A stretch of 64,000 bases of DNA from Dehalococcoidia bacterium (GTDB taxonomy: Bacteria; Chloroflexota; Dehalococcoidia; GIF9; UBA5629): the NCBI GenBank assembly GCA_041653995.1, contig JBAZEK010000001.1, positions 1,030,613-1,094,612 on the forward strand, in the 5' to 3' direction. Shown here piece by piece: positions 1 to 64,000 of this stretch. The notes beneath the pieces are model-generated. The model worked only from the letters and a program-made list of their open reading frames with translations. It was not told the origin of the DNA and did not search any database. Within the stretch, counting starts at the first letter, position 1. Each line of letters opens with the position of its first letter. The translations under genes and the position numbers were made by a program.

Positions 1-60
1 CCCGCAGGTGGCAACGGTTCTGCCGAATATGATGCGCAACTGAACAGGAGGACGCAAACA

Positions 61-876
61 ATGGATACTTCGACTGACGAGCTGTTATTCGAGTGTGACA
101 ACGGGATTGGGGTTATCACTCTCAACCGGCCGGAAAGGAGAAATGCGATCACCTCAACGATGGGTGAAAGCTTTGTTAAAGTATTGGAACAGGCCAGAAA
201 AAGGGATGATATCAAGGTACTGATCATCACTGGCAGCGGCGAAGGCTTCTGCGCCGGCGCCGATGCTGCCAGCCGTCTCAAAGAACGGATAGGAGACGGC
301 GGTTACAAAGCGCTGGAGAAATCCCGCTCGGAGCTTCTGGAACCCGGCATGATAGTAATGCCCCACGCGCTTATGGACCTCGGTAAACCCGTAATTGCCG
401 CTGTTAACGGTGTCGCTGCCGCCTCGGGCCTTTCTCTGGCGCTGTTGTGTGACTTTCGCATAGCTTCAGAAAAAGCCAGGTTTGTCGCTTCATGGGTAAG
501 GATAGGGTTGATGCCGGACGCAGGCGCAAGCTACTGGCTGCCAAGGATAGTGGGGGTTGATAATGCTCTGAAGCTATTTTATACTGGTGAAGCGATTGAT
601 GCGGCCGAGGCAAAGAGGATAAACCTTGTTACACAGGTTGTTCCGCATGAAGAGCTCATGAGTACAGCCATGGACTTTGCAGGCAAAATAGCCAGTATGC
701 CCTCGGTGTCGATTGAGTTGACCCACCGTACGGTTTACCGTTTATTCAACGAGGAGTTGGCGAGGCAGCTGTTTAATGAAAACCTGGCAATGAACATCTG
801 CTTTAACACGGAAGATTTCAGAGAAGGTACAAAGGCTTTTCTCGAGAAGCGAAAGCCCGTATTTAAAGGCATCTAG
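61..876 (+). CDS. enoyl-CoA hydratase/isomerase (crotonase) family protein
   Basis: 271 aa; crotonase-fold motifs (ITGSGEGFCAGADA..., oxyanion-hole region GxG); full-length ORF. Confidence 0.85.
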   Translation: MDTSTDELLFECDNGIGVITLNRPERRNAITSTMGESFVKVLEQARKRDDIKVLIITGSGEGFCAGADAASRLKERIGDGGYKALEKSRSELLEPGMIVMPHALMDLGKPVIAAVNGVAAASGLSLALLCDFRIASEKARFVASWVRIGLMPDAGASYWLPRIVGVDNALKLFYTGEAIDAAEAKRINLVTQVVPHEELMSTAMDFAGKIASMPSVSIELTHRTVYRLFNEELARQLFNENLAMNICFNTEDFREGTKAFLEKRKPVFKGI

Positions 877-906
877 TCAATCAAAGAATCTAGAAGGAGT
901 GCTACA

Positions 907-2271
907 GTGAAGAAAATCAGGATCGGGGCGGGTTCGGGTTACGCGCCTTCCAAGACGGGTGAAGCACTGAGGCTCGTGCTGGAAGGGAATTTAAATTACA
1001 TCTGCTTCGACCAGCTGGCCGAGCTAACCATGTCCATCATGTCCAAGAACCAGCAGAAGGATCCCTCCAAGGGTTACCTTACCCAGCACATCGACGGTAT
1101 GAAACAGGTACTGCCTGAAGCTCACAAGAGGGGCGTTAAAATCATCACCAACGGCGGTGGCGTCAATCCCGAGGCGGCGGCTGACCAGATACTCAAAATA
1201 GCCTCCGATAATAACATCAAAGGTTTGAAAGTTGCCGTGATCAAAGGCGACAATATAGCAGGCAGGATCGACGAGCTGCTCAAGAAAGGATGGAAGTTCA
1301 CCAACCTGGAGACAGGCGAGGACGATATCAGCCGGATAAAAGACAATATCCTGATCGCCAATGCTTACATCGGCTCCGACTCCATTGTCGAAGCACTGGA
1401 GGCCGGCGCTGACGTGGTTGTGGCTGGCAGATGTTCTGATAGCGCGCTTTTCGTTGCCCCAATGATGCACGAGTTCGGATGGAAGTTTGAAGACACATAC
1501 TGGCCACGCATAGGCGCTGCCATTACCATCGGCCACACGCTGGAATGCGCCGATTTCGTCACGGGAGTGGCCAGCCCGGTGTGGGAACATGTACCCAAGC
1601 CGAACGAGATCGTCTATCCGCTGGCCGAGGTATCCGAGGACGGGACGGCCATACTGGAGATGCCGTCATCGGGAGGCGGCCTGCTCAACGAATGGACCGT
1701 CAAAAGCCAGCTCGTTTACGAGGTGCATGATCCTAAAAACTATATTATGCCCGACGGCGTGGCCGATATGACGGCGGTAAAGGTGGAGGACCTGGGCAAC
1801 AACAGGGTGAAGCTGAGCAATATGACCGGCAAGCGCAGGCCGGACACCCTCAAGGTGATCATCGGGTATCCGGGTGGGTTCATAGCGGAGACCATGAACT
1901 ACATATCGGCGCCTAAAGCCCTGACCAAGGCCAGAAGAGTGGAGGAACTGGGCTGGAAGAACCTTACCAAATACGGCATGAAGCGCGAGGATGTGGACGT
2001 ACAGATCGATTACGTCGGCTTGAATTCGATACTCAAGTCCATAGTCCCCCTGCCGGACGAAGACAGTATCAACGAACTCTGCCTGCGTATAGCGGCCAGG
2101 GGTAAAAATCCTCTCGAGGCGGGCATGATAGCCGTGTCTTTCCTGGACATGTCGCCGGTTGGTTTCACTGTATCGGTCCCTTCCAAGCCGAGAAGCTATA
2201 TATCCCTGTGGCCGACGCTGATACCGCGCGAAGAAGTCCCAACGAGTTTTATTATGAAGAGGCTGGAATAA
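907..2271 (+). CDS. AtuA-like (DUF1446) acyclic terpene utilisation family protein
   Basis: 454 aa; GTG start 7 nt after AAGGAG; N-terminus KIRIGAGSGY typical of DUF1446; followed by small DUF4387-like partner as in atuA loci. Confidence 0.5.
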   Translation: MKKIRIGAGSGYAPSKTGEALRLVLEGNLNYICFDQLAELTMSIMSKNQQKDPSKGYLTQHIDGMKQVLPEAHKRGVKIITNGGGVNPEAAADQILKIASDNNIKGLKVAVIKGDNIAGRIDELLKKGWKFTNLETGEDDISRIKDNILIANAYIGSDSIVEALEAGADVVVAGRCSDSALFVAPMMHEFGWKFEDTYWPRIGAAITIGHTLECADFVTGVASPVWEHVPKPNEIVYPLAEVSEDGTAILEMPSSGGGLLNEWTVKSQLVYEVHDPKNYIMPDGVADMTAVKVEDLGNNRVKLSNMTGKRRPDTLKVIIGYPGGFIAETMNYISAPKALTKARRVEELGWKNLTKYGMKREDVDVQIDYVGLNSILKSIVPLPDEDSINELCLRIAARGKNPLEAGMIAVSFLDMSPVGFTVSVPSKPRSYISLWPTLIPREEVPTSFIMKRLE

Positions 2272-2273
2272 AA

Positions 2274-2624
2274 ATGAGCAAGAAAGTGTTGATTAAAGAG
2301 CTGGCCTATGTCCGCAGCGGCGATAAAGGCGATATCTCCAACGTGGGGATAATGGCGTTCAATAAAGAGAACTACGAGATCATTAAAAAGCAGGTTACGC
2401 CTCAGAAGGTCAAGGACCATTACAAAGAGCTGGTCAAAGGCGAAGTCAAGGTATACGAGATGCCCAATATCGACGCTCTGCAGGTGGTCATGTACAGAGC
2501 CCTGGGAGGCGGCGCTACCTCTACACTCAGGTTCGATGAGACGGGAAAAGCCATGTGCCTGGGCATGCTATTCATGCCGGTCGAGGTGCCGGACGGATTC
2601 AAGCCGGCCAAACCTCCCATGTAA
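2274..2624 (+). CDS. small DUF4387-like protein (AtuA partner)
   Basis: 116 aa from ATG 2274 (same frame as listed ORF 2208..2624); immediately downstream of DUF1446 gene. Confidence 0.45.
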   Translation: MSKKVLIKELAYVRSGDKGDISNVGIMAFNKENYEIIKKQVTPQKVKDHYKELVKGEVKVYEMPNIDALQVVMYRALGGGATSTLRFDETGKAMCLGMLFMPVEVPDGFKPAKPPM

Positions 2625-2671
2625 AATGTGTTATAAAAGGTCCAGCGCTTTCGTGCCGGCCATTCCGACTG

Positions 2672-3040
2672 CTATACGCCAGCCAGCCACTCCAGCAATC
2701 CGAATACCAGAACGCAGGCGATAAAATCTATACAGATACCGAAGCCTATTGCCTTGGTCACGCCGCCCTTACGTTTAACGGCGAAAACGACCAATACTAT
2801 TATTGCTATTCCGACCAGCCCAAGAGCTATAACGAAAAATGTATTTGCCAGAACTGACACCCCCGCCATTCCGGTGGCATTGCCGAGCACTTGTGAAGCA
2901 ATAGCAAGCAGGAGCGCCAGACATGGTGGAATTATTGTTGCGGGTATAGCCAGTCTGGCGGGACCAACCAGTTTCTCTTTTGGCCGGATCACCCATGCAA
3001 GAACGATGGCAGCAATGGTCAGCGGGATGGTCAATAACAT
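2672..3040 (-). CDS. small multi-TM membrane protein
   Basis: ATG at 3040 preceded by GGAGGA; about 4 predicted hydrophobic helices; last gene of membrane–HTH–membrane module. Confidence 0.5.
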   Translation of the reverse strand: MLLTIPLTIAAIVLAWVIRPKEKLVGPARLAIPATIIPPCLALLLAIASQVLGNATGMAGVSVLANTFFVIALGLVGIAIIVLVVFAVKRKGGVTKAIGFGICIDFIACVLVFGLLEWLAGV

Positions 3041-3098
3041 AATGAATTCTCCTCCACTTTTTGGTTTTCTGTCAGAATGTAATTTAGCACGCCTTCCG

Positions 3099-3302
3099 CT
3101 ATCCCTCTTTATCATTCAGAATAAAGATATCTTCGATGGCAGCTCCCAGCGCGCGAGAAATTCCATAAGCCAGCTTGAGCGATGGATTATATTTGCCTTG
3201 CTCGAGAAAGATAATGGTCTCGCGCCGCACCCCCACCATCTCCGCCAGCTTCTCCTGGGTCAGGCCGAGGCGGGCGCGATATTCTTTCATCCTTGTTTTC
3301 AT
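3099..3302 (-). CDS. XRE-family helix-turn-helix transcriptional regulator
   Basis: 67 aa; [29 protein letters not shown]_3 signature; paralog of 23893..24129. Confidence 0.8.
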
Positions 3303-3919
3303 GACTGTTCAACGGCACTGAAACTTGCACATAATCCCTTGCTATAGATTACCAGGCATCCCAGCAGGCTTAATGCCAGCACCGCCGGCGCCACCAGCAG
3401 CCCGAGTATAAAGAAGAAAGCATCCTCGAAGCCGAACCAGACGCTGACCAGATTATGCAGGACGATGGCCAGCGCGATTGTGCTGAGACAGAGCCCGGCT
3501 GTAATCAGGCATATCCTGAGCCATCTTGCCGCTTTCTCACCCAGGCAGGGACGGACACGGTCATAGTAATAATAGCCGATGACATAGACGAAGCCCACGA
3601 CCACGAGTTGTCCGCTGATGATCAGCTCTTTGGGAGTATTCTTGAAGACATTGAACCTGAACAGCAATATCAGCACTATGCTGGCAATAAAGAAAAATAT
3701 TCCGGTCAGGCGCATTGCACCTGTGAGATTATCGCGAACCCGTTCATCGATGACGGGCATCCGGCCGTGACGGATGAGCGACCACAATTCACGATGCCCC
3801 AGCAGCAAAATACCGGCTATCAGCGCTATCACTACGTACAGGTTCTCTCTGGAAAGCATCAGCATCAATGCCAGCAAACTGACAGCGGCATAGGCTATTA
3901 GTATCCATCTTGCTTTCAC
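3299..3919 (-). CDS. membrane protein, DUF2178-like (DER motif) partner of XRE regulator
   Basis: 206 aa, multiple TM helices; cytoplasmic PVIDERVRD segment resembles the DER motif of membrane proteins that pair with small XRE regulators; 4-nt overlap with HTH gene. Confidence 0.55.
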
Positions 3920-4357
3920 CGCATTTCCTCCCTATGTTAGAAATATTTAACGTTAGATATATATAACATATCACGTTCAAAAAGACCTGTCAAGGATTCC
4001 CACAGAAGCATGATGCAATTAAGCGCAGGTCACTGAGAAGAGTTACTTCGAAAAGCGGAGAGGGTTGATGACAGTCCGAGATAATTTACGCTTTGGTGGG
4101 GCATTGTGGACAGTTCCCGAACTCCTGTTTGAGAGCAAAAAGCTTATTTCGGTGCTGCAGCAATTGCTCACTGAAGGCTAACATGACCTTGTTTCCTTCC
4201 CTCCGACAACCACTTGCTCCTCGCCGGGATAAAACCTTTTCGTTTTGCTAAGCAAGACGCTCGAGATTATAAAGGCAGACCACTGACAGAAATCAAACTT
4301 GACAATTTATACCGGAGAAAGCATCTTCAATGTAGATACTATTGAAGGAGGCTTGGA

Positions 4358-4600
4358 TTGAAAGCTCGTATACAGAAATGGGGAAATAGTCTTGCTTTGC
4401 GTATCCCCAAGTCTTTTGCTTCAGAAGCAGGTTTGCAAAGAGAAACCTCTATTGAAATTTCACTATCAGAGGGAAAGCTCATAATAACACCATTGGCTAA
4501 TCCGAAATTTACTCTTAAACAGCTATTGGCAAAGGTTAATAAAGAGAATTTGCATCATGAGACGGATACTGGCCCCGCCGCAGGTAACGAAGCATGGTAA
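4358..4600 (+). CDS. AbrB/MazE-family antitoxin
   Basis: 80 aa; IQKWGNSLALRIPK swapped-hairpin AbrB/MazE motif; overlaps downstream toxin gene. Confidence 0.75.
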   Translation: MKARIQKWGNSLALRIPKSFASEAGLQRETSIEISLSEGKLIITPLANPKFTLKQLLAKVNKENLHHETDTGPAAGNEAW

Positions 4601-4940
4601 GCGCTTCACCTATATTCCAAGATGCGGAGACATAGTGTGGATAACCTTAAATCCTCAAGCAGGACATGAACAATCAGGACGCCGCCCCGCCCTGGTAGTT
4701 TCACCTGTTAGTTATAATGATAAGACAGGGTTGGCCGTCCTTTGTCCCATCAGCAGCATTGTCAAGGGCTACCCTTTCGAAGTACTACTTCCAGAAGGAT
4801 CACCAGTGGCGGGGGCAATCTTATCTGACCAGGTAAAAAGCATGGATTGGCGTATTAGAAATGCAGTACTATTATGCACACTGCCTGCCGGAAATATCTC
4901 TGAGGTGCTCTTAAAACTGAACACCTTGTTATCACACTAA
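4557..4940 (+). CDS. MazF/PemK-family endoribonuclease toxin
   Basis: GDIVWITLNPQAGHEQSGRRPALVVSP matches the MazF/PemK core; start uncertain (only in-frame ATG is 4557, overlapping antitoxin by 44 nt). Confidence 0.7.
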   Translation: MRRILAPPQVTKHGKRFTYIPRCGDIVWITLNPQAGHEQSGRRPALVVSPVSYNDKTGLAVLCPISSIVKGYPFEVLLPEGSPVAGAILSDQVKSMDWRIRNAVLLCTLPAGNISEVLLKLNTLLSH

Positions 4941-5137
4941 ACAAATGCAATAAGGTCGTAGCCGGGTTGCGACTTGGACTACTTTACGATACGGCCTAAC
5001 AACTCTATACCGTTCGCAATATGAGTGTACATGCATAATAAAGTCAGCTTTAAATTCTGACACGCCGGCTTGACTGTGCCTTAATTTTCCCTTAATATTT
5101 CGCTCAACCATGACGTGAGGTTTAGGAGGATTGAAAT

Positions 5138-7201
5138 ATGGTGACAATGCTGAGGCTCTGCATAGCCCTGATTATCATTATCGCATTGGTCCTGCCAGGA
5201 ACAGGTTGTATTAAATTGGGCAAACTGCCGGGAAAACAGGCCGCGGAAAATAAGACTGCAGCATCAGGCGTCACGGCCGGGGGAACTGCCGGACAGTCAG
5301 GATCACAGGCGCCGGACACGGCGGGCAATCAGCCCGGTCAGGGCGGACAACCGGGCGCCCAACCCTCCGGCCAGGAGGCACAGGTCATTACCGGCGGTGG
5401 TGGAGTTGCCGTTGCCAACTGGATCGGCACCTGGCAATGCGGCAACTTTAAAATGTATCTGAACCAGGCAGGTGACCGGGTAACTGGGTGGTACGAGTAC
5501 GAAAACAGCGACATCGAAGGCACTGCTACCGGCAACACTCTCACCGGTACCTGGACTGTATCAGGTGTTAAATATGGTTTTCAGATTGTTCAGTCCTCTG
5601 ACGGCAAATCCTTTTCCGGCCGTTATAACCAGGGAACTTCAAGCAATCAAGGTGGATCATGGTCATGCACAAGGATAAGCACGGCCATGCCCACTGCAAA
5701 ATCATCAGGAGAAAATTCCCAGGTAATCACCCAGGGAGGAGGCGTGGCCGTTGCCAACTGGATCGGCACCTGGCAGTGCGGCAACAATAAAATGTACTTG
5801 GACCAATCAGGAAATCAGGTGACCGGGTGGTTCGATTCTGAAAATAGCGATATTGAGGGCTTTGCCACAGGCAATACACTTGTGGGTACCTGGACCAAGG
5901 GCGGAGTCAAATATGATTTCCAACTGGATCAGTCGTCTGACGGTAAATCATTTGCCGGACATTTTCGCCAGGGATCATCAGGCGCATGGACGGGAGAATG
6001 GTTCTGTATACGCACCAGCAGCGCCAGACCTCCGGCGAAACCAGCCACATCATATCCCCCCTCAGCCATACAGACTGCAAGCTGGACAGGTACATGGGAA
6101 TGCAATAATTATAAAATGTACCTGACCCAGACAGGCAGCAAGGTGACCGGCTGGACTGAACTGGATAATGGTGACATCGAAGGCTATGCAACCGGTAACA
6201 CAATTGTCGGCACCTGGACACTCTCCGGAATTGAATATGATATTCAGCTAAACCAGTCATCCGACGGCAAATCCTTTACAGGCCATTACCGTCAGGGTTC
6301 ATCAGGCAATTGGGCAGGAAGCTGGCCCTGCACTTTTATAACCAACGCACAGCCTCTGCCAAAGTCCGCAGTTCGATCTCAGCCTGCACCGACAGCACCC
6401 CCCACAAGCTGGACCGGCACATGGCAGTGCGGCCAGAAACAAATATGGCTACTTCAGACGGGCAGCCAGGTCATTGGCTGGTATGATGAACAGAGCGGTG
6501 ATATTCAGGGCTATGTCACAGGAAATACACTGGTAGGAACCTGGGCGGACGCCTCGGGTGAAAAAGATATTCAGCTGTCCATGTCCGCAGACGGGAATGC
6601 TTTTTCGGGTCATTACCGCACCAGCCCTTCAGCAAGCTGGATCAGCCACTTCTCCTGCACGAAAAAAAGCGCGGAATTACCCGCACCCAAAGTAACATTT
6701 GATATACAGCCCGTAAGTATTACCAGGGGGATGTCCGCGCAGTTATCCTGGAGCACTATACTGGCTACTTCTGTAGATATTAAACCGGACATAGGTCCCT
6801 GTGGCGCTAATGGCAAAATAAATGTCAAGCCCGACGCAGACATCTCATATACATTGAGCGCGAGCAACCCATTTGGCGGATCTAAAGTAACAGTTCCCCT
6901 AAAGGTAACATCGCCGAACTGGAGCGGGGAATGGGACTGCGGAAGCTTTGGGCATATGATACTCACCCAATCCGGCAACCAGGTTAACGGAATATATACA
7001 TACCAGGGCGGTAAAATCAGTGGCTATGTTAACGGGAATAAGCTTGCAGGAACGTGGTCTGAGGACCCGACCCATAAAGCTCCTGATGATGCGGGTGGTT
7101 GCGAATTCACCCAGTCAGCAGATGGTCTTTCCTTTACCGGTTATTATGACTACGGGTTTTCAGGCGCCGTGAGTCCCTGGAACGGGAAAAGGATTAGATA
7201 G
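5138..7201 (+). CDS. secreted/membrane-anchored protein with five tandem ~105-aa Cys-pair repeats and one Ig-like domain
   Basis: 687 aa; N-terminal hydrophobic signal/anchor, Gly/Gln/Pro-rich linker, then repeats of W-x-G-T-W-x-C-G...M-Y-L-x-Q-x-G-x-x-V-T-G-W...D-I-E-G-x-A-T-G-N-T-L-x-G-T-W...Q-S-S-D-G-K-S-F-x-G-x-Y-R-Q-G-S-S-G-x-W-x-G-x-W-x-C; repeats also >80% identical at DNA level between copies 1 and 2. Confidence 0.7.
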   Translation: MVTMLRLCIALIIIIALVLPGTGCIKLGKLPGKQAAENKTAASGVTAGGTAGQSGSQAPDTAGNQPGQGGQPGAQPSGQEAQVITGGGGVAVANWIGTWQCGNFKMYLNQAGDRVTGWYEYENSDIEGTATGNTLTGTWTVSGVKYGFQIVQSSDGKSFSGRYNQGTSSNQGGSWSCTRISTAMPTAKSSGENSQVITQGGGVAVANWIGTWQCGNNKMYLDQSGNQVTGWFDSENSDIEGFATGNTLVGTWTKGGVKYDFQLDQSSDGKSFAGHFRQGSSGAWTGEWFCIRTSSARPPAKPATSYPPSAIQTASWTGTWECNNYKMYLTQTGSKVTGWTELDNGDIEGYATGNTIVGTWTLSGIEYDIQLNQSSDGKSFTGHYRQGSSGNWAGSWPCTFITNAQPLPKSAVRSQPAPTAPPTSWTGTWQCGQKQIWLLQTGSQVIGWYDEQSGDIQGYVTGNTLVGTWADASGEKDIQLSMSADGNAFSGHYRTSPSASWISHFSCTKKSAELPAPKVTFDIQPVSITRGMSAQLSWSTILATSVDIKPDIGPCGANGKINVKPDADISYTLSASNPFGGSKVTVPLKVTSPNWSGEWDCGSFGHMILTQSGNQVNGIYTYQGGKISGYVNGNKLAGTWSEDPTHKAPDDAGGCEFTQSADGLSFTGYYDYGFSGAVSPWNGKRIR

Positions 7202-7331
7202 GAGCATTATTGGTTTATGGTAAGTATTTTGGCTTCTATATTTAGTGCCAAATAACCAATATCCCATTGAATACCAGTCCATGCTAAAAAGAGATAAGTG
7301 GTGGTAGTATTACCTGGGGGCAGGTCATTTT

Positions 7332-7407
7332 TGGTGGACCTGGGGAGATTCGAACTCCCGACCTCCTGAATGCAAATCAGGCGCTCTCCCAATTGAGCTA
7401 CAGGCCC
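7332..7407 (-). tRNA. tRNA-Ala (anticodon UGC)
   Basis: Reverse complement GGGCCTGTAGCTCAATTGGGAGAGCGCCTGATTTGCATTCAGGAGGTCGGGAGTTCGAATCTCCCCAGGTCCACCA; cloverleaf with G3:U70, anticodon loop TTTGCAT, encoded CCA. Confidence 0.9.
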
Positions 7408-7468
7408 GCAAGACTACATATTATACTAAATCCGCTTCTGTTTGCTAAACGCCAGTGCGGCGATATAG

Positions 7469-8026
7469 CTATTTCTTGCCTTTGGCTGGTTTAGATGGAC
7501 GCGGCTCCGGTGAGCCCATCCAGCGCTCGTAGTGCACGCGCTCCGGCTTGAACCTGTCCTCCATGCGCGGCCTCTCGTCCGGATAGCCTACGGAAACGAG
7601 GGCGATCGGCACTATCCTGGTCGGCATGTTGAGCAGTTTCCTCATACCGTTCATCCTTTCCACCACCGGATAGACGCCGACCCACACCGCCCCCAGTCCC
7701 AGATCATGTGCGGCCAGCAGGATGTTCTGCGTGGCCGCCGAGCAGTCCAGCACACCCCTGCCTCTGGTCAGCTCGAGGCCGCTGTCGTTACACACCAGTA
7801 TGGCAAGCGCGGCTTCCTTGAGCATATGCGCGTGCGGATGAAAGGTCGGCACCTGTACGAGCGTCTTGCGCTCGGTGATGACCACGAAATGCCACGGCTG
7901 CTCATTGGCTGCCGAAGGGGCTGCCATCCCGGCCCGCAGGAGTTGCTCGACAACTTCCGCCGGCACGCGGTTATCCGTATATTTCCTGATGCTTCTGCGC
8001 GTCATGATTGATTCAAATGTTTCCAT
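7469..8026 (-). CDS. nitroreductase family protein
   Basis: 185 aa; N-terminal SIMTRRSIRKY nitroreductase signature. Confidence 0.8.
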   Translation of the reverse strand: METFESIMTRRSIRKYTDNRVPAEVVEQLLRAGMAAPSAANEQPWHFVVITERKTLVQVPTFHPHAHMLKEAALAILVCNDSGLELTRGRGVLDCSAATQNILLAAHDLGLGAVWVGVYPVVERMNGMRKLLNMPTRIVPIALVSVGYPDERPRMEDRFKPERVHYERWMGSPEPRPSKPAKGKK

Positions 8027-8050
8027 CGGTTCACCTCGTAAGCGCCGGAT

Positions 8051-9532
8051 CTATATACGCCGCCTGACCCTGGCAATCCAGCGCCCGATTAAAACGATCA
8101 GTGTAATGACTACCGCCGCCAGAACATAAGGCCAGATCATCTCGTAAAGCGGTGTGGGCGGCGGTTGCCTGTATCCGGTTAAATTCACCTTGAGCCTGTT
8201 GTCCAGTCCGCCGGCTATATGGAAAGTAGTCGCAGTCCTCTTGCCTTCTTTCTCGACAACTATCTTATATGTGCCGTAGAAGCCGCGCATTCTGGCGATG
8301 CCGTCATCACCCGTGTACACATCGCCGCGCGACCACCATTTATCACGGATAAGAGTCAGCAGGCGGTTATAGGCCGGCTTTTTCGTCATATCCATCCGCA
8401 ACAGCCCGGCCGGCGCCCCCTGCCAGGCGCCACTATCCGACAGGTCCCACCAGGTTATGGCCTGCACGGACGGGTGGCTGAAGAGCAGTATGTAGAACTT
8501 CTCCGCGTAATCAGCCTGCTCGTTCTCGCCTGCAGGTGTGGACGGCCACTCGGACGGCTGCTCCTGGGACGATATGCCCGTCCTGGGCTTGCCGCTCAAC
8601 ACGGTCACTTCGGTGAAATGAATGGGGGCATCGAAATCCTTGAACCGCTCGCAGGTATCCCAGACTTGGTATAAAGGCCAGTTGCCGCGGTGCATATGCG
8701 ATTGTATGCCTATGGCATCGAATTTACCCTTCTGCCTGACGATCCCCTGGAGCAGATCGCTATAATCCTGGTCGGTGCGAAAATCGTTGATTATGAGCGT
8801 CGACGTCGGGCAGGCCGACCTGGCCCAGCCCAGCGCATCCGCGCAGACCGTCACAGGTGTACGCTGGGACATCCACTTGCCCACCCGGGTGCTCACCTGC
8901 GCGCTCATGGTCGGCTCATTCACAACATCCCAATAATCGATCGTTCCGCAGAATTCACCGGCAATCTCCTTGACCCGCTTCTCCTGCGCTTTTTGCATAT
9001 CATCGGGCCCGACGGGCGCCCAGCCGGGCACCGATTCAGCCCAGATCAGAGGATGTCCCTTTACCGTGATACCCCTTTTCTCACACCATTCCGCAACCAT
9101 CTCGAGCATAATGGCTGATGACTGGCCCTGCTGCTCTTCATAGCTATCCCAGTAAAAAGGCGCGGTGCCGTAATTGAAAAAAGCGCTCAATGCTTCAGCC
9201 CAGTCCTGGTTGACTGCGGTGGGCCCGTTCTCGGCCAGCGGCGCCAGGCCGGTTCCGAAAAGGAAGTCATGGCTCTGCTGCTCGTAGTATACGCGCGCGC
9301 CCCTCACAGGAACGTTGTTCTCGTCCAGCACCTGTATAACGCCATCCCCCTTGCGTATCTTCTCGATACGGTCGCCGGCGCTCTGCATAATGAACCACTC
9401 AAATATCCCATTGTAAGCCTGAATGATGACATTGCCCGCGCTGACCCCAGGCGCCTGGCAGGCCGCCGCAGGCACAAGCAAAGAGACAACCACAATGGTC
9501 AGCGTCGCTATATAAAAACATCTTCTGTTCAT
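8051..9532 (-). CDS. glycoside hydrolase family 10-like (endo-beta-1,4-xylanase-like) protein with N-terminal signal/anchor and C-terminal TM helix
   Basis: WDVVNEP (acid/base Glu) and IHFTEVTVL (nucleophile Glu, cf. ITELD) GH10 motifs; start at internal ATG 9532 (MNRRCFYIATL... hydrophobic) preferred over 9616; C-terminal WPYVLAAVVITLIVLIGRWIARVRRR anchor. Confidence 0.65.
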   Translation of the reverse strand: MNRRCFYIATLTIVVVSLLVPAAACQAPGVSAGNVIIQAYNGIFEWFIMQSAGDRIEKIRKGDGVIQVLDENNVPVRGARVYYEQQSHDFLFGTGLAPLAENGPTAVNQDWAEALSAFFNYGTAPFYWDSYEEQQGQSSAIMLEMVAEWCEKRGITVKGHPLIWAESVPGWAPVGPDDMQKAQEKRVKEIAGEFCGTIDYWDVVNEPTMSAQVSTRVGKWMSQRTPVTVCADALGWARSACPTSTLIINDFRTDQDYSDLLQGIVRQKGKFDAIGIQSHMHRGNWPLYQVWDTCERFKDFDAPIHFTEVTVLSGKPRTGISSQEQPSEWPSTPAGENEQADYAEKFYILLFSHPSVQAITWWDLSDSGAWQGAPAGLLRMDMTKKPAYNRLLTLIRDKWWSRGDVYTGDDGIARMRGFYGTYKIVVEKEGKRTATTFHIAGGLDNRLKVNLTGYRQPPPTPLYEMIWPYVLAAVVITLIVLIGRWIARVRRRI

Positions 9533-9684
9533 TTCCAACCCTGTCAACGAAAATACTTTATCTATTTTAGCACAGCATCCAATCTGTCTATACCGGCCTG
9601 CAGCCGCGAATGCCATTAACCCGACCGATAGTATTTTTTGACTATTGTTATAAACATCAATATAATATATGATAATATGAGTAT

Positions 9685-10050
9685 ATGGTAATATATTCAG
9701 GGAGTAATCATTTGGCTGAATTGAAATTGGACCGGGTCACGCTGTATGAGTTTCATGCTCAGTTCTGCAAGACGCTGGCTGACGCCAATCGTTTGCTGAT
9801 CATCGCAGAACTTGTCGGTGGAGAGAAGTCTGTGACCGATCTGGCGCACAATCTGGGCCTCGGTCAGTCCAATGTGTCGAAGCACCTGGCGCTGATGAGG
9901 GAGCGCGGACTGGTGGAAACCAGGCGTGACGGCGCGTCCATCTACTACTCACTGTCGGACCCCAGAATCTTTAAGGCTATTGAACTGCTGGTGCAGGTTC
10001 AAACCGAACAGGTTGCCAGAAGGCATAGCCTTGCGCAGCACAGCCGCTGA
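9685..10050 (+). CDS. ArsR/SmtB-family metalloregulator-type transcriptional repressor
   Basis: 121 aa; winged HTH LAHNLGLGQSNVSKHLALMRERGLV. Confidence 0.8.
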   Translation: MVIYSGSNHLAELKLDRVTLYEFHAQFCKTLADANRLLIIAELVGGEKSVTDLAHNLGLGQSNVSKHLALMRERGLVETRRDGASIYYSLSDPRIFKAIELLVQVQTEQVARRHSLAQHSR

Positions 10051-10116
10051 CGCCGTACGGCGTAGTATCAGCTATGAACGTTGGATTTTAATCAAAAGTT
10101 AAGGAGGCTATTCGAA

Positions 10117-10596
10117 ATGGATAACCAGGCAGACGGGGTGACCATAATAGTAATGAGTGGCGACATGGATAAGATAATAGCTGCGTTCAATATCTCCATT
10201 GGCGCCGCAGCTCTGGGCAAAGAAGCTAATATGTTTTTCACATTCTGGGGCATCAAGGCCATTCAGAAGGGCAACCTGACCGGAGACAGTTTCTTCGGCA
10301 AGATGATGGGGCTTCTGAACCGCGGCGGCATTGATCGCATCGGCCCCTCCCGCTTCAACTTCTGGGGCATGGGGAAATGGATGTTCAACCAGATGATGAA
10401 AATGCATAAGATCACACCCATAGCCGAGCTGCGTCAAACCGCCATCGACCTGGGAGTCAAGCTTCTACCCTGCCAGATGAGTATGGAAGTAATGGAAATC
10501 AAAAAAGAGGATCTCATCGACGAGGCCCAGCCTGCCTGCGGTGTGGCCACCATGCTGGAAATGGCCTACCGCTCCAAGGCGACCCTCTTTATTTAA
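10117..10596 (+). CDS. DsrE/DsrF-like family protein (DsrE2-type)
   Basis: ATG 10117 nine nt after AAGGAGG; TIIVMSGDMDK...MFFTFWG pattern of DsrE2-like proteins that sit next to TusA. Confidence 0.6.
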   Translation: MDNQADGVTIIVMSGDMDKIIAAFNISIGAAALGKEANMFFTFWGIKAIQKGNLTGDSFFGKMMGLLNRGGIDRIGPSRFNFWGMGKWMFNQMMKMHKITPIAELRQTAIDLGVKLLPCQMSMEVMEIKKEDLIDEAQPACGVATMLEMAYRSKATLFI

Positions 10597-10606
10597 GGAG
10601 CATATT

Positions 10607-11059
10607 ATGTCAGTAGAAAATGAAGTAGTAATGACGCTTAACCTGGAAGGTCTCCTCTGTCCCATCCCGGTAGTTAAAGTCAGCAAAGCAATGCAGGACC
10701 TTCCCGTCGGGGGCGTGCTGGAAGCGACGGCCACCGACCCGGGCGTGCTTGCCGACATCCCCGCCTGGGCGCGCACCACCGGCAACGAGGTCATCAAGAT
10801 CGAACGAGAAGGCAAGCTGGTCAAATTTCAGATCCGAAGATTGAAATATTATACCCGCCATGATCGATCTATCGTTGGCTGTTCTCCTGGTCTCGTTGGC
10901 CGTTGCCCTGGCAGGCGTGGCGGTATGGATTTACCAGCTCTTCTCCAGGCCGAGCGCGTGCGATCCATCGCCCGGCAAGGGTTCGGACAAGCTGGGAGTA
11001 CTGTATGCCTTTACACTTGGCATGCTGCCGTGGAAGAAGGAAAGCGCCGGCCTGCATAA
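10607..11059 (+). CDS. TusA-like sulfurtransferase (CPxP motif); reading frame runs on without stop into next gene
   Basis: ATG 10607 after AAGGAG; N-terminal 80 aa is a canonical TusA fold signature (LNLEGLLCPIPVVKVSKAM...); expected stop near 10850 absent, frame continues 70 codons overlapping 10860..11504. Confidence 0.7.
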   Translation: MSVENEVVMTLNLEGLLCPIPVVKVSKAMQDLPVGGVLEATATDPGVLADIPAWARTTGNEVIKIEREGKLVKFQIRRLKYYTRHDRSIVGCSPGLVGRCPGRRGGMDLPALLQAERVRSIARQGFGQAGSTVCLYTWHAAVEEGKRRPA

Positions 11060-11504
11060 AATAGTCTATCTAAGGGGTATCTGCTTTCACATCGGCATTT
11101 TCGCCGGTATAGTGGCGCTAATACTTAGTATCTTCGGCATAGCGGCCGGCAGCACGTTGAACCTGGTGCTGAGCATACTGATGTGGATCGGCGCCGTTGC
11201 AGGCGTTACAGCAATAATATCACGCGCAACCGAAGCCAACCTGAGGGGGATCAGCCGCCCCGACGATTACATCTCGCCCGCGTTGATCACGCTCTTTATG
11301 TCCATGGGCGCGCTGCACGCCATGAACCTCGTCGATACCGTGTATTTTTATGCTGCCGCCAGCGTGCTGTGCCTTTACCTCCCCTGGAGCAAGGTCCGGC
11401 ACTGCGTTTACTTCTTCTTCATGCGCGGTAAGATCGGCGCGATGATGGGCCATCGAGGTCTGCTGGGCACGACGCAACGACAGACGAGGAAAGGAACACC
11501 ATGA
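10860..11504 (+). CDS. polytopic membrane protein, possibly NarI/DsrM/HdrE-like cytochrome b subunit
   Basis: 214 aa, about 5 TM helices; His pair 11 residues apart in TM2 (LHKIVYLRGICFH) reminiscent of di-haem NarI fold; 4-nt overlap with downstream Fe-S gene. Confidence 0.4.
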   Translation: MIDLSLAVLLVSLAVALAGVAVWIYQLFSRPSACDPSPGKGSDKLGVLYAFTLGMLPWKKESAGLHKIVYLRGICFHIGIFAGIVALILSIFGIAAGSTLNLVLSILMWIGAVAGVTAIISRATEANLRGISRPDDYISPALITLFMSMGALHAMNLVDTVYFYAAASVLCLYLPWSKVRHCVYFFFMRGKIGAMMGHRGLLGTTQRQTRKGTP

Positions 11505-12790
11505 GCGACAACGACACAGCCACATTAACACCGGCGAATCCGGCATCTACGGACGCCGATATGCTTGATAAGCAGCTGACCAGAGAGGTTGAAGCTGCGC
11601 TGGGCGGCTGCGTACGCTGCGGCCTCTGCGCCGAGTCCTGCCATTACTACTCCGCCCAGCCTCAACTTCAGAATATGCCCGTCTACCGGGGTGAGGCCGT
11701 GAGAAAATTTTTCCGCCAGGCCGGCAGCCGGGCGAAGGGATTATTTCATCGGCCTGCAAAGGCGAAAACCGATGTATCGTCCCTTGACACGCTGGCGGAT
11801 ATGGCCTTCGGCAAGTGCACCCTTTGCCGCCGCTGCACGGTGAACTGCCCTGTGGGAGTGGATACGGCGGCGCTCATGCGTACCGCACGCGCCATCGCCA
11901 CGGCCTCCGGCAAAGCGCCGGAGATACTGGTCCAGCTCGCCGATGCGGCCATCAGCCGCGGGGAGAACATGGAGCTCTTTCGCGATATGTTGCTGGACCG
12001 TTTCAAAGAGCTTGAGGTCGAGACACGCAACAAGATCAATGATCCCGCTTTTTCGATTCCCGTGGGTAAAAAAGGCGCCGATATGCTGTTCGTAGGCCTC
12101 TCGGGCGAGCACAGCATAGTGCCCCCCGCCATATTGTTTCATTACGCCGGGGCAAACTGGACACTCAGCCTGTTTGAGGCGTCCAATTATGGCTCATTCC
12201 TGGGCGACAGCGAGAGATCGAAAAAAATAGCTCAACGCATAATCGACGAAGCCGGAGACCTTGGTGTGAAAGAGGTTGTGATCGGCGAGTGCGGCCACGC
12301 ATATACGGTGCTGCGCTGGGAGGCGCCCAAGTGGTTCAAAAAAGCGCTGCCGTTTCGTGTCAGGAGCCTGATAGAGGTGCTGGCCGAGTGGATACAGAGC
12401 GGGCGGCTGATCCTCAATCCCGAGGCCAATCCCGATCCTGTCACATATCATGATTCCTGCAACCTGGGCCGCAACGGCGGCCTTCTGGAGGAGCCACGCG
12501 TTGTGCTGCGCGCTGCAGTCAAGGATTTCCGCGAGATGTACCCCAACAGGGAGGAAAGCTATTGCTGCGGAGGAGGCAGCGGCATGGTGGCCGTTTCCGA
12601 ATGGGAAGAACGGCGCATGCTGGCGGGCTTGCCTAAAGCCAGGCAGATCAAGGCCACCGGCGCTAAAATCGTTGTCGCTTCCTGCGACAACTGCCGTATC
12701 CAGCTTGGCGAGCTCAACGAGCGCTACAACCTGGGCATCAAAGTGACCGGCCTGGCCGACCTGGTTGTGAACGCCGTCGTCAAAAAATAG
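11501..12790 (+). CDS. HdrD/DsrK/GlpC-like iron-sulfur protein (two 4Fe-4S ferredoxin motifs + two CCG domains)
   Basis: 429 aa; CVRCGLCAESCHYY and CTLCRRCTVNCPV cluster motifs; C-terminal cysteine-rich CCG repeats (ECGHAY...; YHDSCNLGR...; CCGGGSG). Confidence 0.75.
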   Translation: MSDNDTATLTPANPASTDADMLDKQLTREVEAALGGCVRCGLCAESCHYYSAQPQLQNMPVYRGEAVRKFFRQAGSRAKGLFHRPAKAKTDVSSLDTLADMAFGKCTLCRRCTVNCPVGVDTAALMRTARAIATASGKAPEILVQLADAAISRGENMELFRDMLLDRFKELEVETRNKINDPAFSIPVGKKGADMLFVGLSGEHSIVPPAILFHYAGANWTLSLFEASNYGSFLGDSERSKKIAQRIIDEAGDLGVKEVVIGECGHAYTVLRWEAPKWFKKALPFRVRSLIEVLAEWIQSGRLILNPEANPDPVTYHDSCNLGRNGGLLEEPRVVLRAAVKDFREMYPNREESYCCGGGSGMVAVSEWEERRMLAGLPKARQIKATGAKIVVASCDNCRIQLGELNERYNLGIKVTGLADLVVNAVVKK

Positions 12791-12833
12791 TTCCAGTGGG
12801 CCTTTTCTCTCCCTGCATTGCCGGCGCTTATTA

Positions 12834-12915
12834 GTCATTGCGAGGAACGTAGTGACGAAGCAATCCTGTACGTGATTGCGTATACACAAGATTGCCACGC
12901 TTCGCTCGCAATGAC
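12834..12915. repeat. MITE-like palindromic element, copy A (11-bp terminal inverted repeats GTCATTGCGAG/CTCGCAATGAC)
   Basis: 82 bp in 3' intergenic region; left 36 bp nearly identical to copy B at 16884. Confidence 0.6.
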
Positions 12916-12988
12916 GAGGAGAGAAACGCTGGCAACGACGTCTCGGCAAATACACCTCTTAACAGCGCCGTATGTTATCATTTGAGAC

Positions 12989-13720
12989 GTGGAATCCATT
13001 CCCCTCCTCAAGTACCTTGTGGAAGCCGGAATCGGCGCCAGGCGCCAGGTAGTAGCCGCCATCAAGATCGGCCGCGTATCAGTCAACGGGAAGCAGGCCG
13101 AGAGCTATACCATGCCGGTCTATCCGCAGGCGGACAGGATCACCTTCGACGGTAAACCCGTCGCGTTCCACAGCCGTGCCAGAATCGTCCTTATGCTGCA
13201 CAAACCGCTGAACCTGCTGACTACCACTAGCGACGACCGCGGCAGGCAGACTGTGCTCGATATCCTCCCAGCCGAGTACCGCGGACTGGGCCTGTATCCT
13301 GTGGGAAGACTGGACCACGATACCACCGGGCTGCTACTTCTGACCAATGACGGCAACCTTACCTACCGCCTGACGCATCCCCGCTTCGAGCTGGGCAAGG
13401 AATACTTTGTGCACATAGAAGGTACGCTGAGCCGGCAGGAAAAAGAGCTGCTGGAAAAAGGCGTGATGCTGGACGACGGCATCACAGCGCCCGCCGGAGT
13501 GAAGGAGATCGGCTACGAGCCGCCCTACAATTACAGCATCACCATCCACGAAGGGCGCAACCGCCAGGTCAGGCGCATGTTCGCCCATCTCGGATATACC
13601 GTCAAATCCTTAAAACGTGTCAGGATGGGGAATCTCCGGCTGGGCGACCTGGCTGAAGGAAGCTTCAGAAGACTCTCTGCACAGGAGATCGCATCGGCCC
13701 TGCGCCAGCACAAACAATAG
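12989..13720 (+). CDS. RsuA/RluB-family pseudouridine synthase (S4 domain + catalytic domain)
   Basis: 243 aa; N-terminal S4 (LKYLVEAGIGARRQVVAAIKIGRVSVNGK), catalytic GRLDHDTTGLLLLTNDG. Confidence 0.8.
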   Translation: MESIPLLKYLVEAGIGARRQVVAAIKIGRVSVNGKQAESYTMPVYPQADRITFDGKPVAFHSRARIVLMLHKPLNLLTTTSDDRGRQTVLDILPAEYRGLGLYPVGRLDHDTTGLLLLTNDGNLTYRLTHPRFELGKEYFVHIEGTLSRQEKELLEKGVMLDDGITAPAGVKEIGYEPPYNYSITIHEGRNRQVRRMFAHLGYTVKSLKRVRMGNLRLGDLAEGSFRRLSAQEIASALRQHKQ

Positions 13721-13837
13721 CACGCTCGAGTTCATAATCATTGACGGGTAAGTCAATGATGTGCAGCCGTTGCCCTGTTGGTGTACAATATGCAGGGTTT
13801 TGCTCGCAACTAATTAAAATAAGGAGTGTGATTCAAT

Positions 13838-14779
13838 ATGGGTGACAGGCTAAAGGGCAAGGTAGCAATCGTTACGGGTTCCGGACGCGGCATCGGCCGT
13901 GCCGAGGCCATGGCGCTGGCCGCTGAGGGCGCCAAGGTTGTTGTCAACGACCTCGGCGCAGCTTCAGACGGCTCCGGCAAATCGGCCAGCCCGGCGGAGG
14001 AAGTCTGCCAGGAGATCAAGAAGCTGGGCGGCGAGGCCGTACCCAATTTTGATTCTGTGGCCACCTGGGCCGGCGGCGAGAATATCGTAAAGACCGCTAT
14101 CGATAAATTCGGCCGCATCGACATCCTGGTCAATAACGCGGGCATCCTGCGCGACCGCATGCTCTTCAACATGAGCGAGGACGAGTGGGATATTATTCTC
14201 AAAATACATCTATATGGCCATTTTTACTGTGCCAGGGCTGCTTCTCCCTATATGCGCCAGCAGCGCTGGGGGCGCATCATCAACACCTCATCCATCGCCG
14301 GCCTGGGCAATATGGGCCAGACCAACTACAGCGCAGCCAAAGAGGGCATCGTCGGATTCACCCGCTCGGCGGCTCTGGATCTGGGCAAATACGGCATAAC
14401 CTGCAATGCCATCCGTCCCAATGCAGCCACGCGCATGACGGTTACACCCGAGCTCAAGGCCGCCTGGGAGAAGAGGGCCGCAGCGGCGGGCATCACCGAT
14501 AAGGCGCAGTTCGAGGCCATGATCAGCCAGATGTTCGCCTCCAAACCTGAGAATATCGCCCCTGTAGTGGTTTTCCTCTGCACGGACGAGGCTGCCAACA
14601 TCAACGGCAGGACCCTCTTTATCAACCTCAACCAGGTCGGCCTGTATTCAGAGCCTGCCCTGATCAAGGAGATCAATAAGGCCGAAGGCTTCTGGTCTGT
14701 TGATGAACTGGTCAAAGAGATCCCGGGCAAGCTGACCGGCGACCTGGTGAATCCGGCGCCGCCTCAGCCGGCCAAATAA
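13838..14779 (+). CDS. short-chain dehydrogenase/reductase (MFE-2/HSD17B4 N-terminal-like SDR)
   Basis: 313 aa; KVAIVTGSGRGIGRAEA Rossmann motif, NNAG, YSAAK catalytic Tyr-Lys. Confidence 0.85.
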   Translation: MGDRLKGKVAIVTGSGRGIGRAEAMALAAEGAKVVVNDLGAASDGSGKSASPAEEVCQEIKKLGGEAVPNFDSVATWAGGENIVKTAIDKFGRIDILVNNAGILRDRMLFNMSEDEWDIILKIHLYGHFYCARAASPYMRQQRWGRIINTSSIAGLGNMGQTNYSAAKEGIVGFTRSAALDLGKYGITCNAIRPNAATRMTVTPELKAAWEKRAAAAGITDKAQFEAMISQMFASKPENIAPVVVFLCTDEAANINGRTLFINLNQVGLYSEPALIKEINKAEGFWSVDELVKEIPGKLTGDLVNPAPPQPAK

Positions 14780-14799
14780 ACCGCTCAAACAGATAAGCT

Positions 14800-14840
14800 A
14801 AACAGAAGGGCATCACCCTAAAAGATGCCCTTCTGTTATA
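14800..14840 (+). terminator. rho-independent terminator-like hairpin downstream of SDR gene
   Basis: AACAGAAGGGCATC-loop-GATGCCCTTCTGTT followed by TTATAAT. Confidence 0.5.
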
Positions 14841-14884
14841 ATCTCCTTTAACAAGCGCCGGCAGGCTTCAATCAGAGGTTGAAA

Positions 14885-16351
14885 ATGACTGATTTCATCG
14901 TGCAGGACAGCCGACGTCAGCTCTGGATCGTCATAAGCGTGGCATTTGCAGCGTTTATGGCGGCGCTGGATACCTATATTGTCAACGTGGCCCTGCCCAC
15001 CATAGCGTCGGATTTCAATGCCAGCCCCACCGATGCGGCGCTCATCACGCTTTCATATCTGCTGGTCATCACCAGCACCCTGCTTATCTTCGGTAAGATC
15101 GGGGAGAGGACAGGCTTCAAAGTCGTGTTTGTCGCCGGATTCGCCCTGTTCGCCGTCGGCTCTTTCCTGAGTGGACTGGCTCCCACGCTGTACCTGCTCT
15201 CAGGCGCGCGCTGCATACAGGGATTTGGCGCCGCCATGCTTTACGCCGTGGGGATGGCCATGATAATCAGGTACATACCGCCGGGCAAGCGCGGCTGGGC
15301 TTTCGGCATCACCTCGACCGGGGCCGGTATGGGCGTGATTATAGGCGCGCCCATGGGCGGCTTTATCACGCAGTACCTGGACTGGCACTGGATATTCTGG
15401 TTCAACGTGCCGGTCGGTATCGCCGCCGTCATCGTGGCGCTGAAGGTGATGCCCAACGACCGCGTCCGCCGCAAAAAGGGCGTCAAACTTCCCCCCTTCG
15501 ATATCGCCGGCGCCCTGATGAGCTTTTTCGCGCTGGCGCTCCTTGTGGGAGCTATAAACCGGGGCCAGCAGTTCGGCTGGGACCACTGGGGCATCTGGGG
15601 CTCATTCACTCTCTCCGCCATACTTTTCATAGCGTTCGTACTGTGGGAGAAGAGGTGCCGCGATCCCCTGCTCGACATGTCCCTTTTCAAGTTCGCCAGC
15701 TTCGGCTTCGGATCGTTCGCCGCACTGGCCGCATGGAGTATGTACTCCGGAGGCAACTTCCTCTTCCCCTTCTACCTGACCATGATCCAGGGCCTTTCAT
15801 CCAGCATGATCGGCTCCATCTTCCTTATCAGCTCCGTTGTATATATCGCCACCAGCCTTTACATGGGACGGCTGTCCGACCGGATCGGCAGGCGGGTGCT
15901 ATGCTGCGCCGGCATGATCTCGGCCTGCGCGGCGCTGATTTTCCTGGCGCTGACGATGGGCCTGCCCTCCCTCATTCCCATGATGGTTTATCTGGCATGG
16001 GTCGGCGTATCCATGGGCACATTCGTCTCACCCAATAACAGCCTTATGCTCGGATCCATACCGACAGATAACCAGGGCGAAGCGTCGGCGGCGTCCAGGG
16101 CCATGCAAAACCTGGGCATGGTGCTGGGCGTGGCTATCTTTGAGACCGTGTTCTCGGCCTTCATACCATCCGCCGACCTGGGCTCCGAGCAGGCCGTTGC
16201 AGGTGTGCCCACAAACGTGCTTGTGATGGGCTTCAGCGCCGCATGTTTCGTGGGCGCCGCCATGTGCGTTTTATCCCTCATCCTATCCTGGCTGGCCAAA
16301 GAAGACAGTGCGGCTGCAACGGGCGAAAAGCCCGGGCCCATAGCGATTTAG
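14885..16351 (+). CDS. MFS transporter, DHA2 (14-TMS drug:H+ antiporter) family
   Basis: about 488 aa; ATG 14885 seven nt after AGAGG (TTG 14879 alternative); 14 hydrophobic segments, MFS motif region GRLSDRIGRR. Confidence 0.85.
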   Translation: MTDFIVQDSRRQLWIVISVAFAAFMAALDTYIVNVALPTIASDFNASPTDAALITLSYLLVITSTLLIFGKIGERTGFKVVFVAGFALFAVGSFLSGLAPTLYLLSGARCIQGFGAAMLYAVGMAMIIRYIPPGKRGWAFGITSTGAGMGVIIGAPMGGFITQYLDWHWIFWFNVPVGIAAVIVALKVMPNDRVRRKKGVKLPPFDIAGALMSFFALALLVGAINRGQQFGWDHWGIWGSFTLSAILFIAFVLWEKRCRDPLLDMSLFKFASFGFGSFAALAAWSMYSGGNFLFPFYLTMIQGLSSSMIGSIFLISSVVYIATSLYMGRLSDRIGRRVLCCAGMISACAALIFLALTMGLPSLIPMMVYLAWVGVSMGTFVSPNNSLMLGSIPTDNQGEASAASRAMQNLGMVLGVAIFETVFSAFIPSADLGSEQAVAGVPTNVLVMGFSAACFVGAAMCVLSLILSWLAKEDSAAATGEKPGPIAI

Positions 16352-16378
16352 CGTACCTTTATACAGAGGTTACTTTCG

Positions 16379-16873
16379 ATGCAGGGCTATGAGATAAGAC
16401 GGGTACGGGAGGCGGACCGCAGCACCGTGGTGAGCATCTTCAACTACTTCGTTGAGAACAGCTTCGCTGCCTACCCCGATAAAAAAGTGGGGCCGGAGAT
16501 CTTCGACCTGCTTAAAAATATGAGCAGGGCGGGGGTTTTTTATGTGGCGGAAACGGCAGACAAAGAGGTGATAGGCTTCGCCCTGCTGAGACATCACCAG
16601 GTTGCAGAGGCGTTCAAGCGTGCCGGCGAGATCACCTATTTCATTCTGCCCGGGCACGAACGCAGGGGCCTGGGCTCCCGCTTTATGGAGACCATTATTA
16701 TTGATGCCAGGGCTGCAGGTGTGGAAACGCTACTGGCCAATATATCATCGCTCAACGAGGTGAGCCTAAATTTCCACCTCAAGCACGGATTCAAAGAGTG
16801 CGGAAGCTTCCAGCGCATCGGGCAGAAGTTCGGCCGGGATTTCGACGTCGTCTGGATGCAGAAATTCCTGTAG
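16379..16873 (+). CDS. GNAT-family N-acetyltransferase
   Basis: 164 aa; acetyl-CoA binding motif HERRGLGSRFM. Confidence 0.8.
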   Translation: MQGYEIRRVREADRSTVVSIFNYFVENSFAAYPDKKVGPEIFDLLKNMSRAGVFYVAETADKEVIGFALLRHHQVAEAFKRAGEITYFILPGHERRGLGSRFMETIIIDARAAGVETLLANISSLNEVSLNFHLKHGFKECGSFQRIGQKFGRDFDVVWMQKFL

Positions 16874-16883
16874 GCCGGCGCAC

Positions 16884-16971
16884 GCGTCATTACGAGGAAC
16901 GCAGTGACGAAGCAATCTTGTGCCGTCATGCGCGTGAACAGGATTGCCGCGCCCTCCGGGCTCGCAATGAC
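16884..16971. repeat. MITE-like palindromic element, copy B
   Basis: 88 bp; GTCATTACGAGGAACGCAGTGACGAAGCAATCTTGT ... CTCGCAATGAC; lies between convergent gene ends. Confidence 0.6.
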
Positions 16972-16990
16972 CAATGATGATTAATACTTA

Positions 16991-18259
16991 CTACTTCGAG
17001 CGGAAATCGAAAGGCCCGATTTTAAATTCGTACTGATCTGAGTCCGGCGCCGGTATCCAATCCTGGCCGTCGCCCTGGTCGAACTCATAGTACCCCGGCA
17101 GCCTGTCGGGCCATTCAGCCAGCTCAACCGGCACCGAGAGCTGCTGATCCCCTCTCTGTATAGACAGTGTGACTTTATCCCCCGGCTTCTTGCCGTTGAA
17201 ATAAGAAAGGATATCGTTCACTTTAGCTACAGGTGTATCATCAACCGCCAGGATAATGTCGCCACCCGCCGCAGGCTCGTTTTGTTTATTCCTGCCGCTC
17301 TCCACCAACCCGGCCCTGTCCGCAGGGCTGCCGGTTATAACGCCGACGATGTACACGCCCTTCGTCGCCTTGAGATCCAGCTTGTCCTCCAGGTCTCGGC
17401 TGACGGGCATGCCCTCGATGCCGAGCCAGGGGGCCCTGATGGTGCTGCCCTTGATCAGCTCAGGCAGTACTTTTTTAGCGGTATTGATAGGTACGGCAAA
17501 TCCCACCCCGTTGGCTGTGGCCTCTATAGCAGTATTGATACCGACTACTTCGCCTTTCGAATTGAGCAGCGGGCCGCCGGAATTGCCGGGATTGATTGCG
17601 GCGTCCGTCTGTATGATATCCGTTATATTGCGGCTGTTGGAATTTGGTATGGACCTGCCCGTGCCGCTGATGATGCCGATGGTGATAGAGCCCTGCAGAC
17701 CGTAGGGCGAACCAAGGGCCAACGCCATCTGGCCGGGTTTGACCTCGCTGGAATCTGCCATCACCAGGTATGTCAGGTTCGGCACTTTGGAAGCATCCAC
17801 CTGCAGCAGGGCTACATCGTTATTGAGGTCTGCTCCGATGACCTTTCCCTGGAGCTCGCTGCCGTCGCTGAGCACGATCTTGACGGTGGAAGCCCTGTCC
17901 ACCACGTGGTTATTGGTGAGAATATGGCCTTCCGTATCGATGATGAAGCCCGATCCCTGCCCCCTCATATTGGGTATATCCAGGCCGAAGGGGCCGAGCA
18001 ATTTAGAGGCGATCGTTGTCTCGGATTCCACCTGCACCACGGCCGGTATGCACTTTTCATACAGCGAAACAACCGTGTCTTCATCGTAGAGCGGCGTCAC
18101 CTGCACCGTCGCCGATGAGGAGGGAAGGTTGATGGACTTCTGCTCCGTGGAAACGGATCCCGCGCTGCAGCCGGTAAGCAGGAGCGCAGCAATTAAAAGG
18201 GCAGCGGCCGGCGTTCCGATCATGCTGCGCCGTCCACTGCAAATTTTTAATAAAGACAT
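16991..18259 (-). CDS. HtrA/DegP-family trypsin-like serine protease with PDZ domain
   Basis: 422 aa; GGGAGG RBS; lipoprotein-like signal (LLLTGCSAG); catalytic TNNHVV, D, GNSGGPL; C-terminal PDZ. Confidence 0.9.
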   Translation of the reverse strand: MSLLKICSGRRSMIGTPAAALLIAALLLTGCSAGSVSTEQKSINLPSSSATVQVTPLYDEDTVVSLYEKCIPAVVQVESETTIASKLLGPFGLDIPNMRGQGSGFIIDTEGHILTNNHVVDRASTVKIVLSDGSELQGKVIGADLNNDVALLQVDASKVPNLTYLVMADSSEVKPGQMALALGSPYGLQGSITIGIISGTGRSIPNSNSRNITDIIQTDAAINPGNSGGPLLNSKGEVVGINTAIEATANGVGFAVPINTAKKVLPELIKGSTIRAPWLGIEGMPVSRDLEDKLDLKATKGVYIVGVITGSPADRAGLVESGRNKQNEPAAGGDIILAVDDTPVAKVNDILSYFNGKKPGDKVTLSIQRGDQQLSVPVELAEWPDRLPGYYEFDQGDGQDWIPAPDSDQYEFKIGPFDFRSK

Positions 18260-18294
18260 TTATAACCTCCCGGTATTCGATATCCGTAGTGAGA

Positions 18295-19104
18295 TCAAAG
18301 GTTCTGCGGCCCGAAGAATATCTCGTAGTAGTACATGTTGCCCGCCTCCGGCTCCGTGATACGCTCAACGCGGCCCTGCTCGAGGTCGACCAGCGCCAGC
18401 CAGGTTTTCCCATCGAGCTGCACCGATACGATGGCCTGTGCCGCGGCGGGCGTAACTTTCAGAATGGAGCCTCCGATAACGGACATATTGGAGACGGAGG
18501 AAAAAATAGGGAAGACCCTGTCCACACTTCCACCCCTGTCCATGACACTTTTCATCCTCTCATCCGCAGCGGCGATTTTTATCGCGCCTTCACGCTCATC
18601 CTGGGCCAGCTCCGGCATAAAAAGCCCCTCGTAGCGCCGTGCGCTTACCACCGTTTTGACGTTTATATCCACATCGGCTTCGATTAAATCCCCCATACAT
18701 CGCCCGCAGATGACGCTGGCCATACCGTCCCTCACATCCACGCGCATTATGATGATCTCCCCCGTGCCGTTGAGGCGCTGCTGTATGCCGGGATCCCTTT
18801 TGACCACGTCCGCAGCGACAACCGAGGGCGAGGGGGCGGCCAGATAAAAGGCCAGCGATAGCACGGCGGCCACAACGAAGATGGCCAGGCCGCTGGCGGC
18901 GGCCATCCTCCAGGACGGCGCGCGCAGCCAGTTCAGCCAGCCCTTAAAGATGTTCCCCGGCGATTCCAGGCTTCCGCCCGCTGCCAGAGCTTTCGCATAG
19001 GCACCCTGCAGCAGCACCTTTCGCAGGCTGCTTTTGTGTCCCGCTACCATCAGGTCGGGCAGATCAGTGCTTTCCAGCATCCTGATAAGCGCTTCTTTTT
19101 TCAT
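18295..19104 (-). CDS. putative membrane-spanning anti-sigma factor
   Basis: 269 aa; single central TM helix; located between ECF sigma factor and HtrA in classic envelope-stress arrangement. Confidence 0.5.
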   Translation of the reverse strand: MKKEALIRMLESTDLPDLMVAGHKSSLRKVLLQGAYAKALAAGGSLESPGNIFKGWLNWLRAPSWRMAAASGLAIFVVAAVLSLAFYLAAPSPSVVAADVVKRDPGIQQRLNGTGEIIIMRVDVRDGMASVICGRCMGDLIEADVDINVKTVVSARRYEGLFMPELAQDEREGAIKIAAADERMKSVMDRGGSVDRVFPIFSSVSNMSVIGGSILKVTPAAAQAIVSVQLDGKTWLALVDLEQGRVERITEPEAGNMYYYEIFFGPQNL

Positions 19105-19156
19105 AATCCTATGCTTCCGTCCAATAATATAATGTGTTTTAACATAAAAAGTTGCA

Positions 19157-19750
19157 TCACTTCATTTGTTCGCGGAGCTTTTCGACCCCCCTGTGCAGCA
19201 GCGACTTGATTGTTCCCTCTTTCTTGCCCAGTATCTTCACCATCTCGCGTATCTTCTTTTTTTCGAAGAACTTCAGGGCTATGACCTCCTGATAAATAAA
19301 GGGCAGCTCGGAGATCTTTTTGTGCAGTGTAATGAATTCCTCGTGCCGGCTCAGCTCCTCCTCCGCCTCGCTTATCTCGTCGCTGTAATCACCGGTGTCC
19401 GCCAGGTCGGCGATGGATTCGATGCTGGATATCCTCCTTCCCCCCTCCCTGCGGTAATGGTCATTAACCTCATTGCTGGCGATACGGTAAAGCCAGGCCG
19501 CGAAGGGCACGTCCCGCCAGCGATACTTTTTAATCTGCGCAAAGGCTTTGAGAAAGGTTATCGATGTTATGTCAAGTGCTAACTGAACACTGGCAGTTCG
19601 TTTCAAAGCATAGTTGAAGATGCGCCGGTAGTAGATTTCGTACAGTTCTCCGAAGGCTTCCGGGCTGTGCTGGGCGCGCTTCACCAGCTCCTTTTCCGCT
19701 TGCAACTGGTCCGGCGAAAGCGAAGTATCAGACGTCATATGATCAGGCAT
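19157..19750 (-). CDS. ECF-type RNA polymerase sigma-70 factor
   Basis: 197 aa; sigma-70 region 2 (YRRIFNYALKR) and region 4 HTH. Confidence 0.85.
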   Translation of the reverse strand: MPDHMTSDTSLSPDQLQAEKELVKRAQHSPEAFGELYEIYYRRIFNYALKRTASVQLALDITSITFLKAFAQIKKYRWRDVPFAAWLYRIASNEVNDHYRREGGRRISSIESIADLADTGDYSDEISEAEEELSRHEEFITLHKKISELPFIYQEVIALKFFEKKKIREMVKILGKKEGTIKSLLHRGVEKLREQMK

Positions 19751-19881
19751 GTAACACAGTTTAACTCATAACGTAATGGATGCAAAAAGGTTGCATGCGT
19801 AAAACAGGCTGCAACGATATTGGTAATTGTGGCAGGCAACATGCACGGCCTGTATGCGAACTGACGGGCAGCGCGATCCGG

Positions 19882-20559
19882 CTACTGGTTCTTGAAACCC
19901 CAGCGCCAGATGACTGCCGCCAGGATGCCGCCTATGAGGGGCGCAACCCAGAAGAGCCAGAGCTGCGACAGTGCCTCTCCGCCAACTACCAGCGCGGGCC
20001 CAAAGCTGCGCGCCGGATTAACAGAGGTCCCTGTGATGGGTATCCCCACCAGGTGGATAAGCACCAGCGAGAGACCGATGGCCAGCCCGGCAAAGCCCGC
20101 CGGGGCATTTTTGCTGATGGATCCGAAGATAACGAAAAGGAAGAGGGCGGTCAGCACGATTTCAGCCACGAAACAGGATAACAGGTTGAACTGGCCGGGA
20201 GATAGAGCGCCGTATCCGTTCTGGCCCAGGCCGTTAACCGCCAGTGAGTATTCGGGCATACCGCTGGCTATCAGCCACAGCAGCAGGGCAGCCAGCACAC
20301 CGCCCACACACTGGAATATCACGTAAAAAATGGTGTCTTTCCAGCCCAGCCTTCCGGCAACCAGCATGGCCACGGATATGGCCGGATTAATATGGCAGCC
20401 TGATATGTTGCCGATGGCGTACACCATCGCCAGCACGGTCAGACCGAAGGCGAAGGAGATGCCCATGAAGCCGATATACTTGCCGGCGATAACGGCGCTG
20501 CCGCATCCTATCAGCACCAGCGCAAATGTGCCTATCAGTTCCGCCCAGTACTTTTTCAC
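19882..20559 (-). CDS. aquaporin/MIP-family channel (AqpZ/GlpF-like)
   Basis: 225 aa; two NPA boxes (HINPAISV, SVNPARSFGP), six TM helices. Confidence 0.9.
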   Translation of the reverse strand: MKKYWAELIGTFALVLIGCGSAVIAGKYIGFMGISFAFGLTVLAMVYAIGNISGCHINPAISVAMLVAGRLGWKDTIFYVIFQCVGGVLAALLLWLIASGMPEYSLAVNGLGQNGYGALSPGQFNLLSCFVAEIVLTALFLFVIFGSISKNAPAGFAGLAIGLSLVLIHLVGIPITGTSVNPARSFGPALVVGGEALSQLWLFWVAPLIGGILAAVIWRWGFKNQ

Positions 20560-20592
20560 TTCCCGTTTACCTCCTTTCCCGGATTATTCGAT

Positions 20593-21294
20593 CTACTTTT
20601 TCAGCGAATCAAGCGCATTCTGCCAGGCAAGCACGGTCGCATAGGCTGTATTCTTATTAAATGCGATATACAGGTCGACCTTGTGCACAAAGGCCACCGC
20701 TTCGATCTCAGCCGGATCCACGCCCGCCTGCTTGGCCACCAACGCCACATCGGCGCCCGTGCCCAGCCAGAGGTCTGCTTCTCCCGCCACCAGCTTCTTC
20801 AGGCCATCGGCGGTTGAATCGACATAAGCGAAATTGATGCATCCCTGCTGAGCCAGCTTCTGCTGGCCCGCTTCATCTTTAACAACGGCAATGCATTTAA
20901 CGGTCCTGGCCTCATCGATACTGCTAACTCTGACATTCGAGCCCTTCCTGGCATAGAGCCAGTTCTCGTAAGAGCCTATAGGACCCACCCACATGAAAAG
21001 GTTTTCCCTTTCCGACGTCCTGGCCATGGAATAAAGCGCGGTATCGGGTTCCGCAAGCACGACCTCGTAGGCCTGTGACCACGGCAACACCTCGATGGTG
21101 ATGTTCTCGCCCAGCTTGTTGATTACACCTTTGACCGCCTCGGTGGATGAACCGACCAGGTTGCCGCCGGCATCGGTGTAATTGAAAGGAGGATATTCCT
21201 CCGTCATAACGCGCAGTTTAGCGGGCTGCGCCGGCGTTGTGCATGCAGTGACAAGCAGTATTACTGCTATAAGAGCAAAACAAAGTCTCTTCAT
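20593..21294 (-). CDS. ABC-transporter family-3 substrate-binding lipoprotein (amino-acid binding type)
   Basis: ATG 21294 after AGGAGA; lipobox LLVTAC; SBP_bac_3-like YPPFNY...GGNLVG region. Confidence 0.7.
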   Translation of the reverse strand: MKRLCFALIAVILLVTACTTPAQPAKLRVMTEEYPPFNYTDAGGNLVGSSTEAVKGVINKLGENITIEVLPWSQAYEVVLAEPDTALYSMARTSERENLFMWVGPIGSYENWLYARKGSNVRVSSIDEARTVKCIAVVKDEAGQQKLAQQGCINFAYVDSTADGLKKLVAGEADLWLGTGADVALVAKQAGVDPAEIEAVAFVHKVDLYIAFNKNTAYATVLAWQNALDSLKK

Positions 21295-21558
21295 ATCTCC
21301 TACCTCAGTGGTTTTTAACAAGATTATACTCCAGATTCGGCAATGTCAATAGGTGAATGGTACTGGACCAAACACTGGGACAAGATGAAAATCGAGATCG
21401 AGGCGGCGCAGCAATACGAGAGCCGTGAATCGCCTGCTTAATCATTCAGACAGGTCAGTCCGCCTTTGTGTGAATCTGATGCAATTTGGTAGCCCTGCAC
21501 AACGGAGCTATAATGCAATTCAGACCCGAGTATAGTGTCGCTGGAGGTTCTGTCTAAT

Positions 21559-22032
21559 ATGAACTTCAAATTTATTCCGGCATTGCTCTTAATGATACTG
21601 GTTTTATCCGGCTGCGCTTCCGGCACAGCTGATTCCAACACCCCACCAACTCCCACCCCGTCAGATAACTCAACTTCAGCGCCTTCGGACAAGGCGCCGC
21701 GCATCAGCATCGAAGAGCTGTTGCAGAAGATGAACAGCGGATCGGATATCCTCATTGTCGATGCCAGGAGGGATGTGGAAGAACAATTCAAGATAGCGCA
21801 TATCAAGGGCGCCATTGCGGTTCCTCCCGATAAAATCACGGCGGGACAATGGACGCCGCCGCCTGATCTAAACAGAGAAATAGTCATCTACTGCTCCTGT
21901 CCCAACGATGGGACAAGCGCCAGCGCTGTGCTTGTACTGGTTAGTAAAGGTTACACCAACGTCAGGGCATTGAAGGGCGGCTGGAACGCCTGGCAGGCAG
22001 CCGGATACCCTGTGGAATCCGGTACCGATTAG
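21559..22032 (+). CDS. rhodanese-domain sulfurtransferase lipoprotein
   Basis: lipobox LSGCASG; rhodanese active-site loop IVIYCSCPNDGTSAS with catalytic Cys. Confidence 0.8.
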   Translation: MNFKFIPALLLMILVLSGCASGTADSNTPPTPTPSDNSTSAPSDKAPRISIEELLQKMNSGSDILIVDARRDVEEQFKIAHIKGAIAVPPDKITAGQWTPPPDLNREIVIYCSCPNDGTSASAVLVLVSKGYTNVRALKGGWNAWQAAGYPVESGTD

Positions 22033-22053
22033 GGAGTTTACTTCCGGCTCATT

Positions 22054-23361
22054 TTACTCAGGCGTAATCTCAGAGATATAGGAAACGCCGGCAACAGCAC
22101 GTTTGATGCGGGTTGTATCCAGAAGGTGACGCATATCCACAAACTCACCGGCGCGCGCGATCCTTCTGATTTCTCCGTCCAGATCCAGGGCATAATCCCA
22201 CTGCATATTTTCAAAGACCACACCGTGGTTATGCAGCAGCATCATCTTCTTATCGCCGACATTGGCCGGGTGCATATAGAACGCGTTCTCCAGTGCTGAT
22301 TTCGACAGGTGGGACAGGTCGGCCGTCAGGTCCAGCCCCAGTCCGAAGCTGATCATGGTCCGGCCGGGCAGCTTCGGCTCCAGATTAATGTCCATCCATT
22401 TCTCTATATTTTCAGGATCCGTAATCAGTCCTTTGTTGGCCGGGGCGTGTTTTTTGATGGGGGAGATTTTGACGCCGGAGCTGAAAAGCACGTCCAGGTC
22501 GGCTATCATGGCCACGCTCACCAGGCCACGATTAATCACCTGCCGCTCCCGGGCTATATCGAAAACGGCTTCGTACAGCTCGCTGAGGGTAATCGCTTTG
22601 CTGCCAGCGTCGTCACCTACCAGCATGATATCGTTAAATTCACCATGCAAAGCCAGATTGAGACCGGTGTGGATCATGACCTCGCCTGTATCTTTTTGAG
22701 GGATGAGAAAATCGGGTGTGTCGTTTCCGTCGGTGGGCAGCCAGACCATGGTGCCTCCGCTGGTCATCATTTCGCCCAGCAGCGGCAGGCAGTCTTCAAG
22801 GCTACCGCCCAACGCCCCCAGGCCGATGGAATACTCCGCCTCGGAGAAACGCCTCTGCCGTATATCGCCTGATTCCAGGGTGGCATTCATTACTTTGCTC
22901 AGATCGCCCACGGTCTTCAGAGTGGCGGGGCGATCGGTAACGTGGAAGACGTGAAAGCTGGTATCCTTTCTGTGGTAACAGGGAAGGCTTCCCCAGTCCT
23001 TTTCGGAGCGTCTCATATCCTTCAGCATGGAGCTGTGGTTGACGGCTTCGTCCACCGTAGAATAGGTGGGGAACATGCCTTCCATACCCGCCATCTTCAA
23101 GACCTGGGCCGGGTATTCCGTAATTCCACACAGGGAGAGATGCCCTTTTCTGCCGGCCAGTTTTTTATGTATGGAGAGAAGGAGCCTGATGCCCCCGCTG
23201 CTCAAATACAGCGCGCCGGACATATCGAGCACCAGATAGTGATCGTCCTCCGTTACAAGGAACTCAAGCTCTTTGCCCAGGCCGGCGGCCTCAAAGGCGC
23301 CCAGCCTGCCCTCCAGAGCCACCACCAGGATGCCGTTTCTGCGTTCCGATTTAATGCTCAC
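22054..23361 (-). CDS. STAS-domain (anti-sigma antagonist-like) protein fused to ~320-aa uncharacterized domain
   Basis: 435 aa, GTG start; N-terminal SpoIIAA-like STAS (GILVVALEGRLGAFEA...LDMSGALYLSSGGIRLL); C-terminal region without recognizable motifs. Confidence 0.5.
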   Translation of the reverse strand: MSIKSERRNGILVVALEGRLGAFEAAGLGKELEFLVTEDDHYLVLDMSGALYLSSGGIRLLLSIHKKLAGRKGHLSLCGITEYPAQVLKMAGMEGMFPTYSTVDEAVNHSSMLKDMRRSEKDWGSLPCYHRKDTSFHVFHVTDRPATLKTVGDLSKVMNATLESGDIRQRRFSEAEYSIGLGALGGSLEDCLPLLGEMMTSGGTMVWLPTDGNDTPDFLIPQKDTGEVMIHTGLNLALHGEFNDIMLVGDDAGSKAITLSELYEAVFDIARERQVINRGLVSVAMIADLDVLFSSGVKISPIKKHAPANKGLITDPENIEKWMDINLEPKLPGRTMISFGLGLDLTADLSHLSKSALENAFYMHPANVGDKKMMLLHNHGVVFENMQWDYALDLDGEIRRIARAGEFVDMRHLLDTTRIKRAVAGVSYISEITPE

Positions 23362-23502
23362 AACGATTCAATTTAATTAATAAGCCGGAGTATGTCAACA
23401 GACAGCAGTCCGAATAAAGACGGTACACAACCGGTAATACACTTGACAGAATGTATAGTATGCTTTACAATTAGTATAATAAACTATATAGGAGACGTTG
23501 TA

Positions 23503-23883
23503 ATGCAAGTAAGCAGATTCCGAGTCTACAGGGCGATTATAGCCGCCGGGCTGGCCGTTGCCGTGGCGATTGCGATCGCCACCGATATCCCCTTAATCGC
23601 GCTGGTCGCGGTTGTCGTTGCTATCGCGCTTGCCATAGTTCTGGAACGCCGCAACAAAGAGATCGTGCGGGATGAGCGGATCCAGCAGATCGGCGGGAGG
23701 GCCGCCACTGCATCTTTCAACAGCGTGATTATACTGGCGGCTGTGGCCGCGCTGGGCGCTGCCCTTTTCCGCAATCAATTGCCTGAAAATATTGTATTCG
23801 TCGGCAACATCATGGGCTATTTCGTCTGCATCGCCATAATACTGCACCTGTGCTTTTACGCATATTTCAGCCGCAAGCTTTAG
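23503..23883 (+). CDS. membrane protein, DUF2178-like (ERR..VRDER motif) partner of XRE regulator
   Basis: ATG 23503 after GGAGA; 3-4 TM helices; LERRNKEIVRDERIQQ cytoplasmic motif; stop 10 nt before HTH gene. Confidence 0.55.
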   Translation: MQVSRFRVYRAIIAAGLAVAVAIAIATDIPLIALVAVVVAIALAIVLERRNKEIVRDERIQQIGGRAATASFNSVIILAAVAALGAALFRNQLPENIVFVGNIMGYFVCIAIILHLCFYAYFSRKL

Positions 23884-23892
23884 GGTGTAAAT

Positions 23893-24129
23893 ATGAAAAA
23901 CAGGTTAAAGGTATTCCGGGCCATGCACGACCTCACACAGGAGGCGCTGGCCGATCGATTGCGCGTGACCAGGCAGACGGTCATATCCATCGAAAACGGC
24001 AAATACGACCCTTCCCTGCCGCTTGCCTTCCGTATCGCCAATCTTTTTAACGTGAAAATCGAGGACGTCTTCTTCTACGAAGGTGGTCCGGGTGAGTTCC
24101 ACGGCTATCCACCCAGGTCTGAAAAATGA
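23893..24129 (+). CDS. XRE-family helix-turn-helix transcriptional regulator
   Basis: 78 aa; LTQEALADRLRVTRQTVISIENGK; paralog of 3099..3302. Confidence 0.8.
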   Translation: MKNRLKVFRAMHDLTQEALADRLRVTRQTVISIENGKYDPSLPLAFRIANLFNVKIEDVFFYEGGPGEFHGYPPRSEK

Positions 24130-24148
24130 AGCCGCCGCAAAGAAGCAG

Positions 24149-24538
24149 TCATGCCTTCCCAAAAGCGCCCTGGAGTATCAGTAGAGCCGAAATTGTAAAA
24201 ATAACCGGACAAAGTCTATATGGAATAAAATCGATTTGGGCGCCTGTAAACAGCGACAGCACTGCCATCGCTATCAGCATGACCGCTGCTGATACAAACA
24301 CAACTTTCCGTGATTTCAGATTACTGTAGTTGAGTGCTGCAACGAGAATTACCAACCCTCCCAGGAATAAGAGCGTCAGGCCTTCATTTATCCATTCCAT
24401 CAAAACTATTCTTGTATTGTCGACTGAAATGGCGCCGAATCCATCGACAACCGAATCAGTGGGAATCAAGTGAGCAATACCCCATAAGATACACAGTGCG
24501 CCACCGATTATAACCAATACTTTCCTGGCCATCTTCAC
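24149..24538 (-). CDS. small 4-TM membrane protein
   Basis: 129 aa, hydrophobic throughout; convergent with HTH gene. Confidence 0.45.
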   Translation of the reverse strand: MKMARKVLVIIGGALCILWGIAHLIPTDSVVDGFGAISVDNTRIVLMEWINEGLTLLFLGGLVILVAALNYSNLKSRKVVFVSAAVMLIAMAVLSLFTGAQIDFIPYRLCPVIFTISALLILQGAFGKA

Positions 24539-24629
24539 ACTCCTTCAATTTGTTACCGCACCATCCAGTTCAGGCAGCTGCCCAATCAATTACAATAGTA
24601 TCCCATCCGACCTCCCATAGTCATCACGC

Positions 24630-24666
24630 CATTTTCATTTCAGTAATCTCACGACTGTTTCTTAAA
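24630..24666 (+). repeat. direct repeat (upstream copy) flanking RHH–MazF cassette
   Basis: CATTTTCATTTCAGTAATCTCACGACTGTTTCTTAAA; core 24 bp 23/24 identical to 25312..25335. Confidence 0.6.
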
Positions 24667-24701
24667 TATGGTATGATAATATGTAATACCAGGAGGTCAT
24701 A

Positions 24702-24944
24702 ATGGGCAAGGAAAAGATAGCGATCACTATTGATGGGCAGCTTGTCAGCGAACTTGACGGGCTGGTGGGTAAAAACGTCTTTCAGAGCCGCAGCCAGGCT
24801 ATTCAGGAAGCTGTCCATGAAAAACTTATGCGAATCAGAAAGACCCGCCTGGCGGAAGAGTGCGCCAAACTTAATCCTTCATTTGAAAGAGCCCTCTCCG
24901 AGGACGGATTTGAAGGGGATATTAAACAGTGGCCGGAATACTGA
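24702..24944 (+). CDS. ribbon-helix-helix (CopG-family) antitoxin
   Basis: 80 aa; AGGAGG RBS; KIAITIDGQLVSELDGLV...SRSQAIQEAV RHH pattern; overlaps toxin by 16 nt. Confidence 0.65.
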   Translation: MGKEKIAITIDGQLVSELDGLVGKNVFQSRSQAIQEAVHEKLMRIRKTRLAEECAKLNPSFERALSEDGFEGDIKQWPEY

Positions 24945-25264
24945 GGGGAGAGATCCGCTGGGCGGACTTAAGCCCAACTCGGGGACATGAACAAACGGGT
25001 TTGCGCCCCGTGCTCGTTGTCAGTCACGACGTTTTCAATGAACGCTCGGGCACCGCTATTGTAGTCGCAATCACGAGTCAGCTGCAGCAGGCTGGTTTTC
25101 CACTTGTCCTGGAGTTGAAAACGGGAGGCCTTCCCAAGCGTTCATGGGCAAAAATCAGCCAGATCAGGACCGTTTCAACTGAAAGGCTGGGCAATAAAGT
25201 CGGTAGATTATCCCACGAAGAGCTGGCAAAAATCATCGATGGTCTGAACGAAATCGTTGCATAA
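24929..25264 (+). CDS. MazF/PemK-family endoribonuclease toxin
   Basis: 111 aa; RGEIRWADLSPTRGHEQTGLRPVLVVS core. Confidence 0.75.
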   Translation: MAGILRGEIRWADLSPTRGHEQTGLRPVLVVSHDVFNERSGTAIVVAITSQLQQAGFPLVLELKTGGLPKRSWAKISQIRTVSTERLGNKVGRLSHEELAKIIDGLNEIVA

Positions 25265-25298
25265 ATATACGCCGGGCAGCTTCGAGAAAAACATACTG

Positions 25299-25335
25299 CA
25301 TTATTATTTAGGTAATCTCACGACTGCTTCTTAAA
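25299..25335 (+). repeat. direct repeat (downstream copy) flanking RHH–MazF cassette
   Basis: CATTATTATTTAGGTAATCTCACGACTGCTTCTTAAA. Confidence 0.6.
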
Positions 25336-25654
25336 CAGGCATGCAACCTGCATCACCAACCTGCCGGGTTGAATTCACCGGTCACTGGTGATAGTATTTC
25401 CAACATAATACGCATAAAGGAGGACTATTGATGCTTGCCATTTTAATAACTGCGGATATTACATCCCTTGAGGTTTCAGGCTAGATACCATATCATCGTT
25501 TAACCGATAGATTGCCGGTCGTTCCGCAGGGAACGGCTTTTTTGTTCTTCTCCTGATCAGGAAGTAAGGCTTAATTACGCACGGGGTGTGAGTCCGTGGA
25601 TTATTCGACATTGAATAATGTCCTGATTAACTTACTTTCGAAAAGGAGCAAGAA

Positions 25655-26764
25655 TTGAATATAGCTTCAAACCATTCACGAACACCCAACCTCCAGGATA
25701 TAGGGTGGAATTCGTTTTTTCAGAAGAGCTACCGGGCGTTGCAAATCCCGGACACCATGCCTGCCAGAGTCATCACCGAACTCAAGGATGCTTTTCAGGT
25801 TTACACTGAATGCGGGGAATTGACTGCCGCGGTTTCAGGCAGGATGAGACACTTCGCTGAAAGTGAAGAACGATATCCGGCCGTCGGCGACTGGGTTGTC
25901 ATCAAACGGCTGAATAACGAACGGAAAGCGGTAATCCATGCCGTACTGCCGAGAAAGAGCAAATTCTCCAGGAAAGTTGCCGGGGAACGTACCGAAGAGC
26001 AGATTGTCTCGGCTAACATAGACACCGTTTTCATTGTCAGCGCTATGGACGGCGGCAGGAACTTCAATCTCCGGCGGATTGAGCGATATCTCACACTTGC
26101 CTGGAGCAGCGGCGCCACCCCGGTAGTTGTCCTCAATAAAGTCGACCTGTGCACGGATATCGATACGCCCGTTCACGAAGTCGAGACTGTCGCTCCGGGC
26201 ATATCCATTCACCCGGTCAGCGCCCGTGAGAAAATCGGTCTGGATGCGCTCACAGCTTACCTGGGAAGAGGAAAAACGACTGCTTTTCTGGGCTCCTCGG
26301 GCGTGGGCAAATCCGCACTGATCAATGCGCTGCTCGGCGTGGAGAGACAGAAGACGGGAGAGGTCCGGGGAGACGACCGCATGGGCAGGCACACCACGAC
26401 CAGACGCGAACTGATCATCCTTCCCGGCGGCGGCATGGTGATTGATACGCCGGGTATGAGGGAAATCCAGATGTGGGCCGGAGAAGAGGACCTGCAGGCG
26501 GCATTTCAAGATATCGAGATGCTGGCCGGACAATGCCGCTTCAGCGATTGCAGTCACAACACGGAATCCGGCTGCGCCGTAAAAGCAGCAATCGCCAGGG
26601 GCGCTCTTGACCCATCCAGGCTGGAGAGCTTCAGGAAACTGCAGAGGGAAATAGATTACCTTGCATACAGGGAAGAGCATGGTACACGCCTGTACGAAAA
26701 GCTCAGATGGAAGAAAGTAGCTAAGCTGGTGAAAGAAATAAAGCATAATCCCAAGAATCGTTAA
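25655..26764 (+). CDS. rsgA: ribosome small-subunit-dependent GTPase A (circularly permuted GTPase)
   Basis: 369 aa, TTG start after AAGGAG; G4-G1-G3 order (VVLNKVDL ... GSSGVGKSALINAL ... DTPG), C-terminal zinc finger CRFSDCSHNTESGCAV. Confidence 0.9.
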   Translation: MNIASNHSRTPNLQDIGWNSFFQKSYRALQIPDTMPARVITELKDAFQVYTECGELTAAVSGRMRHFAESEERYPAVGDWVVIKRLNNERKAVIHAVLPRKSKFSRKVAGERTEEQIVSANIDTVFIVSAMDGGRNFNLRRIERYLTLAWSSGATPVVVLNKVDLCTDIDTPVHEVETVAPGISIHPVSAREKIGLDALTAYLGRGKTTAFLGSSGVGKSALINALLGVERQKTGEVRGDDRMGRHTTTRRELIILPGGGMVIDTPGMREIQMWAGEEDLQAAFQDIEMLAGQCRFSDCSHNTESGCAVKAAIARGALDPSRLESFRKLQREIDYLAYREEHGTRLYEKLRWKKVAKLVKEIKHNPKNR

Positions 26765-26850
26765 CCGGCTGCAGACGTTTGAACCAATAGTCTCCCTCGC
26801 ATCATTCTTGATCGCAGGGGGGCTATCAGTTTTGACCATTTGATTAATAA

Positions 26851-29545
<2,695 letters not shown>

Positions 29546-29566
29546 TACCATAAACGCTTTTCTGTG

Positions 29567-29606
29567 ATTCAAAGGTAACAATGTTACCTTTGAATCACAG
29601 TAGCAA
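29567..29606 (+). terminator. perfect 19-bp-arm inverted repeat immediately downstream of katG (terminator-like hairpin, no T-tract)
   Basis: CTGTGATTCAAAGGTAACA ATG TTACCTTTGAATCACAG. Confidence 0.45.
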
Positions 29607-29661
29607 TCCATTATGAACCCGCAGGCAGGGCAGAATGACTATGCTATGATAGATACTCACA

Positions 29662-30966
29662 ATGGTCTATTTCGAAATAATCATCATTATCTTTTTGACT
29701 ATGCTCAACGGCTTGCTCGCCATGTCCGAGCTTGCTATTGTCTCTTCACGTAAAAGCCGTCTTGAACAGATGATGAAAAACGGGGACAAGGGGGCGCGTT
29801 CAGCTCTCCGGCTCCTCGAGAATCCCAGCCGGTTCCTTTCAACCGTCCAGATAGGCATCACTCTTATCGGCCTGATCGCCGGTGCATTTAGTGGAGCAAC
29901 GATCGGACACCGCCTTGGGCTTTGGCTGGATTCCTTTCCAGTGATCTCACCATATGGTGACATACTGGGTATAGGTGTTACGGTTATAGCCATTACGTAT
30001 TTATCTGTGATAATAGGTGAACTCGTCCCAAAGCGGATTGCCTTTGCCCAACCTGAGAGGATTGCTGCTTCCATTGCCAGGCCAATGCAGGTGCTCTCGC
30101 TCATATTCACGCCTGCGGTCTGGTTGCTTCACGTATCAACCGAAGGAGTGTTGCGTGTATTCCACATGTCGGCAAACAGGGAAACAAGCATCACTGAAGA
30201 TGAGGTCAAATCACTCATCACCGAAGGGACAAGAGCGGGTGTCTTTGCTCCGCAAGAAAAGGAGATGATCGATGGTGTACTCAGGCTGGCAGACCGCCCG
30301 GTAAGAGCAATCATGACACCGCATTCCAAGATAATCTGGTTGGACTTACAATCAGATCGGGATACTATACTCAAGATACTGGAGACCAACCGCTTTTCCC
30401 GTGTTTTAGTCTGTGATGGAACTCTGGATAAGCCGATTGGCGTTGTGAATGCTAAAGACCTTCTGCCAAAAGCCATGACTTGCGCTGATATTAATCTGGC
30501 TGATTTGATTACACCTTTGCTTTATGTTCCTGAAAACACATCTATCCTTATACTTCTCAATCAATTCAAGAAAGAAAAGGTGCATGTGGCCGCCGTAATC
30601 GACGAATACGGCATGACTAAAGGGCTGGTCACGCTCACCGATGTAATCGAAGCAGTCGCTGGAGATTTGCCGGAACTTGGCGAAGATATGACTCCTGAGA
30701 TTACCCAAAGAGATGACGGATCGTGGCTGATCGACGGCATGCTGCCGACGGATGAATTGGAATCCATCACCGGCATCAGCGTGGGGAAAAGTATGAAGAT
30801 CCTTGCCGGATTCGTAATGGAACAGCTTGGACATATACCGGCAGCAGGTGAGAGCTTCATCTATGGGAGCTATCGGTTTGAAGTGGTGGACATGGACGGC
30901 AACCGTATCGACAAGGTACTCATCCAAAACATTCAAAACGCTGCTGAAGCTCAAAGCTCGGATTAG
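29662..30966 (+). CDS. CNNM/TlyC-family membrane protein (DUF21 + CBS pair + CorC_HlyC)
   Basis: 434 aa; N-terminal 4-TM DUF21, tandem CBS, C-terminal transporter-associated domain. Confidence 0.85.
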   Translation: MVYFEIIIIIFLTMLNGLLAMSELAIVSSRKSRLEQMMKNGDKGARSALRLLENPSRFLSTVQIGITLIGLIAGAFSGATIGHRLGLWLDSFPVISPYGDILGIGVTVIAITYLSVIIGELVPKRIAFAQPERIAASIARPMQVLSLIFTPAVWLLHVSTEGVLRVFHMSANRETSITEDEVKSLITEGTRAGVFAPQEKEMIDGVLRLADRPVRAIMTPHSKIIWLDLQSDRDTILKILETNRFSRVLVCDGTLDKPIGVVNAKDLLPKAMTCADINLADLITPLLYVPENTSILILLNQFKKEKVHVAAVIDEYGMTKGLVTLTDVIEAVAGDLPELGEDMTPEITQRDDGSWLIDGMLPTDELESITGISVGKSMKILAGFVMEQLGHIPAAGESFIYGSYRFEVVDMDGNRIDKVLIQNIQNAAEAQSSD

Positions 30967-31038
30967 CAATCATTATCTTTGGCTTTGCCGCTCCCTTTGA
31001 CGCTCGCCCGCCCGGTTGCGGGCCGTTTTGATCTGGGT

Positions 31039-31275
31039 TTACATGATGTAGGGCGTGCGGCAGCATTTAAGTGCAACACGATGAGAACATATGGTGGGCG
31101 ATACTGGATTTGAACCAGTGACCCCCTGTGTGTAAGACAGGTAAAAACCTTTAATTGACTGGAGCTTATTGATAATCTCTAGGGAAGCCTTACGTTGTCC
31201 TGAAAGAATCATGCTCAAATAGCTTTTACTGATACCTAATTCTTTGGCTAATTGACTCTGTGTTAACTTTTTCAT
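31039..31275 (-). CDS. XRE-family HTH protein whose C-terminal codons read through the tRNA-derived att repeat
   Basis: LTQSQLAKELGISKSYLSMILSGQRK HTH; last ~20 codons (GVTGSNPVSPTI) overlie the 51-bp tRNA-Val fragment. Confidence 0.55.
   Translation of the reverse strand: MKKLTQSQLAKELGISKSYLSMILSGQRKASLEIINKLQSIKGFYLSYTQGVTGSNPVSPTICSHRVALKCCRTPYIM
31092..31142. repeat. att-site direct repeat: 51-bp copy of tRNA-Val(TAC) 3' end
   Basis: TGGTGGGCGATACTGGATTTGAACCAGTGACCCCCTGTGTGTAAGACAGGT identical to 43144..43194. Confidence 0.85.
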
Positions 31276-31530
31276 TTATTTCACCCGCCTTTTTATATCC
31301 TTTAAGCCTGCGTTTCCAATTATCGGTAAATATTGGTACGACTTCTTCTGTCTTCCTTTTGCACTAAAGTTCCCCTGTGGTTTTCTCACAAAATGACAGT
31401 CTACCTCATCAATAAGCCATCTCCGTCCAATGTAGAGTGCATTAATCCGTCCCTCTGACAAAAGCTTACGAACCCGTCTCTCAGATATACCAAGCCTTTC
31501 TGCTGCCTGTGGAACCGTAAGTAGTTTCAT
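31276..31530 (-). CDS. excisionase-family (HTH_17/MerR-like) DNA-binding protein
   Basis: 84 aa; LLTVPQAAERLGISERRVRKLLSEGRINALYIGRRWLI matches excisionase/Xis HTH pattern; adjacent to attL. Confidence 0.6.
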   Translation of the reverse strand: MKLLTVPQAAERLGISERRVRKLLSEGRINALYIGRRWLIDEVDCHFVRKPQGNFSAKGRQKKSYQYLPIIGNAGLKDIKRRVK

Positions 31531-31823
31531 TCAATTACCTTCTATCATTTTAATATTATACCGTTATCGGAATAATGTCAAGTATAATTACAAGCTAAAA
31601 TATCTTTTCTTTTTGCCGCATTTTTCCATAATACTCCGCAGAATTTTTTCAAATCGTATTTAAATTAAGTTTTAAAAGTTCAAGAATGAGGGTTTATAAT
31701 ATGCATATAAACTGGAAGCATATGGAAGGAAGCACGATAGAAAGTTAGAACGTAAGCAAGCGAGTAAGCAAGAAGGAAAGCAGGCGAGCAGGGAAGCTAT
31801 GTTGCTTTCCTTTTTTTAATTTT

Positions 31824-32057
31824 TTGATTCGGAGGTACGAAATGACTGAAAACAAGGTCAAGGAAATTAGATTGAGCAAATGCATGAATCAGAGAGAACT
31901 GGCAGAGAGAGCTCATATCTGTCAAACAGCTATTTCAGACATTGAAAGGGGGGTAAGACTACCATGGAAAGCAGCGTCTGAAAAGCTTGCTATTGCATTG
32001 GGTGTCACAATCGAGGAATTATTCCCAAACAATCTTAGGGGAGGTAAAAATTGCTAA
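31824..32057 (+). CDS. XRE-family HTH regulator
   Basis: 77 aa; MNQRELAERAHICQTAISDIERG. Confidence 0.65.
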   Translation: MIRRYEMTENKVKEIRLSKCMNQRELAERAHICQTAISDIERGVRLPWKAASEKLAIALGVTIEELFPNNLRGGKNC

Positions 32058-32398
32058 ACAAAAATAGAACGTCTTTAAAGCTGGGAAACAAGAAAGTAGG
32101 CTACTTTGAAGGTGATAAATTCATCAAACCCGTAATCGGCTCAAAGCATCTGCTGAAATTTCCTTACCAAGCTTGGGCAATTGATGCCAAAGTATTTGAC
32201 GATGAAATTAAACCTAACGCCAATTATTTTATTGTAAGAGATAGGGAGTCGGGGCTTGAATATAGTTGTACGGTAAAGGACTTCGACAATTTAAAGCGAA
32301 CCATTAACAGAGGGTATGGTAAGCAGTACAGTCTATCTCTAAAACATTGGAAAATAGCAGCTATGGAAGACGCTGAAGCTTCCAGTAACGCAACATAG
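32051..32398 (+). CDS. hypothetical protein
   Basis: 115 aa ORF on island, AT-rich codon usage consistent with neighbours. Confidence 0.4.
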   Translation: MLNKNRTSLKLGNKKVGYFEGDKFIKPVIGSKHLLKFPYQAWAIDAKVFDDEIKPNANYFIVRDRESGLEYSCTVKDFDNLKRTINRGYGKQYSLSLKHWKIAAMEDAEASSNAT

Positions 32399-32579
32399 AG
32401 TAGTGCAGCACCCGTTTTAGTAGTTGGAGGTGCTGTGTAAAAATGGTATTAGACAGAAGGAAAAGGCTGATGGAGGAGGGTATGACTCGCCATGATATTT
32501 CAGGAGCCTACTTATTTAATCAATTCAAGTGAGTTGTAATAGATGGTCATACCTATTCGATGGTCTTAAGGAGGAAAAT

Positions 32580-33026
32580 ATGATTCAGGGCATAGAAAAT
32601 TATATAAATTTAACAGATACCAAGAATGAATGGGCAAAATTTCTAAATGGCTTTGAATGGCATTGGTTCTTTACTCTCACATTTGATAAAAAGGTAAGTG
32701 ATGACTTGGCATACAAGCAATTCTTTAGGTGGAAGAATTGGATAAAGAGTTCAGTAGGACACAGAATTTTCTATCTAATTATTCCTGAGCGTCCCAAGTA
32801 TAAGGGAGATAATACTCATATTCATGGATTTCTTAATGGTGTTGAAAATGAGAAACCCTACATATGGAGAAGGAAATGGGAGGCAATGGCAGGCTTTTCT
32901 CGGATTCAACCCTATGATAGTTCAAGGGGTGCAAGCTATTATCTAGCGGATAAAATTGTATTTAAAGAAGAGGATATTTATCATAGCAAAGACCTAAATA
33001 TGATAAAGATAAATACACTCAATTAA
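32580..33026 (+). CDS. putative rolling-circle replication initiator (HUH endonuclease, Rep-like)
   Basis: ATG 32580 after AAGGAGG; motif I FFTLTF, motif II (HUH) THIHGFL, candidate motif III Y-x-x-K in ASYYLADKIVFK. Confidence 0.5.
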   Translation: MIQGIENYINLTDTKNEWAKFLNGFEWHWFFTLTFDKKVSDDLAYKQFFRWKNWIKSSVGHRIFYLIIPERPKYKGDNTHIHGFLNGVENEKPYIWRRKWEAMAGFSRIQPYDSSRGASYYLADKIVFKEEDIYHSKDLNMIKINTLN

Positions 33027-33094
33027 ATCCATTATATATATCAATATGATTATTACTACAAACATCAATATTTATTTCTTTTACTTTTACTTTT

Positions 33095-33150
33095 CCTTAT
33101 GCCCCTTTTTTATTTTTGCCCCAAATATGAATTAAATATAAATATCTACA
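33095..33150. repeat. iteron-like repeat cluster downstream of rep (GCCCCTTTTTTATTTTTGCCCC ... AAATATAAATATCTACAA)
   Basis: GGGGCAAAAA(T/G)A(A/G)AAAAAGGGG-type motif recurs inverted at ~40250..40275; AAATATAAATATCTACAA recurs at 34199..34216. Confidence 0.45.
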
Positions 33151-33231
33151 ATTAATTGCATAAAATTGGGGCATAGGGAAAAAATCACATATAAAATTCA
33201 AATAGAAAGTCAGGAGGAATCAGTAAGTAAA

Positions 33232-33858
33232 ATGAGTACAATAATTTCAAAACCTACGACAATTCAAATTAGCATGCTTGGGACACATGCCTTTTGTGAA
33301 TATAGGATATATCTTGAGCTTGTTATGGGTTTTAAAGCACGAGGTACACCAGAAATGCTTGAAGGCACAAAAGCACACTCAAGGATAAATACGATGGCTT
33401 TCTTAACGAGAGATTCAAATATTAGCATTGAGGATGCGTTGCTCCAAGCAGAGTCAGACGGAAGAGAAATAACAAAAAGGAACGTACGGGTAACAGGTAA
33501 GATACTACGTGGGAATATCGATGAAATTCACATTGGGCCAAAAGAAATTACGATTATAGATGATAAAAAATGGGCAGAGCATTATCCATCATATAAAAAT
33601 CAAGTCTTTGGCTATTGCCTTGCGTTTAAAGAACAATACAACCCAAAGCAGCCGATATACGGTGCCATAAAGAATTATCAGTCTGGAAAGGAAGTCTGGA
33701 AAAAACAATTTTCAGTTTTGGAAGAGGAATATATAAACGGCATTGTTCAAAGAATACTGGGGATAATTCGTGAGGATATCACTCCAAAACCCATTGGTGT
33801 TAGAGAAGTATGCTGGCAATGTGGATTTAAAAATTACTGCAATGTAAGGACACGATAG
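33232..33858 (+). CDS. Cas4-like/DUF83 PD-(D/E)xK nuclease with 4-Cys Fe-S site
   Basis: ATG 33232 after AGGAGG; N-terminal Cys (HAFCEY), IDEI...IIDDKK (D/ExK), QVFGY (QhxxY), C-terminal CWQCGFKNYC (CxxCx5C). Confidence 0.6.
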   Translation: MSTIISKPTTIQISMLGTHAFCEYRIYLELVMGFKARGTPEMLEGTKAHSRINTMAFLTRDSNISIEDALLQAESDGREITKRNVRVTGKILRGNIDEIHIGPKEITIIDDKKWAEHYPSYKNQVFGYCLAFKEQYNPKQPIYGAIKNYQSGKEVWKKQFSVLEEEYINGIVQRILGIIREDITPKPIGVREVCWQCGFKNYCNVRTR

Positions 33859-33895
33859 CAAAATGGTGGAAAAAGGAAAAAGAAGAAACTAACTA

Positions 33896-34159
33896 CTATA
33901 CTGCCTTGAAACCCACAATAAAGTAATTTGATTTATCAAATATAAGTCTTATCTTGTGTTCTGAATTATCCTTGCCGGCCAGGGCAATTAAGAATGATAG
34001 CTTCTTTGGATTAGTAACTGTCTTAGAAATTGGACGATGGACAATAAAACCCTCAAGTTCAATCTTCACATATCTACAGCCAGTCTTCGGATATGGCAAA
34101 TCCTTCTCTTCCACAATATCTATATATTTGCATATGGCTGAATTTGTCCTTCTTGGCAT
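33896..34159 (-). CDS. hypothetical protein
   Basis: 87 aa ORF on island; no motifs. Confidence 0.3.
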   Translation of the reverse strand: MPRRTNSAICKYIDIVEEKDLPYPKTGCRYVKIELEGFIVHRPISKTVTNPKKLSFLIALAGKDNSEHKIRLIFDKSNYFIVGFKAV

Positions 34160-34526
34160 ATTTATTTCCTTTCTTCCCTTTTCCGCTAAATTTAAACTAA
34201 ATATAAATATCTACAAATTATTATATTAAATCCACAACCAAATTTGAATATGAATGCCACAGATAAATGGCGGAAAAGAAAAAGAGTCTTAGAGATATTA
34301 TTATTTTGTATTATTTTCTTTAATAGTCAGATAGCAAGTGTGGCTAAGGGCAATTTTACCTTTAAAAATATTGAATCTGGTTGTCATTTGTCTAGTGCTT
34401 TAAAAATAGAAAACCTTCACGTGTGAGAAATGCCAGTAGCACGTGTATTAGAAGCGGCATTTTAAATAAAATCTTAGCCCAAAGTCATAGCAAATATAGA
34501 TTGTTGCATGCGTCCTTTTAATACGA

Positions 34527-34610
34527 TAGAATACGGTCAATGTAGTGAGGCTGGGGAGATGAAATATTTACTTGCTTGTTTCATAGCACTATTCGTTATA
34601 TCAGCCTGTG
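34527..34610 (+). repeat. 84-bp module (5' UTR + RBS + lipoprotein signal peptide MKYLLACFIALFVISAC) duplicated identically at 40435..40518
   Basis: exact identity of ATAGAATACGGTCAATGTAGTGAGGCTGGGGAGATGAAATATTTACTTGCTTGTTTCATAGCACTATTCGTTATATCAGCCTG; weaker similarity extends ~80 bp upstream. Confidence 0.8.
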
Positions 34611-36502
34611 CATCTCAAGTCCATGTTGGTGACCAAGCTCCAAACTTCACACTGACAGATATAAATGGTAAACGTATTAGTCTGCAAGATTTTCGTGGCA
34701 AGCAGGTTGTTCTTTATCTTTGGTTTTTATATTGTCCTGAATGTACAGAAGACCTTGCTGAGATTCAAGAGTTGAATAATAATAGTGACGAAAGAGTCAT
34801 TAAGTTCCTAACCATTAACCCAGAAAATTCATCAAAAGACGTTGCGGATTTTTTCACTAAAAATGGATATAGTTTCCCAGTTTTGTTTGATTTAGATGGA
34901 AGTATTTACAAGCAATATAATTTACGACCTCGGTCTGCACCCTACACAATAATTATTGCTCCTGATGGAAAGATTAACAATATTACAGTGGGGAATCTTC
35001 ATTATCAAGGTGGTTTAAAACGGTTAATTGGAGATAACGTAACATCCTTCAGTCCAAGTGCACAAACTCAAAAGACTCCAATAATTATCGTACCCAGTTT
35101 ACAATCTCATGGTGTCGATGAACTTGCTTATGTATCTAGCGAAACGAACACGAACTCTATATATGTCGTGAATGCAAACGGGGAATATATTGCTAACTCA
35201 TCTGGAAAAATGGATGCATTATACCATGTTAGTTGGTCGCCAAACGGAGATAAGATTATTTTTGAAGTGGTTAAAGATATCAATATAGACCAGAGAAATA
35301 TGACCCTTATTTCTTCGTCTGATATTTATTCTCTTGATATTAAAGACCATGAAGAGCGTAGACTTACTTCAAATTATCCGTATAGCAATTGTTCTCCCAC
35401 ATGGATTGAAGACGATAAAATCGTATTTTATTCAACAAGGGGAAGTTCGTATGGCAGTTTTTTACAAAATATATACATCATGAACGCAGACGGAAGTAAT
35501 CAGATAAATTTAACTAATTGTGCAGAGAATGTACCTATGGTATTAGAACCAATATTATCGCCTGACCACTTGTCTGCAGCATATATTACGGGTAAGTTAT
35601 TCGATGAAGATATATATGTGATAAACCTAGTGAATGGAAATAAATTTGAAATAGGCCATAATCCAACATTTGCACCCTGGACTTGGTGGTCTCCAAACAG
35701 TAAACAGATAGCGTATATATCTGCCTCTCTAAACGGGGGGCCTGAATCATTTTATCTCTACGATGTCGAAAAACAGAAACCGATAAAATACTATGATAGC
35801 CCTCAATCTTATTCTATTATGGAAATAGCATGGTCGCCAGACAGTAACAAAGTCGCTATTTTTGAAAAACCGCAGAGCTTGTATGTTTTAGATTGTCTGA
35901 GTTCCAAGTTTACAAAACTTGATGGGATATGTGACTGGGTAGTAGAGATGAAATGGATACCTAATAACCAACAAATAGCCATTATTGGTGACAGGTTTAC
36001 AAACAGAAACTTGTATGTAATTGATATTGGTGAGCAGAGTAAGCATAAAATCAATCCAGAGGGAACGGCAGTCGAGTCGTATCGATGGTCAACTGATAAT
36101 ACAAGAATCATTTATTGCTTAGATGATGGATATCTTTACACAACTTTCCTACCCAACTTAAATACCATAAAACTAATGCAACTTAATAAAAATACGATAA
36201 AAGGGTTAGCTTTGTCACCAGACGGTTTATTAATCGCTGTTGCTCTGAGTGACGATACTCTAACTGTAATTTCATTAAACAATAACAAGGTGTGCTTGTT
36301 AACTAATGATTATTACAATATTGGAGCAATTTCTTGGTCGCAAAACAGTAACATACTTGCATTTGAATACGGAACTTTATGGGATAGTCCGTTTGTATGC
36401 AGTAACATTCAAATCATCAATTTCGAAAACGAGGAACAGTTCATTAAATTAGATAAACCAATCTCAGGACGCTCTCCAATTTGGGCGAGAAAGGAAAAAT
36501 AA
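34559..36502 (+). CDS. exported lipoprotein: TlpA/ResA-like thioredoxin-fold domain (CPEC) + TolB-like beta-propeller
   Basis: lipobox ISAC; APNFTLTDINGKRISLQDFRGKQVVLYLWFLYCPEC redoxin; C-terminal repeated W-S-P-D/N-G/S blades (SWSPNGDKIIF, AWSPDSNKVAIF, RWSTDNTRIIY, ALSPDGLLIAV, SWSQNSNILAF). Confidence 0.75.
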   Translation: MKYLLACFIALFVISACASQVHVGDQAPNFTLTDINGKRISLQDFRGKQVVLYLWFLYCPECTEDLAEIQELNNNSDERVIKFLTINPENSSKDVADFFTKNGYSFPVLFDLDGSIYKQYNLRPRSAPYTIIIAPDGKINNITVGNLHYQGGLKRLIGDNVTSFSPSAQTQKTPIIIVPSLQSHGVDELAYVSSETNTNSIYVVNANGEYIANSSGKMDALYHVSWSPNGDKIIFEVVKDINIDQRNMTLISSSDIYSLDIKDHEERRLTSNYPYSNCSPTWIEDDKIVFYSTRGSSYGSFLQNIYIMNADGSNQINLTNCAENVPMVLEPILSPDHLSAAYITGKLFDEDIYVINLVNGNKFEIGHNPTFAPWTWWSPNSKQIAYISASLNGGPESFYLYDVEKQKPIKYYDSPQSYSIMEIAWSPDSNKVAIFEKPQSLYVLDCLSSKFTKLDGICDWVVEMKWIPNNQQIAIIGDRFTNRNLYVIDIGEQSKHKINPEGTAVESYRWSTDNTRIIYCLDDGYLYTTFLPNLNTIKLMQLNKNTIKGLALSPDGLLIAVALSDDTLTVISLNNNKVCLLTNDYYNIGAISWSQNSNILAFEYGTLWDSPFVCSNIQIINFENEEQFIKLDKPISGRSPIWARKEK

Positions 36503-36527
36503 GAAATTTCAAAAATGGAGACTGAAT

Positions 36528-36824
36528 ATGACTGGCGAATTGGGAAATTTTGTTATCGTCATGGGATTACCCTGTTTAGGAGCGCTGTTAATAGCTTTTT
36601 GTTCATTACCAACCGATAAATGGACAATAAAACACACTTTTATGTTGGTGGGAACTTCACTAATTTTTATTAGCTTTATTTTGCAAGCATATCAGATTAT
36701 TGATAAATACCCTGATAAAAATGAATATATATTTGGATGGTGGATTGTCGGTTTAGCTACCGTTATCATGGCTATAATAGGGCAAATTATTAGAATCAGA
36801 TACGGTAAAAGTTGGTTCCAATAG
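36528..36824 (+). CDS. small 3-TM membrane protein
   Basis: 98 aa hydrophobic ORF directly after lipoprotein gene. Confidence 0.4.
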   Translation: MTGELGNFVIVMGLPCLGALLIAFCSLPTDKWTIKHTFMLVGTSLIFISFILQAYQIIDKYPDKNEYIFGWWIVGLATVIMAIIGQIIRIRYGKSWFQ

Positions 36825-36920
36825 GATAATAAAATAGTGGGAAAGGAAAGAGAAGGAAATTTAATTAGCTATCTATATTTAAGATAAGAGTGACTTATAG
36901 AACTTCATTGAGGTTGGGAG

Positions 36921-37451
36921 ATGCAACAACAGTATCAATGCCCTAATTGTAGGTATCCAGTTGCTTATGGGAATAATTTCTGTGGACATTGTAGACAACA
37001 ACTAATCTGGCAACAATTAATGCCACCTTCACCACCAGTACACCATCAGCAAACACCACAAGGCATTATTGGGAAATCACACGAGCAAAACACTTCTGGA
37101 CAAGGTGGTCAATCAATAATACCCGATGAAAAGCGTATTAAACTTCCAAAACTCAATATTCGTTTCGACTTTGAGTTGTTTCAAGCAATTGAGGACAATG
37201 ACCGTAAACTGGCTGAACAGCTCAAAGCAAAATATGGGGATGATGTTTATAATTCCAATTTTTATAACCTGCTTAGTATCGAAGACGCTAACTCAGTAGA
37301 CTCACTTCATCTTAAACTAGTATCAGTTGAAAAAATGAATTTCAATGATATTTTATGCGAAAGTATCAAAATAGAGACTGAAAAAGTACGCAAAAGGATA
37401 GAGGAGCTTGAGAATATAAAAAATTTACGCAACGGGATTGAGGAAGTGTAA
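36921..37451 (+). CDS. zinc-ribbon (MQQQYQCPNC...CGHC) + coiled-coil protein
   Basis: 176 aa; N-terminal CPNC-x11-CGHC; member of the window-wide MQQxYxCPxC family. Confidence 0.55.
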   Translation: MQQQYQCPNCRYPVAYGNNFCGHCRQQLIWQQLMPPSPPVHHQQTPQGIIGKSHEQNTSGQGGQSIIPDEKRIKLPKLNIRFDFELFQAIEDNDRKLAEQLKAKYGDDVYNSNFYNLLSIEDANSVDSLHLKLVSVEKMNFNDILCESIKIETEKVRKRIEELENIKNLRNGIEEV

Positions 37452-37461
37452 GGAACTGACT

Positions 37462-37505
37462 AAACCCCTGAAACTGGCAGCTCGAGTAAGAAAAATGGCG
37501 GGAAA
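37462..37505 (+). repeat. ~44-bp intergenic repeat (AACCCCTGAAACTGGCAGCTCGAGTAAGAAAAATGGCGG), second copy 39411..39455
   Basis: ~90% identity; each sits between a stop codon and next start; in second copy ATGGCGG is the start of the HEPN-like gene. Confidence 0.6.
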
Positions 37506-37511
37506 GAAAAT

Positions 37512-39368
37512 TTGATTTATATGTTATGGGATGATACGTATCGTAAAGATGCAGCGGAGTATGAAATCTATCTGCGTATGCATCATAAAGAAAAAAACGA
37601 TTACGAGAAGCTTTTATCTAATCTTGAACGTGAGTGGTCAGAAAAATCAGTTAAAGAAGAAAACTACATATCGCTTAAAAAGGAATACACAGCGAAACTA
37701 CAGGAAACAAAGAAGTACATTTCAAAGCTGAAATTCCAGATTACAGCACTCATTAAAAAATGTAATAAAGACATAGATAAAATCGATAGCCAAATTGAAC
37801 AAATTAAATTGCGGCACAAAGTTGGTGAATATTCAGAGGAGAAACTCAAAGAACTATTATCACCATCTGAAACAGAAAGAAGGCAATTTGAATCCTTAAT
37901 AATCGAACTGAAACGCATACATGGCTTGAAATATATACCTAAACCAACTACCGATGATGTTGTATCAGAAACAGAACCGAGTCAGCCTAGAAGGTCTCCT
38001 ATCCCAACGTCATCTACTTCTATTTCAACAGCTGAAGAGCAAGCCCCCGAAATATCAGCACCAATGAGTTTTGAAGAACCGCCTCCTATTTTGGTACCTG
38101 CTGTATTTAAAAAGTCTTCACCTGTAAGAGTAAAGAAGAGTCTGTGGATTATGGCTTCGATTACTATGTTTGTAATATTAATTCTCTGTTTTGTTATTTG
38201 GAATATAGAAGTGCATAAAAAGGTAATCCCTCAGATTGGAGACCAAGCTCCAAACTTCTCTCTCCCAGATATGAATGGTAAAACGGTTAACCTTCAGGAC
38301 TTTCACGGAAAGGGTGTTGTTCTTTACCTTTGGGACACATCATGTCCTTACTGCAAAAATGACCTTAGCTGGATAAATGAATTAAATGGCTGCACCTATG
38401 ACGAAGCAATAATATTTTTAACTATTAATATCTCAGATTCACGTGGAACAGCTATTAAATATTTTGAGGAAAATGGATATAGTATTCCCGTTTTAAATGA
38501 TATGCGTGGGACGGTTATTAAGCAGTATGTAAAGTACACCTTAGGCCATACGTATCCAGATACTATTCTTATTGGTTCAAATGGCCAGATTCGTAATGTA
38601 AAAGTCGGGCCCTTCCAAAGCAAGACTGAATTAAAAACATTTATAGAATCAGGTTTAACCCCCCGTTGGGATAATACTCCTCCACAAATTTATGATATTA
38701 ATCTTTCTAAGGCCTCTATTTTGAGTTGGAAAACGGATGAGGAAACACATAGTAATATACAAGGGTTTCGTAATAGTGTCGGAGGTGCTGGAGTCACTCT
38801 TGGTGAAAATTGGACAAGATATCATAGCGTAAATGAAACAGTTTGCACTAATGGCTACTATGACCAAATTCAAATCAACTCGTATGACCGCTGCGGTAAT
38901 TCTGCTTCAAAAGTTTTTACACTGCCCAACTGCATAAATTTAGGTTGTAGAGCTCCTGATTTCACAGCAACTTCAACTAATAATCAGGATATAACGCTGT
39001 CCGCAGTACCTAGCAAAATGACTCTACTTCACTTCTGGCTACTCGGATGTGGTGCATGTGAAAAGGAACTTCCATTAATCCAAAAACTATATTATGAGCG
39101 TCCTAGAGAAGAACTTGAGATATTGGCTGTGAATGTTAGAGGTGACATATACAGCATAAATGACTTCGTTACTGCAAATGGTTATAGATTAATTATTTTA
39201 CTAGATACAGAAGGCATAATAGATGCCGCCTATCATAATCCAAGGTTCCCCACAACCTTTTTATTGGATTGCAATAAGGTAATTATTAACAAGCATGACG
39301 GTGCCTTTCAAAATTATGAAGAAATCGTTGATTTTGTAGGTCAGTATCCAAAACTTCCTGGTAAATAG
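37512..39368 (+). CDS. bitopic protein: cytoplasmic coiled-coil, one TM helix, two periplasmic TlpA-like thioredoxin-fold domains (CPYC, CGAC)
   Basis: 618 aa; TM SLWIMASITMFVILILCFVIW; APNFSLPDMNGKTVNLQDFHGKGVVLYLWDTSCPYC; second redoxin LLHFWLLGCGACEKEL. Confidence 0.7.
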   Translation: MIYMLWDDTYRKDAAEYEIYLRMHHKEKNDYEKLLSNLEREWSEKSVKEENYISLKKEYTAKLQETKKYISKLKFQITALIKKCNKDIDKIDSQIEQIKLRHKVGEYSEEKLKELLSPSETERRQFESLIIELKRIHGLKYIPKPTTDDVVSETEPSQPRRSPIPTSSTSISTAEEQAPEISAPMSFEEPPPILVPAVFKKSSPVRVKKSLWIMASITMFVILILCFVIWNIEVHKKVIPQIGDQAPNFSLPDMNGKTVNLQDFHGKGVVLYLWDTSCPYCKNDLSWINELNGCTYDEAIIFLTINISDSRGTAIKYFEENGYSIPVLNDMRGTVIKQYVKYTLGHTYPDTILIGSNGQIRNVKVGPFQSKTELKTFIESGLTPRWDNTPPQIYDINLSKASILSWKTDEETHSNIQGFRNSVGGAGVTLGENWTRYHSVNETVCTNGYYDQIQINSYDRCGNSASKVFTLPNCINLGCRAPDFTATSTNNQDITLSAVPSKMTLLHFWLLGCGACEKELPLIQKLYYERPREELEILAVNVRGDIYSINDFVTANGYRLIILLDTEGIIDAAYHNPRFPTTFLLDCNKVIINKHDGAFQNYEEIVDFVGQYPKLPGK

Positions 39369-39410
39369 ATAATTTCTTGATATTAAGAAATCGAGGTGTA
39401 CTGGTCTGAA

Positions 39411-39455
39411 CCCCTGAAACTGGACAGCTTGAGTAAGAAAAATGGCGGAAAAAGA
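39411..39455 (+). repeat. second copy of ~44-bp intergenic repeat
   Basis: AACCCCTGAAACTGGACAGCTTGAGTAAGAAAAATGGCGG. Confidence 0.6.
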
Positions 39456-39951
39456 AATGCAACAGGAGGAGCATCCCCTAAATATGGGGAAGCTACTTGT
39501 GAATTTCCAATCACTTGAGATAGCTCTCCGTCTATTTCTTTATAATGATGAAATTGCCTCTAGAGTTTCATCTCCTCAGGCGGTAAACCTAAATGCTATG
39601 AATGCGGGGGATATAGTAGCTGAAAATGCGTTCACAAACTATGATAGTCTAAGTCAACTCATTGATAAATATAATAACCATCCCAACATCATATCGACAG
39701 GTCTAACCATTGATAAGACTTTAGTGGACATACGTGATGCAATAGCTCATGGAAGAGTCGCTGGAGTCACTCCTTTGCTTGTGCCTCCTTTAAAACTAAT
39801 GAAGTTTGATAAACCAAAGAACAAAAGTGTGAAAGTAACATTTAGCGTTTTATTGACAAGGGAATGGTTCATTCTAGAGATGGCTAAGGTTCAAGATGCA
39901 GTTTTTAAAGTCTTTCAAGCTATCCAAATAATACAGAGTGCTAAGACATAA
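39442..39951 (+). CDS. hypothetical protein with HEPN-like R-x4-H motif
   Basis: 169 aa; IRDAIAHGR contains Rx4H; predicted all-alpha. Confidence 0.4.
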   Translation: MAEKEMQQEEHPLNMGKLLVNFQSLEIALRLFLYNDEIASRVSSPQAVNLNAMNAGDIVAENAFTNYDSLSQLIDKYNNHPNIISTGLTIDKTLVDIRDAIAHGRVAGVTPLLVPPLKLMKFDKPKNKSVKVTFSVLLTREWFILEMAKVQDAVFKVFQAIQIIQSAKT

Positions 39952-40434
39952 GTGGTGCCCTCTGAAATCGCTCTGAGGGGCTGAAATCAGGGTGTTGCAT
40001 ATTGAACATGACGGATTCCACCTGTCATTACTATTCCAGCTTAATTAGAGCCTTTAAAGTATTAAACAGTAAAGGTAATAACTCTACTTCCTTTCCCTTA
40101 AGCCCCTTTATTATTTCTTCGCCTAAGTTTCCGTTCAAGTGAATTATGTCGCTTTTAAGACCAACAAACGCTGGTACACCATAAACACGTTTACGTTCAA
40201 GCCAATTATGTCGTTTTGCATATATTATTTCCAGCTTAAATTAACTACAGAAAAATGGGGCAAAAAGAGAAAAAGGGGAATTATATATCAATTTATTGTC
40301 AATAATCTTTGAAATACTATTACTTCATCTGAGAGAGATGCCAGCAGCTAAGTGTAACGGCATTGAATTTTAAATAACTTCTCAGCCCAAAGTGGTAACG
40401 CATATAGGTCTATTGCATAAGTATTGTTCATATA

Positions 40435-40518
40435 ATAGAATACGGTCAATGTAGTGAGGCTGGGGAGATGAAATATTTACTTGCTTGTTTCATAGCACTA
40501 TTCGTTATATCAGCCTGC
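40435..40518 (+). repeat. second copy of 84-bp 5'UTR+signal-peptide module
   Basis: identical to 34527..34610. Confidence 0.8.
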
Positions 40519-41880
40519 ACACCAAATAACTCAATAAACAACGTTGAGACATTCCCAAAAATCGGAGATAAGATACCGAATATCTCATGGACTACTATCA
40601 ATGGCGAAAAGATTGATTTAAATCAGTTTAAAGGCAGTTGGGTGCTACTATGCTATTGGTGCTCTTGCCCTGTACATAGGAATGACATACTGACTATTCA
40701 TAATGTTTATGATTCATTATATGATAAGAATCTCGATGTCATTGTAATTAATGATACTTATGCTCAGATAGAATTAGAGGCATTTGGAAAACAAAACAAT
40801 GTACCGTTTTATTTAATTGAAGATAATCAAAAAACAATTGATAAACTTGTACCATTTGGCAACAGGCCAATATATCTCTTAATTGATGGGAGTGGGGATT
40901 TACATGCTATCGAAATAGGTACATTTCGCTCTGGCGAAAATAGCGTTAACAATGTAATCAATTTCCTTGATGATGTGATTAAGGTAAGAATCGATAATAT
41001 TACAGTCACTAATATTACTTCAAATAGGGCAACTGTGAGATGGAAAACAGATAAGGCAGTACCGTGTTGGTTGGAAATTCACCCCCAAGGTGACCCAATC
41101 GGAAAGTGCATCGGCAAGACAAATCCAAATACATTTCATGAATTGATATTAAACTGTAATCCCAACACAGCTTACACTTTTAACGTAGCTGCTAGTGGAT
41201 TAGATAATTCTTTAATTAACGATGCAAGCAATCGTAGTAGTGAATTTTCATTTCAAACATTACCAAATTGGGTTACTTCTTTATATGAGGTTGACTCTAC
41301 TAAACCAAAAATATCGAATGTTAAAGTTTCTATAATTACAGATACGAGTGCAGAGTTATATTGGGAAACTGATGTGGAAGCTCAAGTCACCGCTACAATC
41401 TGTAAATATATATCCAGTACTGATGCGCCCTTAAACTCCCAGAAAATTGATTTTATAGAAGACATATATTTTACAAAGAAACATAGCTTTACAATTAGCT
41501 CTCTTGAGCCAAGACGATTATATGACGTTGGTTTAAATGCCAAAGATAGAATGGGAAGGGTTGCCGATTACAGTGTCGAATTTTTAACACAACCTTCAAA
41601 TTATACTCACGGAGCGAAGATATCCAATATATCTTTATATGACATCACGGACAGGAGTGCTAAATTAAAATGGTCAACTGACAAGTCAGTATGGAGTTCA
41701 GCCTGCTATAAATATGAGTGCTCTTCTGGGGACATCAACACTGAGCATTCATATACACTATCCTATGGTCTGGAACCCGATACAGAATACTGGGTGCAAA
41801 TTCTAGCACATGGGGAATCGGTATCTGATGTATTCAACTTCAGAACATTAAAGACAACAGATAAGGTAGATATGAAATGA
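40468..41880 (+). CDS. exported lipoprotein: thioredoxin-fold domain (CYWCSC) + three fibronectin-III/purple-acid-phosphatase-N-like domains
   Basis: 470 aa; same signal peptide as 34559 gene; Fn3-like segments TNITSNRATVRWKTD, VSIITDTSAELYWETD, ISLYDITDRSAKLKWSTD. Confidence 0.7.
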   Translation: MKYLLACFIALFVISACTPNNSINNVETFPKIGDKIPNISWTTINGEKIDLNQFKGSWVLLCYWCSCPVHRNDILTIHNVYDSLYDKNLDVIVINDTYAQIELEAFGKQNNVPFYLIEDNQKTIDKLVPFGNRPIYLLIDGSGDLHAIEIGTFRSGENSVNNVINFLDDVIKVRIDNITVTNITSNRATVRWKTDKAVPCWLEIHPQGDPIGKCIGKTNPNTFHELILNCNPNTAYTFNVAASGLDNSLINDASNRSSEFSFQTLPNWVTSLYEVDSTKPKISNVKVSIITDTSAELYWETDVEAQVTATICKYISSTDAPLNSQKIDFIEDIYFTKKHSFTISSLEPRRLYDVGLNAKDRMGRVADYSVEFLTQPSNYTHGAKISNISLYDITDRSAKLKWSTDKSVWSSACYKYECSSGDINTEHSYTLSYGLEPDTEYWVQILAHGESVSDVFNFRTLKTTDKVDMK

Positions 41881-41907
41881 AAGAAAATCAAAAGGGAGGT
41901 AAAGAAG

Positions 41908-42084
41908 ATGGTAGCAAATAAGAAGAAGTATTATGCAGGGGAATCAGCTAAAGTCTCTGGCAAATACAACGAATGCAGATTGGGCACAGGCAAAACAGGA
42001 GTAACAGCAAATGTCAAGAAGGGGGATACACTCCCACCACATAAAATAGGAGCTCATTGGGAGTTATCAAGAAAATCTAAATAA
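41908..42084 (+). CDS. small basic protein (58 aa), hypothetical
   Basis: strong RBS AAGGGAGG 8 nt upstream; MVANKKKYYAGESAKVSGKYNECRLGTGKTG...; not in ORF track (<60 aa). Confidence 0.35.
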   Translation: MVANKKKYYAGESAKVSGKYNECRLGTGKTGVTANVKKGDTLPPHKIGAHWELSRKSK

Positions 42085-42316
42085 TATAGACATATTTAAG
42101 AAAGTGGTGACTTATAAAACTTCATGCTGTCCTGAAAGCTGAATGACCGAGTATATCTTTGCACCATAATAAAGTTCAGCCAAGGCACCGTTAAAATGTA
42201 CTACAGAATTGTTCTAAAGGGCCAAAATGGGGTATATAATATAGGGCATGACAGATTCTTCCTGCCTGAGCTTTTCAAGCTTAATTATTGAACAAATAAC
42301 TATGAAATCCTGATTG

Positions 42317-43081
42317 CTAACGAGGTAACTGATTTGAGCCGTTCACATCTTTGTAGACTTGAAGAGCATCCTCAAAGGATAAAGATTTTGAATACCTTTC
42401 AACCATAGAAATGCTTTCCCAACCGCCTAGATTTTGCACAATACGAGTGGATAACCCAGACTTAATATTGTGAATACAAAACCCTCTTCTATAGCTATGG
42501 GCGTTGGACTTAATGCCAGTTTCTTTAGACAATCGTTTAAGCATAGTTTTAATGCCAGCTCTTGATATTTCAAAACTATCATGCTCATCAAACCACTTTC
42601 CGATAACACCATTACCAGCTAAAGCCTTACGATACTTGTTACCCTTGCCCAGAATGGTTACTGTACCTTCACCCCAGTCAAAGTCTTTAGCGTGCACATT
42701 AGCACATTCACTCAGCCTTACTCCTGAGTACCATAAGAAACTAATTAATGCTCTATCACGTTCACAATGACAATGATTTATCAGAACTTCTAATTGTTCT
42801 TTTGATACCGCAGGCAATAGCTTCTTTTGAATTTTTGGGCTAGGAACTTTGTCAATAACCTTGTCGTGAATATAGCTATTGCTGTATAGCCATGAAATGA
42901 GAGTTTTGAGAGCTTGATAGAATCTTGCTTTGCCATTATGACAGGTAAGTGATTTTAGATAAGCATTAACTCCATCTGGACTTAGGGGATAACCAATAAA
43001 ATGAGTTAAAGTATATTCGTAAAATTCAATAGTTCGCTTACTACAACCATCGGGGCGAGAAGAAATAAACTTCTCCAACAA
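42317..43081 (-). CDS. tyrosine recombinase/phage-type integrase (compact XerC/D-like)
   Basis: 254 aa; N-terminal SAM-like domain, catalytic R...HSYRRGF...LGGW...Y (R-H-R-Y); adjacent to tRNA-Val target. Confidence 0.85.
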   Translation of the reverse strand: MLEKFISSRPDGCSKRTIEFYEYTLTHFIGYPLSPDGVNAYLKSLTCHNGKARFYQALKTLISWLYSNSYIHDKVIDKVPSPKIQKKLLPAVSKEQLEVLINHCHCERDRALISFLWYSGVRLSECANVHAKDFDWGEGTVTILGKGNKYRKALAGNGVIGKWFDEHDSFEISRAGIKTMLKRLSKETGIKSNAHSYRRGFCIHNIKSGLSTRIVQNLGGWESISMVERYSKSLSFEDALQVYKDVNGSNQLPR

Positions 43082-43143
43082 TTCTTTTGTGAACTTTTTG
43101 TAGCTAACTTGTGAATATTGTGAAATTGAGCTGTAGTTTTCTT

Positions 43144-43219
43144 TGGTGGGCGATACTGGATTTGAACCAGTGACCCCCTGTGTGTAAGACAGGTGCTCTA
43201 ACCGCTGAGCTAATCGCCC
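43144..43219 (-). tRNA. tRNA-Val (anticodon UAC); integration target
   Basis: rc GGGCGATTAGCTCAGCGGTTAGAGCACCTGTCTTACACACAGGGGGTCACTGGTTCAAATCCAGTATCGCCCACCA; encoded CCA. Confidence 0.9.
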
Positions 43220-43226
43220 TGGGGAG

Positions 43227-43302
43227 TGGCACGCCTGGTGGGGCTTGAACCCACGGCCTCAGCCTCCGCAGGGCTGCGCTCTATCCACTGAGCTACAGGC
43301 GC
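43227..43302 (-). tRNA. tRNA-Arg (anticodon GCG as read; G37)
   Basis: rc GCGCCTGTAGCTCAGTGGATAGAGCGCAGCCCTGCGGAGGCTGAGGCCGTGGGTTCAAGCCCCACCAGGCGTGCCA; anticodon stem CAGCC/GGCTG, loop CTGCGGA; G1·U72 wobble if ends are as drawn. Confidence 0.7.
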
Positions 43303-43308
43303 ATAAAA

Positions 43309-43395
43309 TGGTGCCGAAGGTGGGAGTTGAACCCACACATCCGTTACGGATACTACGCCCTGAACGTAGCGCGTCTGCCATTCCGCCACTTCGGC
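43309..43395 (-). tRNA. tRNA-Leu (anticodon CAG), long variable arm
   Basis: rc GCCGAAGTGGCGGAATGGCAGACGCGCTACGTTCAGGGCGTAGTATCCGTAACGGATGTGTGGGTTCAACTCCCACCTTCGGCACCA. Confidence 0.85.
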
Positions 43396-43397
43396 CC

Positions 43398-43470
43398 TGG
43401 GCAGCACAGGATTTGAACCTGTGACCCCTTGCGTGTGAAGCAAGTGCTCTAACCGCTGAGCTAGCCGCCC
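43398..43470 (-). tRNA. tRNA-Val (anticodon CAC), CCA not encoded
   Basis: rc GGGCGGCTAGCTCAGCGGTTAGAGCACTTGCTTCACACGCAAGGGGTCACAGGTTCAAATCCTGTGCTGCCCA followed by GG. Confidence 0.85.
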
Positions 43471-43481
43471 TCTAACGCTAT

Positions 43482-43511
43482 ATTTTATTCTTTAACAAGG
43501 TTTAAAAGCAA
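43482..43511 (-). promoter_or_regulatory. candidate sigma-70 promoter for the tRNA operon (TTGCTT-N18-TAAAAT)
   Basis: read on minus strand; -10 lies ~12 nt upstream of tRNA-Val(CAC) 5' end. Confidence 0.3.
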
Positions 43512-43605
43512 GGCGAACCGCCCCGTACAATCATAGTTCATCAGGATTTATAAGCCCGCGCTGTGGACATCCCTCTACTCCAATGCATATAATTCAACTA
43601 CACCC

Positions 43606-44448
43606 ATGTTATCTTTTAAGCCGCTTGAAGCCGGCCCATCATCGCTGCTGAGTGTCCTCATCCTGCTTGCCGTGCTGGCTGTGGCCTGTGCATCACCCCT
43701 GCCGTCGCAACCGACGCCGGGCGACGATAATTCTCAACCCACGGCTGAGCCGGCGCAGATACCGGCTGCTCCTCCACCGGAACCGGCTGAATCCGAGAAC
43801 GTCTCCACAACAGTTGCCACTCCGGGATCGCCCGTCCGGATAAAGCTTATCCACTACAGGGGCACGCTCAGCAGGATCGGTTGCTGCAATCCGGGACTTT
43901 ACGAGAGAGATGAATTCGTTGTCATCCAGAATGTCGGAGATACGTATGTCGATATCGTCGACTGGCGTCTGACCAATATTACCAGGGGCTATCCCACTTT
44001 CATATTCCCGTCGCACTTCCCCTGCGTCCCCTACGAGCTGCCGCCGCCGGACCCGACCGAGGAAATAATATCGACCGAAAGCTATTACTCCTTGACCAAG
44101 AACCCGGCGCAGTCCGAGATCTACAGGTTCACGACAAATCCCCAGCAGTCCAAACCGACCAATGTGCCCAACAGTGAAATAGACTGGGCTTCATGCACGC
44201 CGGTGGAACCGCTGGACGAGACGCCCATGCAGCCGATAGCGGGCGAACAGGGAGTGCCGCCGCAGTGCATCCTCTACCCCGGTCAAACGATACTGGTATT
44301 CACAGATGAAATTCACTGCCAGACCGGAGGCTTCTCCTTCAACTGGGGACTGGGCAATATCTGGAACAACGTGACCGCCGATACGGCCGCGCTGTATAAC
44401 GCCCGCGGCGAAGAGGTATCGCGCAGGAGCTACCTTGTCGGCAGATAG
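43606..44448 (+). CDS. lipoprotein with two lamin-tail-domain (LTD)-like segments
   Basis: 280 aa; signal + Pro-rich linker; EFVVIQNVGDTYVDIVDWRL resembles the LTD core motif (EYVElyN.GdtaVDLsGW.L). Confidence 0.5.
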   Translation: MLSFKPLEAGPSSLLSVLILLAVLAVACASPLPSQPTPGDDNSQPTAEPAQIPAAPPPEPAESENVSTTVATPGSPVRIKLIHYRGTLSRIGCCNPGLYERDEFVVIQNVGDTYVDIVDWRLTNITRGYPTFIFPSHFPCVPYELPPPDPTEEIISTESYYSLTKNPAQSEIYRFTTNPQQSKPTNVPNSEIDWASCTPVEPLDETPMQPIAGEQGVPPQCILYPGQTILVFTDEIHCQTGGFSFNWGLGNIWNNVTADTAALYNARGEEVSRRSYLVGR

Positions 44449-44586
44449 CGGCATGTTTTTCTCCCCGAATTATTAAGTTTATTGATTTATTTAATACCTG
44501 TGTATATAATCAAGAAAATGGTTAAACATAGTCCGCCGGAAATACGTTTTCTCTATGGATAGTTATGGATGTGATGGAGAGATGAA

Positions 44587-45612
44587 ATGCAGCAATGGAT
44601 AAGATGCACCAGATGCGGCGCCAATAATGCTCCCGGACAGAAATTCTGTAACGCATGCGGTACACCCCTGCCGACCGTCTGCCCCAATTGCGGAACCCCG
44701 GCAGGTCCCGGCAGCACTTTCTGCGCCAGGTGCGGCATGACATTCAGCGGTATGCCCCAGCAGACCGGATATTACCCTCCGCAGCAGCCGGGATATCCTC
44801 AGCAACCTGGCTATCCGCAGCAACCGGCATATCCGCAACAGCCGGGCTATCCTCAGCAACCGGGCTATCCTCAGCAACCGGGCTATCCGCAACAGCCGGG
44901 ATACCCGCAACAGCCTGGATATCCGCAGCAGCCCCCCGGCTACCCGCCTCAACAGACCGGCTATTATCCTCCGCAGCAGCCGGGTTATCCTCCACAGCCG
45001 GGATATCCGCAGCAACCGCCCGGTTATCCGCCGCAGCCGGGATATCCGCAACAGCCCGGCTATCCCCAGCAACCGGGATATCCGCCGGGCTATCCTCCGC
45101 AGCAGCCGCCACGCGGAGCGTATCCGCCGGGCGCAAGGCCACCCCAGCAAGGCGGCGGCAAAGGCATGCTCATATTGCTGCTGGTTGTTCTGATTGCCGG
45201 CCTGGCAGGCTTCGGTTACTGGGCTTACAGCCAGGGCTACCTCAAGGGCATACTTAACTTCGGCAGCGATAACACCACCACCTCCACAGGGAAACAGAAG
45301 GACACTGTGCCGCCCACCATCAGCGGCGTAGAAGTTAGCGCCAAGGCCATAAACGAAGTCGGCATTATCTGGAAGACGGACAAGCCATCCAGTTCTCAGG
45401 TGGAATGGGGTCCCAAGGGATCGTTCGGCAACAAGACGACACTACAGGATGACCCCGTGAGCGGTACCAGCATCGGTGTCACCGATCACGGGGTTATCGT
45501 CAAGGGATTAACGGCAAATACTGAATACCAGTACCGTGTGTTATCACATACCGACGGCAACGTTGACGCCGTATCCGCCACCAATACTTTCACGACACCT
45601 TCGGCAGATTAA
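44587..45612 (+). CDS. double zinc-ribbon – PQ-rich (PGYPQQ x ~20) – TM – Fn3-like domain protein
   Basis: 341 aa; [44 protein letters not shown]; [23 protein letters not shown]; C-terminal [17 protein letters not shown]...TEYQYRV purple-acid-phosphatase-N/Fn3-like. Confidence 0.65.
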
Positions 45613-45644
45613 CCCTCCTTTTCGCTGCGTTTACAGATTTTCTA

Positions 45645-46529
45645 ATGTATCAATCAACAGTACCCTGCCCTAAATGCGGCGCGCAGAACCTGCGGGGACA
45701 GTGGGTATGCGCGTACTGCGGAAATACGCTTGTCGTTTATTGTCCATCCTGCCATACCGGCAACGCCATCGACAGCCAGTATTGCCACGCCTGCCATGCA
45801 GTTCTCGCGTATACCGGCGTTCCGCCGGCTCAACCACAGTATCAACCCCAACCCCAGCAGCCTCAACCATATCCGCAGTACCCGCAATATCCTCCCGGGC
45901 AAACTGACCAGGGCCAGTACCCTCCGCAGTATCCACCCTACCCTCCACCCGGTTATCCACCACAGCAACCACCCTACCCGGACTACCAGGCCGGATACGG
46001 CCAGCCCGGCGATTATAAACCATACTCGGTTCACGGCGGCGAAGCCTACGCCGGAGGCGGGCTGGACGGCCTGATCGACAGGCTCAAAGAGTTCGTGCGC
46101 AATACCAATCCCATTCTCCTCTCTTCGCTGGTGGTGCTGGTAGTCGGTCTGACCATCTTCCTCATCCTGGCCTTCCAGTTCGGCTGGATCAAGACGGGTT
46201 CGGCGCCCAAAGTAGAAACAGTTAAAGATACCACAGCTCCTGTGATAACTTATTTAACTTATGAGCCCGGTGAAAATAGAAGCATTATAATAATTTGGGC
46301 AACCAATGAGCCAGCAAGTACGCGGGTCGAGTGGGGTATCGCACCTGTTTTCAACCAATTCACACTTATAGAAAACGATCCCCAAGTTGGCCAAGGTACA
46401 CTTTCACATAGGGTAACATTGACTAACCTGCTACCAAACACCAGCTATATTTACCGCGCAATATCATATGACAAAGCAGGGAACAAATGCATGAGTCCTA
46501 CTATGCCATTCCAAACTACGAACTACTAG
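45645..46529 (+). CDS. paralogous double zinc-ribbon – PQY-rich – TM – Fn3-like protein
   Basis: 294 aa; CPKCGAQNLRGQWVCAYCGNTLVVYCPSCHTGNAIDSQYCHAC; same architecture as upstream gene. Confidence 0.65.
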   Translation: MYQSTVPCPKCGAQNLRGQWVCAYCGNTLVVYCPSCHTGNAIDSQYCHACHAVLAYTGVPPAQPQYQPQPQQPQPYPQYPQYPPGQTDQGQYPPQYPPYPPPGYPPQQPPYPDYQAGYGQPGDYKPYSVHGGEAYAGGGLDGLIDRLKEFVRNTNPILLSSLVVLVVGLTIFLILAFQFGWIKTGSAPKVETVKDTTAPVITYLTYEPGENRSIIIIWATNEPASTRVEWGIAPVFNQFTLIENDPQVGQGTLSHRVTLTNLLPNTSYIYRAISYDKAGNKCMSPTMPFQTTNY

Positions 46530-46632
46530 TAGAAACGCACCCTGCCTCAAAGCCCGCGTAACATCCGACACCGATCATACATTGCTCCGGGCCCGCATTG
46601 GACATACAATATTAAGCATTTAAGGGATTATC

Positions 46633-46917
46633 ATGCAGCAAAACTTTCTCTGTCCCATCTGCTGGCAAGAAAATACGGCCGGCAGCACGGTGTGCAGCCA
46701 CTGCCACTCACAACTCGGCGTTCTGGGCGCCGTCAATTCCAATTGCCCCCATCCCGGCTGCCGATGGCCGCGCGTACCCTACGACCGCTTCTGCGGCAAC
46801 TGCGGAAGCCCTCTGCAACCCATCTGCCCTAACTGCGGCAACAACATCTCCAGGGACTCGAGATACTGCCCCAAATGCAGCTTTTTCTGCGGCGGGGGCC
46901 GGGAAGGATTAAAATAA
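46633..46917 (+). CDS. triple zinc-ribbon small protein (MQQNFLCPIC...)
   Basis: 94 aa with three CxxC-x(10-12)-CxxC pairs. Confidence 0.5.
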   Translation: MQQNFLCPICWQENTAGSTVCSHCHSQLGVLGAVNSNCPHPGCRWPRVPYDRFCGNCGSPLQPICPNCGNNISRDSRYCPKCSFFCGGGREGLK

Positions 46918-46942
46918 TCATATAGCACTGCTGGAGAAGTAT

Positions 46943-47263
46943 ATGGCTGATATCCTTGACGAAGCTCAATCGTTATTACAGTGCAAGACCTGCCCCTGGT
47001 ATAAGAACTGCGTCCTGCCTGTCCGCGTGACGGAGCTCGACCTGAAAAAGCAACTCGGCTCGAATATATCTTTCTCCACGCCTCCCGGCATGGAGGACCT
47101 GGGTCTCAACCAGTTGCTGGGGGGTCTGGCTTCAGCCGCCGAAAATTCGATGCTGGAAGGCTGCCCGGTTTTCATCGATAGACTGCGCTCCAATCCCAAT
47201 CTGGCCCTGCGCATTAAAAAGGTCATGCAGGAGTGGTCGGACGAAAGCGGCGACCAGCAATAG
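46943..47263 (+). CDS. hypothetical protein (106 aa)
   Basis: ORF with coding-like composition, stop 3 nt before xth start. Confidence 0.4.
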   Translation: MADILDEAQSLLQCKTCPWYKNCVLPVRVTELDLKKQLGSNISFSTPPGMEDLGLNQLLGGLASAAENSMLEGCPVFIDRLRSNPNLALRIKKVMQEWSDESGDQQ

Positions 47264-47266
47264 CTG

Positions 47267-48130
47267 ATGAGCGATCAGATCAAGCTTATCTCCTGGAACG
47301 TGGTCAGCATGCGAAACATGCTGGATAAGGCCAACCTGGCGCCGGACGGACAACCACATTTGCCCTTTCTCGACTGGTTGAAACGGGAATCGCCCGACGT
47401 TGTCTGTTTCCAGGAAACGAAGCTGCAGCAGTCCCAGCTCCCTCCCGCCCTCGAAAACCCGGCCGGCTACTTCACGCTCTGGAATTTCGCAGAGAAGAAG
47501 GGCTACAGCGGTGTGGCCACATTCAGCCGTAATAAGCCTCTTTCCCACAGCAGCGGGCTGGGGATAGAAAGGTTCGACAGCGAGGGCAGGGTGCTGATGA
47601 CCGAACACCCCGGATTCAAACTCTTCAACATCTATTTTCCCAAGGCCTATTCGCCAAAGGAGGTGGCCACAGCCCGCAAAGAGGGCGCAGGAAATGCCGA
47701 TAAAATGGCGGAACGGCTGCCCTTCAAGCTGGCCTTTTACGATGCGCTGCTGGAACACGTGGACCGATTATCGGAGCGGGGCGAAAAAATTGTTATCTGC
47801 GGCGACTTCAATGTAGCCCATACCGAGATAGACCTTGCCCGTCCCAGGGAAAACCGCGAGACCTCCGGATTCCTGCCCGAGGAACGCGCATGGATGGATA
47901 AGCTGATCGACCATGGGTACGTCGACACCTTCCGCCATATCTATAAGGACGCCGGGCATTACACCTGGTGGAGCTACCGCTTCAAAGCACGGGAAAAAGA
48001 TATCGGTTGGCGTCTCGACTATTTCTTTATCTCACGCAATCTGACCGAATCGCTGACCGGCGCATTCATCCTCAAAAACGTGCTGGGATCGGACCACTGC
48101 CCGGTGGGCATAACGTTGAAAATAGGCTGA
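47267..48130 (+). CDS. xth: exodeoxyribonuclease III (EEP-family AP endonuclease)
   Basis: 287 aa; KLISWNV, CFQETK, final SDHCPV motifs. Confidence 0.85.
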   Translation: MSDQIKLISWNVVSMRNMLDKANLAPDGQPHLPFLDWLKRESPDVVCFQETKLQQSQLPPALENPAGYFTLWNFAEKKGYSGVATFSRNKPLSHSSGLGIERFDSEGRVLMTEHPGFKLFNIYFPKAYSPKEVATARKEGAGNADKMAERLPFKLAFYDALLEHVDRLSERGEKIVICGDFNVAHTEIDLARPRENRETSGFLPEERAWMDKLIDHGYVDTFRHIYKDAGHYTWWSYRFKAREKDIGWRLDYFFISRNLTESLTGAFILKNVLGSDHCPVGITLKIG

Positions 48131-48153
48131 GCAGGCCTTAATATAAAGGGTAT

Positions 48154-48453
48154 ATGATCGACGCCCTGCACGAACTGAAAAACAATATAGCGCGCGTAGA
48201 GCAGAGCCATCCCCACCTGGGCAACGACCTTTCATCCACATGCGACAGGGCCATCACGGAACTGCAGGAGATCCACCGACGGCAGCGCATGGCCGGGACG
48301 AGGGATAGCGCTGAAGCCGCGCCGCGGACAACCGGGACCAATCCCCTTTCGCAGATGATCGATAAGACAGGCGCCTGTATCATAAGCGGACTGGACAGGA
48401 TGGGCGACGCCATCATATTTCTCTTCGTAAAGATCGGCAGGGTATTCAGTTAG
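48154..48453 (+). CDS. hypothetical protein (99 aa)
   Basis: ORF only. Confidence 0.3.
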   Translation: MIDALHELKNNIARVEQSHPHLGNDLSSTCDRAITELQEIHRRQRMAGTRDSAEAAPRTTGTNPLSQMIDKTGACIISGLDRMGDAIIFLFVKIGRVFS

Positions 48454-48498
48454 ACGCCTGATTTCAATACAAAGCGGCTTCTCTGTTAAGATATTTGC

Positions 48499-49443
48499 AT
48501 GAAAAAAACGCAGCGCATCGCTGTGATAGGCGCCGGCGCCGTGGGAAGCTATTACGGGGGACGTCTGGCCGAGGCCGGACATGATGTCCGATTCCTGGTC
48601 AGGCGTGATTACCATACCGTCAGGTCGTCCGGCCTGAATGTAACCAGTCCGGACGGGGATTTCCTGCTGGCACGTCCTTTTACAGCTGCAGACAGCACGG
48701 AGATAGGTACGGTGGACTGGGTGATCTGCGCGCTCAAGTCAACCTCCATTCATGCCGCACACAAGCTGGTCCAGCCCTGCGTGGGCGCCGACACCCGCAT
48801 ACTGGTGCTGATGAACGGCCTGGGATTGGAGGACCATTTCGCCGGGTGGTTCGGCCAAGAACGCATATTCGGAGGCCTGGCCTTTACCTGTATCAACAGA
48901 GGCAAGCCCGGTAACGTGCATCACCTGGCATACGGAACGGTTACACTGGGACACTACAAAAACGATCAAGGCGAGATCGACAAAGCCCTTGCGCTGTGGT
49001 CGGGCAGCAAAACCAGCGTTGTCTCAGCGTCCTCGCTTTTGAAGGCCCGCTGGGAGAAGCTTTGCTGGAATATACCTTTCAGCGGCCTGTGCGTGGCCGG
49101 CGGAGGTATCACGACCGACCGCATCATGGCGGACGAAGGACTGCGCGCCGCTGCAAAGGCATTGATGCAGGAAGTCATATGCGCGGGAAACGCCGACCTG
49201 GCATATCACGGCGAAAAATCCGACATCGACCGCAATACAATAATAAATAGTCTGTTTCAGAAGACTTCCACCATGGGAGCATATAAGCCGAGCACCATGA
49301 TCGATTTCGTGGAGGGCAAGGCTATGGAGGTCGACGCCATCTTCGCTGAGCCGCTACGGCGCGCCCGTGAACTCAAGGTCCCCACCCACCGCCTTGCGCT
49401 GCTTACAACCCTGCTGAGATCCCTCAACCACGGCCGGCAATAG
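48499..49443 (+). CDS. panE: 2-dehydropantoate 2-reductase (ketopantoate reductase, ApbA/PanE family)
   Basis: 314 aa; IAVIGAGAVGSYYGGRLAEAGHDV Rossmann N-terminus and ApbA C-terminal domain. Confidence 0.8.
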   Translation: MKKTQRIAVIGAGAVGSYYGGRLAEAGHDVRFLVRRDYHTVRSSGLNVTSPDGDFLLARPFTAADSTEIGTVDWVICALKSTSIHAAHKLVQPCVGADTRILVLMNGLGLEDHFAGWFGQERIFGGLAFTCINRGKPGNVHHLAYGTVTLGHYKNDQGEIDKALALWSGSKTSVVSASSLLKARWEKLCWNIPFSGLCVAGGGITTDRIMADEGLRAAAKALMQEVICAGNADLAYHGEKSDIDRNTIINSLFQKTSTMGAYKPSTMIDFVEGKAMEVDAIFAEPLRRARELKVPTHRLALLTTLLRSLNHGRQ

Positions 49444-49455
49444 GGCCCGAGGCCG

Positions 49456-49866
49456 CTACGGTACCGTTATGCCCGATTCCCCTGAGATAGGCACGTATCT
49501 GAATGGACCGCTGTAATCCAGACCCTCCATGCCCATTTTAATATCGTTTACATCCCATATCGAGCTGATGATCCAGACCACCGCCACCTGTTTGCTGGCG
49601 GTAAGCTTTATTAGTATGGGGGCGAAGTCCTTTGTTCCCTGTTTATAGTACTCGATGGGGCCTATCTCGTAACCCTCAGCGACGGATCGCTGCTTCATCG
49701 CGGCCAGCGAGCTCCTTCCGGTCTCATTATCGAGGACCAGGAAAGAGGCATAACTTTTGGATGGATCATAGGTGAAGCCCTGTTCCGGCAACAACGAACA
49801 TGCAAGACACGGCAACGCAAGCAGGACGAGAGCCGCCAGGGTAGCAAGAAGCAGTTTCAGACGCAT
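49456..49866 (-). CDS. small lipoprotein, hypothetical
   Basis: internal ATG 49866 gives MRLKLLLATLAALVLLALPCLACS signal/lipobox; the longer 232-aa ORF upstream lacks support. Confidence 0.4.
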   Translation of the reverse strand: MRLKLLLATLAALVLLALPCLACSLLPEQGFTYDPSKSYASFLVLDNETGRSSLAAMKQRSVAEGYEIGPIEYYKQGTKDFAPILIKLTASKQVAVVWIISSIWDVNDIKMGMEGLDYSGPFRYVPISGESGITVP

Positions 49867-49950
49867 CTTTTTAATTTCCTTACCGGTATTCCGTATATTA
49901 TACAAAATGGCAGGCCTGGACGCCCAATTCGATGTATAATCGTCAGTAAT

Positions 49951-50160
49951 ATGAAAAGGGTCTACCACAACGATAAAATAACGGTTTTCTGGGATTCGGA
50001 GAAGTGTATACATTCCGGCAACTGCTTCTCCAACCTGCCCGAGGTTTTTAAACCGATGAGGCGTCCCTGGGTGGATATCAATGCCGCCGAAGCGGCGACT
50101 ATTAAAAGCGCCATAGACAAATGCCCATCGGGCGCGCTTACCTGTGAACTGCATAAATAG
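49951..50160 (+). CDS. small ferredoxin-like (divergent 4Fe-4S mono-cluster-type) protein
   Basis: 69 aa; KITVFWDSEKCIHSGNC ... CPSGAL Cys pattern. Confidence 0.3.
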   Translation: MKRVYHNDKITVFWDSEKCIHSGNCFSNLPEVFKPMRRPWVDINAAEAATIKSAIDKCPSGALTCELHK

Positions 50161-50252
50161 CGGGTGACTGTCGTTAGGGACATTGGGGGCATGACTAAAT
50201 ACCTATTGATACCGGAATATCTGCTGTTATAATAAGCAGTTGGAGGTGATCT

Positions 50253-50900
50253 ATGGGAATCCAGAATGCGGGACAGGTGCTCGGTGTCGTATGCCTGGGT
50301 CTGGCATCCCTGGCAGCATTTCTCATGGTGCCGGCGCGCGAACTGAGCATACGGGAGAGGATCGGCATACATACGTTTTACTGGGCTTTTGCCGTCTACG
50401 CAGCCTGGACCATATTCTTCATGTCGGCAGACCAGGGCTGGGAAAGATATTTTTATACCTGCATACCGTTGATGCTGGGATTGATCCTCAGCCTGTTGTC
50501 CGAGCTGCAGTCCAAACAGCCGCCCATCAATATAAACGATGCCCGTCTCAAAAAGATCGCCGTCCGGACGTGGCAAAGGCTGCCTAATCACGTGAAAAGA
50601 GGGCTGCAGAGCACCGTCATGAATATACAGGAGGTCCCGGAGTGGGACGAGCTGGACGAGGAATATTCCAGGGATTCCACGGCCAGGGCAGCGCGCTGGT
50701 ATACCATCCTGCCCCTGCCGACCAGAGGTATAATACACGTATCGGAAAGCGACTGCCGAAACCTGCAGGACCAGGCTGTAGCGGCAGCCCTGGCACGCGA
50801 GTTAGGCATGGCATATCAATCCACCAAAACCCCCTTCGACAGCAACGCCATCGAAAAAGCCGGCGACGAGCTGCCTGTTAAATGGAAGTTCACTAAATAG
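50253..50900 (+). CDS. hypothetical membrane protein
   Basis: 215 aa; 3-4 N-terminal TM helices. Confidence 0.4.
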   Translation: MGIQNAGQVLGVVCLGLASLAAFLMVPARELSIRERIGIHTFYWAFAVYAAWTIFFMSADQGWERYFYTCIPLMLGLILSLLSELQSKQPPININDARLKKIAVRTWQRLPNHVKRGLQSTVMNIQEVPEWDELDEEYSRDSTARAARWYTILPLPTRGIIHVSESDCRNLQDQAVAAALARELGMAYQSTKTPFDSNAIEKAGDELPVKWKFTK

Positions 50901-50990
50901 GTCCGGCCTGTTGCATTCGTCTCATATCAACCGTATCATGGTGACGGTTCACTATCTATGCCCGCGGGGAACTGAGGAGGAGAACAGTAT

Positions 50991-52187
50991 ATGCTGAGCA
51001 AAAGCAGGACCTCTGTCAGGGCCGTCGATGTCGACGATGTGCTTTCCGAGTGGCGTTCCAGGGCGGTCACGGTTTTAACTTACGTGGTTCTGATAGTGGC
51101 GCTGCCGGCATTTGCGATTTCAGCGTTCTCCATGTACGCGTCAAAATCCTGGGCCGCGTTTGTCGTGATGAGCGCGGCTTACCTGGGGATGATCGCGCTT
51201 GCCTTATTAAAAAAGATCGATTTCAGGTTGCGGGCCTGGGTGCTGATCACACTGGGCTATATGATGGCCGCGGTCAATTTATGGTATTTCGGGTCCGCGG
51301 GTTCCGCGCGCGTTTATCTCCTGGCATTACCCATTTTGGGATTCATTCTAATCGGTACGCGCACCGGATGGGTCACCACCGCCTTCAGCGCCCTGCTCTA
51401 CGCTGTTTTCTGCCTTCTTGACTATTACGCAATCCTCTCGCCCCGCTTATTGCCTCTCGATAGATTTGATTTGTTGAACTGGGTTACGACTGGTTTTACT
51501 ATGATGATGCTGCTGGTTATCATCGTGATCCTGCTGATACGCATGTACCGTTTCCTGATCAACACCCTGAGGAAAGAGCGTGTCCTTTCGGCCGAGCTGG
51601 AACAGACCTACGACGCGACTCTGGAGGGCTGGGCTACTGCACTGGAATATCGCGACCTTGAAACGGCCGGACACTGTCACCGCGTCAGCGCAATAACCAA
51701 AAGGCTGGCGGAGGCCGACGGCACGGGAGCGCTCGATATAATGGACGTCCATCGCGGCTCCCTTCTGCACGACGTCGGCAAAATGGGCATACCGGACAGC
51801 GTCCTGCTCAAGCCGGGCAAGCTCACCGATGAGGAATTCAAGCAGATGCAGCAGCATACAACCTATGCGTATGAACTGTTGTCCCATATACCCTATCTCA
51901 AACATGCGCTGGATATACCTTACTGCCACCACGAGAAATGGGATGGCAGCGGCTATCCGCGCGGGTTGAAGGGCACGGATATCCCCCTTTCGGCCCGCAT
52001 CTTCTCGGTGGTCGACGTCTACGATGCCCTCATCTCGGACCGCCCATACCGCAAAGCCTGGCAGGAAGAGAAGGCGATCGAATATATAAAAGAGAGATCG
52101 GGCAAAGATTTCGACCCGGCCGTGGTCCAGGCGTTTGTAAAGCTGGCCGAAGAGGAAACCGATTCGCTTTCCAGCAGCGAAGAATGA
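50991..52187 (+). CDS. membrane-anchored HD-GYP domain c-di-GMP phosphodiesterase
   Basis: 398 aa; ~6 TM helices then HDVGKMGIP...HHEKWDGSGYPRGL. Confidence 0.85.
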   Translation: MLSKSRTSVRAVDVDDVLSEWRSRAVTVLTYVVLIVALPAFAISAFSMYASKSWAAFVVMSAAYLGMIALALLKKIDFRLRAWVLITLGYMMAAVNLWYFGSAGSARVYLLALPILGFILIGTRTGWVTTAFSALLYAVFCLLDYYAILSPRLLPLDRFDLLNWVTTGFTMMMLLVIIVILLIRMYRFLINTLRKERVLSAELEQTYDATLEGWATALEYRDLETAGHCHRVSAITKRLAEADGTGALDIMDVHRGSLLHDVGKMGIPDSVLLKPGKLTDEEFKQMQQHTTYAYELLSHIPYLKHALDIPYCHHEKWDGSGYPRGLKGTDIPLSARIFSVVDVYDALISDRPYRKAWQEEKAIEYIKERSGKDFDPAVVQAFVKLAEEETDSLSSSEE

Positions 52188-52350
52188 CAGACCATAGCAA
52201 ACCCGAGGCTATGTCGCTTCAAGCTGTTATGAAAATCCTTCTCAAGAATAATTAATCAGCCCGCTACTGAATTAGGTATGCCTACGTATTTATCAGGCGG
52301 CGCTAAGATTGTATACTTTCCACTCACTACAATGGAGGAGAAAGTATACA

Positions 52351-53187
52351 ATGATAAAAATAATCTGCGACAGCACCGGAGACATTCCCGAGGAAATAAG
52401 AAAGCAGTACGACATCACCATCGTGCCGCTTAACGTGCAATTCGGCACCGACAGCTATCAGGACGGCGTGAACCTTACTGGAACTCAGTTCTATAAGATG
52501 CTGGTGGAGGGCAAGGTGCATCCCACCACATCCCAGCCCGCGCCCGGCGTGTTTGCCGAGGCATATGAGAAGCTGGCCAAACAAACGGATGAAATACTGG
52601 TGCTGACCATATCGGCCGGCATCAGCGGCACCTACGACAGCGCCATGCAGGCCAAACAACTTGTGGACAGCAAGCTTAAAATCGAGGTCATCGATAGCAA
52701 GTGGACCTGCGCCGGGCTGCTGCTGCCCACACTCAAAGCTGCCAGGGCGGTTGAAAAGGGCATGAAGATGGCGGAGATCACCAGTATGATAAAGGATATC
52801 CTGCCTAAGATCCGTGTCTACATGATTTTCGACACCCTGGAATACCTGAGGAAAGGCGGCCGCATCGGCCGGGCCAAGGCGCTGCTGGGGGGTATGCTCA
52901 AACTGAACCCGGTTTTGACGCTCAAGGACGGTGTAATCCACCCGGTGACTCAAGCTCGCGGCCGTGCCAAAGCCGTAGATCTATTGGTTGACCTGATTAA
53001 AAAGACCGGTAATCCTGACGAAATCGTGGTGGAAGATGCCACCACACCGGATGAGCTCGAAGACCTGGCCAAACGTATAGGCTCCGCCATCCCCAACGCC
53101 AAAATAATCCGCACCAAGGTTGGCCCCACTATCGGCGTCCACGCCGGTCCGAGGATTATGGTCGCCGGCGCAATAGCCACCGTCTGA
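52351..53187 (+). CDS. DegV-family fatty-acid-binding protein
   Basis: ATG 52351 after GGAGGAG; IKIICDSTGDIP N-terminus. Confidence 0.85.
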   Translation: MIKIICDSTGDIPEEIRKQYDITIVPLNVQFGTDSYQDGVNLTGTQFYKMLVEGKVHPTTSQPAPGVFAEAYEKLAKQTDEILVLTISAGISGTYDSAMQAKQLVDSKLKIEVIDSKWTCAGLLLPTLKAARAVEKGMKMAEITSMIKDILPKIRVYMIFDTLEYLRKGGRIGRAKALLGGMLKLNPVLTLKDGVIHPVTQARGRAKAVDLLVDLIKKTGNPDEIVVEDATTPDELEDLAKRIGSAIPNAKIIRTKVGPTIGVHAGPRIMVAGAIATV

Positions 53188-53235
53188 TCCTCCTCTCCAT
53201 CAGTCAGACTACTGGAACCTGTGAAGAATCCCGAT

Positions 53236-53283
53236 GTGAGCCGGGTGCGGTCTATGTCGTTATCCGGCTCACAGGTTTTTTTT
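53236..53283 (+). terminator. rho-independent terminator
   Basis: GTGAGCCGG-loop-CCGGCTCAC followed by T8. Confidence 0.75.
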
Positions 53284-53479
53284 GCTTTCAGCCCTTCCGC
53301 CGCCTGCAATCGATCCCATTTCAGCAGTGTTTCGGATCAACCCTGTATTAACCCAGTACCTAAGTCATAGTACCATAGTAGTATTGCTAATTTGAATATA
53401 CTGAGGTTATATATATGACATATGTATATGAGGTCGGATGTGAGGGTCCCCTTCAAATCAAACTTATATACATGCAAGG

Positions 53480-55312
53480 GTGAGGGTGAAACCGAATAGA
53501 TATGAAAAAGATCGATCTTTAAGTGAGGCATGGGCCGGCATCGACCGCGAGAGCTGTGATCAGCTGTTCAAATCGATATTTTTGAATTCCCCCATAGGTA
53601 AATACGTTGGGCAGAACGGCAAGTTCGTGCTCTTTAATCCTGCCTTTGAAAAGATCACCGGTCATAAGAAAGACGATCTCAGGGACATGCGCCATTTGAG
53701 CCTGGTCGTCCCGGCCGACAGGGAGCTCGTCAGAAGGAATGCCGTGCGCATGCTTAAAGGTTTGCGCAAAACACCCTACCGGTTCAGGGTATGTACGCGC
53801 ACGGGCGAGGTGCGCTGGATAATCGAGACAGTCGTGCCCATCGTGTACCGGGGCCGGCGCGCCGTCCTGGGCAATTCCACGGACATCACCAGCCAGAAAA
53901 ACCTGGGGGAGTCGTTTAAGGCAAGCGAGGAAAAATACCGCGCGCTGGTGGAGAATATCAACGACGTTTTATTCACGCTGGACACCAGGAAGACTATAAC
54001 TTATATAAGTCCGGTCGTAGAGCGCGTCACCAGCTATAAAGTTAAGGAATTGCTGGGACAACCCTTTACCTCATATGTACATCCGGATGACCTGCCGGGC
54101 CTGCTGGGCAGCTACAAACGCCTGCTGTCGGGGATAGTGGAGCCATGGGAATTCCGCCTGAAGGACAGGGACGGTGAAACCAGATTCGTGCGTTCCTCCA
54201 GCCGCCCGATCTACCGGGAAAAACGCATCGTGGGGGTTTCCGGCCTGATAACCGATATAACCGAGCACAGGAAAGCTGAGGACGAGCTTGTGAGATCCAA
54301 GAACCTGTTGCAGAACGTGATAGACGCCACTCCCGACTGGATGTGCGTCAAAGATTTCGAGCATAAATACATATTAGTCAACAAGAGCTTTGCTCAGGCT
54401 CAGCACCTTTCACCCCGGGATATGATAGGCAGGCCGGATACCGACTTCTTCGCGGAAGAGCTATGCGTGGGTAATCCGGGAAAAGGCATCGCGGGATTTC
54501 ACCATGACGACATGCAGGCCTTTCAGGGCCTCCTCGTGCAGAATCCCGGGACCGTTGTAACCTGGGCCGATAGCTCACAACATATTTACGATATATACAA
54601 TATCCCGTTGAGGGACAACTCGGGAAATGTGTACGCCGCCCTCACGTACAGCCGCGACTCCACAGAGAGACAGAAGGCGGAGGAAGAGCGCGAGGCATCC
54701 ATCAACGCCCTACAGAGGACTTTGCGGGCCCTGGTGGATACCATGGTCAAGGTGGTGGAGATGCGAGACCCATATACCGCCGAACACCAGCACCGGGTGG
54801 CCGACCTGGCGGGCGCCATTGCCAGGGAAATGAAGATGGATGAGCTGCGGATCGAACACCTGGTGATGGCGGCCAAAATCCACGATATCGGCAAGATGTA
54901 TGTGCCGTCGGATATACTCAGCAAGCCCGGCAAACTGACCGACACCGAACTGGACCTGATCAAGACGCATACCCTCGGCAGCTATTCCATACTGCGGGAC
55001 ATCGAGTTCTCCCGTCCCATCGCCTTAATGGTCCTGCAGCACCATGAAAGGCTGGACGGTTCCGGTTACCCCCGGGGATCGACGGGCAAAGAGATGCTGA
55101 CGGAGTCCAAGATACTGGCTGTGGCCGATGTGGTGGAAGCCATGTCGTCGCACCGCCCCTACAGAGCGGCGCTGGGTATAGATAAAGCCCTGAATGAAAT
55201 ATCAAAGAATCAAGGCAGGCTGTACGATCCCGAAGTTGTCGACGTCTGCCTGATGCTGTTTAAAGAGAAAGGATTTAAATTCGAGGACAGGTTCGTCTAC
55301 AGGGACCTGTAG
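53480..55312 (+). CDS. PAS-domain (x3-4) sensor fused to HD-GYP phosphodiesterase
   Basis: 610 aa; HDIGKMYVPSDIL...HHERLDGSGYPRGS. Confidence 0.85.
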   Translation: MRVKPNRYEKDRSLSEAWAGIDRESCDQLFKSIFLNSPIGKYVGQNGKFVLFNPAFEKITGHKKDDLRDMRHLSLVVPADRELVRRNAVRMLKGLRKTPYRFRVCTRTGEVRWIIETVVPIVYRGRRAVLGNSTDITSQKNLGESFKASEEKYRALVENINDVLFTLDTRKTITYISPVVERVTSYKVKELLGQPFTSYVHPDDLPGLLGSYKRLLSGIVEPWEFRLKDRDGETRFVRSSSRPIYREKRIVGVSGLITDITEHRKAEDELVRSKNLLQNVIDATPDWMCVKDFEHKYILVNKSFAQAQHLSPRDMIGRPDTDFFAEELCVGNPGKGIAGFHHDDMQAFQGLLVQNPGTVVTWADSSQHIYDIYNIPLRDNSGNVYAALTYSRDSTERQKAEEEREASINALQRTLRALVDTMVKVVEMRDPYTAEHQHRVADLAGAIAREMKMDELRIEHLVMAAKIHDIGKMYVPSDILSKPGKLTDTELDLIKTHTLGSYSILRDIEFSRPIALMVLQHHERLDGSGYPRGSTGKEMLTESKILAVADVVEAMSSHRPYRAALGIDKALNEISKNQGRLYDPEVVDVCLMLFKEKGFKFEDRFVYRDL

Positions 55313-55453
55313 CTACCGCCTGCCGATATCACCGCCATCTTTCTAAACCACTTTGCTTTCCTCTACGTTTTAATATTTGATCAATATTTGAGCTGTATAC
55401 TGTTTATGTAAACAGCTTAAGATGGTCAATTATAGTGCGCAGGACGTAGATAA

Positions 55454-55651
55454 ATGCTGAAGAATTTGTACTGCCCCAGGTGCATGGCGCGGGTTATGTG
55501 CGGTGAGAGATTCTGTGGGAATTGCGGTGCAAACCTTGTATGGGCGGTGCGGCCGGCACAGTCAGGTGTGCCTGTGACGCCCATCAGCAAGGATATCTCC
55601 AGATTACTGGCAGACTTCGAGAAGCATATTAAATACAGCCATTCCAACTGA
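55454..55651 (+). CDS. small zinc-ribbon protein
   Basis: 65 aa; CPRC-x10-CGNC. Confidence 0.4.
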   Translation: MLKNLYCPRCMARVMCGERFCGNCGANLVWAVRPAQSGVPVTPISKDISRLLADFEKHIKYSHSN

Positions 55652-55751
55652 AGTAATACACCGCCCGTTTAAGTTTAAGAGTTGCATAATAAGGAAGCGC
55701 TGACCGGGTCGATGCGATCAGCGCTTCCCTGTTTTATAAGACGTCAGGCTG

Positions 55752-56180
55752 CTACGGCATGGGCGGCGGGGGTGGCATGGTGCCGGGGAAGGGGCCGGGG
55801 AACGGGCCGGGGAACGGAGCGGGCCGCGGCGCCGGGTATGAACGATACGGGTAGTTATACCAGGGTGTGCCGTAGGAGTAGGTCCGGTAATAGATAACGG
55901 TGGGTTGATAGGCCGGCTGCGCAGAAGTTACATACGTATTCTGCTGCCGCAGTTTGGCCTGGGCTTCAGCCAGCGATTGCTGGGTAGTATTCAGTTGCTG
56001 CTGGGTTGAAGACAACTGCTGCTGTGTAGAGTTCAGCGAGTTGTTGAGTGAGTTCACCTGGCCTTGCAGGGCCATGTACTGCTCGCTGCTTATACCAGTG
56101 GAAATGCAACCCGCAGACATCACCGTCATCAGCAATACGACTGATAGAACCGCGATAATTGCTGTCTTTTTCATTTTCAC
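55752..56180 (-). CDS. lipoprotein with Q/N/S-rich coiled-coil and Pro-rich tail
   Basis: 142 aa; lipobox MSAGC. Confidence 0.5.
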   Translation of the reverse strand: MKMKKTAIIAVLSVVLLMTVMSAGCISTGISSEQYMALQGQVNSLNNSLNSTQQQLSSTQQQLNTTQQSLAEAQAKLRQQNTYVTSAQPAYQPTVIYYRTYSYGTPWYNYPYRSYPAPRPAPFPGPFPGPFPGTMPPPPPMP

Positions 56181-56281
56181 CTCCTTTTTCTTAGCATAAA
56201 GGAGGTGAACTCAGTATGCTTGACGGCAATCTGACAAGTTACTGATATCAGGCTAACAAATTATCGATCGAGGCTGAATTG

Positions 56282-57880
56282 TCACGGGGTTACGCTCACG
56301 GTGACCGTGGCGTTATCAGTCCCGTAGCTGTTGATGGCGGTCAAGGTAAAGCTGGTGGTTTCAGCCGGCGATACAGCCTGCGTGTATTTCGAGGCTGGAA
56401 CGCCGATGCCCTGGTCAATAATGTATAAAGTAGCGCCATTCACATTCCAGGAAAGGTTGGATGTCCCGCCCTGAGAAATGCCGGTAGGCGTGGCCGTGAA
56501 AGATCTTATTATCGGCGCAGTGCCGTCGGTTAAAACGCCTACCGCAACCGTGACTTCCTTCTTTACGGAGCCGAACGTGTTGACCGCGGTCAGCTCATAA
56601 GTGGTGGAAGCGGTCGGTATCACCTTCGTCCAGCCGGAAGACGGTACGCTGCCGACATTCGGGCTGATAGAGACTGTCCTGGCCGCATCGACCGTCCAAT
56701 TGAGTGTCACCTCCTCCCCCAGCATGATCGAATTGTTGCTTACGGAGAAGGTTTTAATCCGGGGCGGGTCTTTGGTCAGCGCCGGACCGGTGCTCAGGCT
56801 GGAAGCATCCACGCTGATAGTGACCGTCCTGGTTACCGAGCCGTAGTCGCTGTCGGCCCTCAATGTATATACTGCGGTCTCGGAGGGCGTTATTCTGACC
56901 GTACCCTTTAAGGCCACGCCGCCGATGCCCGGACTGATATTAATCGATTTCGCGCCGATGATATCCCATGCCAGCGTCGCTTCGTCGCCGGCTTTAATCG
57001 AGGACGGGCTGGCGCTGAAGATCGTGATGATGGGCGTCTTGGATGTGCTTACCTCCAGCGCGGCTGAAGCGGTTGTATTGCCGTTGATATTGGCCGCCGT
57101 CAGCACATAGCGGGTGGTCGCTCCCGGGGAAACGACTTTCGATCCGGTCGAAGATACGGTTCCCACCTCCGGCTGGATGGAAACCGATGTTGCGCCGGAG
57201 ACGTTCCAGGATAAAGTGGACGTCTGCCCCACATAGATACCGCCAGGGCTGGCAACAAAGCTGTTGACCGTCGGCGGCTTGCCGGTGACCTCAACGGTTA
57301 TCTCCCTGCTCACAGAGCCGCCGAAACGGCTATCGGCGGTCAGCTTATAGGTAGTGGTTTCATCCGGCGACATTTTCTTTGTTCCGCTGAAAGACACCGT
57401 CCCTATGCCGGGGCTGATGGAGACGGCGGTTGCCTCGCCGACATCCCACTGTAAAGTCACCTCCTGGCCGGATATAATCGTAGATGAACTGGCCTCGAAA
57501 GCTGTAATAACCGGCGGCGCAAACAGTTTTTCAATATCTCCCTTCAAAGCAACGCCCGTGACGATAAGCGCTGTAACAACAAGCAAGGCAGAGGCTATAG
57601 CAATAGTCTTTGTCCGGTTATCTTTTATCCGCTGCAGCAGTTTCGATACGACGCTATTATTCGGCGGTTGTTCCTGTCCCTGCGAATCCTGACCCGCCCA
57701 TTGATTACCTTCCTGCGACTGATACCATTGCTGCTGCTGATCATGCCGGGAATCGTATGACTGGGACTGGCCCTGCGTCTGGGATCCCTGCCAGTTGAGG
57801 ACGGTTTTGCAGTATGAGCACTGCGCCTGTCCGTAGACGACAGGTGTGTTGCAGTAGGGGCAGTAATACATTTGCTGCAT
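56282..57880 (-). CDS. zinc-ribbon (MQQMYYCPYC) – TM – Ig-like-repeat surface protein
   Basis: 532 aa; five ~95-aa repeats with TLxWxVxGAxSVSIxPGIGTVSxSGxxxVxPxxTTxYxLTA consensus. Confidence 0.7.
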   Translation of the reverse strand: MQQMYYCPYCNTPVVYGQAQCSYCKTVLNWQGSQTQGQSQSYDSRHDQQQQWYQSQEGNQWAGQDSQGQEQPPNNSVVSKLLQRIKDNRTKTIAIASALLVVTALIVTGVALKGDIEKLFAPPVITAFEASSSTIISGQEVTLQWDVGEATAVSISPGIGTVSFSGTKKMSPDETTTYKLTADSRFGGSVSREITVEVTGKPPTVNSFVASPGGIYVGQTSTLSWNVSGATSVSIQPEVGTVSSTGSKVVSPGATTRYVLTAANINGNTTASAALEVSTSKTPIITIFSASPSSIKAGDEATLAWDIIGAKSINISPGIGGVALKGTVRITPSETAVYTLRADSDYGSVTRTVTISVDASSLSTGPALTKDPPRIKTFSVSNNSIMLGEEVTLNWTVDAARTVSISPNVGSVPSSGWTKVIPTASTTYELTAVNTFGSVKKEVTVAVGVLTDGTAPIIRSFTATPTGISQGGTSNLSWNVNGATLYIIDQGIGVPASKYTQAVSPAETTSFTLTAINSYGTDNATVTVSVTP

Positions 57881-58106
57881 GATATATTTTTACTTCCGTC
57901 ACAGAGGTAAGTCAAGCTGTATAAATAGTCCGGTGTGCCGGGATTGTTCGATCTTCTCCCTGTGGTTGACGAAGCTTAGCATAATGCATAGTCCGGGCCG
58001 GGTCAACTCATTCTCAGATAAGGACGCCATTGCTTTCGTGCCCTTAATAAATCCTTTATAATTTGCACATAAACTATTACATATATGACAAAAGTGAAGA
58101 TTTGTT

Positions 58107-60068
58107 ATGCAGCAAATGTACTCTTGTCCAAACTGTAGAGCGCTTATTCAGTATGGACAGCCGTATTGCAGCAACTGCGGTATGACCTTTAATTGGCCTC
58201 CTCCACAACCGCCTCCTTACCCATACCCCAACCAGCAATATATGTACGGCAATCAGGGGGCTATGCCGCCCGGGAAAAGCTCGATGGGCGGTTTTGTCTG
58301 GTTTATTGTGATATTGCTGATCGTCGGCGGAGCGATCGGCGGCTTCTATTACGCTACGAACGGAGATGTCTTGAAATGGTTCACCCCACCCTCCGTAACA
58401 TCCTTCGACGCCAGTCCCAAGTCCATCACGTCGGGAGGGACGGCAACATTAAACTGGGCCGTCATGGGGGCTCAATCGGTCTCCATCAGCCCCGACATCG
58501 GGACCGTGTCATCCAGCGGTTCGCAGGCTGTGAATCCTGATAAAACGACCGAGTACACACTGACCGCCTCCAATTTATCCGGCTCCTCCCGCGCCTGGGC
58601 CACCGTTACAGTTACAGCTCCGAGCAAGCCGGCCATCAGCAGCTTCAGTTCCAATCCGGGCACTATCACCGCCGGGCAGTCGGCCACATTATCATGGAAT
58701 GTTACGGGGGCAACCTCGGTTTCCATCAGTCCCGCTGTCGGCAACGTATCATCGAGCGGCTCAAAGACAGTGACACCCACCGAGACAACCAGCTACACGA
58801 TCACCGCCGTCAACGACGCCGGCTCGTCTACAACAACAGCCAAAGTTACGGTGAATCCGTCCGGACCACCGACGATCGCCAGTTTTACAGCCAGCCCGGC
58901 CTCTATCACCTCAGGCGGGAGTTCGACGCTGTCCTGGACCGTCAGCGGCGCAACCTCTGTTACCATTAACCAGGGTGTGGGCACAGTATCGACTTCCGGA
59001 ACCAGGTCGGTATCGCCCTCCACCACAACCACCTACACCCTTACAGCCGGCAACAGCCTGGGCAGCTCCACCGCGACGGCCGCTGTCACGGTCACGGCGG
59101 CAGGCATACCCGTCATAACCATATTCACCGCCAGCCCGTCGCCGATTACCGCAGGGGACAATATGACACTGTCGTGGACCGTAACGGGGGCGACAACGAT
59201 CAATATCTTGCCAGGTGTCGGAACAGTATCGGCAACAGGAACGCGCACTCTGATCCCCGCTGCGACCACCACCTATACGCTAACCGCCACCAACACTAAC
59301 GGCCCGGCGACCGCGACAGCGACGGTGACGGTGGCTTCGGAAGGCCCACCGGTAATCAGCTCGTTTTACCCATCTCCCGTCACCGTTACCTCCGGATCGT
59401 CTTCGACACTGCACTGGACTGTTGCGGATGCGACGGAGGTATCCATTACCCCCGGCATCGGCGTCGTATCTGCCACCGGATTAGAGACGGTAACGCCTTT
59501 ATCCACAACCACCTATGTATTAACCGCCTTTAACAGCCACGGCACAATCACGGCGACGACCGCTGTCACAGTGGCCCCGGCAGGCTATCCCGCGATCAGC
59601 TTCTTCAATGCCGTCCCGGCCTCGGTCGCGTCGGGACAATCGACAACGTTATCATGGACCGTCACTGGGGCGAGCACGGTCTCCATCAACCAGGGCATAG
59701 GCGCCGTTTCGGCCTCGGGTTCCAGGACAATAACTCCCGCCGCCACCACCACATACACAATTACCGCAACCAACGGCTCCGGCTCTGTTGCTGCTTCAGC
59801 TACGGTAACCGTAACGACAACCTCAGGTACGCCTCCGGTAATAGATTCTTTCGGAGCTTCGCCCACTACCATCTCGCCCGGAGGATCATCGCTGCTGAAC
59901 TGGTCCATAACGGGAGCAACTTCCATCTCAATCGAACCCGATATAGGCGAGCCATCATCGTGGGGCTATCAGGACGTATATCCCACGGAGACCACGACTT
60001 ATACCCTGACCGCCTTCAACAGCGCGGGTTCGGATACAGCCACAGTGACCGTGACGGTAACTCCCTGA
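58107..60068 (+). CDS. zinc-ribbon (MQQMYSCPNC) – TM – Ig-like-repeat (x7) surface protein
   Basis: 653 aa; same architecture, divergently transcribed from 56282..57880. Confidence 0.7.
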   Translation: MQQMYSCPNCRALIQYGQPYCSNCGMTFNWPPPQPPPYPYPNQQYMYGNQGAMPPGKSSMGGFVWFIVILLIVGGAIGGFYYATNGDVLKWFTPPSVTSFDASPKSITSGGTATLNWAVMGAQSVSISPDIGTVSSSGSQAVNPDKTTEYTLTASNLSGSSRAWATVTVTAPSKPAISSFSSNPGTITAGQSATLSWNVTGATSVSISPAVGNVSSSGSKTVTPTETTSYTITAVNDAGSSTTTAKVTVNPSGPPTIASFTASPASITSGGSSTLSWTVSGATSVTINQGVGTVSTSGTRSVSPSTTTTYTLTAGNSLGSSTATAAVTVTAAGIPVITIFTASPSPITAGDNMTLSWTVTGATTINILPGVGTVSATGTRTLIPAATTTYTLTATNTNGPATATATVTVASEGPPVISSFYPSPVTVTSGSSSTLHWTVADATEVSITPGIGVVSATGLETVTPLSTTTYVLTAFNSHGTITATTAVTVAPAGYPAISFFNAVPASVASGQSTTLSWTVTGASTVSINQGIGAVSASGSRTITPAATTTYTITATNGSGSVAASATVTVTTTSGTPPVIDSFGASPTTISPGGSSLLNWSITGATSISIEPDIGEPSSWGYQDVYPTETTTYTLTAFNSAGSDTATVTVTVTP

Positions 60069-60195
60069 CGTTTTGAACCTGCAATACGTTTGCGTTCAAC
60101 TAAAAACCGGTATAGCTATAGCGAACCAATCATTACAGGGAATCGCTATAATCCGGTGCACTTATACAGCGATGGAACCCGGCAATAACCGGATG

Positions 60196-60282
60196 CTACT
60201 TCTTCTTGGCTGTGCCCTTTTTAGCTTTGGTCGGCTTACCCTTTGTCTTCGGCGGATTGTGAGCAGCGCACGTCTTGCACAT
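60196..60282 (-). CDS. candidate 28-aa Cys/Lys-rich micro-protein (MCKTCAAHNPPKTKGKPTKAKKGTAKKK)
   Basis: GGAGGA RBS 6 nt upstream of ATG; too short to be in ORF track. Confidence 0.25.
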   Translation of the reverse strand: MCKTCAAHNPPKTKGKPTKAKKGTAKKK

Positions 60283-60379
60283 AATATCCTCCTCGCCTTG
60301 AAGCTGTCTCCTTACTTCCGATAATAGTTATTCCGTTTAAAGCTGTCAAATTAAAAGGCATACATACTTAAAAGGTCGA

Positions 60380-61465
60380 TCAAGGGGTGCATGTGATGGT
60401 AAAACTCGCCTGGTTCGACATCATCGGCAACGGGGTAAGGATGCTCACCCTTTCCCAGTACGTGACATTGGAGGCCACATAGATCATCCAGCTCGTTGAT
60501 ACGGTCTTGGTGCCGGCCGCGCTGAAGACGAGGGTCTCCACCGGGCCTGTCGCGCCGTCGATACGCTCCCATCTATATGTTACCGTGCAGGGCCCGTCGA
60601 CAGTGATATCAGCGGACGTGGTAACAGTTTTCGGGCACGGGCCGGTATAGTTGGACGGATTTGCCGTAGCTACAGCGCTTGTCACCTTGGGAGGACCCGA
60701 CCAGCCGCCTCCACCGGGCGGAGTTGCGGGAGGCGGTGTTATCGGTACCGGCGTCCCTACCACAAATGTTCCGACCTGGACTGTTTTTGTAGCTGTCCCA
60801 CCACAGCCGGTGGCTGTCAGTACATAGGTTGTAGAAGTTGTCGGATAAACCACGCGTGAGCCCGGTGACCCCACTTCACCGAAGCCGCCGGGTGAAAGAA
60901 CAACAGAATTCACCAGTTCCCCCGACGTTCCGTTGGTTACCGGACCCCATTCCAGTGTAACCGCCTTGCCGGATTCAACAAAACCGGGATTCGCCTCAAA
61001 ATGGGAAAAAATAGGTGCTCCGGGACATCCGGCGGGCGAGGGTTGCTGCGGTTGGCCCGGTTGCGATGGCTGTTGCGGCTGGCCCGGTTGCGACGGTTGC
61101 TGCGGCGTCCCTGTTCCTGCCACTTCAACCATAACCTCGCGTCTGAGCACAGTGCTGCCTATATCTATCATAAGAGCATAGACGGTGGATTCGGACGGGC
61201 ATACCTGCTTCTGGCCGGAGGCATTCACCGGTTGGCCTTGCAGTTCCACTCCAAAGAAACCTTCGCCCTGAATACTCCAGTTCAGATTAACGCATTCTCC
61301 CGGCTGAATAGTGTTTCTGTCCGTTGTGAAAACTATTTGCGGTTCCCCGGGGGGCTGAGCGCCCTGCGGCGTGCCCGGAGCAACTTCACTTCCTCCCCGG
61401 CATGTGCAGCTGACAGTGGCCAGCATGATCGCAATAAGCACTACAGCAAATACACTTCTACACAT
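60380..61465 (-). CDS. secreted lipoprotein with Ig-like repeat modules and PQQPSQPGQ linker
   Basis: 361 aa; signal LATVSCTC; repeats ending TVYALMI / TTYVLTA as in neighbouring family. Confidence 0.65.
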   Translation of the reverse strand: MCRSVFAVVLIAIMLATVSCTCRGGSEVAPGTPQGAQPPGEPQIVFTTDRNTIQPGECVNLNWSIQGEGFFGVELQGQPVNASGQKQVCPSESTVYALMIDIGSTVLRREVMVEVAGTGTPQQPSQPGQPQQPSQPGQPQQPSPAGCPGAPIFSHFEANPGFVESGKAVTLEWGPVTNGTSGELVNSVVLSPGGFGEVGSPGSRVVYPTTSTTYVLTATGCGGTATKTVQVGTFVVGTPVPITPPPATPPGGGGWSGPPKVTSAVATANPSNYTGPCPKTVTTSADITVDGPCTVTYRWERIDGATGPVETLVFSAAGTKTVSTSWMIYVASNVTYWERVSILTPLPMMSNQASFTITCTP

Positions 61466-61683
61466 TTCAAAACCTCCTCAGTATCATAGCAGTGTGCTGA
61501 GTCCCGACAATACAAACCCGTTAAGGACATATTAAAAGAAATCCCTGGAATCGGCAATCAAGACGATGGTCCCGGCTGATAGAACGTATGATCGGCCTGC
61601 TGACCGCCGGGATTGATTAATGCCGGAGGCAAGATCCCGTTATTGACACCGGGACACATCAGAATCTACAATACTTATCTGAA

Positions 61684-62109
61684 ATGCCGATTGCTTCTTA
61701 TACGCATACCATTGCCACTGTGCTGGGCTTTATTTGCGCGATAGTCTGCGCCGCCCTCATGCTGAACTTGAAGACGGATGAGCAGAGGCTTAAAAGGGCG
61801 CGCATCGCACGTCGCATAGCGCCTGTAACCTGGGTCGCCTTTATCGCGCTTATTATCAGCGGAATCTTTCTGGCCCTGGACAAGAATGACCTCAATGTCT
61901 ATGTATTGGGAGCGAAGCACCTGCTGGTGTTAATACTGCTGGTCGACGCCCTGCTGATTCACTTCCGCTATTTCCCGCGATTTTTCAAACAGATCGGATC
62001 ACCCGAGTTCGCTAAAACATACACGGTGATGCGCCGCATCGGCGCACTGTCCGTTTCCTGCTGGATCATCATCCTTGTGCTTTCGGTCCTGCTTGACCGT
62101 TTGACTTAG
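61684..62109 (+). CDS. hypothetical 4-TM membrane protein
   Basis: 141 aa. Confidence 0.4.
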   Translation: MPIASYTHTIATVLGFICAIVCAALMLNLKTDEQRLKRARIARRIAPVTWVAFIALIISGIFLALDKNDLNVYVLGAKHLLVLILLVDALLIHFRYFPRFFKQIGSPEFAKTYTVMRRIGALSVSCWIIILVLSVLLDRLT

Positions 62110-62151
62110 GCTCTTGTTCCCATTTCCTGCGCAAAGACTATAATATCAGCT

Positions 62152-62439
62152 ATGAAAGGCGCCTGGTACGTTTATATAGTCGAGTGCAGTGAGGGTACCC
62201 TTTACACAGGCATCACTAACAATATTGATAAGCGTATAAGGGATCACAATGCAGGGATCGGTTCCAGGTACACCAAAGGGAGGAGGCCTGTTAAATTGCT
62301 CGGGAAGTGGGATTGTGCCGACAAATCACATGCAGCTAAAATGGAGTATAAAATAAAGCGCCTTTCCAGATCAGATAAACTGAGGGCAATCATGGGAATG
62401 GTAAAATCAAAAGGAGAAGGGGAACTTGATCAACGTTAA
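62152..62439 (+). CDS. GIY-YIG nuclease-family protein (UPF0213-type)
   Basis: 95 aa; WYVYIVECSEGTLYTGITNNIDKRIRDHN. Confidence 0.8.
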   Translation: MKGAWYVYIVECSEGTLYTGITNNIDKRIRDHNAGIGSRYTKGRRPVKLLGKWDCADKSHAAKMEYKIKRLSRSDKLRAIMGMVKSKGEGELDQR

Positions 62440-63448
62440 GACTGTTCTGTGTATTATATTGGCTGGATTGGCAACCATTTTATGCGGTTGCATTCCTGCG
62501 GTGGTGGTATCCGATATCCCGGCCCGCAACTGGGTAATGAGCGTCGTGACCAACGAAAACTCAGCCTGGACCAGAGGAGCGCAGCTGTTCGCCGACCTGG
62601 TCAAACAACGCAGCGGCGGCCGGATTCAGATAACAGTTCATCCCGATGCCGGGCTGGCGGGCGGCAACCAGGTGAACGAACTGACCATGCTGCGGGACGG
62701 CAACATTAATTTCACCTATCACTCCAATTTGCTTTATTCCAATCTCGACCAATCGTTCGCGGCCATTTCCATGCCGTGGTTGTTCACGGACTATGCGCAG
62801 GTCGATGCGGCGCTGTCAGGTGCGGCCGGCAGCGAGCTGTTGAAGGAGACGGAAGCCTACGGCATAGTCGGCCTGGCCTACGGCGAGAACGGTTTTCGCC
62901 AGTTGACCAACAGCAAGCTCGCGGTACGTGGACCCGACGACATGCACGGTTTGAAGATCCGTATCCCCGATGTAGGGCTATATAACTCGATTTACACAGA
63001 ACTGGGCGCCACCCCCATAATAATGAACTTCCCCGAGGTTACCGGCGCACTCAAGCAGGGACAAATCGACGGCCAGGAGAATCCCGTGGACATTATTGTG
63101 TCCTCCCGGCTCTACGAGGTACAGAACCATATTACCGTCTGGAACTACTCCTACGACGCCCTTATCCTGGGAATGAACAAGAAGGACTGGGACGGTTTAC
63201 CCGCCGCTGCACAGAATATTATCAGGCAGGCGGCAATCGAAGCTTCACAGGAACAGGTAAAGCTGTCTCGCGATGCCGCCCGGACGAAGTTGAGCCTGTT
63301 GCGTGATAAGGGCATGGCTGTAACCGAACTGACACCGGACCAGGTTAAAGCATTTCGGACTGCGACAGAACCGGTATATGCGGAATGGTCGGGTAAGATC
63401 GAACCCCATATTCAAAAGTTATGGGAGATCAGGAGCCTGTCCCAGTAG
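62426..63448 (+). CDS. DctP-family TRAP-transporter substrate-binding protein (orphan; no DctQM adjacent)
   Basis: 340 aa; TTG start after AAGGAG; ALKQGQIDGQENPVD hallmark. Confidence 0.75.
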   Translation: MINVKTVLCIILAGLATILCGCIPAVVVSDIPARNWVMSVVTNENSAWTRGAQLFADLVKQRSGGRIQITVHPDAGLAGGNQVNELTMLRDGNINFTYHSNLLYSNLDQSFAAISMPWLFTDYAQVDAALSGAAGSELLKETEAYGIVGLAYGENGFRQLTNSKLAVRGPDDMHGLKIRIPDVGLYNSIYTELGATPIIMNFPEVTGALKQGQIDGQENPVDIIVSSRLYEVQNHITVWNYSYDALILGMNKKDWDGLPAAAQNIIRQAAIEASQEQVKLSRDAARTKLSLLRDKGMAVTELTPDQVKAFRTATEPVYAEWSGKIEPHIQKLWEIRSLSQ

Positions 63449-63612
63449 CCGCAAGCTACACGGATCGTTTCAACGCTATCATATGGCAGCCATCTGCCGG
63501 CACTATCTGATATTGACCGATATTAATCAGACTTATACAATGTAACTTAACGAACACTTACTTTTTCCACTATCAATAAACGCAGATCAGTCTTGCAATA
63601 TAGGAGGCAGCA

Positions 63613-64000
63613 GTGAAAAAAAACATAGCATCTCAGATATTGGTGGCGATTCTTACTCTGGCTTTATTGTTTGTATCTGCGCCCGTCGTCGCTGATTCCG
63701 GTCTCACCAGCGGGTTTGTAAAAATCAAGGACTGGGATGAGACACATGAAGCCTTCAGTTTTTCATCGGGACAAGTTGCCTGGGGCAGCGGCGACTTCTT
63801 TATTTCACCCAGAGGGATCCATGTTTTTGAATCTCCCGGCATCATCGATATGGGTTTGGTATATCTTGACGATGTAGGCGAGGCGCCGGCAGCGGGATAT
63901 GTGGAGATGGCTGCGCCGGTTGATGGTCATACATATGTTGTGCGCTCCAATGGAAAGTACGGTAAATTCTATCTCGAGGAGACCTATGATTGGCTGACCC
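63613..64000 (+). CDS. secreted hypothetical protein (3'-truncated by window end)
   Basis: GTG start 7 nt after GGAGG; signal peptide ILTLALLFVSAPVVA; frame open to position 64000. Confidence 0.45.
   Translation, partial: MKKNIASQILVAILTLALLFVSAPVVADSGLTSGFVKIKDWDETHEAFSFSSGQVAWGSGDFFISPRGIHVFESPGIIDMGLVYLDDVGEAPAAGYVEMAAPVDGHTYVVRSNGKYGKFYLEETYDWLT

Follow-up and report, generated by a model that had tools for sequence, protein, structure and literature searches.

A widespread un-annotated family of predicted calycin-like β-barrels, seen as a tandem array in a candidate surface lipoprotein of a Dehalococcoidia bacterium

The calycins (Pfam clan CL0116) are eight-stranded antiparallel up-and-down β-barrels of 120 to 180 amino acids, and their signature is a first-strand tryptophan that is latched by an arginine or lysine of the last strand (PMC2954199). 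MORN repeats are built on β-hairpins of ~20 to 26 amino acids that share the motif φ-x-G-x-[W/Y], and their hairpins form an open, elongated sheet. The β-barrel protein Cap15, a cyclic-dinucleotide receptor of CBASS (PDB 7n34), acts as an effector at the cytoplasmic face; it has TM helices at its N terminus and is encoded in a CBASS operon. A lipid anchor, a flexible tether and barrels make up the overall plan shared by TbpB, LbpB, HpuA, NHBA and hemophilin, whose barrels come together with handle domains and have long binding loops. Finally, the MliC/PliC lysozyme-inhibitor lipoproteins are single-domain proteins. Here we compare with these systems a gene from a Dehalococcoidia bacterium whose product carries five tandem repeats, predicted to be barrels, behind a candidate lipid anchor.

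The gene lies in a window of 64,000 nucleotides, the whole stretch of DNA that was analyzed (contig JBAZEK010000001.1 of assembly GCA_041653995.1), and the sequence-only reading had delimited it exactly: in the ORF list, the coding sequence occupies 5138..7201 on the plus strand and specifies 687 amino acids, with the stop codon within the span. Read directly from the sequence, an AGGAGG located 8 nt 5′ of the ATG (5124..5129, plus strand) is its Shine-Dalgarno sequence, a strong ribosome-binding site, and a consensus scan found a promoter-like site, TTGACT-17-TAATAT (5070..5098, plus strand), so called for its match to consensus only. This site sits within a promoter-plus-gene block (5063..7225, plus strand) that is conserved across contigs, with 94 to 96% DNA identity by blastn to the metagenomic contigs L001 and L026. 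The flanks around the block in these two contigs are unrelated, and in the alignments the similarity begins at the −35 hexamer and ends ~25 nt past the stop codon. Three independent contigs encode the identical 687-aa protein.

That the product is exported, as previously proposed, is supported by its signal peptide, which is hydrophobic, and by conservation of the lipobox cysteine. The N terminus (MVTMLRLCIALIIIIALVLPGTGC; signal peptide, amino acids 1 to 23, plus Cys24; 5138..5209, plus strand) runs from MVTMLR through a hydrophobic stretch to a lipobox-like LPGTG-C, the order of elements expected of bacterial-lipoprotein signals. The G-T-G-C lipobox is atypical in that glycine occupies position −3 and the usual hydrophobic residue is absent; four homologues (P0004, P0007, P0008, and P0009) have a canonical IAGC, VAGC, or LVGC at the matching site, and both the cysteine and the ensuing [IV]K[LI]G are conserved in homologues. 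We infer that Cys24 is lipidated and that the low-complexity, Gly/Ala/Gln/Pro-rich stretch behind it (amino acids 25 to 89; 5210..5404, plus strand; G17, A10, Q9, and P5 in 65 residues) is a disordered tether.

The five tandem repeats that follow were borne out, each fitting a repeat HMM at E values of 3e-40 to 6e-50, far beyond chance. The unit is ~94 aa long; the start-to-start period of units 1 to 4 is 108 to 113 aa, and the linkers between these first four barrels comprise 15 to 20 aa rich in Pro/Ala/Ser. All on the plus strand, unit 1 spans amino acids 90 to 183 (5405..5686; Cys101/Cys177; E 4e-48), unit 2 amino acids 203 to 296 (5744..6025; Cys214/Cys290; E 6e-50), unit 3 amino acids 311 to 404 (6068..6349; Cys322/Cys398; the unit used for the AF2 model), unit 4 amino acids 420 to 513 (6395..6676; Cys431/Cys507; E 3e-47), and unit 5, which is of a terminal type without the closing cysteine, amino acids 590 to 687 (6905..7198; E 3e-40). 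The opening W-x-G-x-W-x-C is found in five of five units. Other features that had been ascribed to every repeat hold for part of the array: the motifs MYLxQxG, VTGW, DIEGxATGNTLxGTWT, and QSSDGKSFxGxYRQGSSG are present in units 1 to 3 but degenerate in units 4 and 5, and both cysteines are present in units 1 to 4 but only the first in unit 5. Likewise, the closing G-x-W-x-C is replaced in unit 4 by S-H-F-S-C, without the G-x-W, and in unit 5 by P-W-N-G-K-R, without the cysteine. Unit 5 also features a lengthened β5-β6 loop with the motif SEDPTHKAPDDAGG and an additional cysteine, C655, that is not conserved among orthologues, and among the units of the homologues that were compared its closest matches are the terminal ones (52 to 59% identity). 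The number of units in close homologues ranges from 2 to 5, and every complete one has a single terminal-type unit at its end, in which C12 (in unit numbering) is kept and C88 is missing.

The near-identity of repeats 1 and 2 at the DNA level, from which a recent intragenic expansion had been concluded, proved to be confined to a local patch. Here, 56 of 66 positions are identical between 5395-5460 and its partner 5734-5799, rising to 40 of 42 in the core (5405-5446 versus 5744-5785), with an exact run of 29 nt, but over the whole unit the identity is only 68% for DNA and 69% for protein. Outside the patch, the same codon is retained at just 24 of the 55 identical residues, which argues that the duplication is old, and units 1 and 2 are both nearer to unit 1 of a four-unit homologue (77 to 78%) than to one another (69%). 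On the grounds of this codon divergence and of the closer match to the homologue, we rejected a recent duplication. Tandem Repeats Finder reported nothing on the DNA within 5138-7201; the repeats are too diverged at this level.

The Ig-like insert proposed ahead of unit 5 was also recovered, as a predicted PKD/Ig-like β-sandwich (amino acids 512 to 594; 6671..6919, plus strand) with an AF2 pLDDT of 95.0 and several Foldseek matches. The best of these is the PKD domain of the archaeal S-layer protein 1l0q (E 5e-4), and further ones are the HPI S-layer protein (8cka) and the Ig domains of titin and Dscam. The Pfam PKD and Ig models stayed below threshold on the insert, with I-set matching two of eight sequences (best E 0.006). 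Three other membrane-anchored proteins of the window contain the Ig domain of the insert as well, repeated in tandem over long arrays.

For the repeat itself, a disulfide-stapled β-barrel had been guessed, and AF2 predicted such a structure. Unit 3 was modeled (pLDDT 91.4, pTM 0.81) with eight strands in meander order, that is, as the eight-stranded antiparallel up-and-down barrel of the calycins, with the two cysteines on strands 1 and 8. The structural neighbors of this predicted fold are avidins, streptavidin, FABP/CRABP, bacterial lipocalins, haemophores, and Cap15. In addition, the barrel family has a conserved strand-1 G-x-W and a last-strand Arg/Lys, which match the signature of PMC2954199 as residues seen in sequence only: over 481 family units, G8 is conserved at 92%, W10 at 76% (with another 14% Tyr), and the last-strand position is Arg in 58% and Lys in 16% (together 74%). 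In units 1 to 5 of our protein this latch position reads R, R, F, K, and K/R. From the model, we assign the barrel to the calycin (avidin/lipocalin/FABP-like), up-and-down type, as a probable rather than a definite member, so the earlier view that it is not obviously a lipocalin stands for the sequence but not for the predicted fold. Unlike calycins, the barrel is only about 85 to 90 aa long and, in the model, has neither helices nor the 3-10 helix that caps calycin barrels before strand 1 (DSSP assigns residues 1 to 7 of unit 3 to coil). It also differs in being composed of four recognizably similar hairpins, in occurring in tandem arrays in large surface proteins, in having, in one subfamily, a predicted disulfide between β1 and β8, and in showing no significant sequence or profile similarity to calycins. 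The barrel would represent a new sequence family inside a known fold.

In units 1 to 4, a disulfide between the strand-1 and strand-8 cysteines most likely staples the seam at which the predicted barrel closes. Among the family units, C12 and C88 occur together in 32 and C88 alone in only 2 (32/34), while in another subfamily a second, alternative pair (positions 4/67) has both cysteines in 55 units versus one in 8; these co-occurrences argue for real disulfides and for an oxidizing, extracytoplasmic location. Contrary to what had been assumed, the cysteine pair is not a trait of the domain as such, being restricted to one Chloroflexi subfamily (about 7 to 11% of units), and in most of the family positions 12/88 are Thr/Gly.

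The suspicion that no known family covers the domain is supported by profile searches, in which Pfam-A (2025), NCBIfam (2026), and PADLOC gave nothing at threshold for the protein, 46 units, and 43 multidomain relatives. Among individual Pfam models run on the protein and the 46 units, neither lipocalin/FABP (PF00061 and related lipocalin-like families) nor MliC found a match; Avidin (PF01382) missed the protein and fitted 1 of the 46 units (E 0.0063), and META likewise fitted one unit (E 0.028), both below threshold. Compared with MliC/PliC, the domains here are in tandem, and only about 70 residues align. Three increasingly diverse profiles searched against PDB sequences yielded only borderline or repeat-motif matches and no solved family member, a word-indexed profile search that looked for relatives with a name brought up nothing but small “hypothetical” proteins, and literature searches found no description of this barrel family. 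Unlike Cap15, the barrels here are exported, tandem, and predicted to be disulfide-bonded; the architecture differs, and neither a relevant PADLOC match nor defense-gene neighbors were found. To the TbpB/LbpB/HpuA/NHBA/hemophilin group, from which our protein differs in phylum and envelope type, no sequence similarity better than that to NHBA (E 0.3 to 0.8) was detected.

Given that the structural neighbors include avidins and lipocalins, it is tempting to speculate that the protein is a scavenger of their kind, in which the cup of each barrel would bind a hydrophobic or cofactor ligand (a vitamin, lipid, quinone, or corrinoid fragment) and the array would raise the capture capacity at the surface of an auxotrophic bacterium. 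The fold neighbors are all ligand-in-barrel proteins, the calycin latch residues are conserved, and the PDB profile searches produced weak matches to a helix-less FABP variant (E 6e-4) and to zebavidin (E 0.03). However, the barrel is small (~85 residues) and its loops are short, and its many conserved tryptophans may fill the core and leave no cup. Moreover, the Avidin model fits a single unit, hhalign returned probabilities of only 0.8% for streptavidin and 0.5% for avidin (approximate target sequences), and no transporter gene is linked at the loci examined; we consider such a scavenger distinctly unlikely. With I-FABP, again an approximate target sequence, the hhalign probability was 25%, and from these probabilities homology to streptavidin, avidin, or I-FABP is not demonstrable.

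Each of the four β-hairpins composing the barrel opens with φ-x-G-T-[W/Y], and this internal periodicity is seen both in the motif spacing (~20 to 26 aa) and in an autocorrelation peak at shift 20 (z = 4.0). The motif is shared with MORN repeats, and the ~94-aa unit could alternatively be read as four MORN-like repeats in an extended sheet, that is, as an open MORN-type array. Indeed, the diverse profile matches MORN1 (6t69) at a whole-sequence E value of 1.6e-7 (0.05 to 0.09 with a narrow profile), but no single stretch does better than an i-Evalue of 0.0095 and compositional bias is involved, the Pfam MORN models (PF02493) have no match at E ≤ 10 in the protein or the 46 units, and the Pro-rich linkers sharply delimit the units. 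Whereas MORN repeats stay open, the prediction here is that the four hairpins close into a discrete, bounded barrel, and we regard an open array as scarcely probable. Choline-binding/glucan-binding repeats were rejected, as their matches were sub-threshold and a closed barrel was modeled.

The barrel family comprises 5,233 clusters at 50% identity, from Chloroflexota, Bacteroidota, Acidobacteriota, Firmicutes, and a methanogen. The domain is thus un-annotated yet not rare, and its members form a large, phylogenetically broad set of extracytoplasmic modules. Domains that co-occur with it (PKD, Big_9, Cu_amine_oxidN1, Laminin_G_3, CARDB, cadherin-like, and cohesin) are of extracellular or surface types, 76% of the family proteins have the barrel at the end, and in two proteins the order is ECF sigma domain, hydrophobic TM-like segment, barrels, with the barrels standing where a sensor domain would be located.

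With respect to function, we favor, with moderate confidence, a lipid-anchored surface array of tether, four barrels, PKD/Ig-like domain, and terminal barrel that serves noncatalytic, multivalent binding. The 11 positions that are invariant or at least 90% conserved in the A2 alignment include six glycines and three tryptophans, the only polar ones being Q21 and D66, which lie in Q-x-G and D-G motifs and can be read as turns. The tether would hold the noncatalytic array off the membrane, where the presentation of several barrels could allow multivalent capture of a ligand or surface, and the internal barrels with their staples, together with the Ig domain, would at the same time form a stalk, rigid and resistant to oxidation and proteases, that carries the distal terminal barrel. 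Counting against this explanation, the terminal unit retains an unpaired first cysteine, the lipobox is atypical at −3, the model lacks the 3-10 helix of canonical calycins, no ligand, partner, or conserved operon was found at the loci examined, and the conserved residues look structural.

Alternatively, the protein might be a purely structural part of the envelope, its barrels acting as inert, rigid beads of a stalk, spacer, or S-layer-like coat in a cell without a conventional wall, with no specific ligand. The conserved residues look purely structural, nearly all being Gly, Trp, or hydrophobic, and a passive spacer would fit them as well as a binder. Copy number varies freely across homologues, the best structural matches of the insert are S-layer proteins (1l0q and 8cka), its Ig domain forms the long arrays of the three other membrane-anchored window proteins, and the prevalent position of the barrel at the protein end points in the same direction. 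In contrast, the barrel has the sensor-domain position in the ECF-sigma/TM fusions, its occurrence as a single terminal module on otherwise unrelated proteins is more typical of a binding module, and all characterized structural neighbors bind something. We rate a purely structural role as unlikely.

The gene neighborhood bears on a further possibility, namely, that the repeat is a carbohydrate-binding module or lectin-like repeat tethering the cell or its enzymes to polysaccharide. The gene is surrounded in the window by MazEF, tRNA-Ala, a nitroreductase, and a membrane-anchored GH10 xylanase, the last located 850 nt downstream on the opposite strand. A carbohydrate-binding role would fit this xylanase, the Trp-, Tyr-, and Gly-rich composition, relatives that join the barrel with Laminin_G_3, Sde0182_C (the C-terminal domain of a cellulose-binding protein), Ig_Rha78A_N-like, BiPBP_C, and PKD domains, and matches to the OAA-lectin SBD and choline-binding repeats. 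However, all of these lectin and choline-binding matches are sub-threshold, the GH10 gene is missing beside the orthologous cassette in L001, and the other loci examined are without glycoside hydrolase, SusC/D, or sugar-transport linkage. The conserved tryptophans, moreover, appear to alternate as strand-core residues rather than to form a surface platform, and on balance we find carbohydrate binding very unlikely. Across nine loci (the window, close orthologues, and distant relatives), no recurrent partner gene or conserved operon was found, and the neighborhoods all differ. Two Chloroflexi loci have an NrpR-like regulator and a second Ig-bearing lipoprotein in common, a pair that is not seen in the window.

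A bolder reading, which we offer as speculative and highly doubtful, is that the barrel is an unrecognized, widespread class of minimal ligand-binding module, an “avidin-sized” calycin that evolved from four MORN-like hairpins, and that our protein serves as a multivalent surface trap for a scarce small molecule, for instance a vitamin or cofactor that the often auxotrophic Dehalococcoidia have to scavenge, the stapled subtype being an adaptation for extracellular stability. If this were true, the family would offer binder engineering a scaffold from nature and would itself be a cofactor-capture route of a new kind.

Because the barrel fold is already well known, we see the finding as useful more than as a surprise. 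The predicted barrel would be among the smallest natural calycin-like barrels and closely resembles de novo designed eight-stranded barrels; its visible four-hairpin internal repeat bears on the origin of closed barrels from hairpin repeats, and two alternative putative disulfide staples appear in separate subfamilies. For the Dehalococcoidia, the locus provides a compact promoter-plus-gene cassette for a putative surface lipoprotein, found in different genomic contexts in related populations. For the family at large, more than 5,000 clusters (50% identity), spread over several phyla of bacteria and at least one archaeon, are without a Pfam or NCBIfam model, and defining the family would give an annotation to thousands of “hypothetical” surface proteins.

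The protein studied here is encoded by an open reading frame of 687 amino acids (5138-7201, + strand), exactly where the sequence-only reading had placed it. An AGGAGG Shine-Dalgarno sequence lies 8 nt 5' of the ATG and a promoter-like element, TTGACT-17-TAATAT, lies upstream (5070-5098, +); we regard the gene as real with high confidence, and it appears monocistronic, that is, probably transcribed alone. A profile HMM built from the five units recovered all of them (residues 90-183, 203-296, 311-404, 420-513, and 590-687) with E values of 3e-40 to 6e-50, a repetition far beyond chance, so that the proposed five-repeat array can be accepted with high confidence. The motif ascribed to every repeat held in part: W-x-G-x-W-x-C opens 5/5 units, but the closing cysteine is limited to units 1 to 4 (C101/177, C214/290, C322/398, and C431/507), unit 4 ending in SHFSC and unit 5 in PWNGKR.

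The same reading had taken near-identical DNA in units 1 and 2 as a sign of recent intragenic expansion. The near identity is genuine in a short patch (56/66 positions, with a core of 40/42 and an exact run of 29 nt), but over their whole length the two units share 68% DNA identity and 69% protein identity. With the patch excluded, the codon is kept in 24 of 55 identical residues, and Tandem Repeats Finder returned no match within the gene. Moreover, unit 1 of P0002, a four-unit homologue, is 77%, 78%, and 67% identical to units 1, 2, and 3, which are 61 to 69% identical among themselves. Since units 1 to 3 are each nearer to this homologous unit than to each other, the duplications are old, and a recent expansion is not supported.

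Outside the barrels, the sequence starts with a signal peptide (residues 1-24) ending LPGTG/C. In homologues the lipobox reads IAGC, VAGC, or LVGC and precedes the [IV]K[LI]G also present in the target, which makes a lipoprotein, presumably lipidated, the best reading of the target. A segment rich in Gly/Ala/Gln/Pro by composition follows (residues 25-89), and the linkers between barrels measure 15 to 20 aa and are rich in Pro/Ala/Ser. The Ig-like domain suspected before repeat 5 was borne out with high confidence as a predicted PKD/Ig-like sandwich (residues 512-594, pLDDT 95.0), whose best structural match is an archaeal S-layer PKD domain (1l0q, E 5e-4), with further matches to the Deinococcus HPI S-layer and to titin and Dscam Ig domains. 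Unit 5 represents a subtype whose β5-β6 loop is extended and conserved, W-S-E-x-P-[ST]-[YF]-x-x-P-x-D-A-G-D, a loop present in 89/475 units across the family; in the Chloroflexi sequences examined it marks the terminal unit, the one exception being P0008, whose first unit carries it as well. The same PKD/Ig-like domain recurs in the window as 5 and 7 tandem copies in two divergent genes (56282-57880, -; 58107-60068, +) and as 2 copies in a third, lipoprotein-like gene (60380-61465, -); in the products of the divergent pair, the Ig copies follow an N-terminal zinc ribbon (CPxC...CxxC), a Q/P-rich region, and a TM helix.

Each unit is predicted with high confidence to form a small eight-stranded barrel. 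Cap15 and FABP/CRABP led the Foldseek matches, none at E ≤ 1e-3; a Cap15-like identity is disfavored. An alignment of 481 units shows Gly at position 8 in 92%, Trp (76%) or Tyr (14%) at position 10, and Arg (58%) or Lys (16%) at the position two residues past the second cysteine site. The latter two positions correspond to the latch of first-strand Trp and last-strand Arg/Lys that defines calycins (PMC2954199). The model lacks the N-terminal 3-10 helix that is the third feature of calycins, and hhalign gave probabilities of 0.8% for streptavidin, 0.5% for avidin, and 25% for I-FABP (manually entered target sequences). For these reasons, the unit is calycin-like in fold and is placed in no calycin sequence family.

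The family consensus, xxxxxWxGTWxTxxGxMxLTQxGxxVTGTYxxxxGxIxGTVxGNxLxGTWxE...GxFxFTLSxDGxSFxGxWxYG...WxGxWxGTR, repeats a φ-x-G-T-[W/Y] motif at the starts of strands 1, 3, 5, and 7, and the autocorrelation of alignment columns is highest at a shift of 20 (z = 4.0), with additional peaks at 46 and 51. The barrel thus resembles four similar hairpins, which likely explains its weak matches to MORN, choline-binding repeats, and FABP. PDB sequence searches with three profiles yielded matches of three kinds only. A helix-less FABP variant was borderline (E 6e-4) and zebavidin reached E 0.03; the third, the MORN1 match of the most diverse profile (E 1.6e-7), is a multi-stretch, compositionally biased alignment whose best single stretch scores 0.0095. 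A reading of the units as a MORN array is disfavored.

In the unit model, Cys12 ends strand 1 (residues 8-12) and Cys88 lies within strand 8 (residues 84-92). These strands would adjoin in the closed meander barrel, where an antiparallel register pairing W10 with R90 would also pair C12 with C88. Of the 481 units, 32 have both cysteines, 2 have only C88, and 22 have only C12; the C-terminal unit keeps C12 without C88 in 14/14 close (Chloroflexi-type) homologues having such a unit, and C601 of the target is this conserved unpaired cysteine. Thr/Gly occupies these sites in most of the family, and another subfamily has an alternative pair at positions 4/67 (jointly in 55 units, singly in 8). That two independent pairs co-occur so strongly speaks for genuine disulfides and an extracytoplasmic location; the target protein is probably disulfide bonded and extracellular.

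The neighbors of the gene in the window are unrelated in function. Upstream lie enoyl-CoA hydratase/AtuA genes, an XRE regulator, and, immediately adjacent, a MazE (PF04014)/PemK-MazF (PF02452) toxin-antitoxin pair with overlapping reading frames (4358-4940, +); downstream lie a tRNA-Ala (-), a nitroreductase (-), a GH10 family glycoside hydrolase (8051-9616, -), and an ArsR regulator. The N-terminal signal/TM segment and C-terminal TM helix of the GH10 protein make it a probable membrane-anchored extracellular xylanase. Independent assemblies show the same arrangement. Two further contigs, L001 from a Dehalococcoidia MAG (5648-7819) and L026 from ENA (641-2815), carry the gene at 94 to 96% DNA identity, which is confined to window positions 5063-7225, from the -35 hexamer to a point some 25 nt beyond the stop codon, with unrelated flanks. 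Conservation within these limits suggests that promoter and gene make up a self-contained cassette, either exchanged or moved to a new place; neither repeats nor an integrase were seen at its borders. In another part of the window, a ~13-kb block (30000-43500; GC ~0.35 versus ~0.54 elsewhere) is bounded on one side by a tRNA-like match, a weak one (31095-31160, -), and on the other by a Val-Arg-Leu-Val tRNA cluster (43144-43470, -); it resembles an island acquired horizontally through insertion at a tRNA. At two loci of more distant Chloroflexi homologues (L016, 4872-5894, and L020, 2627-3679), the barrel lipoprotein is followed by a second lipoprotein with a G/Q/S-rich tether and Ig-like domains, and NrpR-like regulators (PF01995) lie on the flanks together with genes of nitrogen assimilation (glutamate synthase, Amt, and P-II). 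The other relatives' loci inspected had no neighbors in common.

Among 193 family proteins, 77 have two units, 56 three, and 33 one, with a maximum of seven. With one near-duplicate dropped, the last barrel lies ≤12 aa from the C terminus in 146/192, and the first starts ≤60 aa from the N terminus in 118/192. Accompanying Pfam domains are of extracellular types (Cu_amine_oxidN1, PKD, Big_9, BiPBP_C, Laminin_G_3, Sde0182_C, CARDB, cadherin-like, and cohesin). In two relatives, P0028 and P0081, an ECF sigma factor (regions 2 and 4) and a hydrophobic TM-like segment precede 3 to 5 barrels, which puts the barrels at the position of a sensor domain, a sigma/sensor architecture in one polypeptide. 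The five-barrel protein P0012 and an otherwise different L001 protein (8047-9504, +) share a C-terminal module, KIGPLSCFIATAAYGSE...LR.FRD..L...YY.VSPPLAEFIA, which may be an anchoring or sorting domain.

The conserved barrel positions (Gly, Trp, Q-x-G, and D-G) include no candidate catalytic set and look structural, Q-x-G and D-G being read as turns. This best supports a noncatalytic surface array, in which a lipid anchor, a flexible tether, rigid stapled barrels with the Ig domain, and finally a terminal barrel would serve to bind a ligand multivalently. The main rival is a purely structural role, with which the same conservation is compatible. Avidin-like small-molecule scavenging and carbohydrate binding are narrower versions, less likely but compatible with the data.

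Finally, no threshold match to Pfam-A (2025 copy), NCBIfam (June 2026), or PADLOC was obtained for the target protein, 46 units of 16 proteins, or 43 multidomain relatives, so that the early impression of a repeat without a known family is upheld with high confidence. Searched exhaustively by HMM, 1.84 billion representative proteins yielded 5,233 clusters at E ≤ 1e-3 (2,063 at E ≤ 1e-10), which establishes a large and widespread family with similar confidence. Judged by genome-hit titles and source names, it spans Dehalococcoidia, other Chloroflexi, Anaerolineae, Chitinophagaceae and Flavobacteriaceae (Lutibacter, Maribacter, and Winogradskyella), Acidobacteria, Eubacteriales, Syntrophomonadaceae, and Methanoregula. 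The barrel is thus a new, unannotated sequence family inside a well-known fold class, notable for its minimal size, for the symmetry of its four hairpins, and for its alternative disulfide staples.

Follow-up and report, generated by a model that had tools for sequence, protein, structure and literature searches.

The question raised by this locus is whether two sulfur carriers, TusA and a DsrE2-type protein, are the partners of a membrane-bound enzyme of the DsrMK or HdrED kind. The locus consists of five ORFs, all on the plus strand, at positions 9685–12790 of the window, by which we mean the whole 64,000-nt stretch of DNA analysed, from an uncultured Dehalococcoidia bacterium. The initial annotation had placed here an ArsR-type repressor, a DsrE2-type protein, TusA, a protein with five transmembrane (TM) helices and an Fe-S protein with CCG motifs, and each of these genes has strong family or fold support (Table 1). 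The gene boundaries required some revision. An ArsR start at ATG 9685 had been proposed; the true start is most likely TTG 9712, which follows a GGGAG and yields the 112-aa product called in sister assemblies. For the DsrE2-type protein the likely start gives a product identical to NCBI MFA5399786.1. Gene overlaps of 4 nt had been taken as the sign of an operon, and this holds for the membrane/Fe-S pair (ATGA, 11501–11504) but for no other pair of genes; the spacers are 66 nt between ArsR and DsrE2 and 10 nt between DsrE2 and TusA. Moreover, TusA has lost its stop codon in this assembly by a change from TAG to TAT at 10849, and the ORF therefore extends to 11059. The homologues terminate after ...RRLK, and codon 81 is TAG in loci L007 and L088–L090 and TAA in L008; TAG is found at this codon in three assemblies of the same population.

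Table 1. Features of the sulfur-carrier locus, in positions of the window.
Feature	Position	Strand	Description
Promoter-like site, TTGACT-17-TATAAT	9638–9666	+	Promoter scan, 11 of 12 positions matched
15-nt inverted repeat, candidate ArsR operator	9664–9678 / 9683–9697		80% complementary, 4-nt spacer
Promoter-like site and inverted repeat together	9638–9697	+	
ArsR/SmtB-family regulator	9712–10050	+	112 aa from the likely start TTG 9712
DsrE2-type (Pfam DrsE_2) sulfur-carrier protein	10117–10596	+	159 aa from the likely start ATG 10117
TusA sulfur carrier	10607–10849	+	80 codons, C18-P-I-P21; codon 81 is TAT
NarI-fold membrane cytochrome b-like anchor	10860–11504	+	214 aa, five TM helices
Putative Fe-S catalytic subunit, cytoplasmic, DsrK/HmcF/TmcB type	11501–12790	+	429 aa
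Long imperfect hairpin	12834–12915	+	Directly 3′ of the operon

Both carriers are recognised at the level of the family. The DsrE2-type protein matches Pfam DrsE_2 with E=6e-40 (137 bits, cutoff 25), and TusA matches Pfam TusA (PF01206) with E=3e-19 (69 bits, cutoff 28.6) and has the expected CPxP motif. Equivalog cutoffs of NCBIfam are not reached by either, with 62.5 bits against 210 for DsrE2 (NF047629) and 39–42 bits against the 78–79 bits set for TusA and YedF. The closest solved structure to the DsrE2-type protein is 2qs7 (E=3e-17), which has been named an archaeal DsrE2B (PMC11094781). The active-site cysteine of the DsrE2-type protein, C119 (C131 in the numbering of the 171-aa ORF), is invariant in 51/51 sequences, as are C18, P19 and P21 of the TusA motif C18-P19-I20-P21 in 52/52.

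The membrane protein has a NarI-like fold with its N-terminus outside and its C-terminus inside. No match to Pfam Nitrate_red_gam (PF02665) was found even at E≤0.1, although a relative, P0256, matches this model at 49.7 bits; the only family matches are TmcC and HmcE, at 30 bits against a cutoff of 240. Three histidines are invariant (H66, H77 and H181) and no further His is conserved. NarI holds its haems with four His, H56 and H66 on TM2 and H187 and H205 on TM5. In a MAFFT alignment anchored by three shared motifs, H77 and H181 fall opposite NarI H56 and H205, and the proximal haem pair is thus kept, whereas the distal ligands NarI H66 and H187 have no His counterpart in the same alignment. 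A His pair on TM2 had been noticed from the sequence. Both of its members, H66 and H77, are indeed invariant, but H66 is located ahead of TM2, in the cytoplasmic loop, and matches no NarI ligand. The haem ligands are therefore conserved in part, two of the four, and a dihaem reading does not stand. Because the distal His pair is missing, a single haem b is probably bound, as in mycobacterial EtfD, where a one-haem variant of this architecture works (PMC13083937). Against one-haem occupancy weigh the unexplained invariant H66 and the report that in EMO one His is enough for a distal haem to bind (EMO preprint).

The Fe-S protein contains the Pfam domains Fer4_8 and CCG. Two [4Fe-4S] motifs and two CCG domains had been described, and the former are both present (C37/40/43/47 and C106/109/112/116). 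However, only one CCG motif is intact, C320-X34-C355C356G-X38-C395xxC398, within a Pfam CCG stretch of residues 314–402. All that is left of the N-terminal CCG-like half is a GECGH remnant (C264 and H266), and residues 117–263 contain no Cys. Across 52 sequences, each of these motif residues is conserved to at least 94%. Two ferredoxin motifs, a single CCG and GECGH match the signature of DsrK, HmcF and TmcB, in which one CXnCCGXnCX2C motif is accompanied by a Cys in T/GECGH that is tied to catalysis (PMC10861901). The scores against NCBIfam models agree with the proposed grouping with DsrK rather than with GlcF or LutA, being 260 bits for DsrK, 236 for TmcB and 226 for HmcF, against 52 for GlpC, 31 for GlcF and no match for LutA. 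Nevertheless, the protein stays under the curated cutoffs of DsrK (400, equivalog NF045796), TmcB (735, NF045724) and HmcF (750, NF045711). Proteins that do exceed the DsrK cutoff (P0268 with 451 bits and P0311 with 418 bits) are 32–36% identical to it and lie in other sequence clusters.

The fold of the Fe-S protein matches HdrB2 and HdrC, and is thus HdrB/HdrC-like. For both subunits the top structural match is EtfD of the ETF:(methyl)menaquinone oxidoreductase, EMO (PDB 9OJN, PMC13083937), and the Fe-S protein keeps all six residues that ligate the non-cubane cluster in EtfD. Given this match, and given that CCG proteins serve many dehydrogenases, the locus might encode a quinone-linked dehydrogenase unrelated to sulfur, of the EtfD/EMO, GlpC, GlcF or LutA/LldEFG type, beside which the sulfur-carrier genes would be coincidental. 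We regard this as very improbable in view of the low GlcF and GlpC scores and the missing LutA match, the linkage to TusA and DsrE2 across phyla, and the finding that neither etfAB nor a dehydrogenase gene recurs beside the cassettes described below. Moreover, of the ligands of the EtfD D1 cluster only C264 is present. EtfD itself is a single, fused polypeptide that binds an additional linear [3Fe-4S] cluster, ends in a long tail and has ETF as its partner, whereas the cassette has two genes, no etfAB, and lacks three of the four ligands of that additional cluster.

The order DsrE2–TusA–membrane protein–Fe-S protein is kept in 52 non-duplicate loci, and the cassette is found in about fifty other species. 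The hosts are mostly Chloroflexota (many Anaerolineae and Dehalococcoidia, and Thermoflexus), with Kryptonia and Armatimonadota in addition. Chance is excluded as the source of the assignments, because of the family E-values and this conserved gene order. No neighbour beyond a regulator recurs around the 52 cassettes, and the ORFs annotated on either side of it in the window, over 8 kb upstream and 4 kb downstream of the cassette, are unrelated. The two enzyme subunits are also found fused, in P0261 (this membrane family with the Fe-S protein) and in P0256 from the cluster nearest to the window (a Nitrate_red_gam domain with the Fe-S protein). These fusions, together with the ATGA overlap, suggest that the two subunits act together. 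Likewise, the kept gene order, the invariant carrier cysteines and the lack of any other recurrent neighbour support a link to the sulfur carriers, as does a relative, P0254, that is fused to a DsrC domain. The early description of a DsrMK/HdrED-like module coupled to TusA and DsrE2 therefore stands, with a linkage conserved across phyla; the function is inferred.

We propose a menaquinone-linked DsrK-type oxidoreductase in which TusA and DsrE2 replace DsrC, with conversion of carrier-bound sulfane sulfur to sulfide as the probable direction; we consider the chances of this reading evenly balanced. The operon would be a self-contained, regulator-controlled unit that encodes a two-subunit membrane thiol/(per/tri)sulfide oxidoreductase, of the design seen in DsrMK, TmcBC, HmcEF and HdrDE, together with its own protein substrates. 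The NarI-fold protein would act as the anchor and exchange electrons with the menaquinone pool, probably through a single cytoplasm-proximal haem b with H77 and H181 as ligands. In the Fe-S subunit, a pair of cubane [4Fe-4S] clusters would hand the electrons on to a single non-cubane [4Fe-4S] cluster in the CCG motif, beside the Cys of GECGH. Cys18 of TusA and Cys119 of the DsrE2-type protein could fill the role of DsrC toward DsrK, such that sulfane sulfur would reach the active site either in persulfide form or in a mixed di- or trisulfide, TusA-S-(S)-S-DsrE2. In the favoured, reductive direction, menaquinol and carrier-bound sulfane sulfur would yield reduced carriers and H2S, and the enzyme would allow sulfane sulfur inside the cell to be removed or respired without oxygen. 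A single haem would make the reaction electroneutral, not a redox loop. The reductive direction has been shown for DsrMKJOP, a menadiol:DsrC-trisulfide oxidoreductase that releases sulfide (PMC10861901).

Several observations weigh against this best reading, among them the sub-cutoff DsrK, TmcB and HmcF scores, the separate sequence cluster, the absence of the SqrR/BigR Cys pair from the ArsR and the lost TusA stop. A further point against the reductive direction is that menaquinol has a potential of about −70 mV, and reduction of a persulfide by menaquinol may be thermodynamically unfavourable. The same uncertainty holds for the DsrC trisulfide (PMC10861901).

Comparison with DsrMK of DsrMKJOP shows how far the likeness extends. 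Both systems combine a NarI-family cytochrome b with a cytoplasmic subunit that has two cubanes, one CCG motif and the GECGH Cys, and in both the substrate sulfur is, or would be, carried on cysteines of small carrier proteins. However, DsrM is a dihaem His/His protein (PMC10861901) and the anchor of the cassette keeps the proximal ligands only; the cassette is without DsrJOP, DsrC and DsrAB; and its carriers, TusA and DsrE2, have one Cys each where DsrC has two. Similarly, the alignments of the Fe-S subunit to the models for TmcB and HmcF, from TmcABCD and HmcABCDEF of Desulfovibrio, run over the full length, and T/GECGH and the single CCG are shared. The subunit nevertheless scores far below the cutoffs of these families, as does the anchor, and there is no cytochrome c, NrfD, additional Fe-S protein or periplasmic subunit in the cassette. 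That multi-subunit context is found instead for the nearest Anaerolineae paralogues (group B), which sit in DsrO/DsrP-like, cytochrome c and CobB contexts. HdrDE of Methanosarcina also has two subunits, NarI-like HdrE and HdrD, a fusion of HdrC and HdrB. However, HdrD carries a pair of CCG motifs and binds two non-cubane clusters (PMC10861901), HdrE is predicted to bind proximal and distal haems (EMO preprint), and the substrate and donor are CoM-S-S-CoB and methanophenazine.

These likenesses leave room for an ordinary module of the DsrMK/Tmc/Hmc type, which would act on DsrC or on some other disulfide encoded elsewhere and for which TusA and DsrE2 would be upstream relays (as in the relay from TusA to DsrEFH to DsrC). 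DsrK is the top NCBIfam match and shares GECGH and the single CCG, the group-B paralogues point the same way, and the fusion of a relative, P0254, to a DsrC domain shows that the enzyme family does pair with TusE/DsrC-type carriers. Yet within 6 kb of the 52 cassettes neither a DsrC-like nor a DsrAB-like gene is recurrent, the DsrK score is below its cutoff and the proteins that pass it (P0268 and P0311) lie in other clusters, the distal haem ligands of a dihaem DsrM are missing, and the strict four-gene synteny argues for a dedicated carrier–enzyme unit. We therefore think an ordinary module improbable.

The carriers themselves invite comparison with sHdr, where TusA and DsrE2/DsrE3 are likewise found beside a heterodisulfide-reductase-like enzyme with CCG motifs and non-cubane clusters, and 2qs7 comes from such an archaeal cluster (PMC11094781, PMC4175335). 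In contrast, sHdr is a soluble HdrAB1B2C1C2 enzyme with lipoate-binding proteins; the cassette has neither HdrA nor LbpA, and its enzyme is of the membrane-bound HdrD/DsrK type. The YTD cluster of sulfur disproportionators (YedE-TusA-DsrE and conserved hypotheticals) resembles the cassette in having tusA beside a DsrE-family gene in anaerobes. However, a YedE/YeeE-type transporter is absent from the window cassette and does not recur beside the others, and the accompanying genes of the cassette encode instead a cytochrome b-like anchor together with a DsrK-like Fe-S protein.

The enzyme might also run oxidatively, as a minimal membrane-bound counterpart of sHdr or rDsr/DsrMK. TusA and DsrE2 would then supply sulfide or sulfane sulfur, which would be oxidised at the non-cubane cluster (for example, thiols and sulfide to a persulfide or trisulfide), and the electrons would reduce menaquinone. 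Oxidation of sulfide to sulfane sulfur with menaquinone is exergonic, which speaks for this direction, and EtfD, the closest structure, sends electrons toward menaquinone via one haem. Moreover, TusA and DsrE-type carriers are best documented feeding the oxidative systems rDsr and sHdr (PMC11094781). On the other hand, DsrAB, sHdrA and LbpA, which would carry sulfane sulfur on to sulfite, do not recur beside the cassette, and a persulfide without an onward sink would be a toxic species made rather than removed. Many of the hosts are MAGs of Anaerolineae or Dehalococcoidia, which are mostly anaerobic heterotrophs rather than sulfur oxidisers. On balance we judge the oxidative direction unlikely, though a serious contender.

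No description of the cassette was found in the searchable literature. As it is recurrent yet seemingly undescribed, it may represent a new way, linked to quinones, of handling sulfur bound to proteins. Only tentatively, and with less than even confidence, do we suggest that it represents a new enzyme class, a DsrC-independent single-haem menaquinol:TusA/DsrE2-(per/tri)sulfide oxidoreductase. If true, anaerobic Chloroflexota, Kryptonia and Armatimonadota would gain a quinone-linked, oxygen-independent reduction, or reversible oxidation, of intracellular sulfane sulfur, and TusA and DsrE-type carriers could serve DsrK-type catalytic subunits directly as substrates.

The regulator was correctly called as ArsR-type (NCBIfam ArsR/SmtB subfamily, HTH_metalloreg, 87 bits against a cutoff of 55), and its putative operator, the inverted repeat, overlaps the promoter-like site. 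The best PDB relatives are SqrR (6o8k, 1e-16), NolR and BigR. However, the SqrR Cys pair (C41/C107) is absent in an ungapped alignment to 6o8k, with SqrR residue 41 opposite Ile40 and no C-terminal Cys, and the BigR model gives 65 bits, under its cutoff of 155. The sole Cys is C28, invariant in 39/39 cassette-linked homologues. Sulfane sulfur as a putative inducing signal is therefore unsupported at this locus. The regulator adjacent to the cassette, upstream of it, differs by locus, being ArsR, MerR or a CstR-like CsoR. The CsoR-type proteins have C-x29-C and lack the Cu-ligand His, the pattern of the persulfide sensor CstR. Both the exchange of regulator families and this Cys pattern count in favour of the proposed reading.

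ArsR/SmtB, MerR and CsoR are also classic metal-sensor families, and at locus L005 the cassette adjoins a copper ATPase operon. Both facts would suit a metal(loid) resistance or thiol-stress operon, in which the Fe-S enzyme would act as a general repair system for oxidised thiols. We find this hard to credit, since neither metal transporters nor arsenate reductases are recurrent neighbours of the cassette, the Cu-ligand His missing from the cassette CsoR-type proteins is retained in the CsoR of the neighbouring copper operon, and TusA and DsrE2 are sulfur carriers, not metal binders.

Lastly, the hairpin that follows the operon has perfect outer arms of 11 nt and a predicted RNA fold of −36 kcal/mol (z=−3.9), with no T-tract terminator. 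It may be an element that forms or stabilises the 3′ end, or it may be a REP-like repeat; the 11-mer is found again at 16961–16971.

Five ORFs of the kinds proposed in the initial annotation lie co-directionally on the forward strand between positions 9685 and 12790 of the window. Their families are supported by Pfam and NCBIfam matches, in the case of the membrane protein by weak NCBIfam matches. The source is an uncultured Dehalococcoidia bacterium, and for its Fe-S, membrane and DsrE2 proteins NCBI has identical MAG proteins. The 4-nt overlaps described for the genes were confirmed for the membrane and Fe-S pair (ATGA, 11501-11504) and for none of the other genes. Both sulfur carriers are readily recognised. 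TusA matches Pfam TusA (E = 3e-19) and carries the motif C18-P-I-P21, and the DsrE2-type protein matches Pfam DrsE_2 (E = 6e-40), with 62 bits against a cutoff of 210 for the NCBIfam DsrE2 equivalog. Its nearest solved structure is 2qs7 (E = 3e-17), an archaeal DsrE2B (PMC11094781). In cassettes of DsrE2, TusA, membrane and Fe-S genes, Cys18 of TusA and Cys119 of DsrE2 are invariant. TusA homologues end in ...RRLK followed by a stop; at this position (10847-10849) the window has TAT, and the ORF therefore extends to 11059, adding 70 codons and a 200-nt overlap with the membrane gene. The same codon is TAG in a related locus (L007) and in three same-population assemblies, and TAA in another related locus (L008). 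Either an assembly error or a single-base/strain variant accounts for the lost stop.

The Fe-S protein (429 aa) matches Pfam Fer4_8 and CCG, and its top NCBIfam scores are to DsrK (260 bits), TmcB (236) and HmcF (226). A grouping with GlcF or LutA, raised at the outset as the alternative, is not supported, with 52 bits for GlpC, 31 for GlcF and no NCBIfam match for LutA, all far below the scores for DsrK, TmcB and HmcF. The protein contains two CxxCxxCxxxC motifs and, rather than the two CCG domains first described, one complete CCG motif (C320, C355, C356, C395, C398); the N-terminal CCG-like half is degenerate and retains C264 and H266 alone, within G-E-C-G-H. Each of the cluster-motif and GECGH residues is at least 94% conserved across 52 homologues. 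A single CCG motif together with a strictly conserved Cys in T/GECGH has been described for DsrK, HmcF and TmcB, whereas HdrD and HdrB have two CCG motifs (PMC10861901). The signature of the Fe-S protein is exactly that published for the first three and, because of it, we regard the protein as DsrK-type rather than HdrD-type, which narrows the HdrD/DsrK-like assignment to its second half. When aligned by phmmer with M. smegmatis EtfD (9ojn_A), the Fe-S protein pairs these residues with all six ligands of the non-cubane [4Fe-4S] cluster of EtfD and lacks three of the four ligands of its extra linear [3Fe-4S] cluster (PMC13083937). Among 1.84 billion representative proteins, 156 relatives were found at E ≤ 1e-30. 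The window protein clusters with three of these library proteins (P0252, P0256 and P0258), all with DsrK-model scores of 235-269 bits; P0268 (451 bits) and P0311 (418 bits), above the DsrK cutoff, fall into other clusters and share 32-36% identity with it. Judged from its sequence, the Fe-S protein is a distinct subfamily inside the DsrK/HmcF/TmcB group. The window enzyme is below the curated cutoffs of DsrK, TmcB, HmcF and HdrD, yet it has the same working design.

Several relatives exist as fusions. In P0261 (670 aa) the same three-His membrane family is fused, as the N-terminal domain, to the Fe-S protein, and P0256 (661 aa), from the nearest cluster of the window protein, combines an N-terminal four-His Pfam Nitrate_red_gam domain with the Fe-S protein. 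On this sequence evidence the membrane and Fe-S subunits form one enzyme. In the Fe-S relative P0254, a Pfam DsrC domain (57.7 bits) lies at the C-terminus, and therefore enzymes of this group do pair with sulfur-carrier proteins. The DsrC domain of P0254 lacks the C-terminal Cys. A further protein, P0255, has an apparent C-terminal response-regulator receiver domain, judged by eye.

The membrane protein (214 aa) has no Pfam match and weak NCBIfam matches to TmcC (4.5e-7) and HmcE (3.8e-6). A profile of its family found no match among PDB sequences, and hhalign of this profile against E. coli NarI aligned 33 columns, non-significantly. The distribution of Lys and Arg is consistent with an N-out/C-in topology, like NarI. 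Three His (H66, H77 and H181) are invariant in the 52 cassette-linked sequences and are kept in 29-30 of 30 paralogues. These were mapped in a MAFFT alignment of the membrane family, E. coli NarI and two fusion relatives, anchored on three common motifs (FHIG, an R-rich loop before PDDY, and P-x-S-K/R-x-x-H). Here H77 pairs with NarI H56 and H181 with NarI H205, which we take to be the proximal haem ligands. The expected His correspondence thus holds for the proximal pair and fails for NarI H66 and H187, which have no counterparts in the membrane protein in this alignment. Because H77 and H181 alone align with NarI ligands, the membrane protein probably has a single haem b, at the proximal site. 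An arrangement with H66 and H181 as proximal ligands and H77 as distal is disfavoured by the same alignment. H66 belongs to a strongly conserved motif on the cytoplasmic side, PW-KES-x3-H. A single proximal haem, bound by His78 and His241, is seen in the cryo-EM structure of EtfD (PMC13083937). The predicted one-haem protein is unlike DsrM, which is dihaem (PMC10861901). The number of haems is still provisional, since distal haems can bind through a single His, as reported in the EMO preprint.

The gene order DsrE2-TusA-membrane-FeS was identical in Kryptonia, Thermoflexus and an Armatimonadota MAG in the first look-ups of Fe-S homologues, with regulators of the MerR, ArsR and CsoR type, respectively. 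A scan with the membrane-protein profile, using one genome per species, returned 80 loci. After de-duplication, and counting in the window locus and the three earlier look-up loci, the full cassette is present at 52 loci; in the neighbourhood comparison suggested initially, TusA and DsrE2 are linked to the membrane-FeS pair at these loci in the same gene order. The hosts are mostly Anaerolineae and Dehalococcoidia; the others are Kryptonia, Armatimonadota and a single MAG that bears the label Deltaproteobacteria. Every cassette hit comes from a MAG or a metagenome contig. No neighbour except the regulator recurs beside the full cassette, which is therefore a self-contained module. A further 30 loci hold a paralogous membrane-FeS pair alone (L030 and 29 others, e.g. 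L010, L012 and L014). In Anaerolineae this pair is preceded, in order, by genes for a QrcC/DsrO-like FeS protein, a DsrP-like NrfD protein and a protein of 650-715 aa that has one CxxCH motif, and a CobB homologue comes after it. The set makes up an Hmc- or DsrMKJOP-like complex. The CobB homologue is possibly DsrN-like.

Enzymes of the DsrK/HdrD type have DsrC trisulfide or CoM-S-S-CoB as substrates, and TusA and DsrE proteins are relays supplying DsrC or sHdr. Going from the folds, motifs, synteny and fusions that are observed to substrates, direction and physiology, we infer by analogy that the cassette enzyme is best read as a menaquinone-linked DsrK-type oxidoreductase, in which TusA and DsrE2 would replace DsrC as substrates. 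DsrMKJOP has menadiol:DsrC-trisulfide oxidoreductase activity (PMC10861901); in the same manner, the cassette enzyme would use menaquinol to reduce either a persulfide on a carrier or a mixed di- or trisulfide between TusA and DsrE2, giving thiols and H2S. The reaction would take place at the non-cubane cluster and Cys264 and, given a single proximal haem, would be electroneutral. The thermodynamics are uncertain, and therefore the same enzyme working in the oxidative direction is a serious rival to this menaquinol-dependent reduction. On the membership tests, the YTD cluster, sHdr, EtfD/EMO, GlcF/GlpC/LutA and metal resistance were rejected as identities. The full-text literature searchable without subscription yielded no description of the cassette, just sHdr with TusA/DsrE, the YTD cluster, DsrMKJOP and EtfD/EMO. 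Direct pairing of carriers with a minimal, DsrC-free membrane DsrK-like enzyme would broaden the substrate range of the DsrK/HdrD type. In heterotrophs that are abundant and for the most part uncultured, it would also give protein-bound sulfane sulfur a link to the menaquinone pool. Moreover, it would give an oxygen-independent option beside persulfide dioxygenase or NAD(P)H persulfide reductases under sulfide/polysulfide stress. The system is small, with four genes, and is testable in vitro by assays established for DsrMKJOP.

The window ArsR matches Pfam HTH_5 and the NCBIfam ArsR/SmtB subfamily (87 bits, cutoff 55), and scores 67 bits against TsoR, an ArsR-type equivalog for which the full-text search gave nothing relevant. 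Among solved structures, the window ArsR is closest to the persulfide sensor SqrR (1e-16); the SqrR Cys pair is absent and the sole Cys, C28, is invariant. In having C-x29-C and lacking the Cu-ligand His, CsoR-type regulators adjacent to the cassette resemble the persulfide sensor CstR; at a related locus, L061, a second CsoR gene beside a copper ATPase retains this His. The cassette regulator is swapped from lineage to lineage, and these residue patterns make sulfane-sulfur control plausible in some of them. Upstream of the operon, an inverted repeat overlaps the -10 box of a predicted promoter and the ArsR ATG assumed earlier, and is a plausible candidate ArsR operator. No intrinsic terminator was found 3' of the operon. 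The 11-mer arm of a hairpin located there, GTCATTGCGAG, is found again at 16961-16971 (0.03 chance matches expected), and the hairpin may be a REP-like intergenic repeat.

Coordinates of features in the window and at compared loci (L numbers, other assemblies)
Feature	Position	Strand	Details
Promoter, sigma-70-like, strong, predicted	9638-9666		TTGACT-17-TATAAT; promoter scan
Inverted repeat, 15 nt, AT-rich	9664-9678 / 9683-9697		AATATATGATAATAT / ATATGGTAATATATT
ArsR gene start, most likely	TTG 9712	+	GGGAG upstream; 112-aa product called in three other same-population assemblies
DsrE2 gene start	ATG 10117	+	AGGAGG upstream; 159-aa product = NCBI protein
Imperfect hairpin, 82 nt	12834-12915		just 3' of operon; -36 kcal/mol, z = -3.9
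CsoR-type (CstR-like) regulators	L005 5002-5310; L026 6733-7233; L077 5412-6017	-	
MerR-type regulator, Kryptonia	L001 5139-5591	+	C-terminal tail with 9 Cys
Paralogous pair locus, Anaerolineae	L030 3733-11678		
687-aa repeat protein	5138-7201		
Low-GC island	31080-43470		~12 kb; GC about 0.35
Partial tRNA-Val(TAC) copy	about 31.09-31.14 kb		51 nt, perfect copy of 3' part
Cas4/PD-(D/E)XK nuclease-like protein	33166-33858		
AhpC/TSA-redoxin protein, WD40-type beta-propeller fusion	34508-36502		
Large protein, duplicated AhpC/TSA-redoxin domains	37512-39368		
AhpC/TSA-redoxin protein with fn3 domains	40468-41880		
Phage-type integrase	42317-43081	-	adjoins tRNA cluster
tRNA-Val(TAC), intact	43144-43219		within five-tRNA cluster

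Elsewhere in the window, a 687-aa protein without a Pfam match combines a hydrophobic segment at its N-terminus with several ~95-100-aa internal repeats that carry the motif W-x-G-T-W-x-C ... V-T-G-W ... G-T-W. Lastly, a low-GC island (31.1-43.2 kb) is bounded by the repeat of the 3' part of tRNA-Val(TAC), and a phage-type integrase lies beside the intact tRNA; from its sequence the island looks like an integrated mobile element. Its cargo, which includes a nuclease-like protein and three large AhpC/TSA-redoxin proteins, is unusual for such an element.

What the first reader, a model, noticed from the sequence alone, without database searches (positions are those of the whole stretch)
12834..16971. 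Two copies of an ~85-bp MITE-like palindromic element with 11-bp terminal inverted repeats (GTCATTGCGAG…CTCGCAATGAC)
Copy A (12834..12915) and copy B (16884..16971) share a near-identical 36-bp left arm (GTCATT(G/A)CGAGGAACG(T/C)AGTGACGAAGCAATC(C/T)TGT) and the right terminus GATTGCC(A/G)CGC…CTCGCAATGAC. Each can fold into a long hairpin. Both lie in 3' intergenic space (after the HdrD-like gene, and between convergent GNAT and HtrA genes). They could serve as terminators or REP/MITE-like mobile repeats.
Basis: seen in the sequence. Interest (0 to 1): 0.5.

Follow-up and report, generated by a model that had tools for sequence, protein, structure and literature searches.

The report
Paired REP-like hairpin repeats, Ssn-nuclease type
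The two ~85-bp palindromes are real. Each is an inverted pair of a small DNA-hairpin repeat found across almost all bacterial phyla, whose relatives flank, and in Neisseria are cut by, tiny GIY-YIG single-strand DNA nucleases (Ssn), so this is a variant of a recently described system rather than a classic MITE or a terminator.

Summary
Copy A is 12834-12915 and copy B is 16886-16971 (not 16884). The left arms match at 33 of 36 positions, and the 11-bp termini are perfect in A and carry one mismatch in B.

Each copy is a dimer. Two ~26-32-nt units lie in inverted orientation around a 24-nt spacer. The unit is Y-GTC-ATTGC-GAG-[variable mini-hairpin, often GCGNAGC]-CGAAG-GCAAT-C.

An exact 24-mer of the left arm occurs in more than 120 species-representative genomes across nearly all bacterial phyla. 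In other genomes the same inverted units flank a ~95-aa GIY-YIG gene. Among 80 loci fetched by that protein alone there were 240 units, against 1-6 in shuffled sequence. The protein aligns end to end with the Neisseria SsnA orthologue (42% identity, E 9e-32).

The elements therefore belong with the Ssn-related motifs (Chenal 2025) and the CGTC-tagged REPs (Di Nocera 2013). They fail the published SRM search pattern, so I class them as a structural variant.

Orthologous loci show that site A is filled in two relatives and empty in two others. I found no target-site duplication, no RAYT next to units, no terminator tail, no Rfam hit and no Ssn gene in the window. Interest is modest.

The parts
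12834..12865 (+). Copy A, left unit: GTCATTGCGAGGAACGTAGTGACGAAGCAATC. It has the GTC head, a 5-bp basal stem ATTGC/GCAAT, a GA-rich internal loop, an apical AC-GTA-GT mini-hairpin and the tail C.
   Evidence: The exact 24-mer CGAGGAACGNAGTGACGAAGCAATC recurs in more than 120 genomes.
12866..12889 (.). Copy A spacer, 24 nt (CTGTACGTGATTGCGTATACACAA). Its ends extend the palindrome.
   Evidence: A similar spacer occurs in a Dehalococcoidia MAG, L196. The median spacer in the family is 24 nt.
12890..12915 (-). Copy A, right unit. Its reverse complement is GTCATTGCGAGCGAAGCGTGGCAATC, which contains the GCGAAGC mini-hairpin and the 'CGYGGCAATC' arm class.
16886..16917 (+). Copy B, left unit: GTCATTACGAGGAACGCAGTGACGAAGCAATC. 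A G-to-A change breaks one basal-stem pair, and the C at 16885 completes a CGTC head.
16918..16941 (.). Copy B spacer, 24 nt (TTGTGCCGTCATGCGCGTGAACAG).
16942..16971 (-). Copy B, right unit. Its reverse complement is GTCATTGCGAGCCCGGAGGGCGCGGCAATC, with an apical CCC-GGA-GGG hairpin.
   Evidence: The orthologous arm in L323 differs only at the middle loop base, GCA instead of GGA.

Best explanation
Each element is a tail-to-tail dimer, with the GTC heads outermost, of a small REP-like DNA hairpin unit. The unit belongs to the CGTC-tagged REP / Ssn-related-motif (SRM) superfamily.

**Proposed mechanism.**
- When the DNA is single-stranded (replication, repair, or incoming DNA), each arm folds into a short hairpin: a basal stem ATTGC/GCAAT, a purine-rich internal loop, and an apical GNA-type mini-hairpin.
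- An Ssn-family single-domain GIY-YIG nuclease recognises the hairpin together with the unpaired GTC head and the C that follows the stem. It nicks the single strand a few nucleotides 5' of the head.
- Because the two arms are inverted, the predicted cuts fall just outside the element, on the top strand to its left and on the bottom strand to its right.

**Relation to the gene-bearing cassette.** The gene-less dimers in the window are best read as non-autonomous relatives of the compact cassette unit(+)-ssn-unit(-) seen in other genomes. Equally, they could be empty versions of it.

**Status of each step.**
- Shown here: the anatomy, the family, the linkage to Ssn-type genes, and the presence/absence polymorphism.
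- Shown by others, for NTS-type units only: ssDNA-specific binding and cleavage, and the effect on transformation (PMC11893778).
- Inferred: that this unit type is cut by its associated Ssn clade, that the source Dehalococcoidia genome encodes such an enzyme, and what the cell gains from it.
For: **Unit definition.** In IMG/VR, the pattern CATTGCGAG-N(4-24)-GAAGCAATC hit more than 120 contigs and 180 units.
- Positions outside the pattern are conserved: G at -2 in 176 of 180, T at -1 in 174, Y at -3 in 170, and Y at +1 in 174.

**Apical hairpin.** The middle segment varies but stays a hairpin.
- 225 of 238 distinct segments close with a Watson-Crick pair, against 62 of 238 after shuffling. 123 have at least 2 bp, against 15 after shuffling.
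- The commonest forms are GCGNAGC and G-GA-AC-GNA-GT-GA-C.
- GCGNAGC is the 'extraordinarily stable' DNA mini-hairpin (PMC13037366, PMC3201870).

**Distribution.** The left arm's exact 24-mer hit more than 120 stretches in species-representative genomes. These span Proteobacteria, Chloroflexota, Bacteroidota (including Chryseobacterium isolates), Omnitrophota, Saccharibacteria, Actinobacteria, Firmicutes and others.

**Dimers are typical.** At least 63 of 122 such hits have an inverted partner, with a median spacer of 24 nt, the same as in the window.

**Linkage to a nuclease gene.**
- GIY-YIG ORFs lie between inverted units in L178, L146, L242 and L230. Six of the 8 Ssn-like ORFs in loci fetched by DNA pattern are within 25 nt of a unit.
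- From the protein side, 80 metagenome loci fetched by the protein alone carry 240 units in 175 kb, against 1-6 in shuffles.
- A (-) unit lies within 150 nt downstream in 51 of 77 loci, a (+) unit lies upstream in 45 of 79, and both are present in 32 of 72.
- The downstream unit starts 0-9 nt after the stop codon in 19 of 32 located cassettes. The ORF length mode is 95 aa.

**The protein is Ssn-type.** It carries Pfam GIY-YIG. hhalign against the N. gonorrhoeae SsnA orthologue gives probability 99.9%, E 9e-32 and 42% identity over 93 columns. That orthologue is 94 aa, has Y6, Y17 and E64 as in the paper, and is flanked by NTS repeats.

**Published system.** NTS/SRM hairpins flank ssnA and are bound and cut only as ssDNA, upstream of the head. 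The C after the stem and the bases before it are critical.

**Turnover in the source lineage.** The source is a Dehalococcoidia MAG. Site A is filled in the window and in L323 and empty in L324 and L326. Site B is filled in all four, but with a different left arm in L323, L324 and L326.
Against: - None of the four arms matches the published SRM degenerate search sequence. That pattern finds 0 matches in the window and 1 in the 80 Ssn loci.
- Nearest-neighbour DNA folding does not rate the single arms as unusually stable (-2.7 to -7.8 kcal/mol, z 0 to -1.3). The Neisseria NTS scores -8.9 kcal/mol, z -4.6. The standard energy model may not credit GNA loops or tandem G.A pairs, which is my reasoning and was not tested.
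- No Ssn-type gene lies in the 64 kb. The window's only GIY-YIG ORF (62152-62439) is a distant relative: 33% identity, probability 96.8%.
- The rest of the source genome could not be searched, so neither the genome-wide copy number nor the presence of a cognate nuclease is known.
- No biochemical data exist for this unit type.
- Copy B's left arm carries a stem-breaking change, and copy B folds no better than shuffled sequence as a whole. The copies may be decaying.
Confidence: 0.7

Rival explanations
1. Inert relics. The dimers are leftovers of past SRM/Ssn activity or of horizontal transfer. They have no cognate nuclease in this genome and no present role.
For: - There is no Ssn gene in the window.
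- Copy B has a basal-stem mismatch and folds no better than shuffled sequence.
- Only two copies occur in 64 kb.
Against: - Arms at orthologous site B stay intact hairpin units while their sequences differ between relatives. Site A shows gain or loss. Both points suggest ongoing turnover in the lineage.
- Heads and tails are intact in all four arms.
Confidence: 0.2
2. RNA-level element. The transcribed hairpins at gene 3' ends act as terminators, or as barriers to 3' exonucleases that stabilise the upstream mRNA, as proposed for classical REPs.
For: - Both copies sit just downstream of stop codons.
- Copy A folds strongly as RNA, z -4.1 and -5.7.
- Di Nocera et al. note that REPs lie mostly downstream of ORFs and are probably transcribed.
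Against: - There is no T-run and no terminator-like site at either element, and no Rfam match even at E up to 10.
- Single units elsewhere show no orientation bias relative to flanking genes, 24 sense against 24 antisense.
- The loop types (GNA) are classic DNA hairpin motifs.
- SsnA does not bind RNA.
- This role could still be a by-product of the DNA-level element.
Confidence: 0.1
3. REPIN-type element mobilised by a RAYT (IS200/IS605-like Y1 transposase).
For: The architecture is an inverted doublet of REP-like hairpins with no target duplication, like REPINs.
Against: - The head is GTC, not GTAG.
- tblastn with three RAYT/TIRYT sequences found only 2 hits in 2.24 Mb of unit-rich loci, 1.2 and 3.7 kb from the nearest unit.
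- Di Nocera et al. found no Y1 transposase flanked by CGTC repeats.
- Ssn-type genes, by contrast, are directly flanked by units.
Confidence: 0.05
4. Classical MITE: an internal-deletion derivative of a DDE-transposase IS that shares the 11-bp TIRs and makes target-site duplications.
For: Perfect 11-bp terminal inverted repeats, small size, intergenic position, and a presence/absence polymorphism.
Against: - The flanks show no direct duplication: A has ...CTTATTA|element|GAGGAGA..., B has ...GCACGC|element|CAATGAT....
- The inverted repeat is the whole 26-32-nt structured unit, and units also occur singly and in tandem.
- Clustering of 2365 neighbouring ORFs gave no recurrent transposase.
Confidence: 0.04

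Closest known systems
Ssn-related motifs (SRM; Neisseria NTS, which overlaps dRS3) and the Ssn family of GIY-YIG site-specific ssDNA nucleases (Chenal et al. 2025, Nat Commun, PMC11893778)
   Same: - An oriented hairpin repeat with an unpaired (C)GTC head, a stem that starts AT, and a C immediately after the stem.
- It occurs in inverted pairs.
- The same units directly flank a ~94-96-aa single-domain GIY-YIG gene as repeat-gene-repeat. The associated protein is 42-57% identical to the gonococcal SsnA orthologue.
   Different: - The stem is interrupted: a 5-bp basal stem, a GAG/CGAA internal loop and a variable apical mini-hairpin, instead of an 8-bp perfect stem with a 4-nt loop.
- It fails the published degenerate SRM pattern.
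- Cleavage of this unit type has not been tested.
- No ssn gene is seen in the window.
CGTC-tagged REP superfamily, families CGTC-1 to -4, including Rickettsia RPE-4/RPE-6 and Neisseria dRS3 (Di Nocera et al. 2013, PMC3733652)
   Same: - The head is CGTC or TGTC, the stem begins AT, and the tail is CC(A/T).
- Units are mostly organised as inverted dimers.
- They lie between co-directional or convergent genes, close to 3' ends.
- No transposase lies next to them.
   Different: - The described families have uninterrupted 8-9-bp stems and 4-5-nt loops. The peptides they encode (for example VIPAKAGI, VIAGLDPAIH) do not correspond to ATTGCGAG...CGAAGCAAT.
- Two of the window's four arms have AGTC or GGTC instead of YGTC.
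REP/BIME and REPIN elements with RAYT transposases
   Same: Short extragenic palindromes, inverted doublets that form long hairpins, no target duplication, and recognition presumably at the ssDNA level.
   Different: The head differs (GTAG), as does the partner enzyme (an HUH Y1 transposase). No RAYT lies next to these units. REPs are usually species-specific, whereas this unit is identical across phyla.
MITEs such as Neisseria Correia elements
   Same: Small, non-coding, terminally inverted and dispersed in intergenic space.
   Different: MITEs have target-site duplications and derive from DDE IS elements. Neither feature is seen here.
Subterminal hairpins of IS200/IS605 elements
   Same: Imperfect DNA hairpins read on one strand, with cleavage beside rather than within the hairpin. 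This analogy is drawn by Chenal et al..
   Different: The enzyme fold differs (GIY-YIG against HUH), and transposition has not been shown for the Ssn cassette.

Membership tests
SRM / NTS (Ssn-related motif) | A hairpin-forming repeat of about 20-50 nt | tested here: met
   - All arms have the basal stem ATTGC/GCAAT, with one mismatch in B-left.
- Apical segments close as hairpins in 225 of 238 distinct variants, against 62 of 238 after shuffling.
- The thermodynamic model alone is unconvincing for single arms.
SRM / NTS (Ssn-related motif) | A conserved non-palindromic 5' head (C)GTC that gives the repeat an orientation | tested here: met
   GTC is present in all four arms. In 180 units found with a pattern that did not include the head, G at -2 occurs in 176, T at -1 in 174 and Y at -3 in 170.
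SRM / NTS (Ssn-related motif) | A C immediately 3' of the palindrome, the base most critical for SsnA binding | tested here: met
   All four arms end ...GCAAT-C. In the wider scans this C was part of the search pattern.
SRM / NTS (Ssn-related motif) | A match to the published degenerate search sequence HGTCWYN(0-2)YYVSBRHN(0-5)WNVSBRGN(0-2)RNCYNB | tested here: not met
   There are 0 matches in the window, none of the 4 arms matches, and there is 1 match in the 80 Ssn loci, which is chance level. The Neisseria NTS control matches.
SRM / NTS (Ssn-related motif) | Physical linkage to ssn genes (single-domain GIY-YIG, ~94 aa) as repeat-ssn-repeat | tested here: met
   - Met for the unit family: with protein homology to SsnA.
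- Not met within the window itself.
SRM / NTS (Ssn-related motif) | ssDNA-specific binding and cleavage a few nucleotides upstream by the cognate Ssn | not testable with these tools
   This needs EMSA and nuclease assays. It has been shown only for NTS-type units of Neisseria and Wolbachia.
CGTC-tagged REPs (Di Nocera 2013) | A terminal CGTC (or TGTC/CCTC) tag | tested here: inconclusive
   B-left and A-right have CGTC. A-left has AGTC and B-right has GGTC. Family-wide, the base before GTC is C or T in 170 of 180 units.
CGTC-tagged REPs (Di Nocera 2013) | A stem of 8-9 bp starting with A-T and T-A pairs, and a loop of 4-5 nt | tested here: not met
   The stem starts AT, but only 5 bp are contiguous. 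An internal loop and a variable apical hairpin with 3-nt GNA loops follow.
CGTC-tagged REPs (Di Nocera 2013) | A short unpaired tail (consensus CCA) and predominantly inverted dimers | tested here: met
   The four arms have C-CTG or C-TTG tails, and both copies are inverted dimers with the heads outward. The published CGTC-1 dimers encode the same order, VIPAKAGI...IPAFAGMT.
MITE | Target-site duplication flanking the TIRs | tested here: not met
   No direct repeat is visible in the flanks of A or B. Filled and empty site A could not be aligned to the base because the flanks have diverged.
MITE | A parent IS with the same termini that encodes a transposase | tested here: not met
   No recurrent transposase appears among 2365 neighbouring ORFs. 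The only gene found between such arms is the GIY-YIG nuclease.
REPIN / RAYT | A GTAG head and a RAYT gene flanked by the repeats | tested here: not met
   The head is GTC. RAYT-like hits are rare and not adjacent to units.
Rfam RNA families / intrinsic terminators | A match to a curated RNA model, or a GC hairpin followed by a U-tract | tested here: not met

The most novel reading that the evidence does not exclude
The ATTGCGAG...CGAAGCAAT hairpin units and their Ssn clade could form a pan-bacterial, partly phage-borne, self-propagating mini-element. The ~400-bp cassette unit-ssn-unit would be the smallest autonomous mobile element known, with a GIY-YIG 'transposase' that works on ssDNA. Gene-less dimers such as the two in this window would be its non-autonomous progeny. 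The identity of 24-30-nt arms across phyla would then reflect recent, widespread horizontal spread rather than ancient conservation. Chenal et al. raise the IS-like architecture only as a hypothesis, and mobility has not been shown.
Probability: 0.3. Interest if true: 0.65.

Novelty: new variant of a known kind. Interest (0 to 1): 0.35.

Why it matters
REP-like repeats of the CGTC type had no known partner enzyme until 2025, when Ssn nucleases were shown to cut Neisseria's version as ssDNA.

This window shows that a structurally different unit is missed by the published search pattern. That unit has an interrupted stem and a GNA mini-hairpin. It is spread over almost all bacterial phyla, and also occurs in IMG/VR viral contigs and in one MAG labelled as archaeal. 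It is tightly linked to its own Ssn clade.

Three consequences follow:
- Counts of SRMs and of 'orphan' Ssn genes are probably underestimates.
- The work supplies ready-made new enzyme and site pairs for ssDNA tools.
- It gives a tractable case, with filled and empty sites in related Dehalococcoidia, for asking whether these repeats move.

For annotating this window the result is simpler. The two palindromes are repeat elements. They are not genes, regulators or terminators.

Tried and rejected
- **Rfam.** Gathering thresholds over the whole window and E up to 10 over 12600-17200 gave nothing at the elements.
- **Literature by sequence string.** I searched for the termini, the arms and their reverse complements. 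Only unrelated primers came back.
- **RNA motif or ribozyme idea.** The GAG...CGAA core resembles the stem-II side of a hammerhead. I dropped this because there is no third helix, no Rfam hit and no strand bias relative to genes.
- **Neighbour-gene clustering.** Among units in IMG/VR and genome loci, the recurrent families were phage structural proteins and one ABC transporter, with no transposase.
- **RAYT association.** Rejected.
- **Terminator.** Rejected.
- **Filled against empty site A.** I tried to define the insertion point and a possible target duplication, but the flanks are too diverged.
- **Supplementary data of Chenal et al.** These would list SRM sequences but are not held in the library.
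- **NCBIfam.** It has no specific model for the Ssn proteins. The only PDB relative is a UPF0213 protein, 1zg2, at E 1.4e-6.

Full report
**1.

- The 11-mer GTCATTGCGAG and its reverse complement bound copy A exactly, at 12834-12844 and 12905-12915.
- Copy B is bounded at 16886-16896 (GTCATTACGAG, one mismatch) and 16961-16971. B therefore starts at 16886, not 16884.
- The two 36-nt left arms agree at 33 positions. The repeat finder lists the pair as a 67-nt repeat at 78% identity.
- The right arms share their ends but differ in the middle.
- Copy A folds into a long hairpin well beyond shuffled controls: RNA z -4.1 and -5.7, DNA z -4.5. Copy B does not: z -0.8 to -2.1.
  - A follows an HdrD-like CCG/4Fe-4S gene and precedes an RluA-type pseudouridine synthase gene.
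  - B lies between the convergent GNAT and HtrA-like genes.
- No further copy exists in the 64 kb.
- A second assembly of the same strain (L001, 99.99% identical) has both copies unchanged.

**2. Each element is a dimer of a smaller unit**

Bases outside the search pattern are conserved: G at -2 in 176 of 180, T at -1 in 174, a pyrimidine at -3 in 170, and a pyrimidine at +1 in 174.

The unit is therefore Y-GTC-ATTGC-GAG-[variable segment]-CGAAG-GCAAT-C-Y.

The variable segment differs between copies but remains a hairpin.
- 225 of 238 distinct segments close with a Watson-Crick pair, against 62 of 238 after shuffling.
- 123 have at least 2 bp, against 15 after shuffling.
- The commonest forms are GCGNAGC and G-GA-AC-GNA-GT-GA-C.
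- GCGNAGC is the 'extraordinarily stable' DNA mini-hairpin, and GNA triloops are classic DNA hairpin motifs (PMC13037366, PMC3201870).

Standard nearest-neighbour DNA energies do not rate single arms above shuffles. The case for the unit hairpin therefore rests on the compensatory variation and on published data for these loops.

Units occur in three arrangements: singly, in tandem (for example L050), and as inverted pairs with the heads outward. The window's two elements are such pairs with 24-nt spacers, which is the family median.

**3. Distribution**

The hits span Alpha-, Beta- and Gammaproteobacteria, Desulfobacterota-type MAGs, Chloroflexota, Bacteroidota, Ignavibacteriota, Omnitrophota, Melainabacteria, Saccharibacteria, Elusimicrobiota, Actinobacteria, Firmicutes and Nitrospirota. 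They include cultured Chryseobacterium isolates and one MAG labelled Halobacteria.

Many hits lie on contigs of 0.2-3 Mb, so this is not a binning artefact.

The source of the window is a Dehalococcoidia MAG. Another Dehalococcoidia MAG (L196) carries a whole-element relative, with 83-86% identity including the spacer.

Because the scan saturated on other taxa, I could not count copies in the source genome.

**4. What the units go with**

- Clustering of 2365 ORFs near units gave no recurrent transposase.
- RAYT-like sequences are rare and not adjacent to units.
- Reading the flanks did show small GIY-YIG ORFs lying between inverted units, in L178, L146, L242 and L230, with a variant arrangement in L205.
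- Six of the 8 Ssn-like ORFs in loci fetched by DNA pattern are within 25 nt of a unit.

I then tested the link from the protein side. Eighty metagenome loci were fetched with an alignment of five of these proteins, with no reference to the repeat.
- They hold 240 units in 175 kb, against 1-6 in shuffled sequence.
- A (-) unit lies within 150 nt downstream of the ORF in 51 of 77 loci.
- A (+) unit lies upstream in 45 of 79, and both are present in 32 of 72.
- In 19 of the 32 located cassettes that have a downstream unit, that unit starts 0-9 nt after the stop codon. The modal ORF length is 95 aa.

**5. This is a known kind of system**

Di Nocera et al. (2013, PMC3733652) defined a superfamily of REPs tagged by CGTC. 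These have stems that begin AT, a CCA tail and mostly inverted dimers. They lie near gene 3' ends and 'apparently lack a dedicated transposase'.

Chenal et al. (2025, PMC11893778) reported the following:
- The Neisseria member, NTS (CGTCATTCCCGCGMAVGCGGGAATCYRG, overlapping dRS3), flanks ssnA, a 94-aa single-domain GIY-YIG gene.
- SsnA binds the hairpin only as ssDNA, in one orientation, and cuts a few nucleotides upstream.
- The bases before the stem and the C after it are critical.
- The system lowers transformation by NTS-bearing DNA.
- Thousands of Ssn homologues across phyla are flanked by 'Ssn-related motifs' (SRM).

The proteins I found are Ssn-type.
- They carry Pfam GIY-YIG.
- They align end to end with the N. 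gonorrhoeae SsnA orthologue: hhalign probability 99.9%, E 9e-32, 42% identity over 93 columns. The L146 protein is 57% identical to it.
- That orthologue is 94 aa, has Y6, Y17 and E64 as in the paper, and is flanked by NTS repeats.

**6. How this unit differs from the published ones**

- The window's unit shares the head (GTC-AT), the tail (AT-C) and the dimer organisation with NTS and CGTC-1.
- Its stem is interrupted: a 5-bp basal stem, a GAG/CGAA internal loop and a variable apical mini-hairpin.
- None of the four arms matches the published SRM search sequence. That pattern finds nothing in the window and only 1 match in the 80 Ssn loci, while the NTS control matches.
- The four CGTC families are described with 8-9-bp stems and 4-5-nt loops. 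The peptides they encode do not correspond to this sequence.
- I therefore file it as a structural variant within the SRM/CGTC superfamily, not as one of the described families.

**7. Behaviour in the source lineage**

Four relatives with conserved gene order were fetched (HdrD-like protein 80-89% identical).
- Site A carries the element in the window and in L323 (89%). It is absent from L324 (84%) and L326 (80%), whose intergenic regions are 90 and 47 nt.
- Site B carries a dimer in the window and in the three relatives that cover it.
  - The left arm is of another subtype in L323 (GCGAAGC type) and in L324/L326 (GGAGCCGCAGGCGAC type).
  - The right arm of L323 differs from the window's only at the middle loop base.
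- The elements are thus gained, lost and remodelled on a short evolutionary scale.
- No target-site duplication is visible.
- The exact insertion point at site A could not be defined because the flanks have diverged.

**8. Mechanism, and how sure**

- Most likely (confidence about 0.7), the arms are ssDNA recognition hairpins for an Ssn-clade nuclease. The predicted cuts lie just outside the dimer on opposite strands. The dimers would be gene-less relatives of the unit-ssn-unit cassette.
- The anatomy, the linkage and the polymorphism are shown here.
- Cleavage is shown only for NTS-type units, by others.
- Three steps are inferences: that this unit type is cleaved, that the source genome has the enzyme, and what effect follows (restriction of incoming ssDNA, or spread of the repeat).
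- The window has no Ssn gene. Its GIY-YIG ORF at 62152-62439 is only a distant relative.

The alternatives are all weaker:
- inert relics;
- an RNA-level role as a by-product of transcription through the hairpins;
- RAYT-driven REPINs;
- a classical MITE.

**9. Verdict**

It belongs to a recently explained class, so it is not categorically new.

The added value has three parts:
- a widespread unit type that the published motif misses;
- its own Ssn clade;
- a filled/empty site pair in Dehalococcoidia.

Noticed in passing
window 31095-43219: A low-GC island (about 35% GC against about 54% in the flanks) lies next to a tRNA cluster: Val-tac at 43144-43219, then Arg, Leu and Val-cac up to 43470. 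A partial copy of the tRNA-Val 3' part at 31095-31160 bounds its far end. This looks like an element integrated at tRNA-Val, and several internal repeats lie at 33-42 kb.
   Followed up: partly
window 62152-62439 (+): A 95-aa single-domain GIY-YIG ORF. It is only distantly related to the Ssn clade (hhalign probability 96.8%, 33% identity), no units lie nearby, and it has no NCBIfam match. It is probably a sister family, possibly UPF0213/YhbQ-like, though that assignment was not tested.
   Followed up: partly
window 44754-45085 and 61036-61116: A tandem 18-nt repeat run of CAGCAACCGGGCTATCCG-like units, which would translate as Pro/Gln/Gly/Tyr-rich repeats. A 27-nt tandem repeat at 61 kb is about 72% complementary to it.
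   Followed up: no
window 5381-6306: Diverged direct repeats spaced 324-339 nt apart (repeat finder families D5, D9 and D16).
   Followed up: no
L323 12377-12447; L331 88-140 and 728-790: Tandem partial 'heads' lie directly 5' of a full unit. Each is GTCATTGCGAG plus about 12 nt and is repeated 3 times. This is where an Ssn would be predicted to cut, so they may be footprints of repeated cleavage and repair, or of slippage.
   Followed up: no
IMG/VR loci L003, L005, L008, L019, L039, L115 and others: A group of related contigs with recurring large ORFs that look like phage structural genes (not checked against any protein family) carries single units in short intergenic gaps, often ending 10-25 nt before a ribosome-binding site and ATG. 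Orientation is uniform within a contig but not consistent relative to transcription across contigs.
   Followed up: partly
L331 (Planktothrix agardhii plasmid NZ_LR882964.1, 18456-19516): An ssn cassette is flanked by a sister unit type, TGTCATTCTGAG...CGAAGAATC, whose basal stem carries compensatory changes. It sits between an MmeI-type restriction-modification gene and DISARM drmA, so it lies among annotated defence genes.
   Followed up: no
L130 (contig CAVYIJ010000001.1, 428 kb): A complete dimer with the window's exact left arm occurs in a MAG labelled Halobacteria archaeon. This is either mislabelling or transfer into an archaeon.
   Followed up: no
L330 (NZ_CP119140.1): A 2.17-Mb Neisseria gonorrhoeae record is filed as a 'plasmid' in PLSDB. 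It is evidently a chromosome, and it supplied the SsnA orthologue and its NTS flanks.
   Followed up: no
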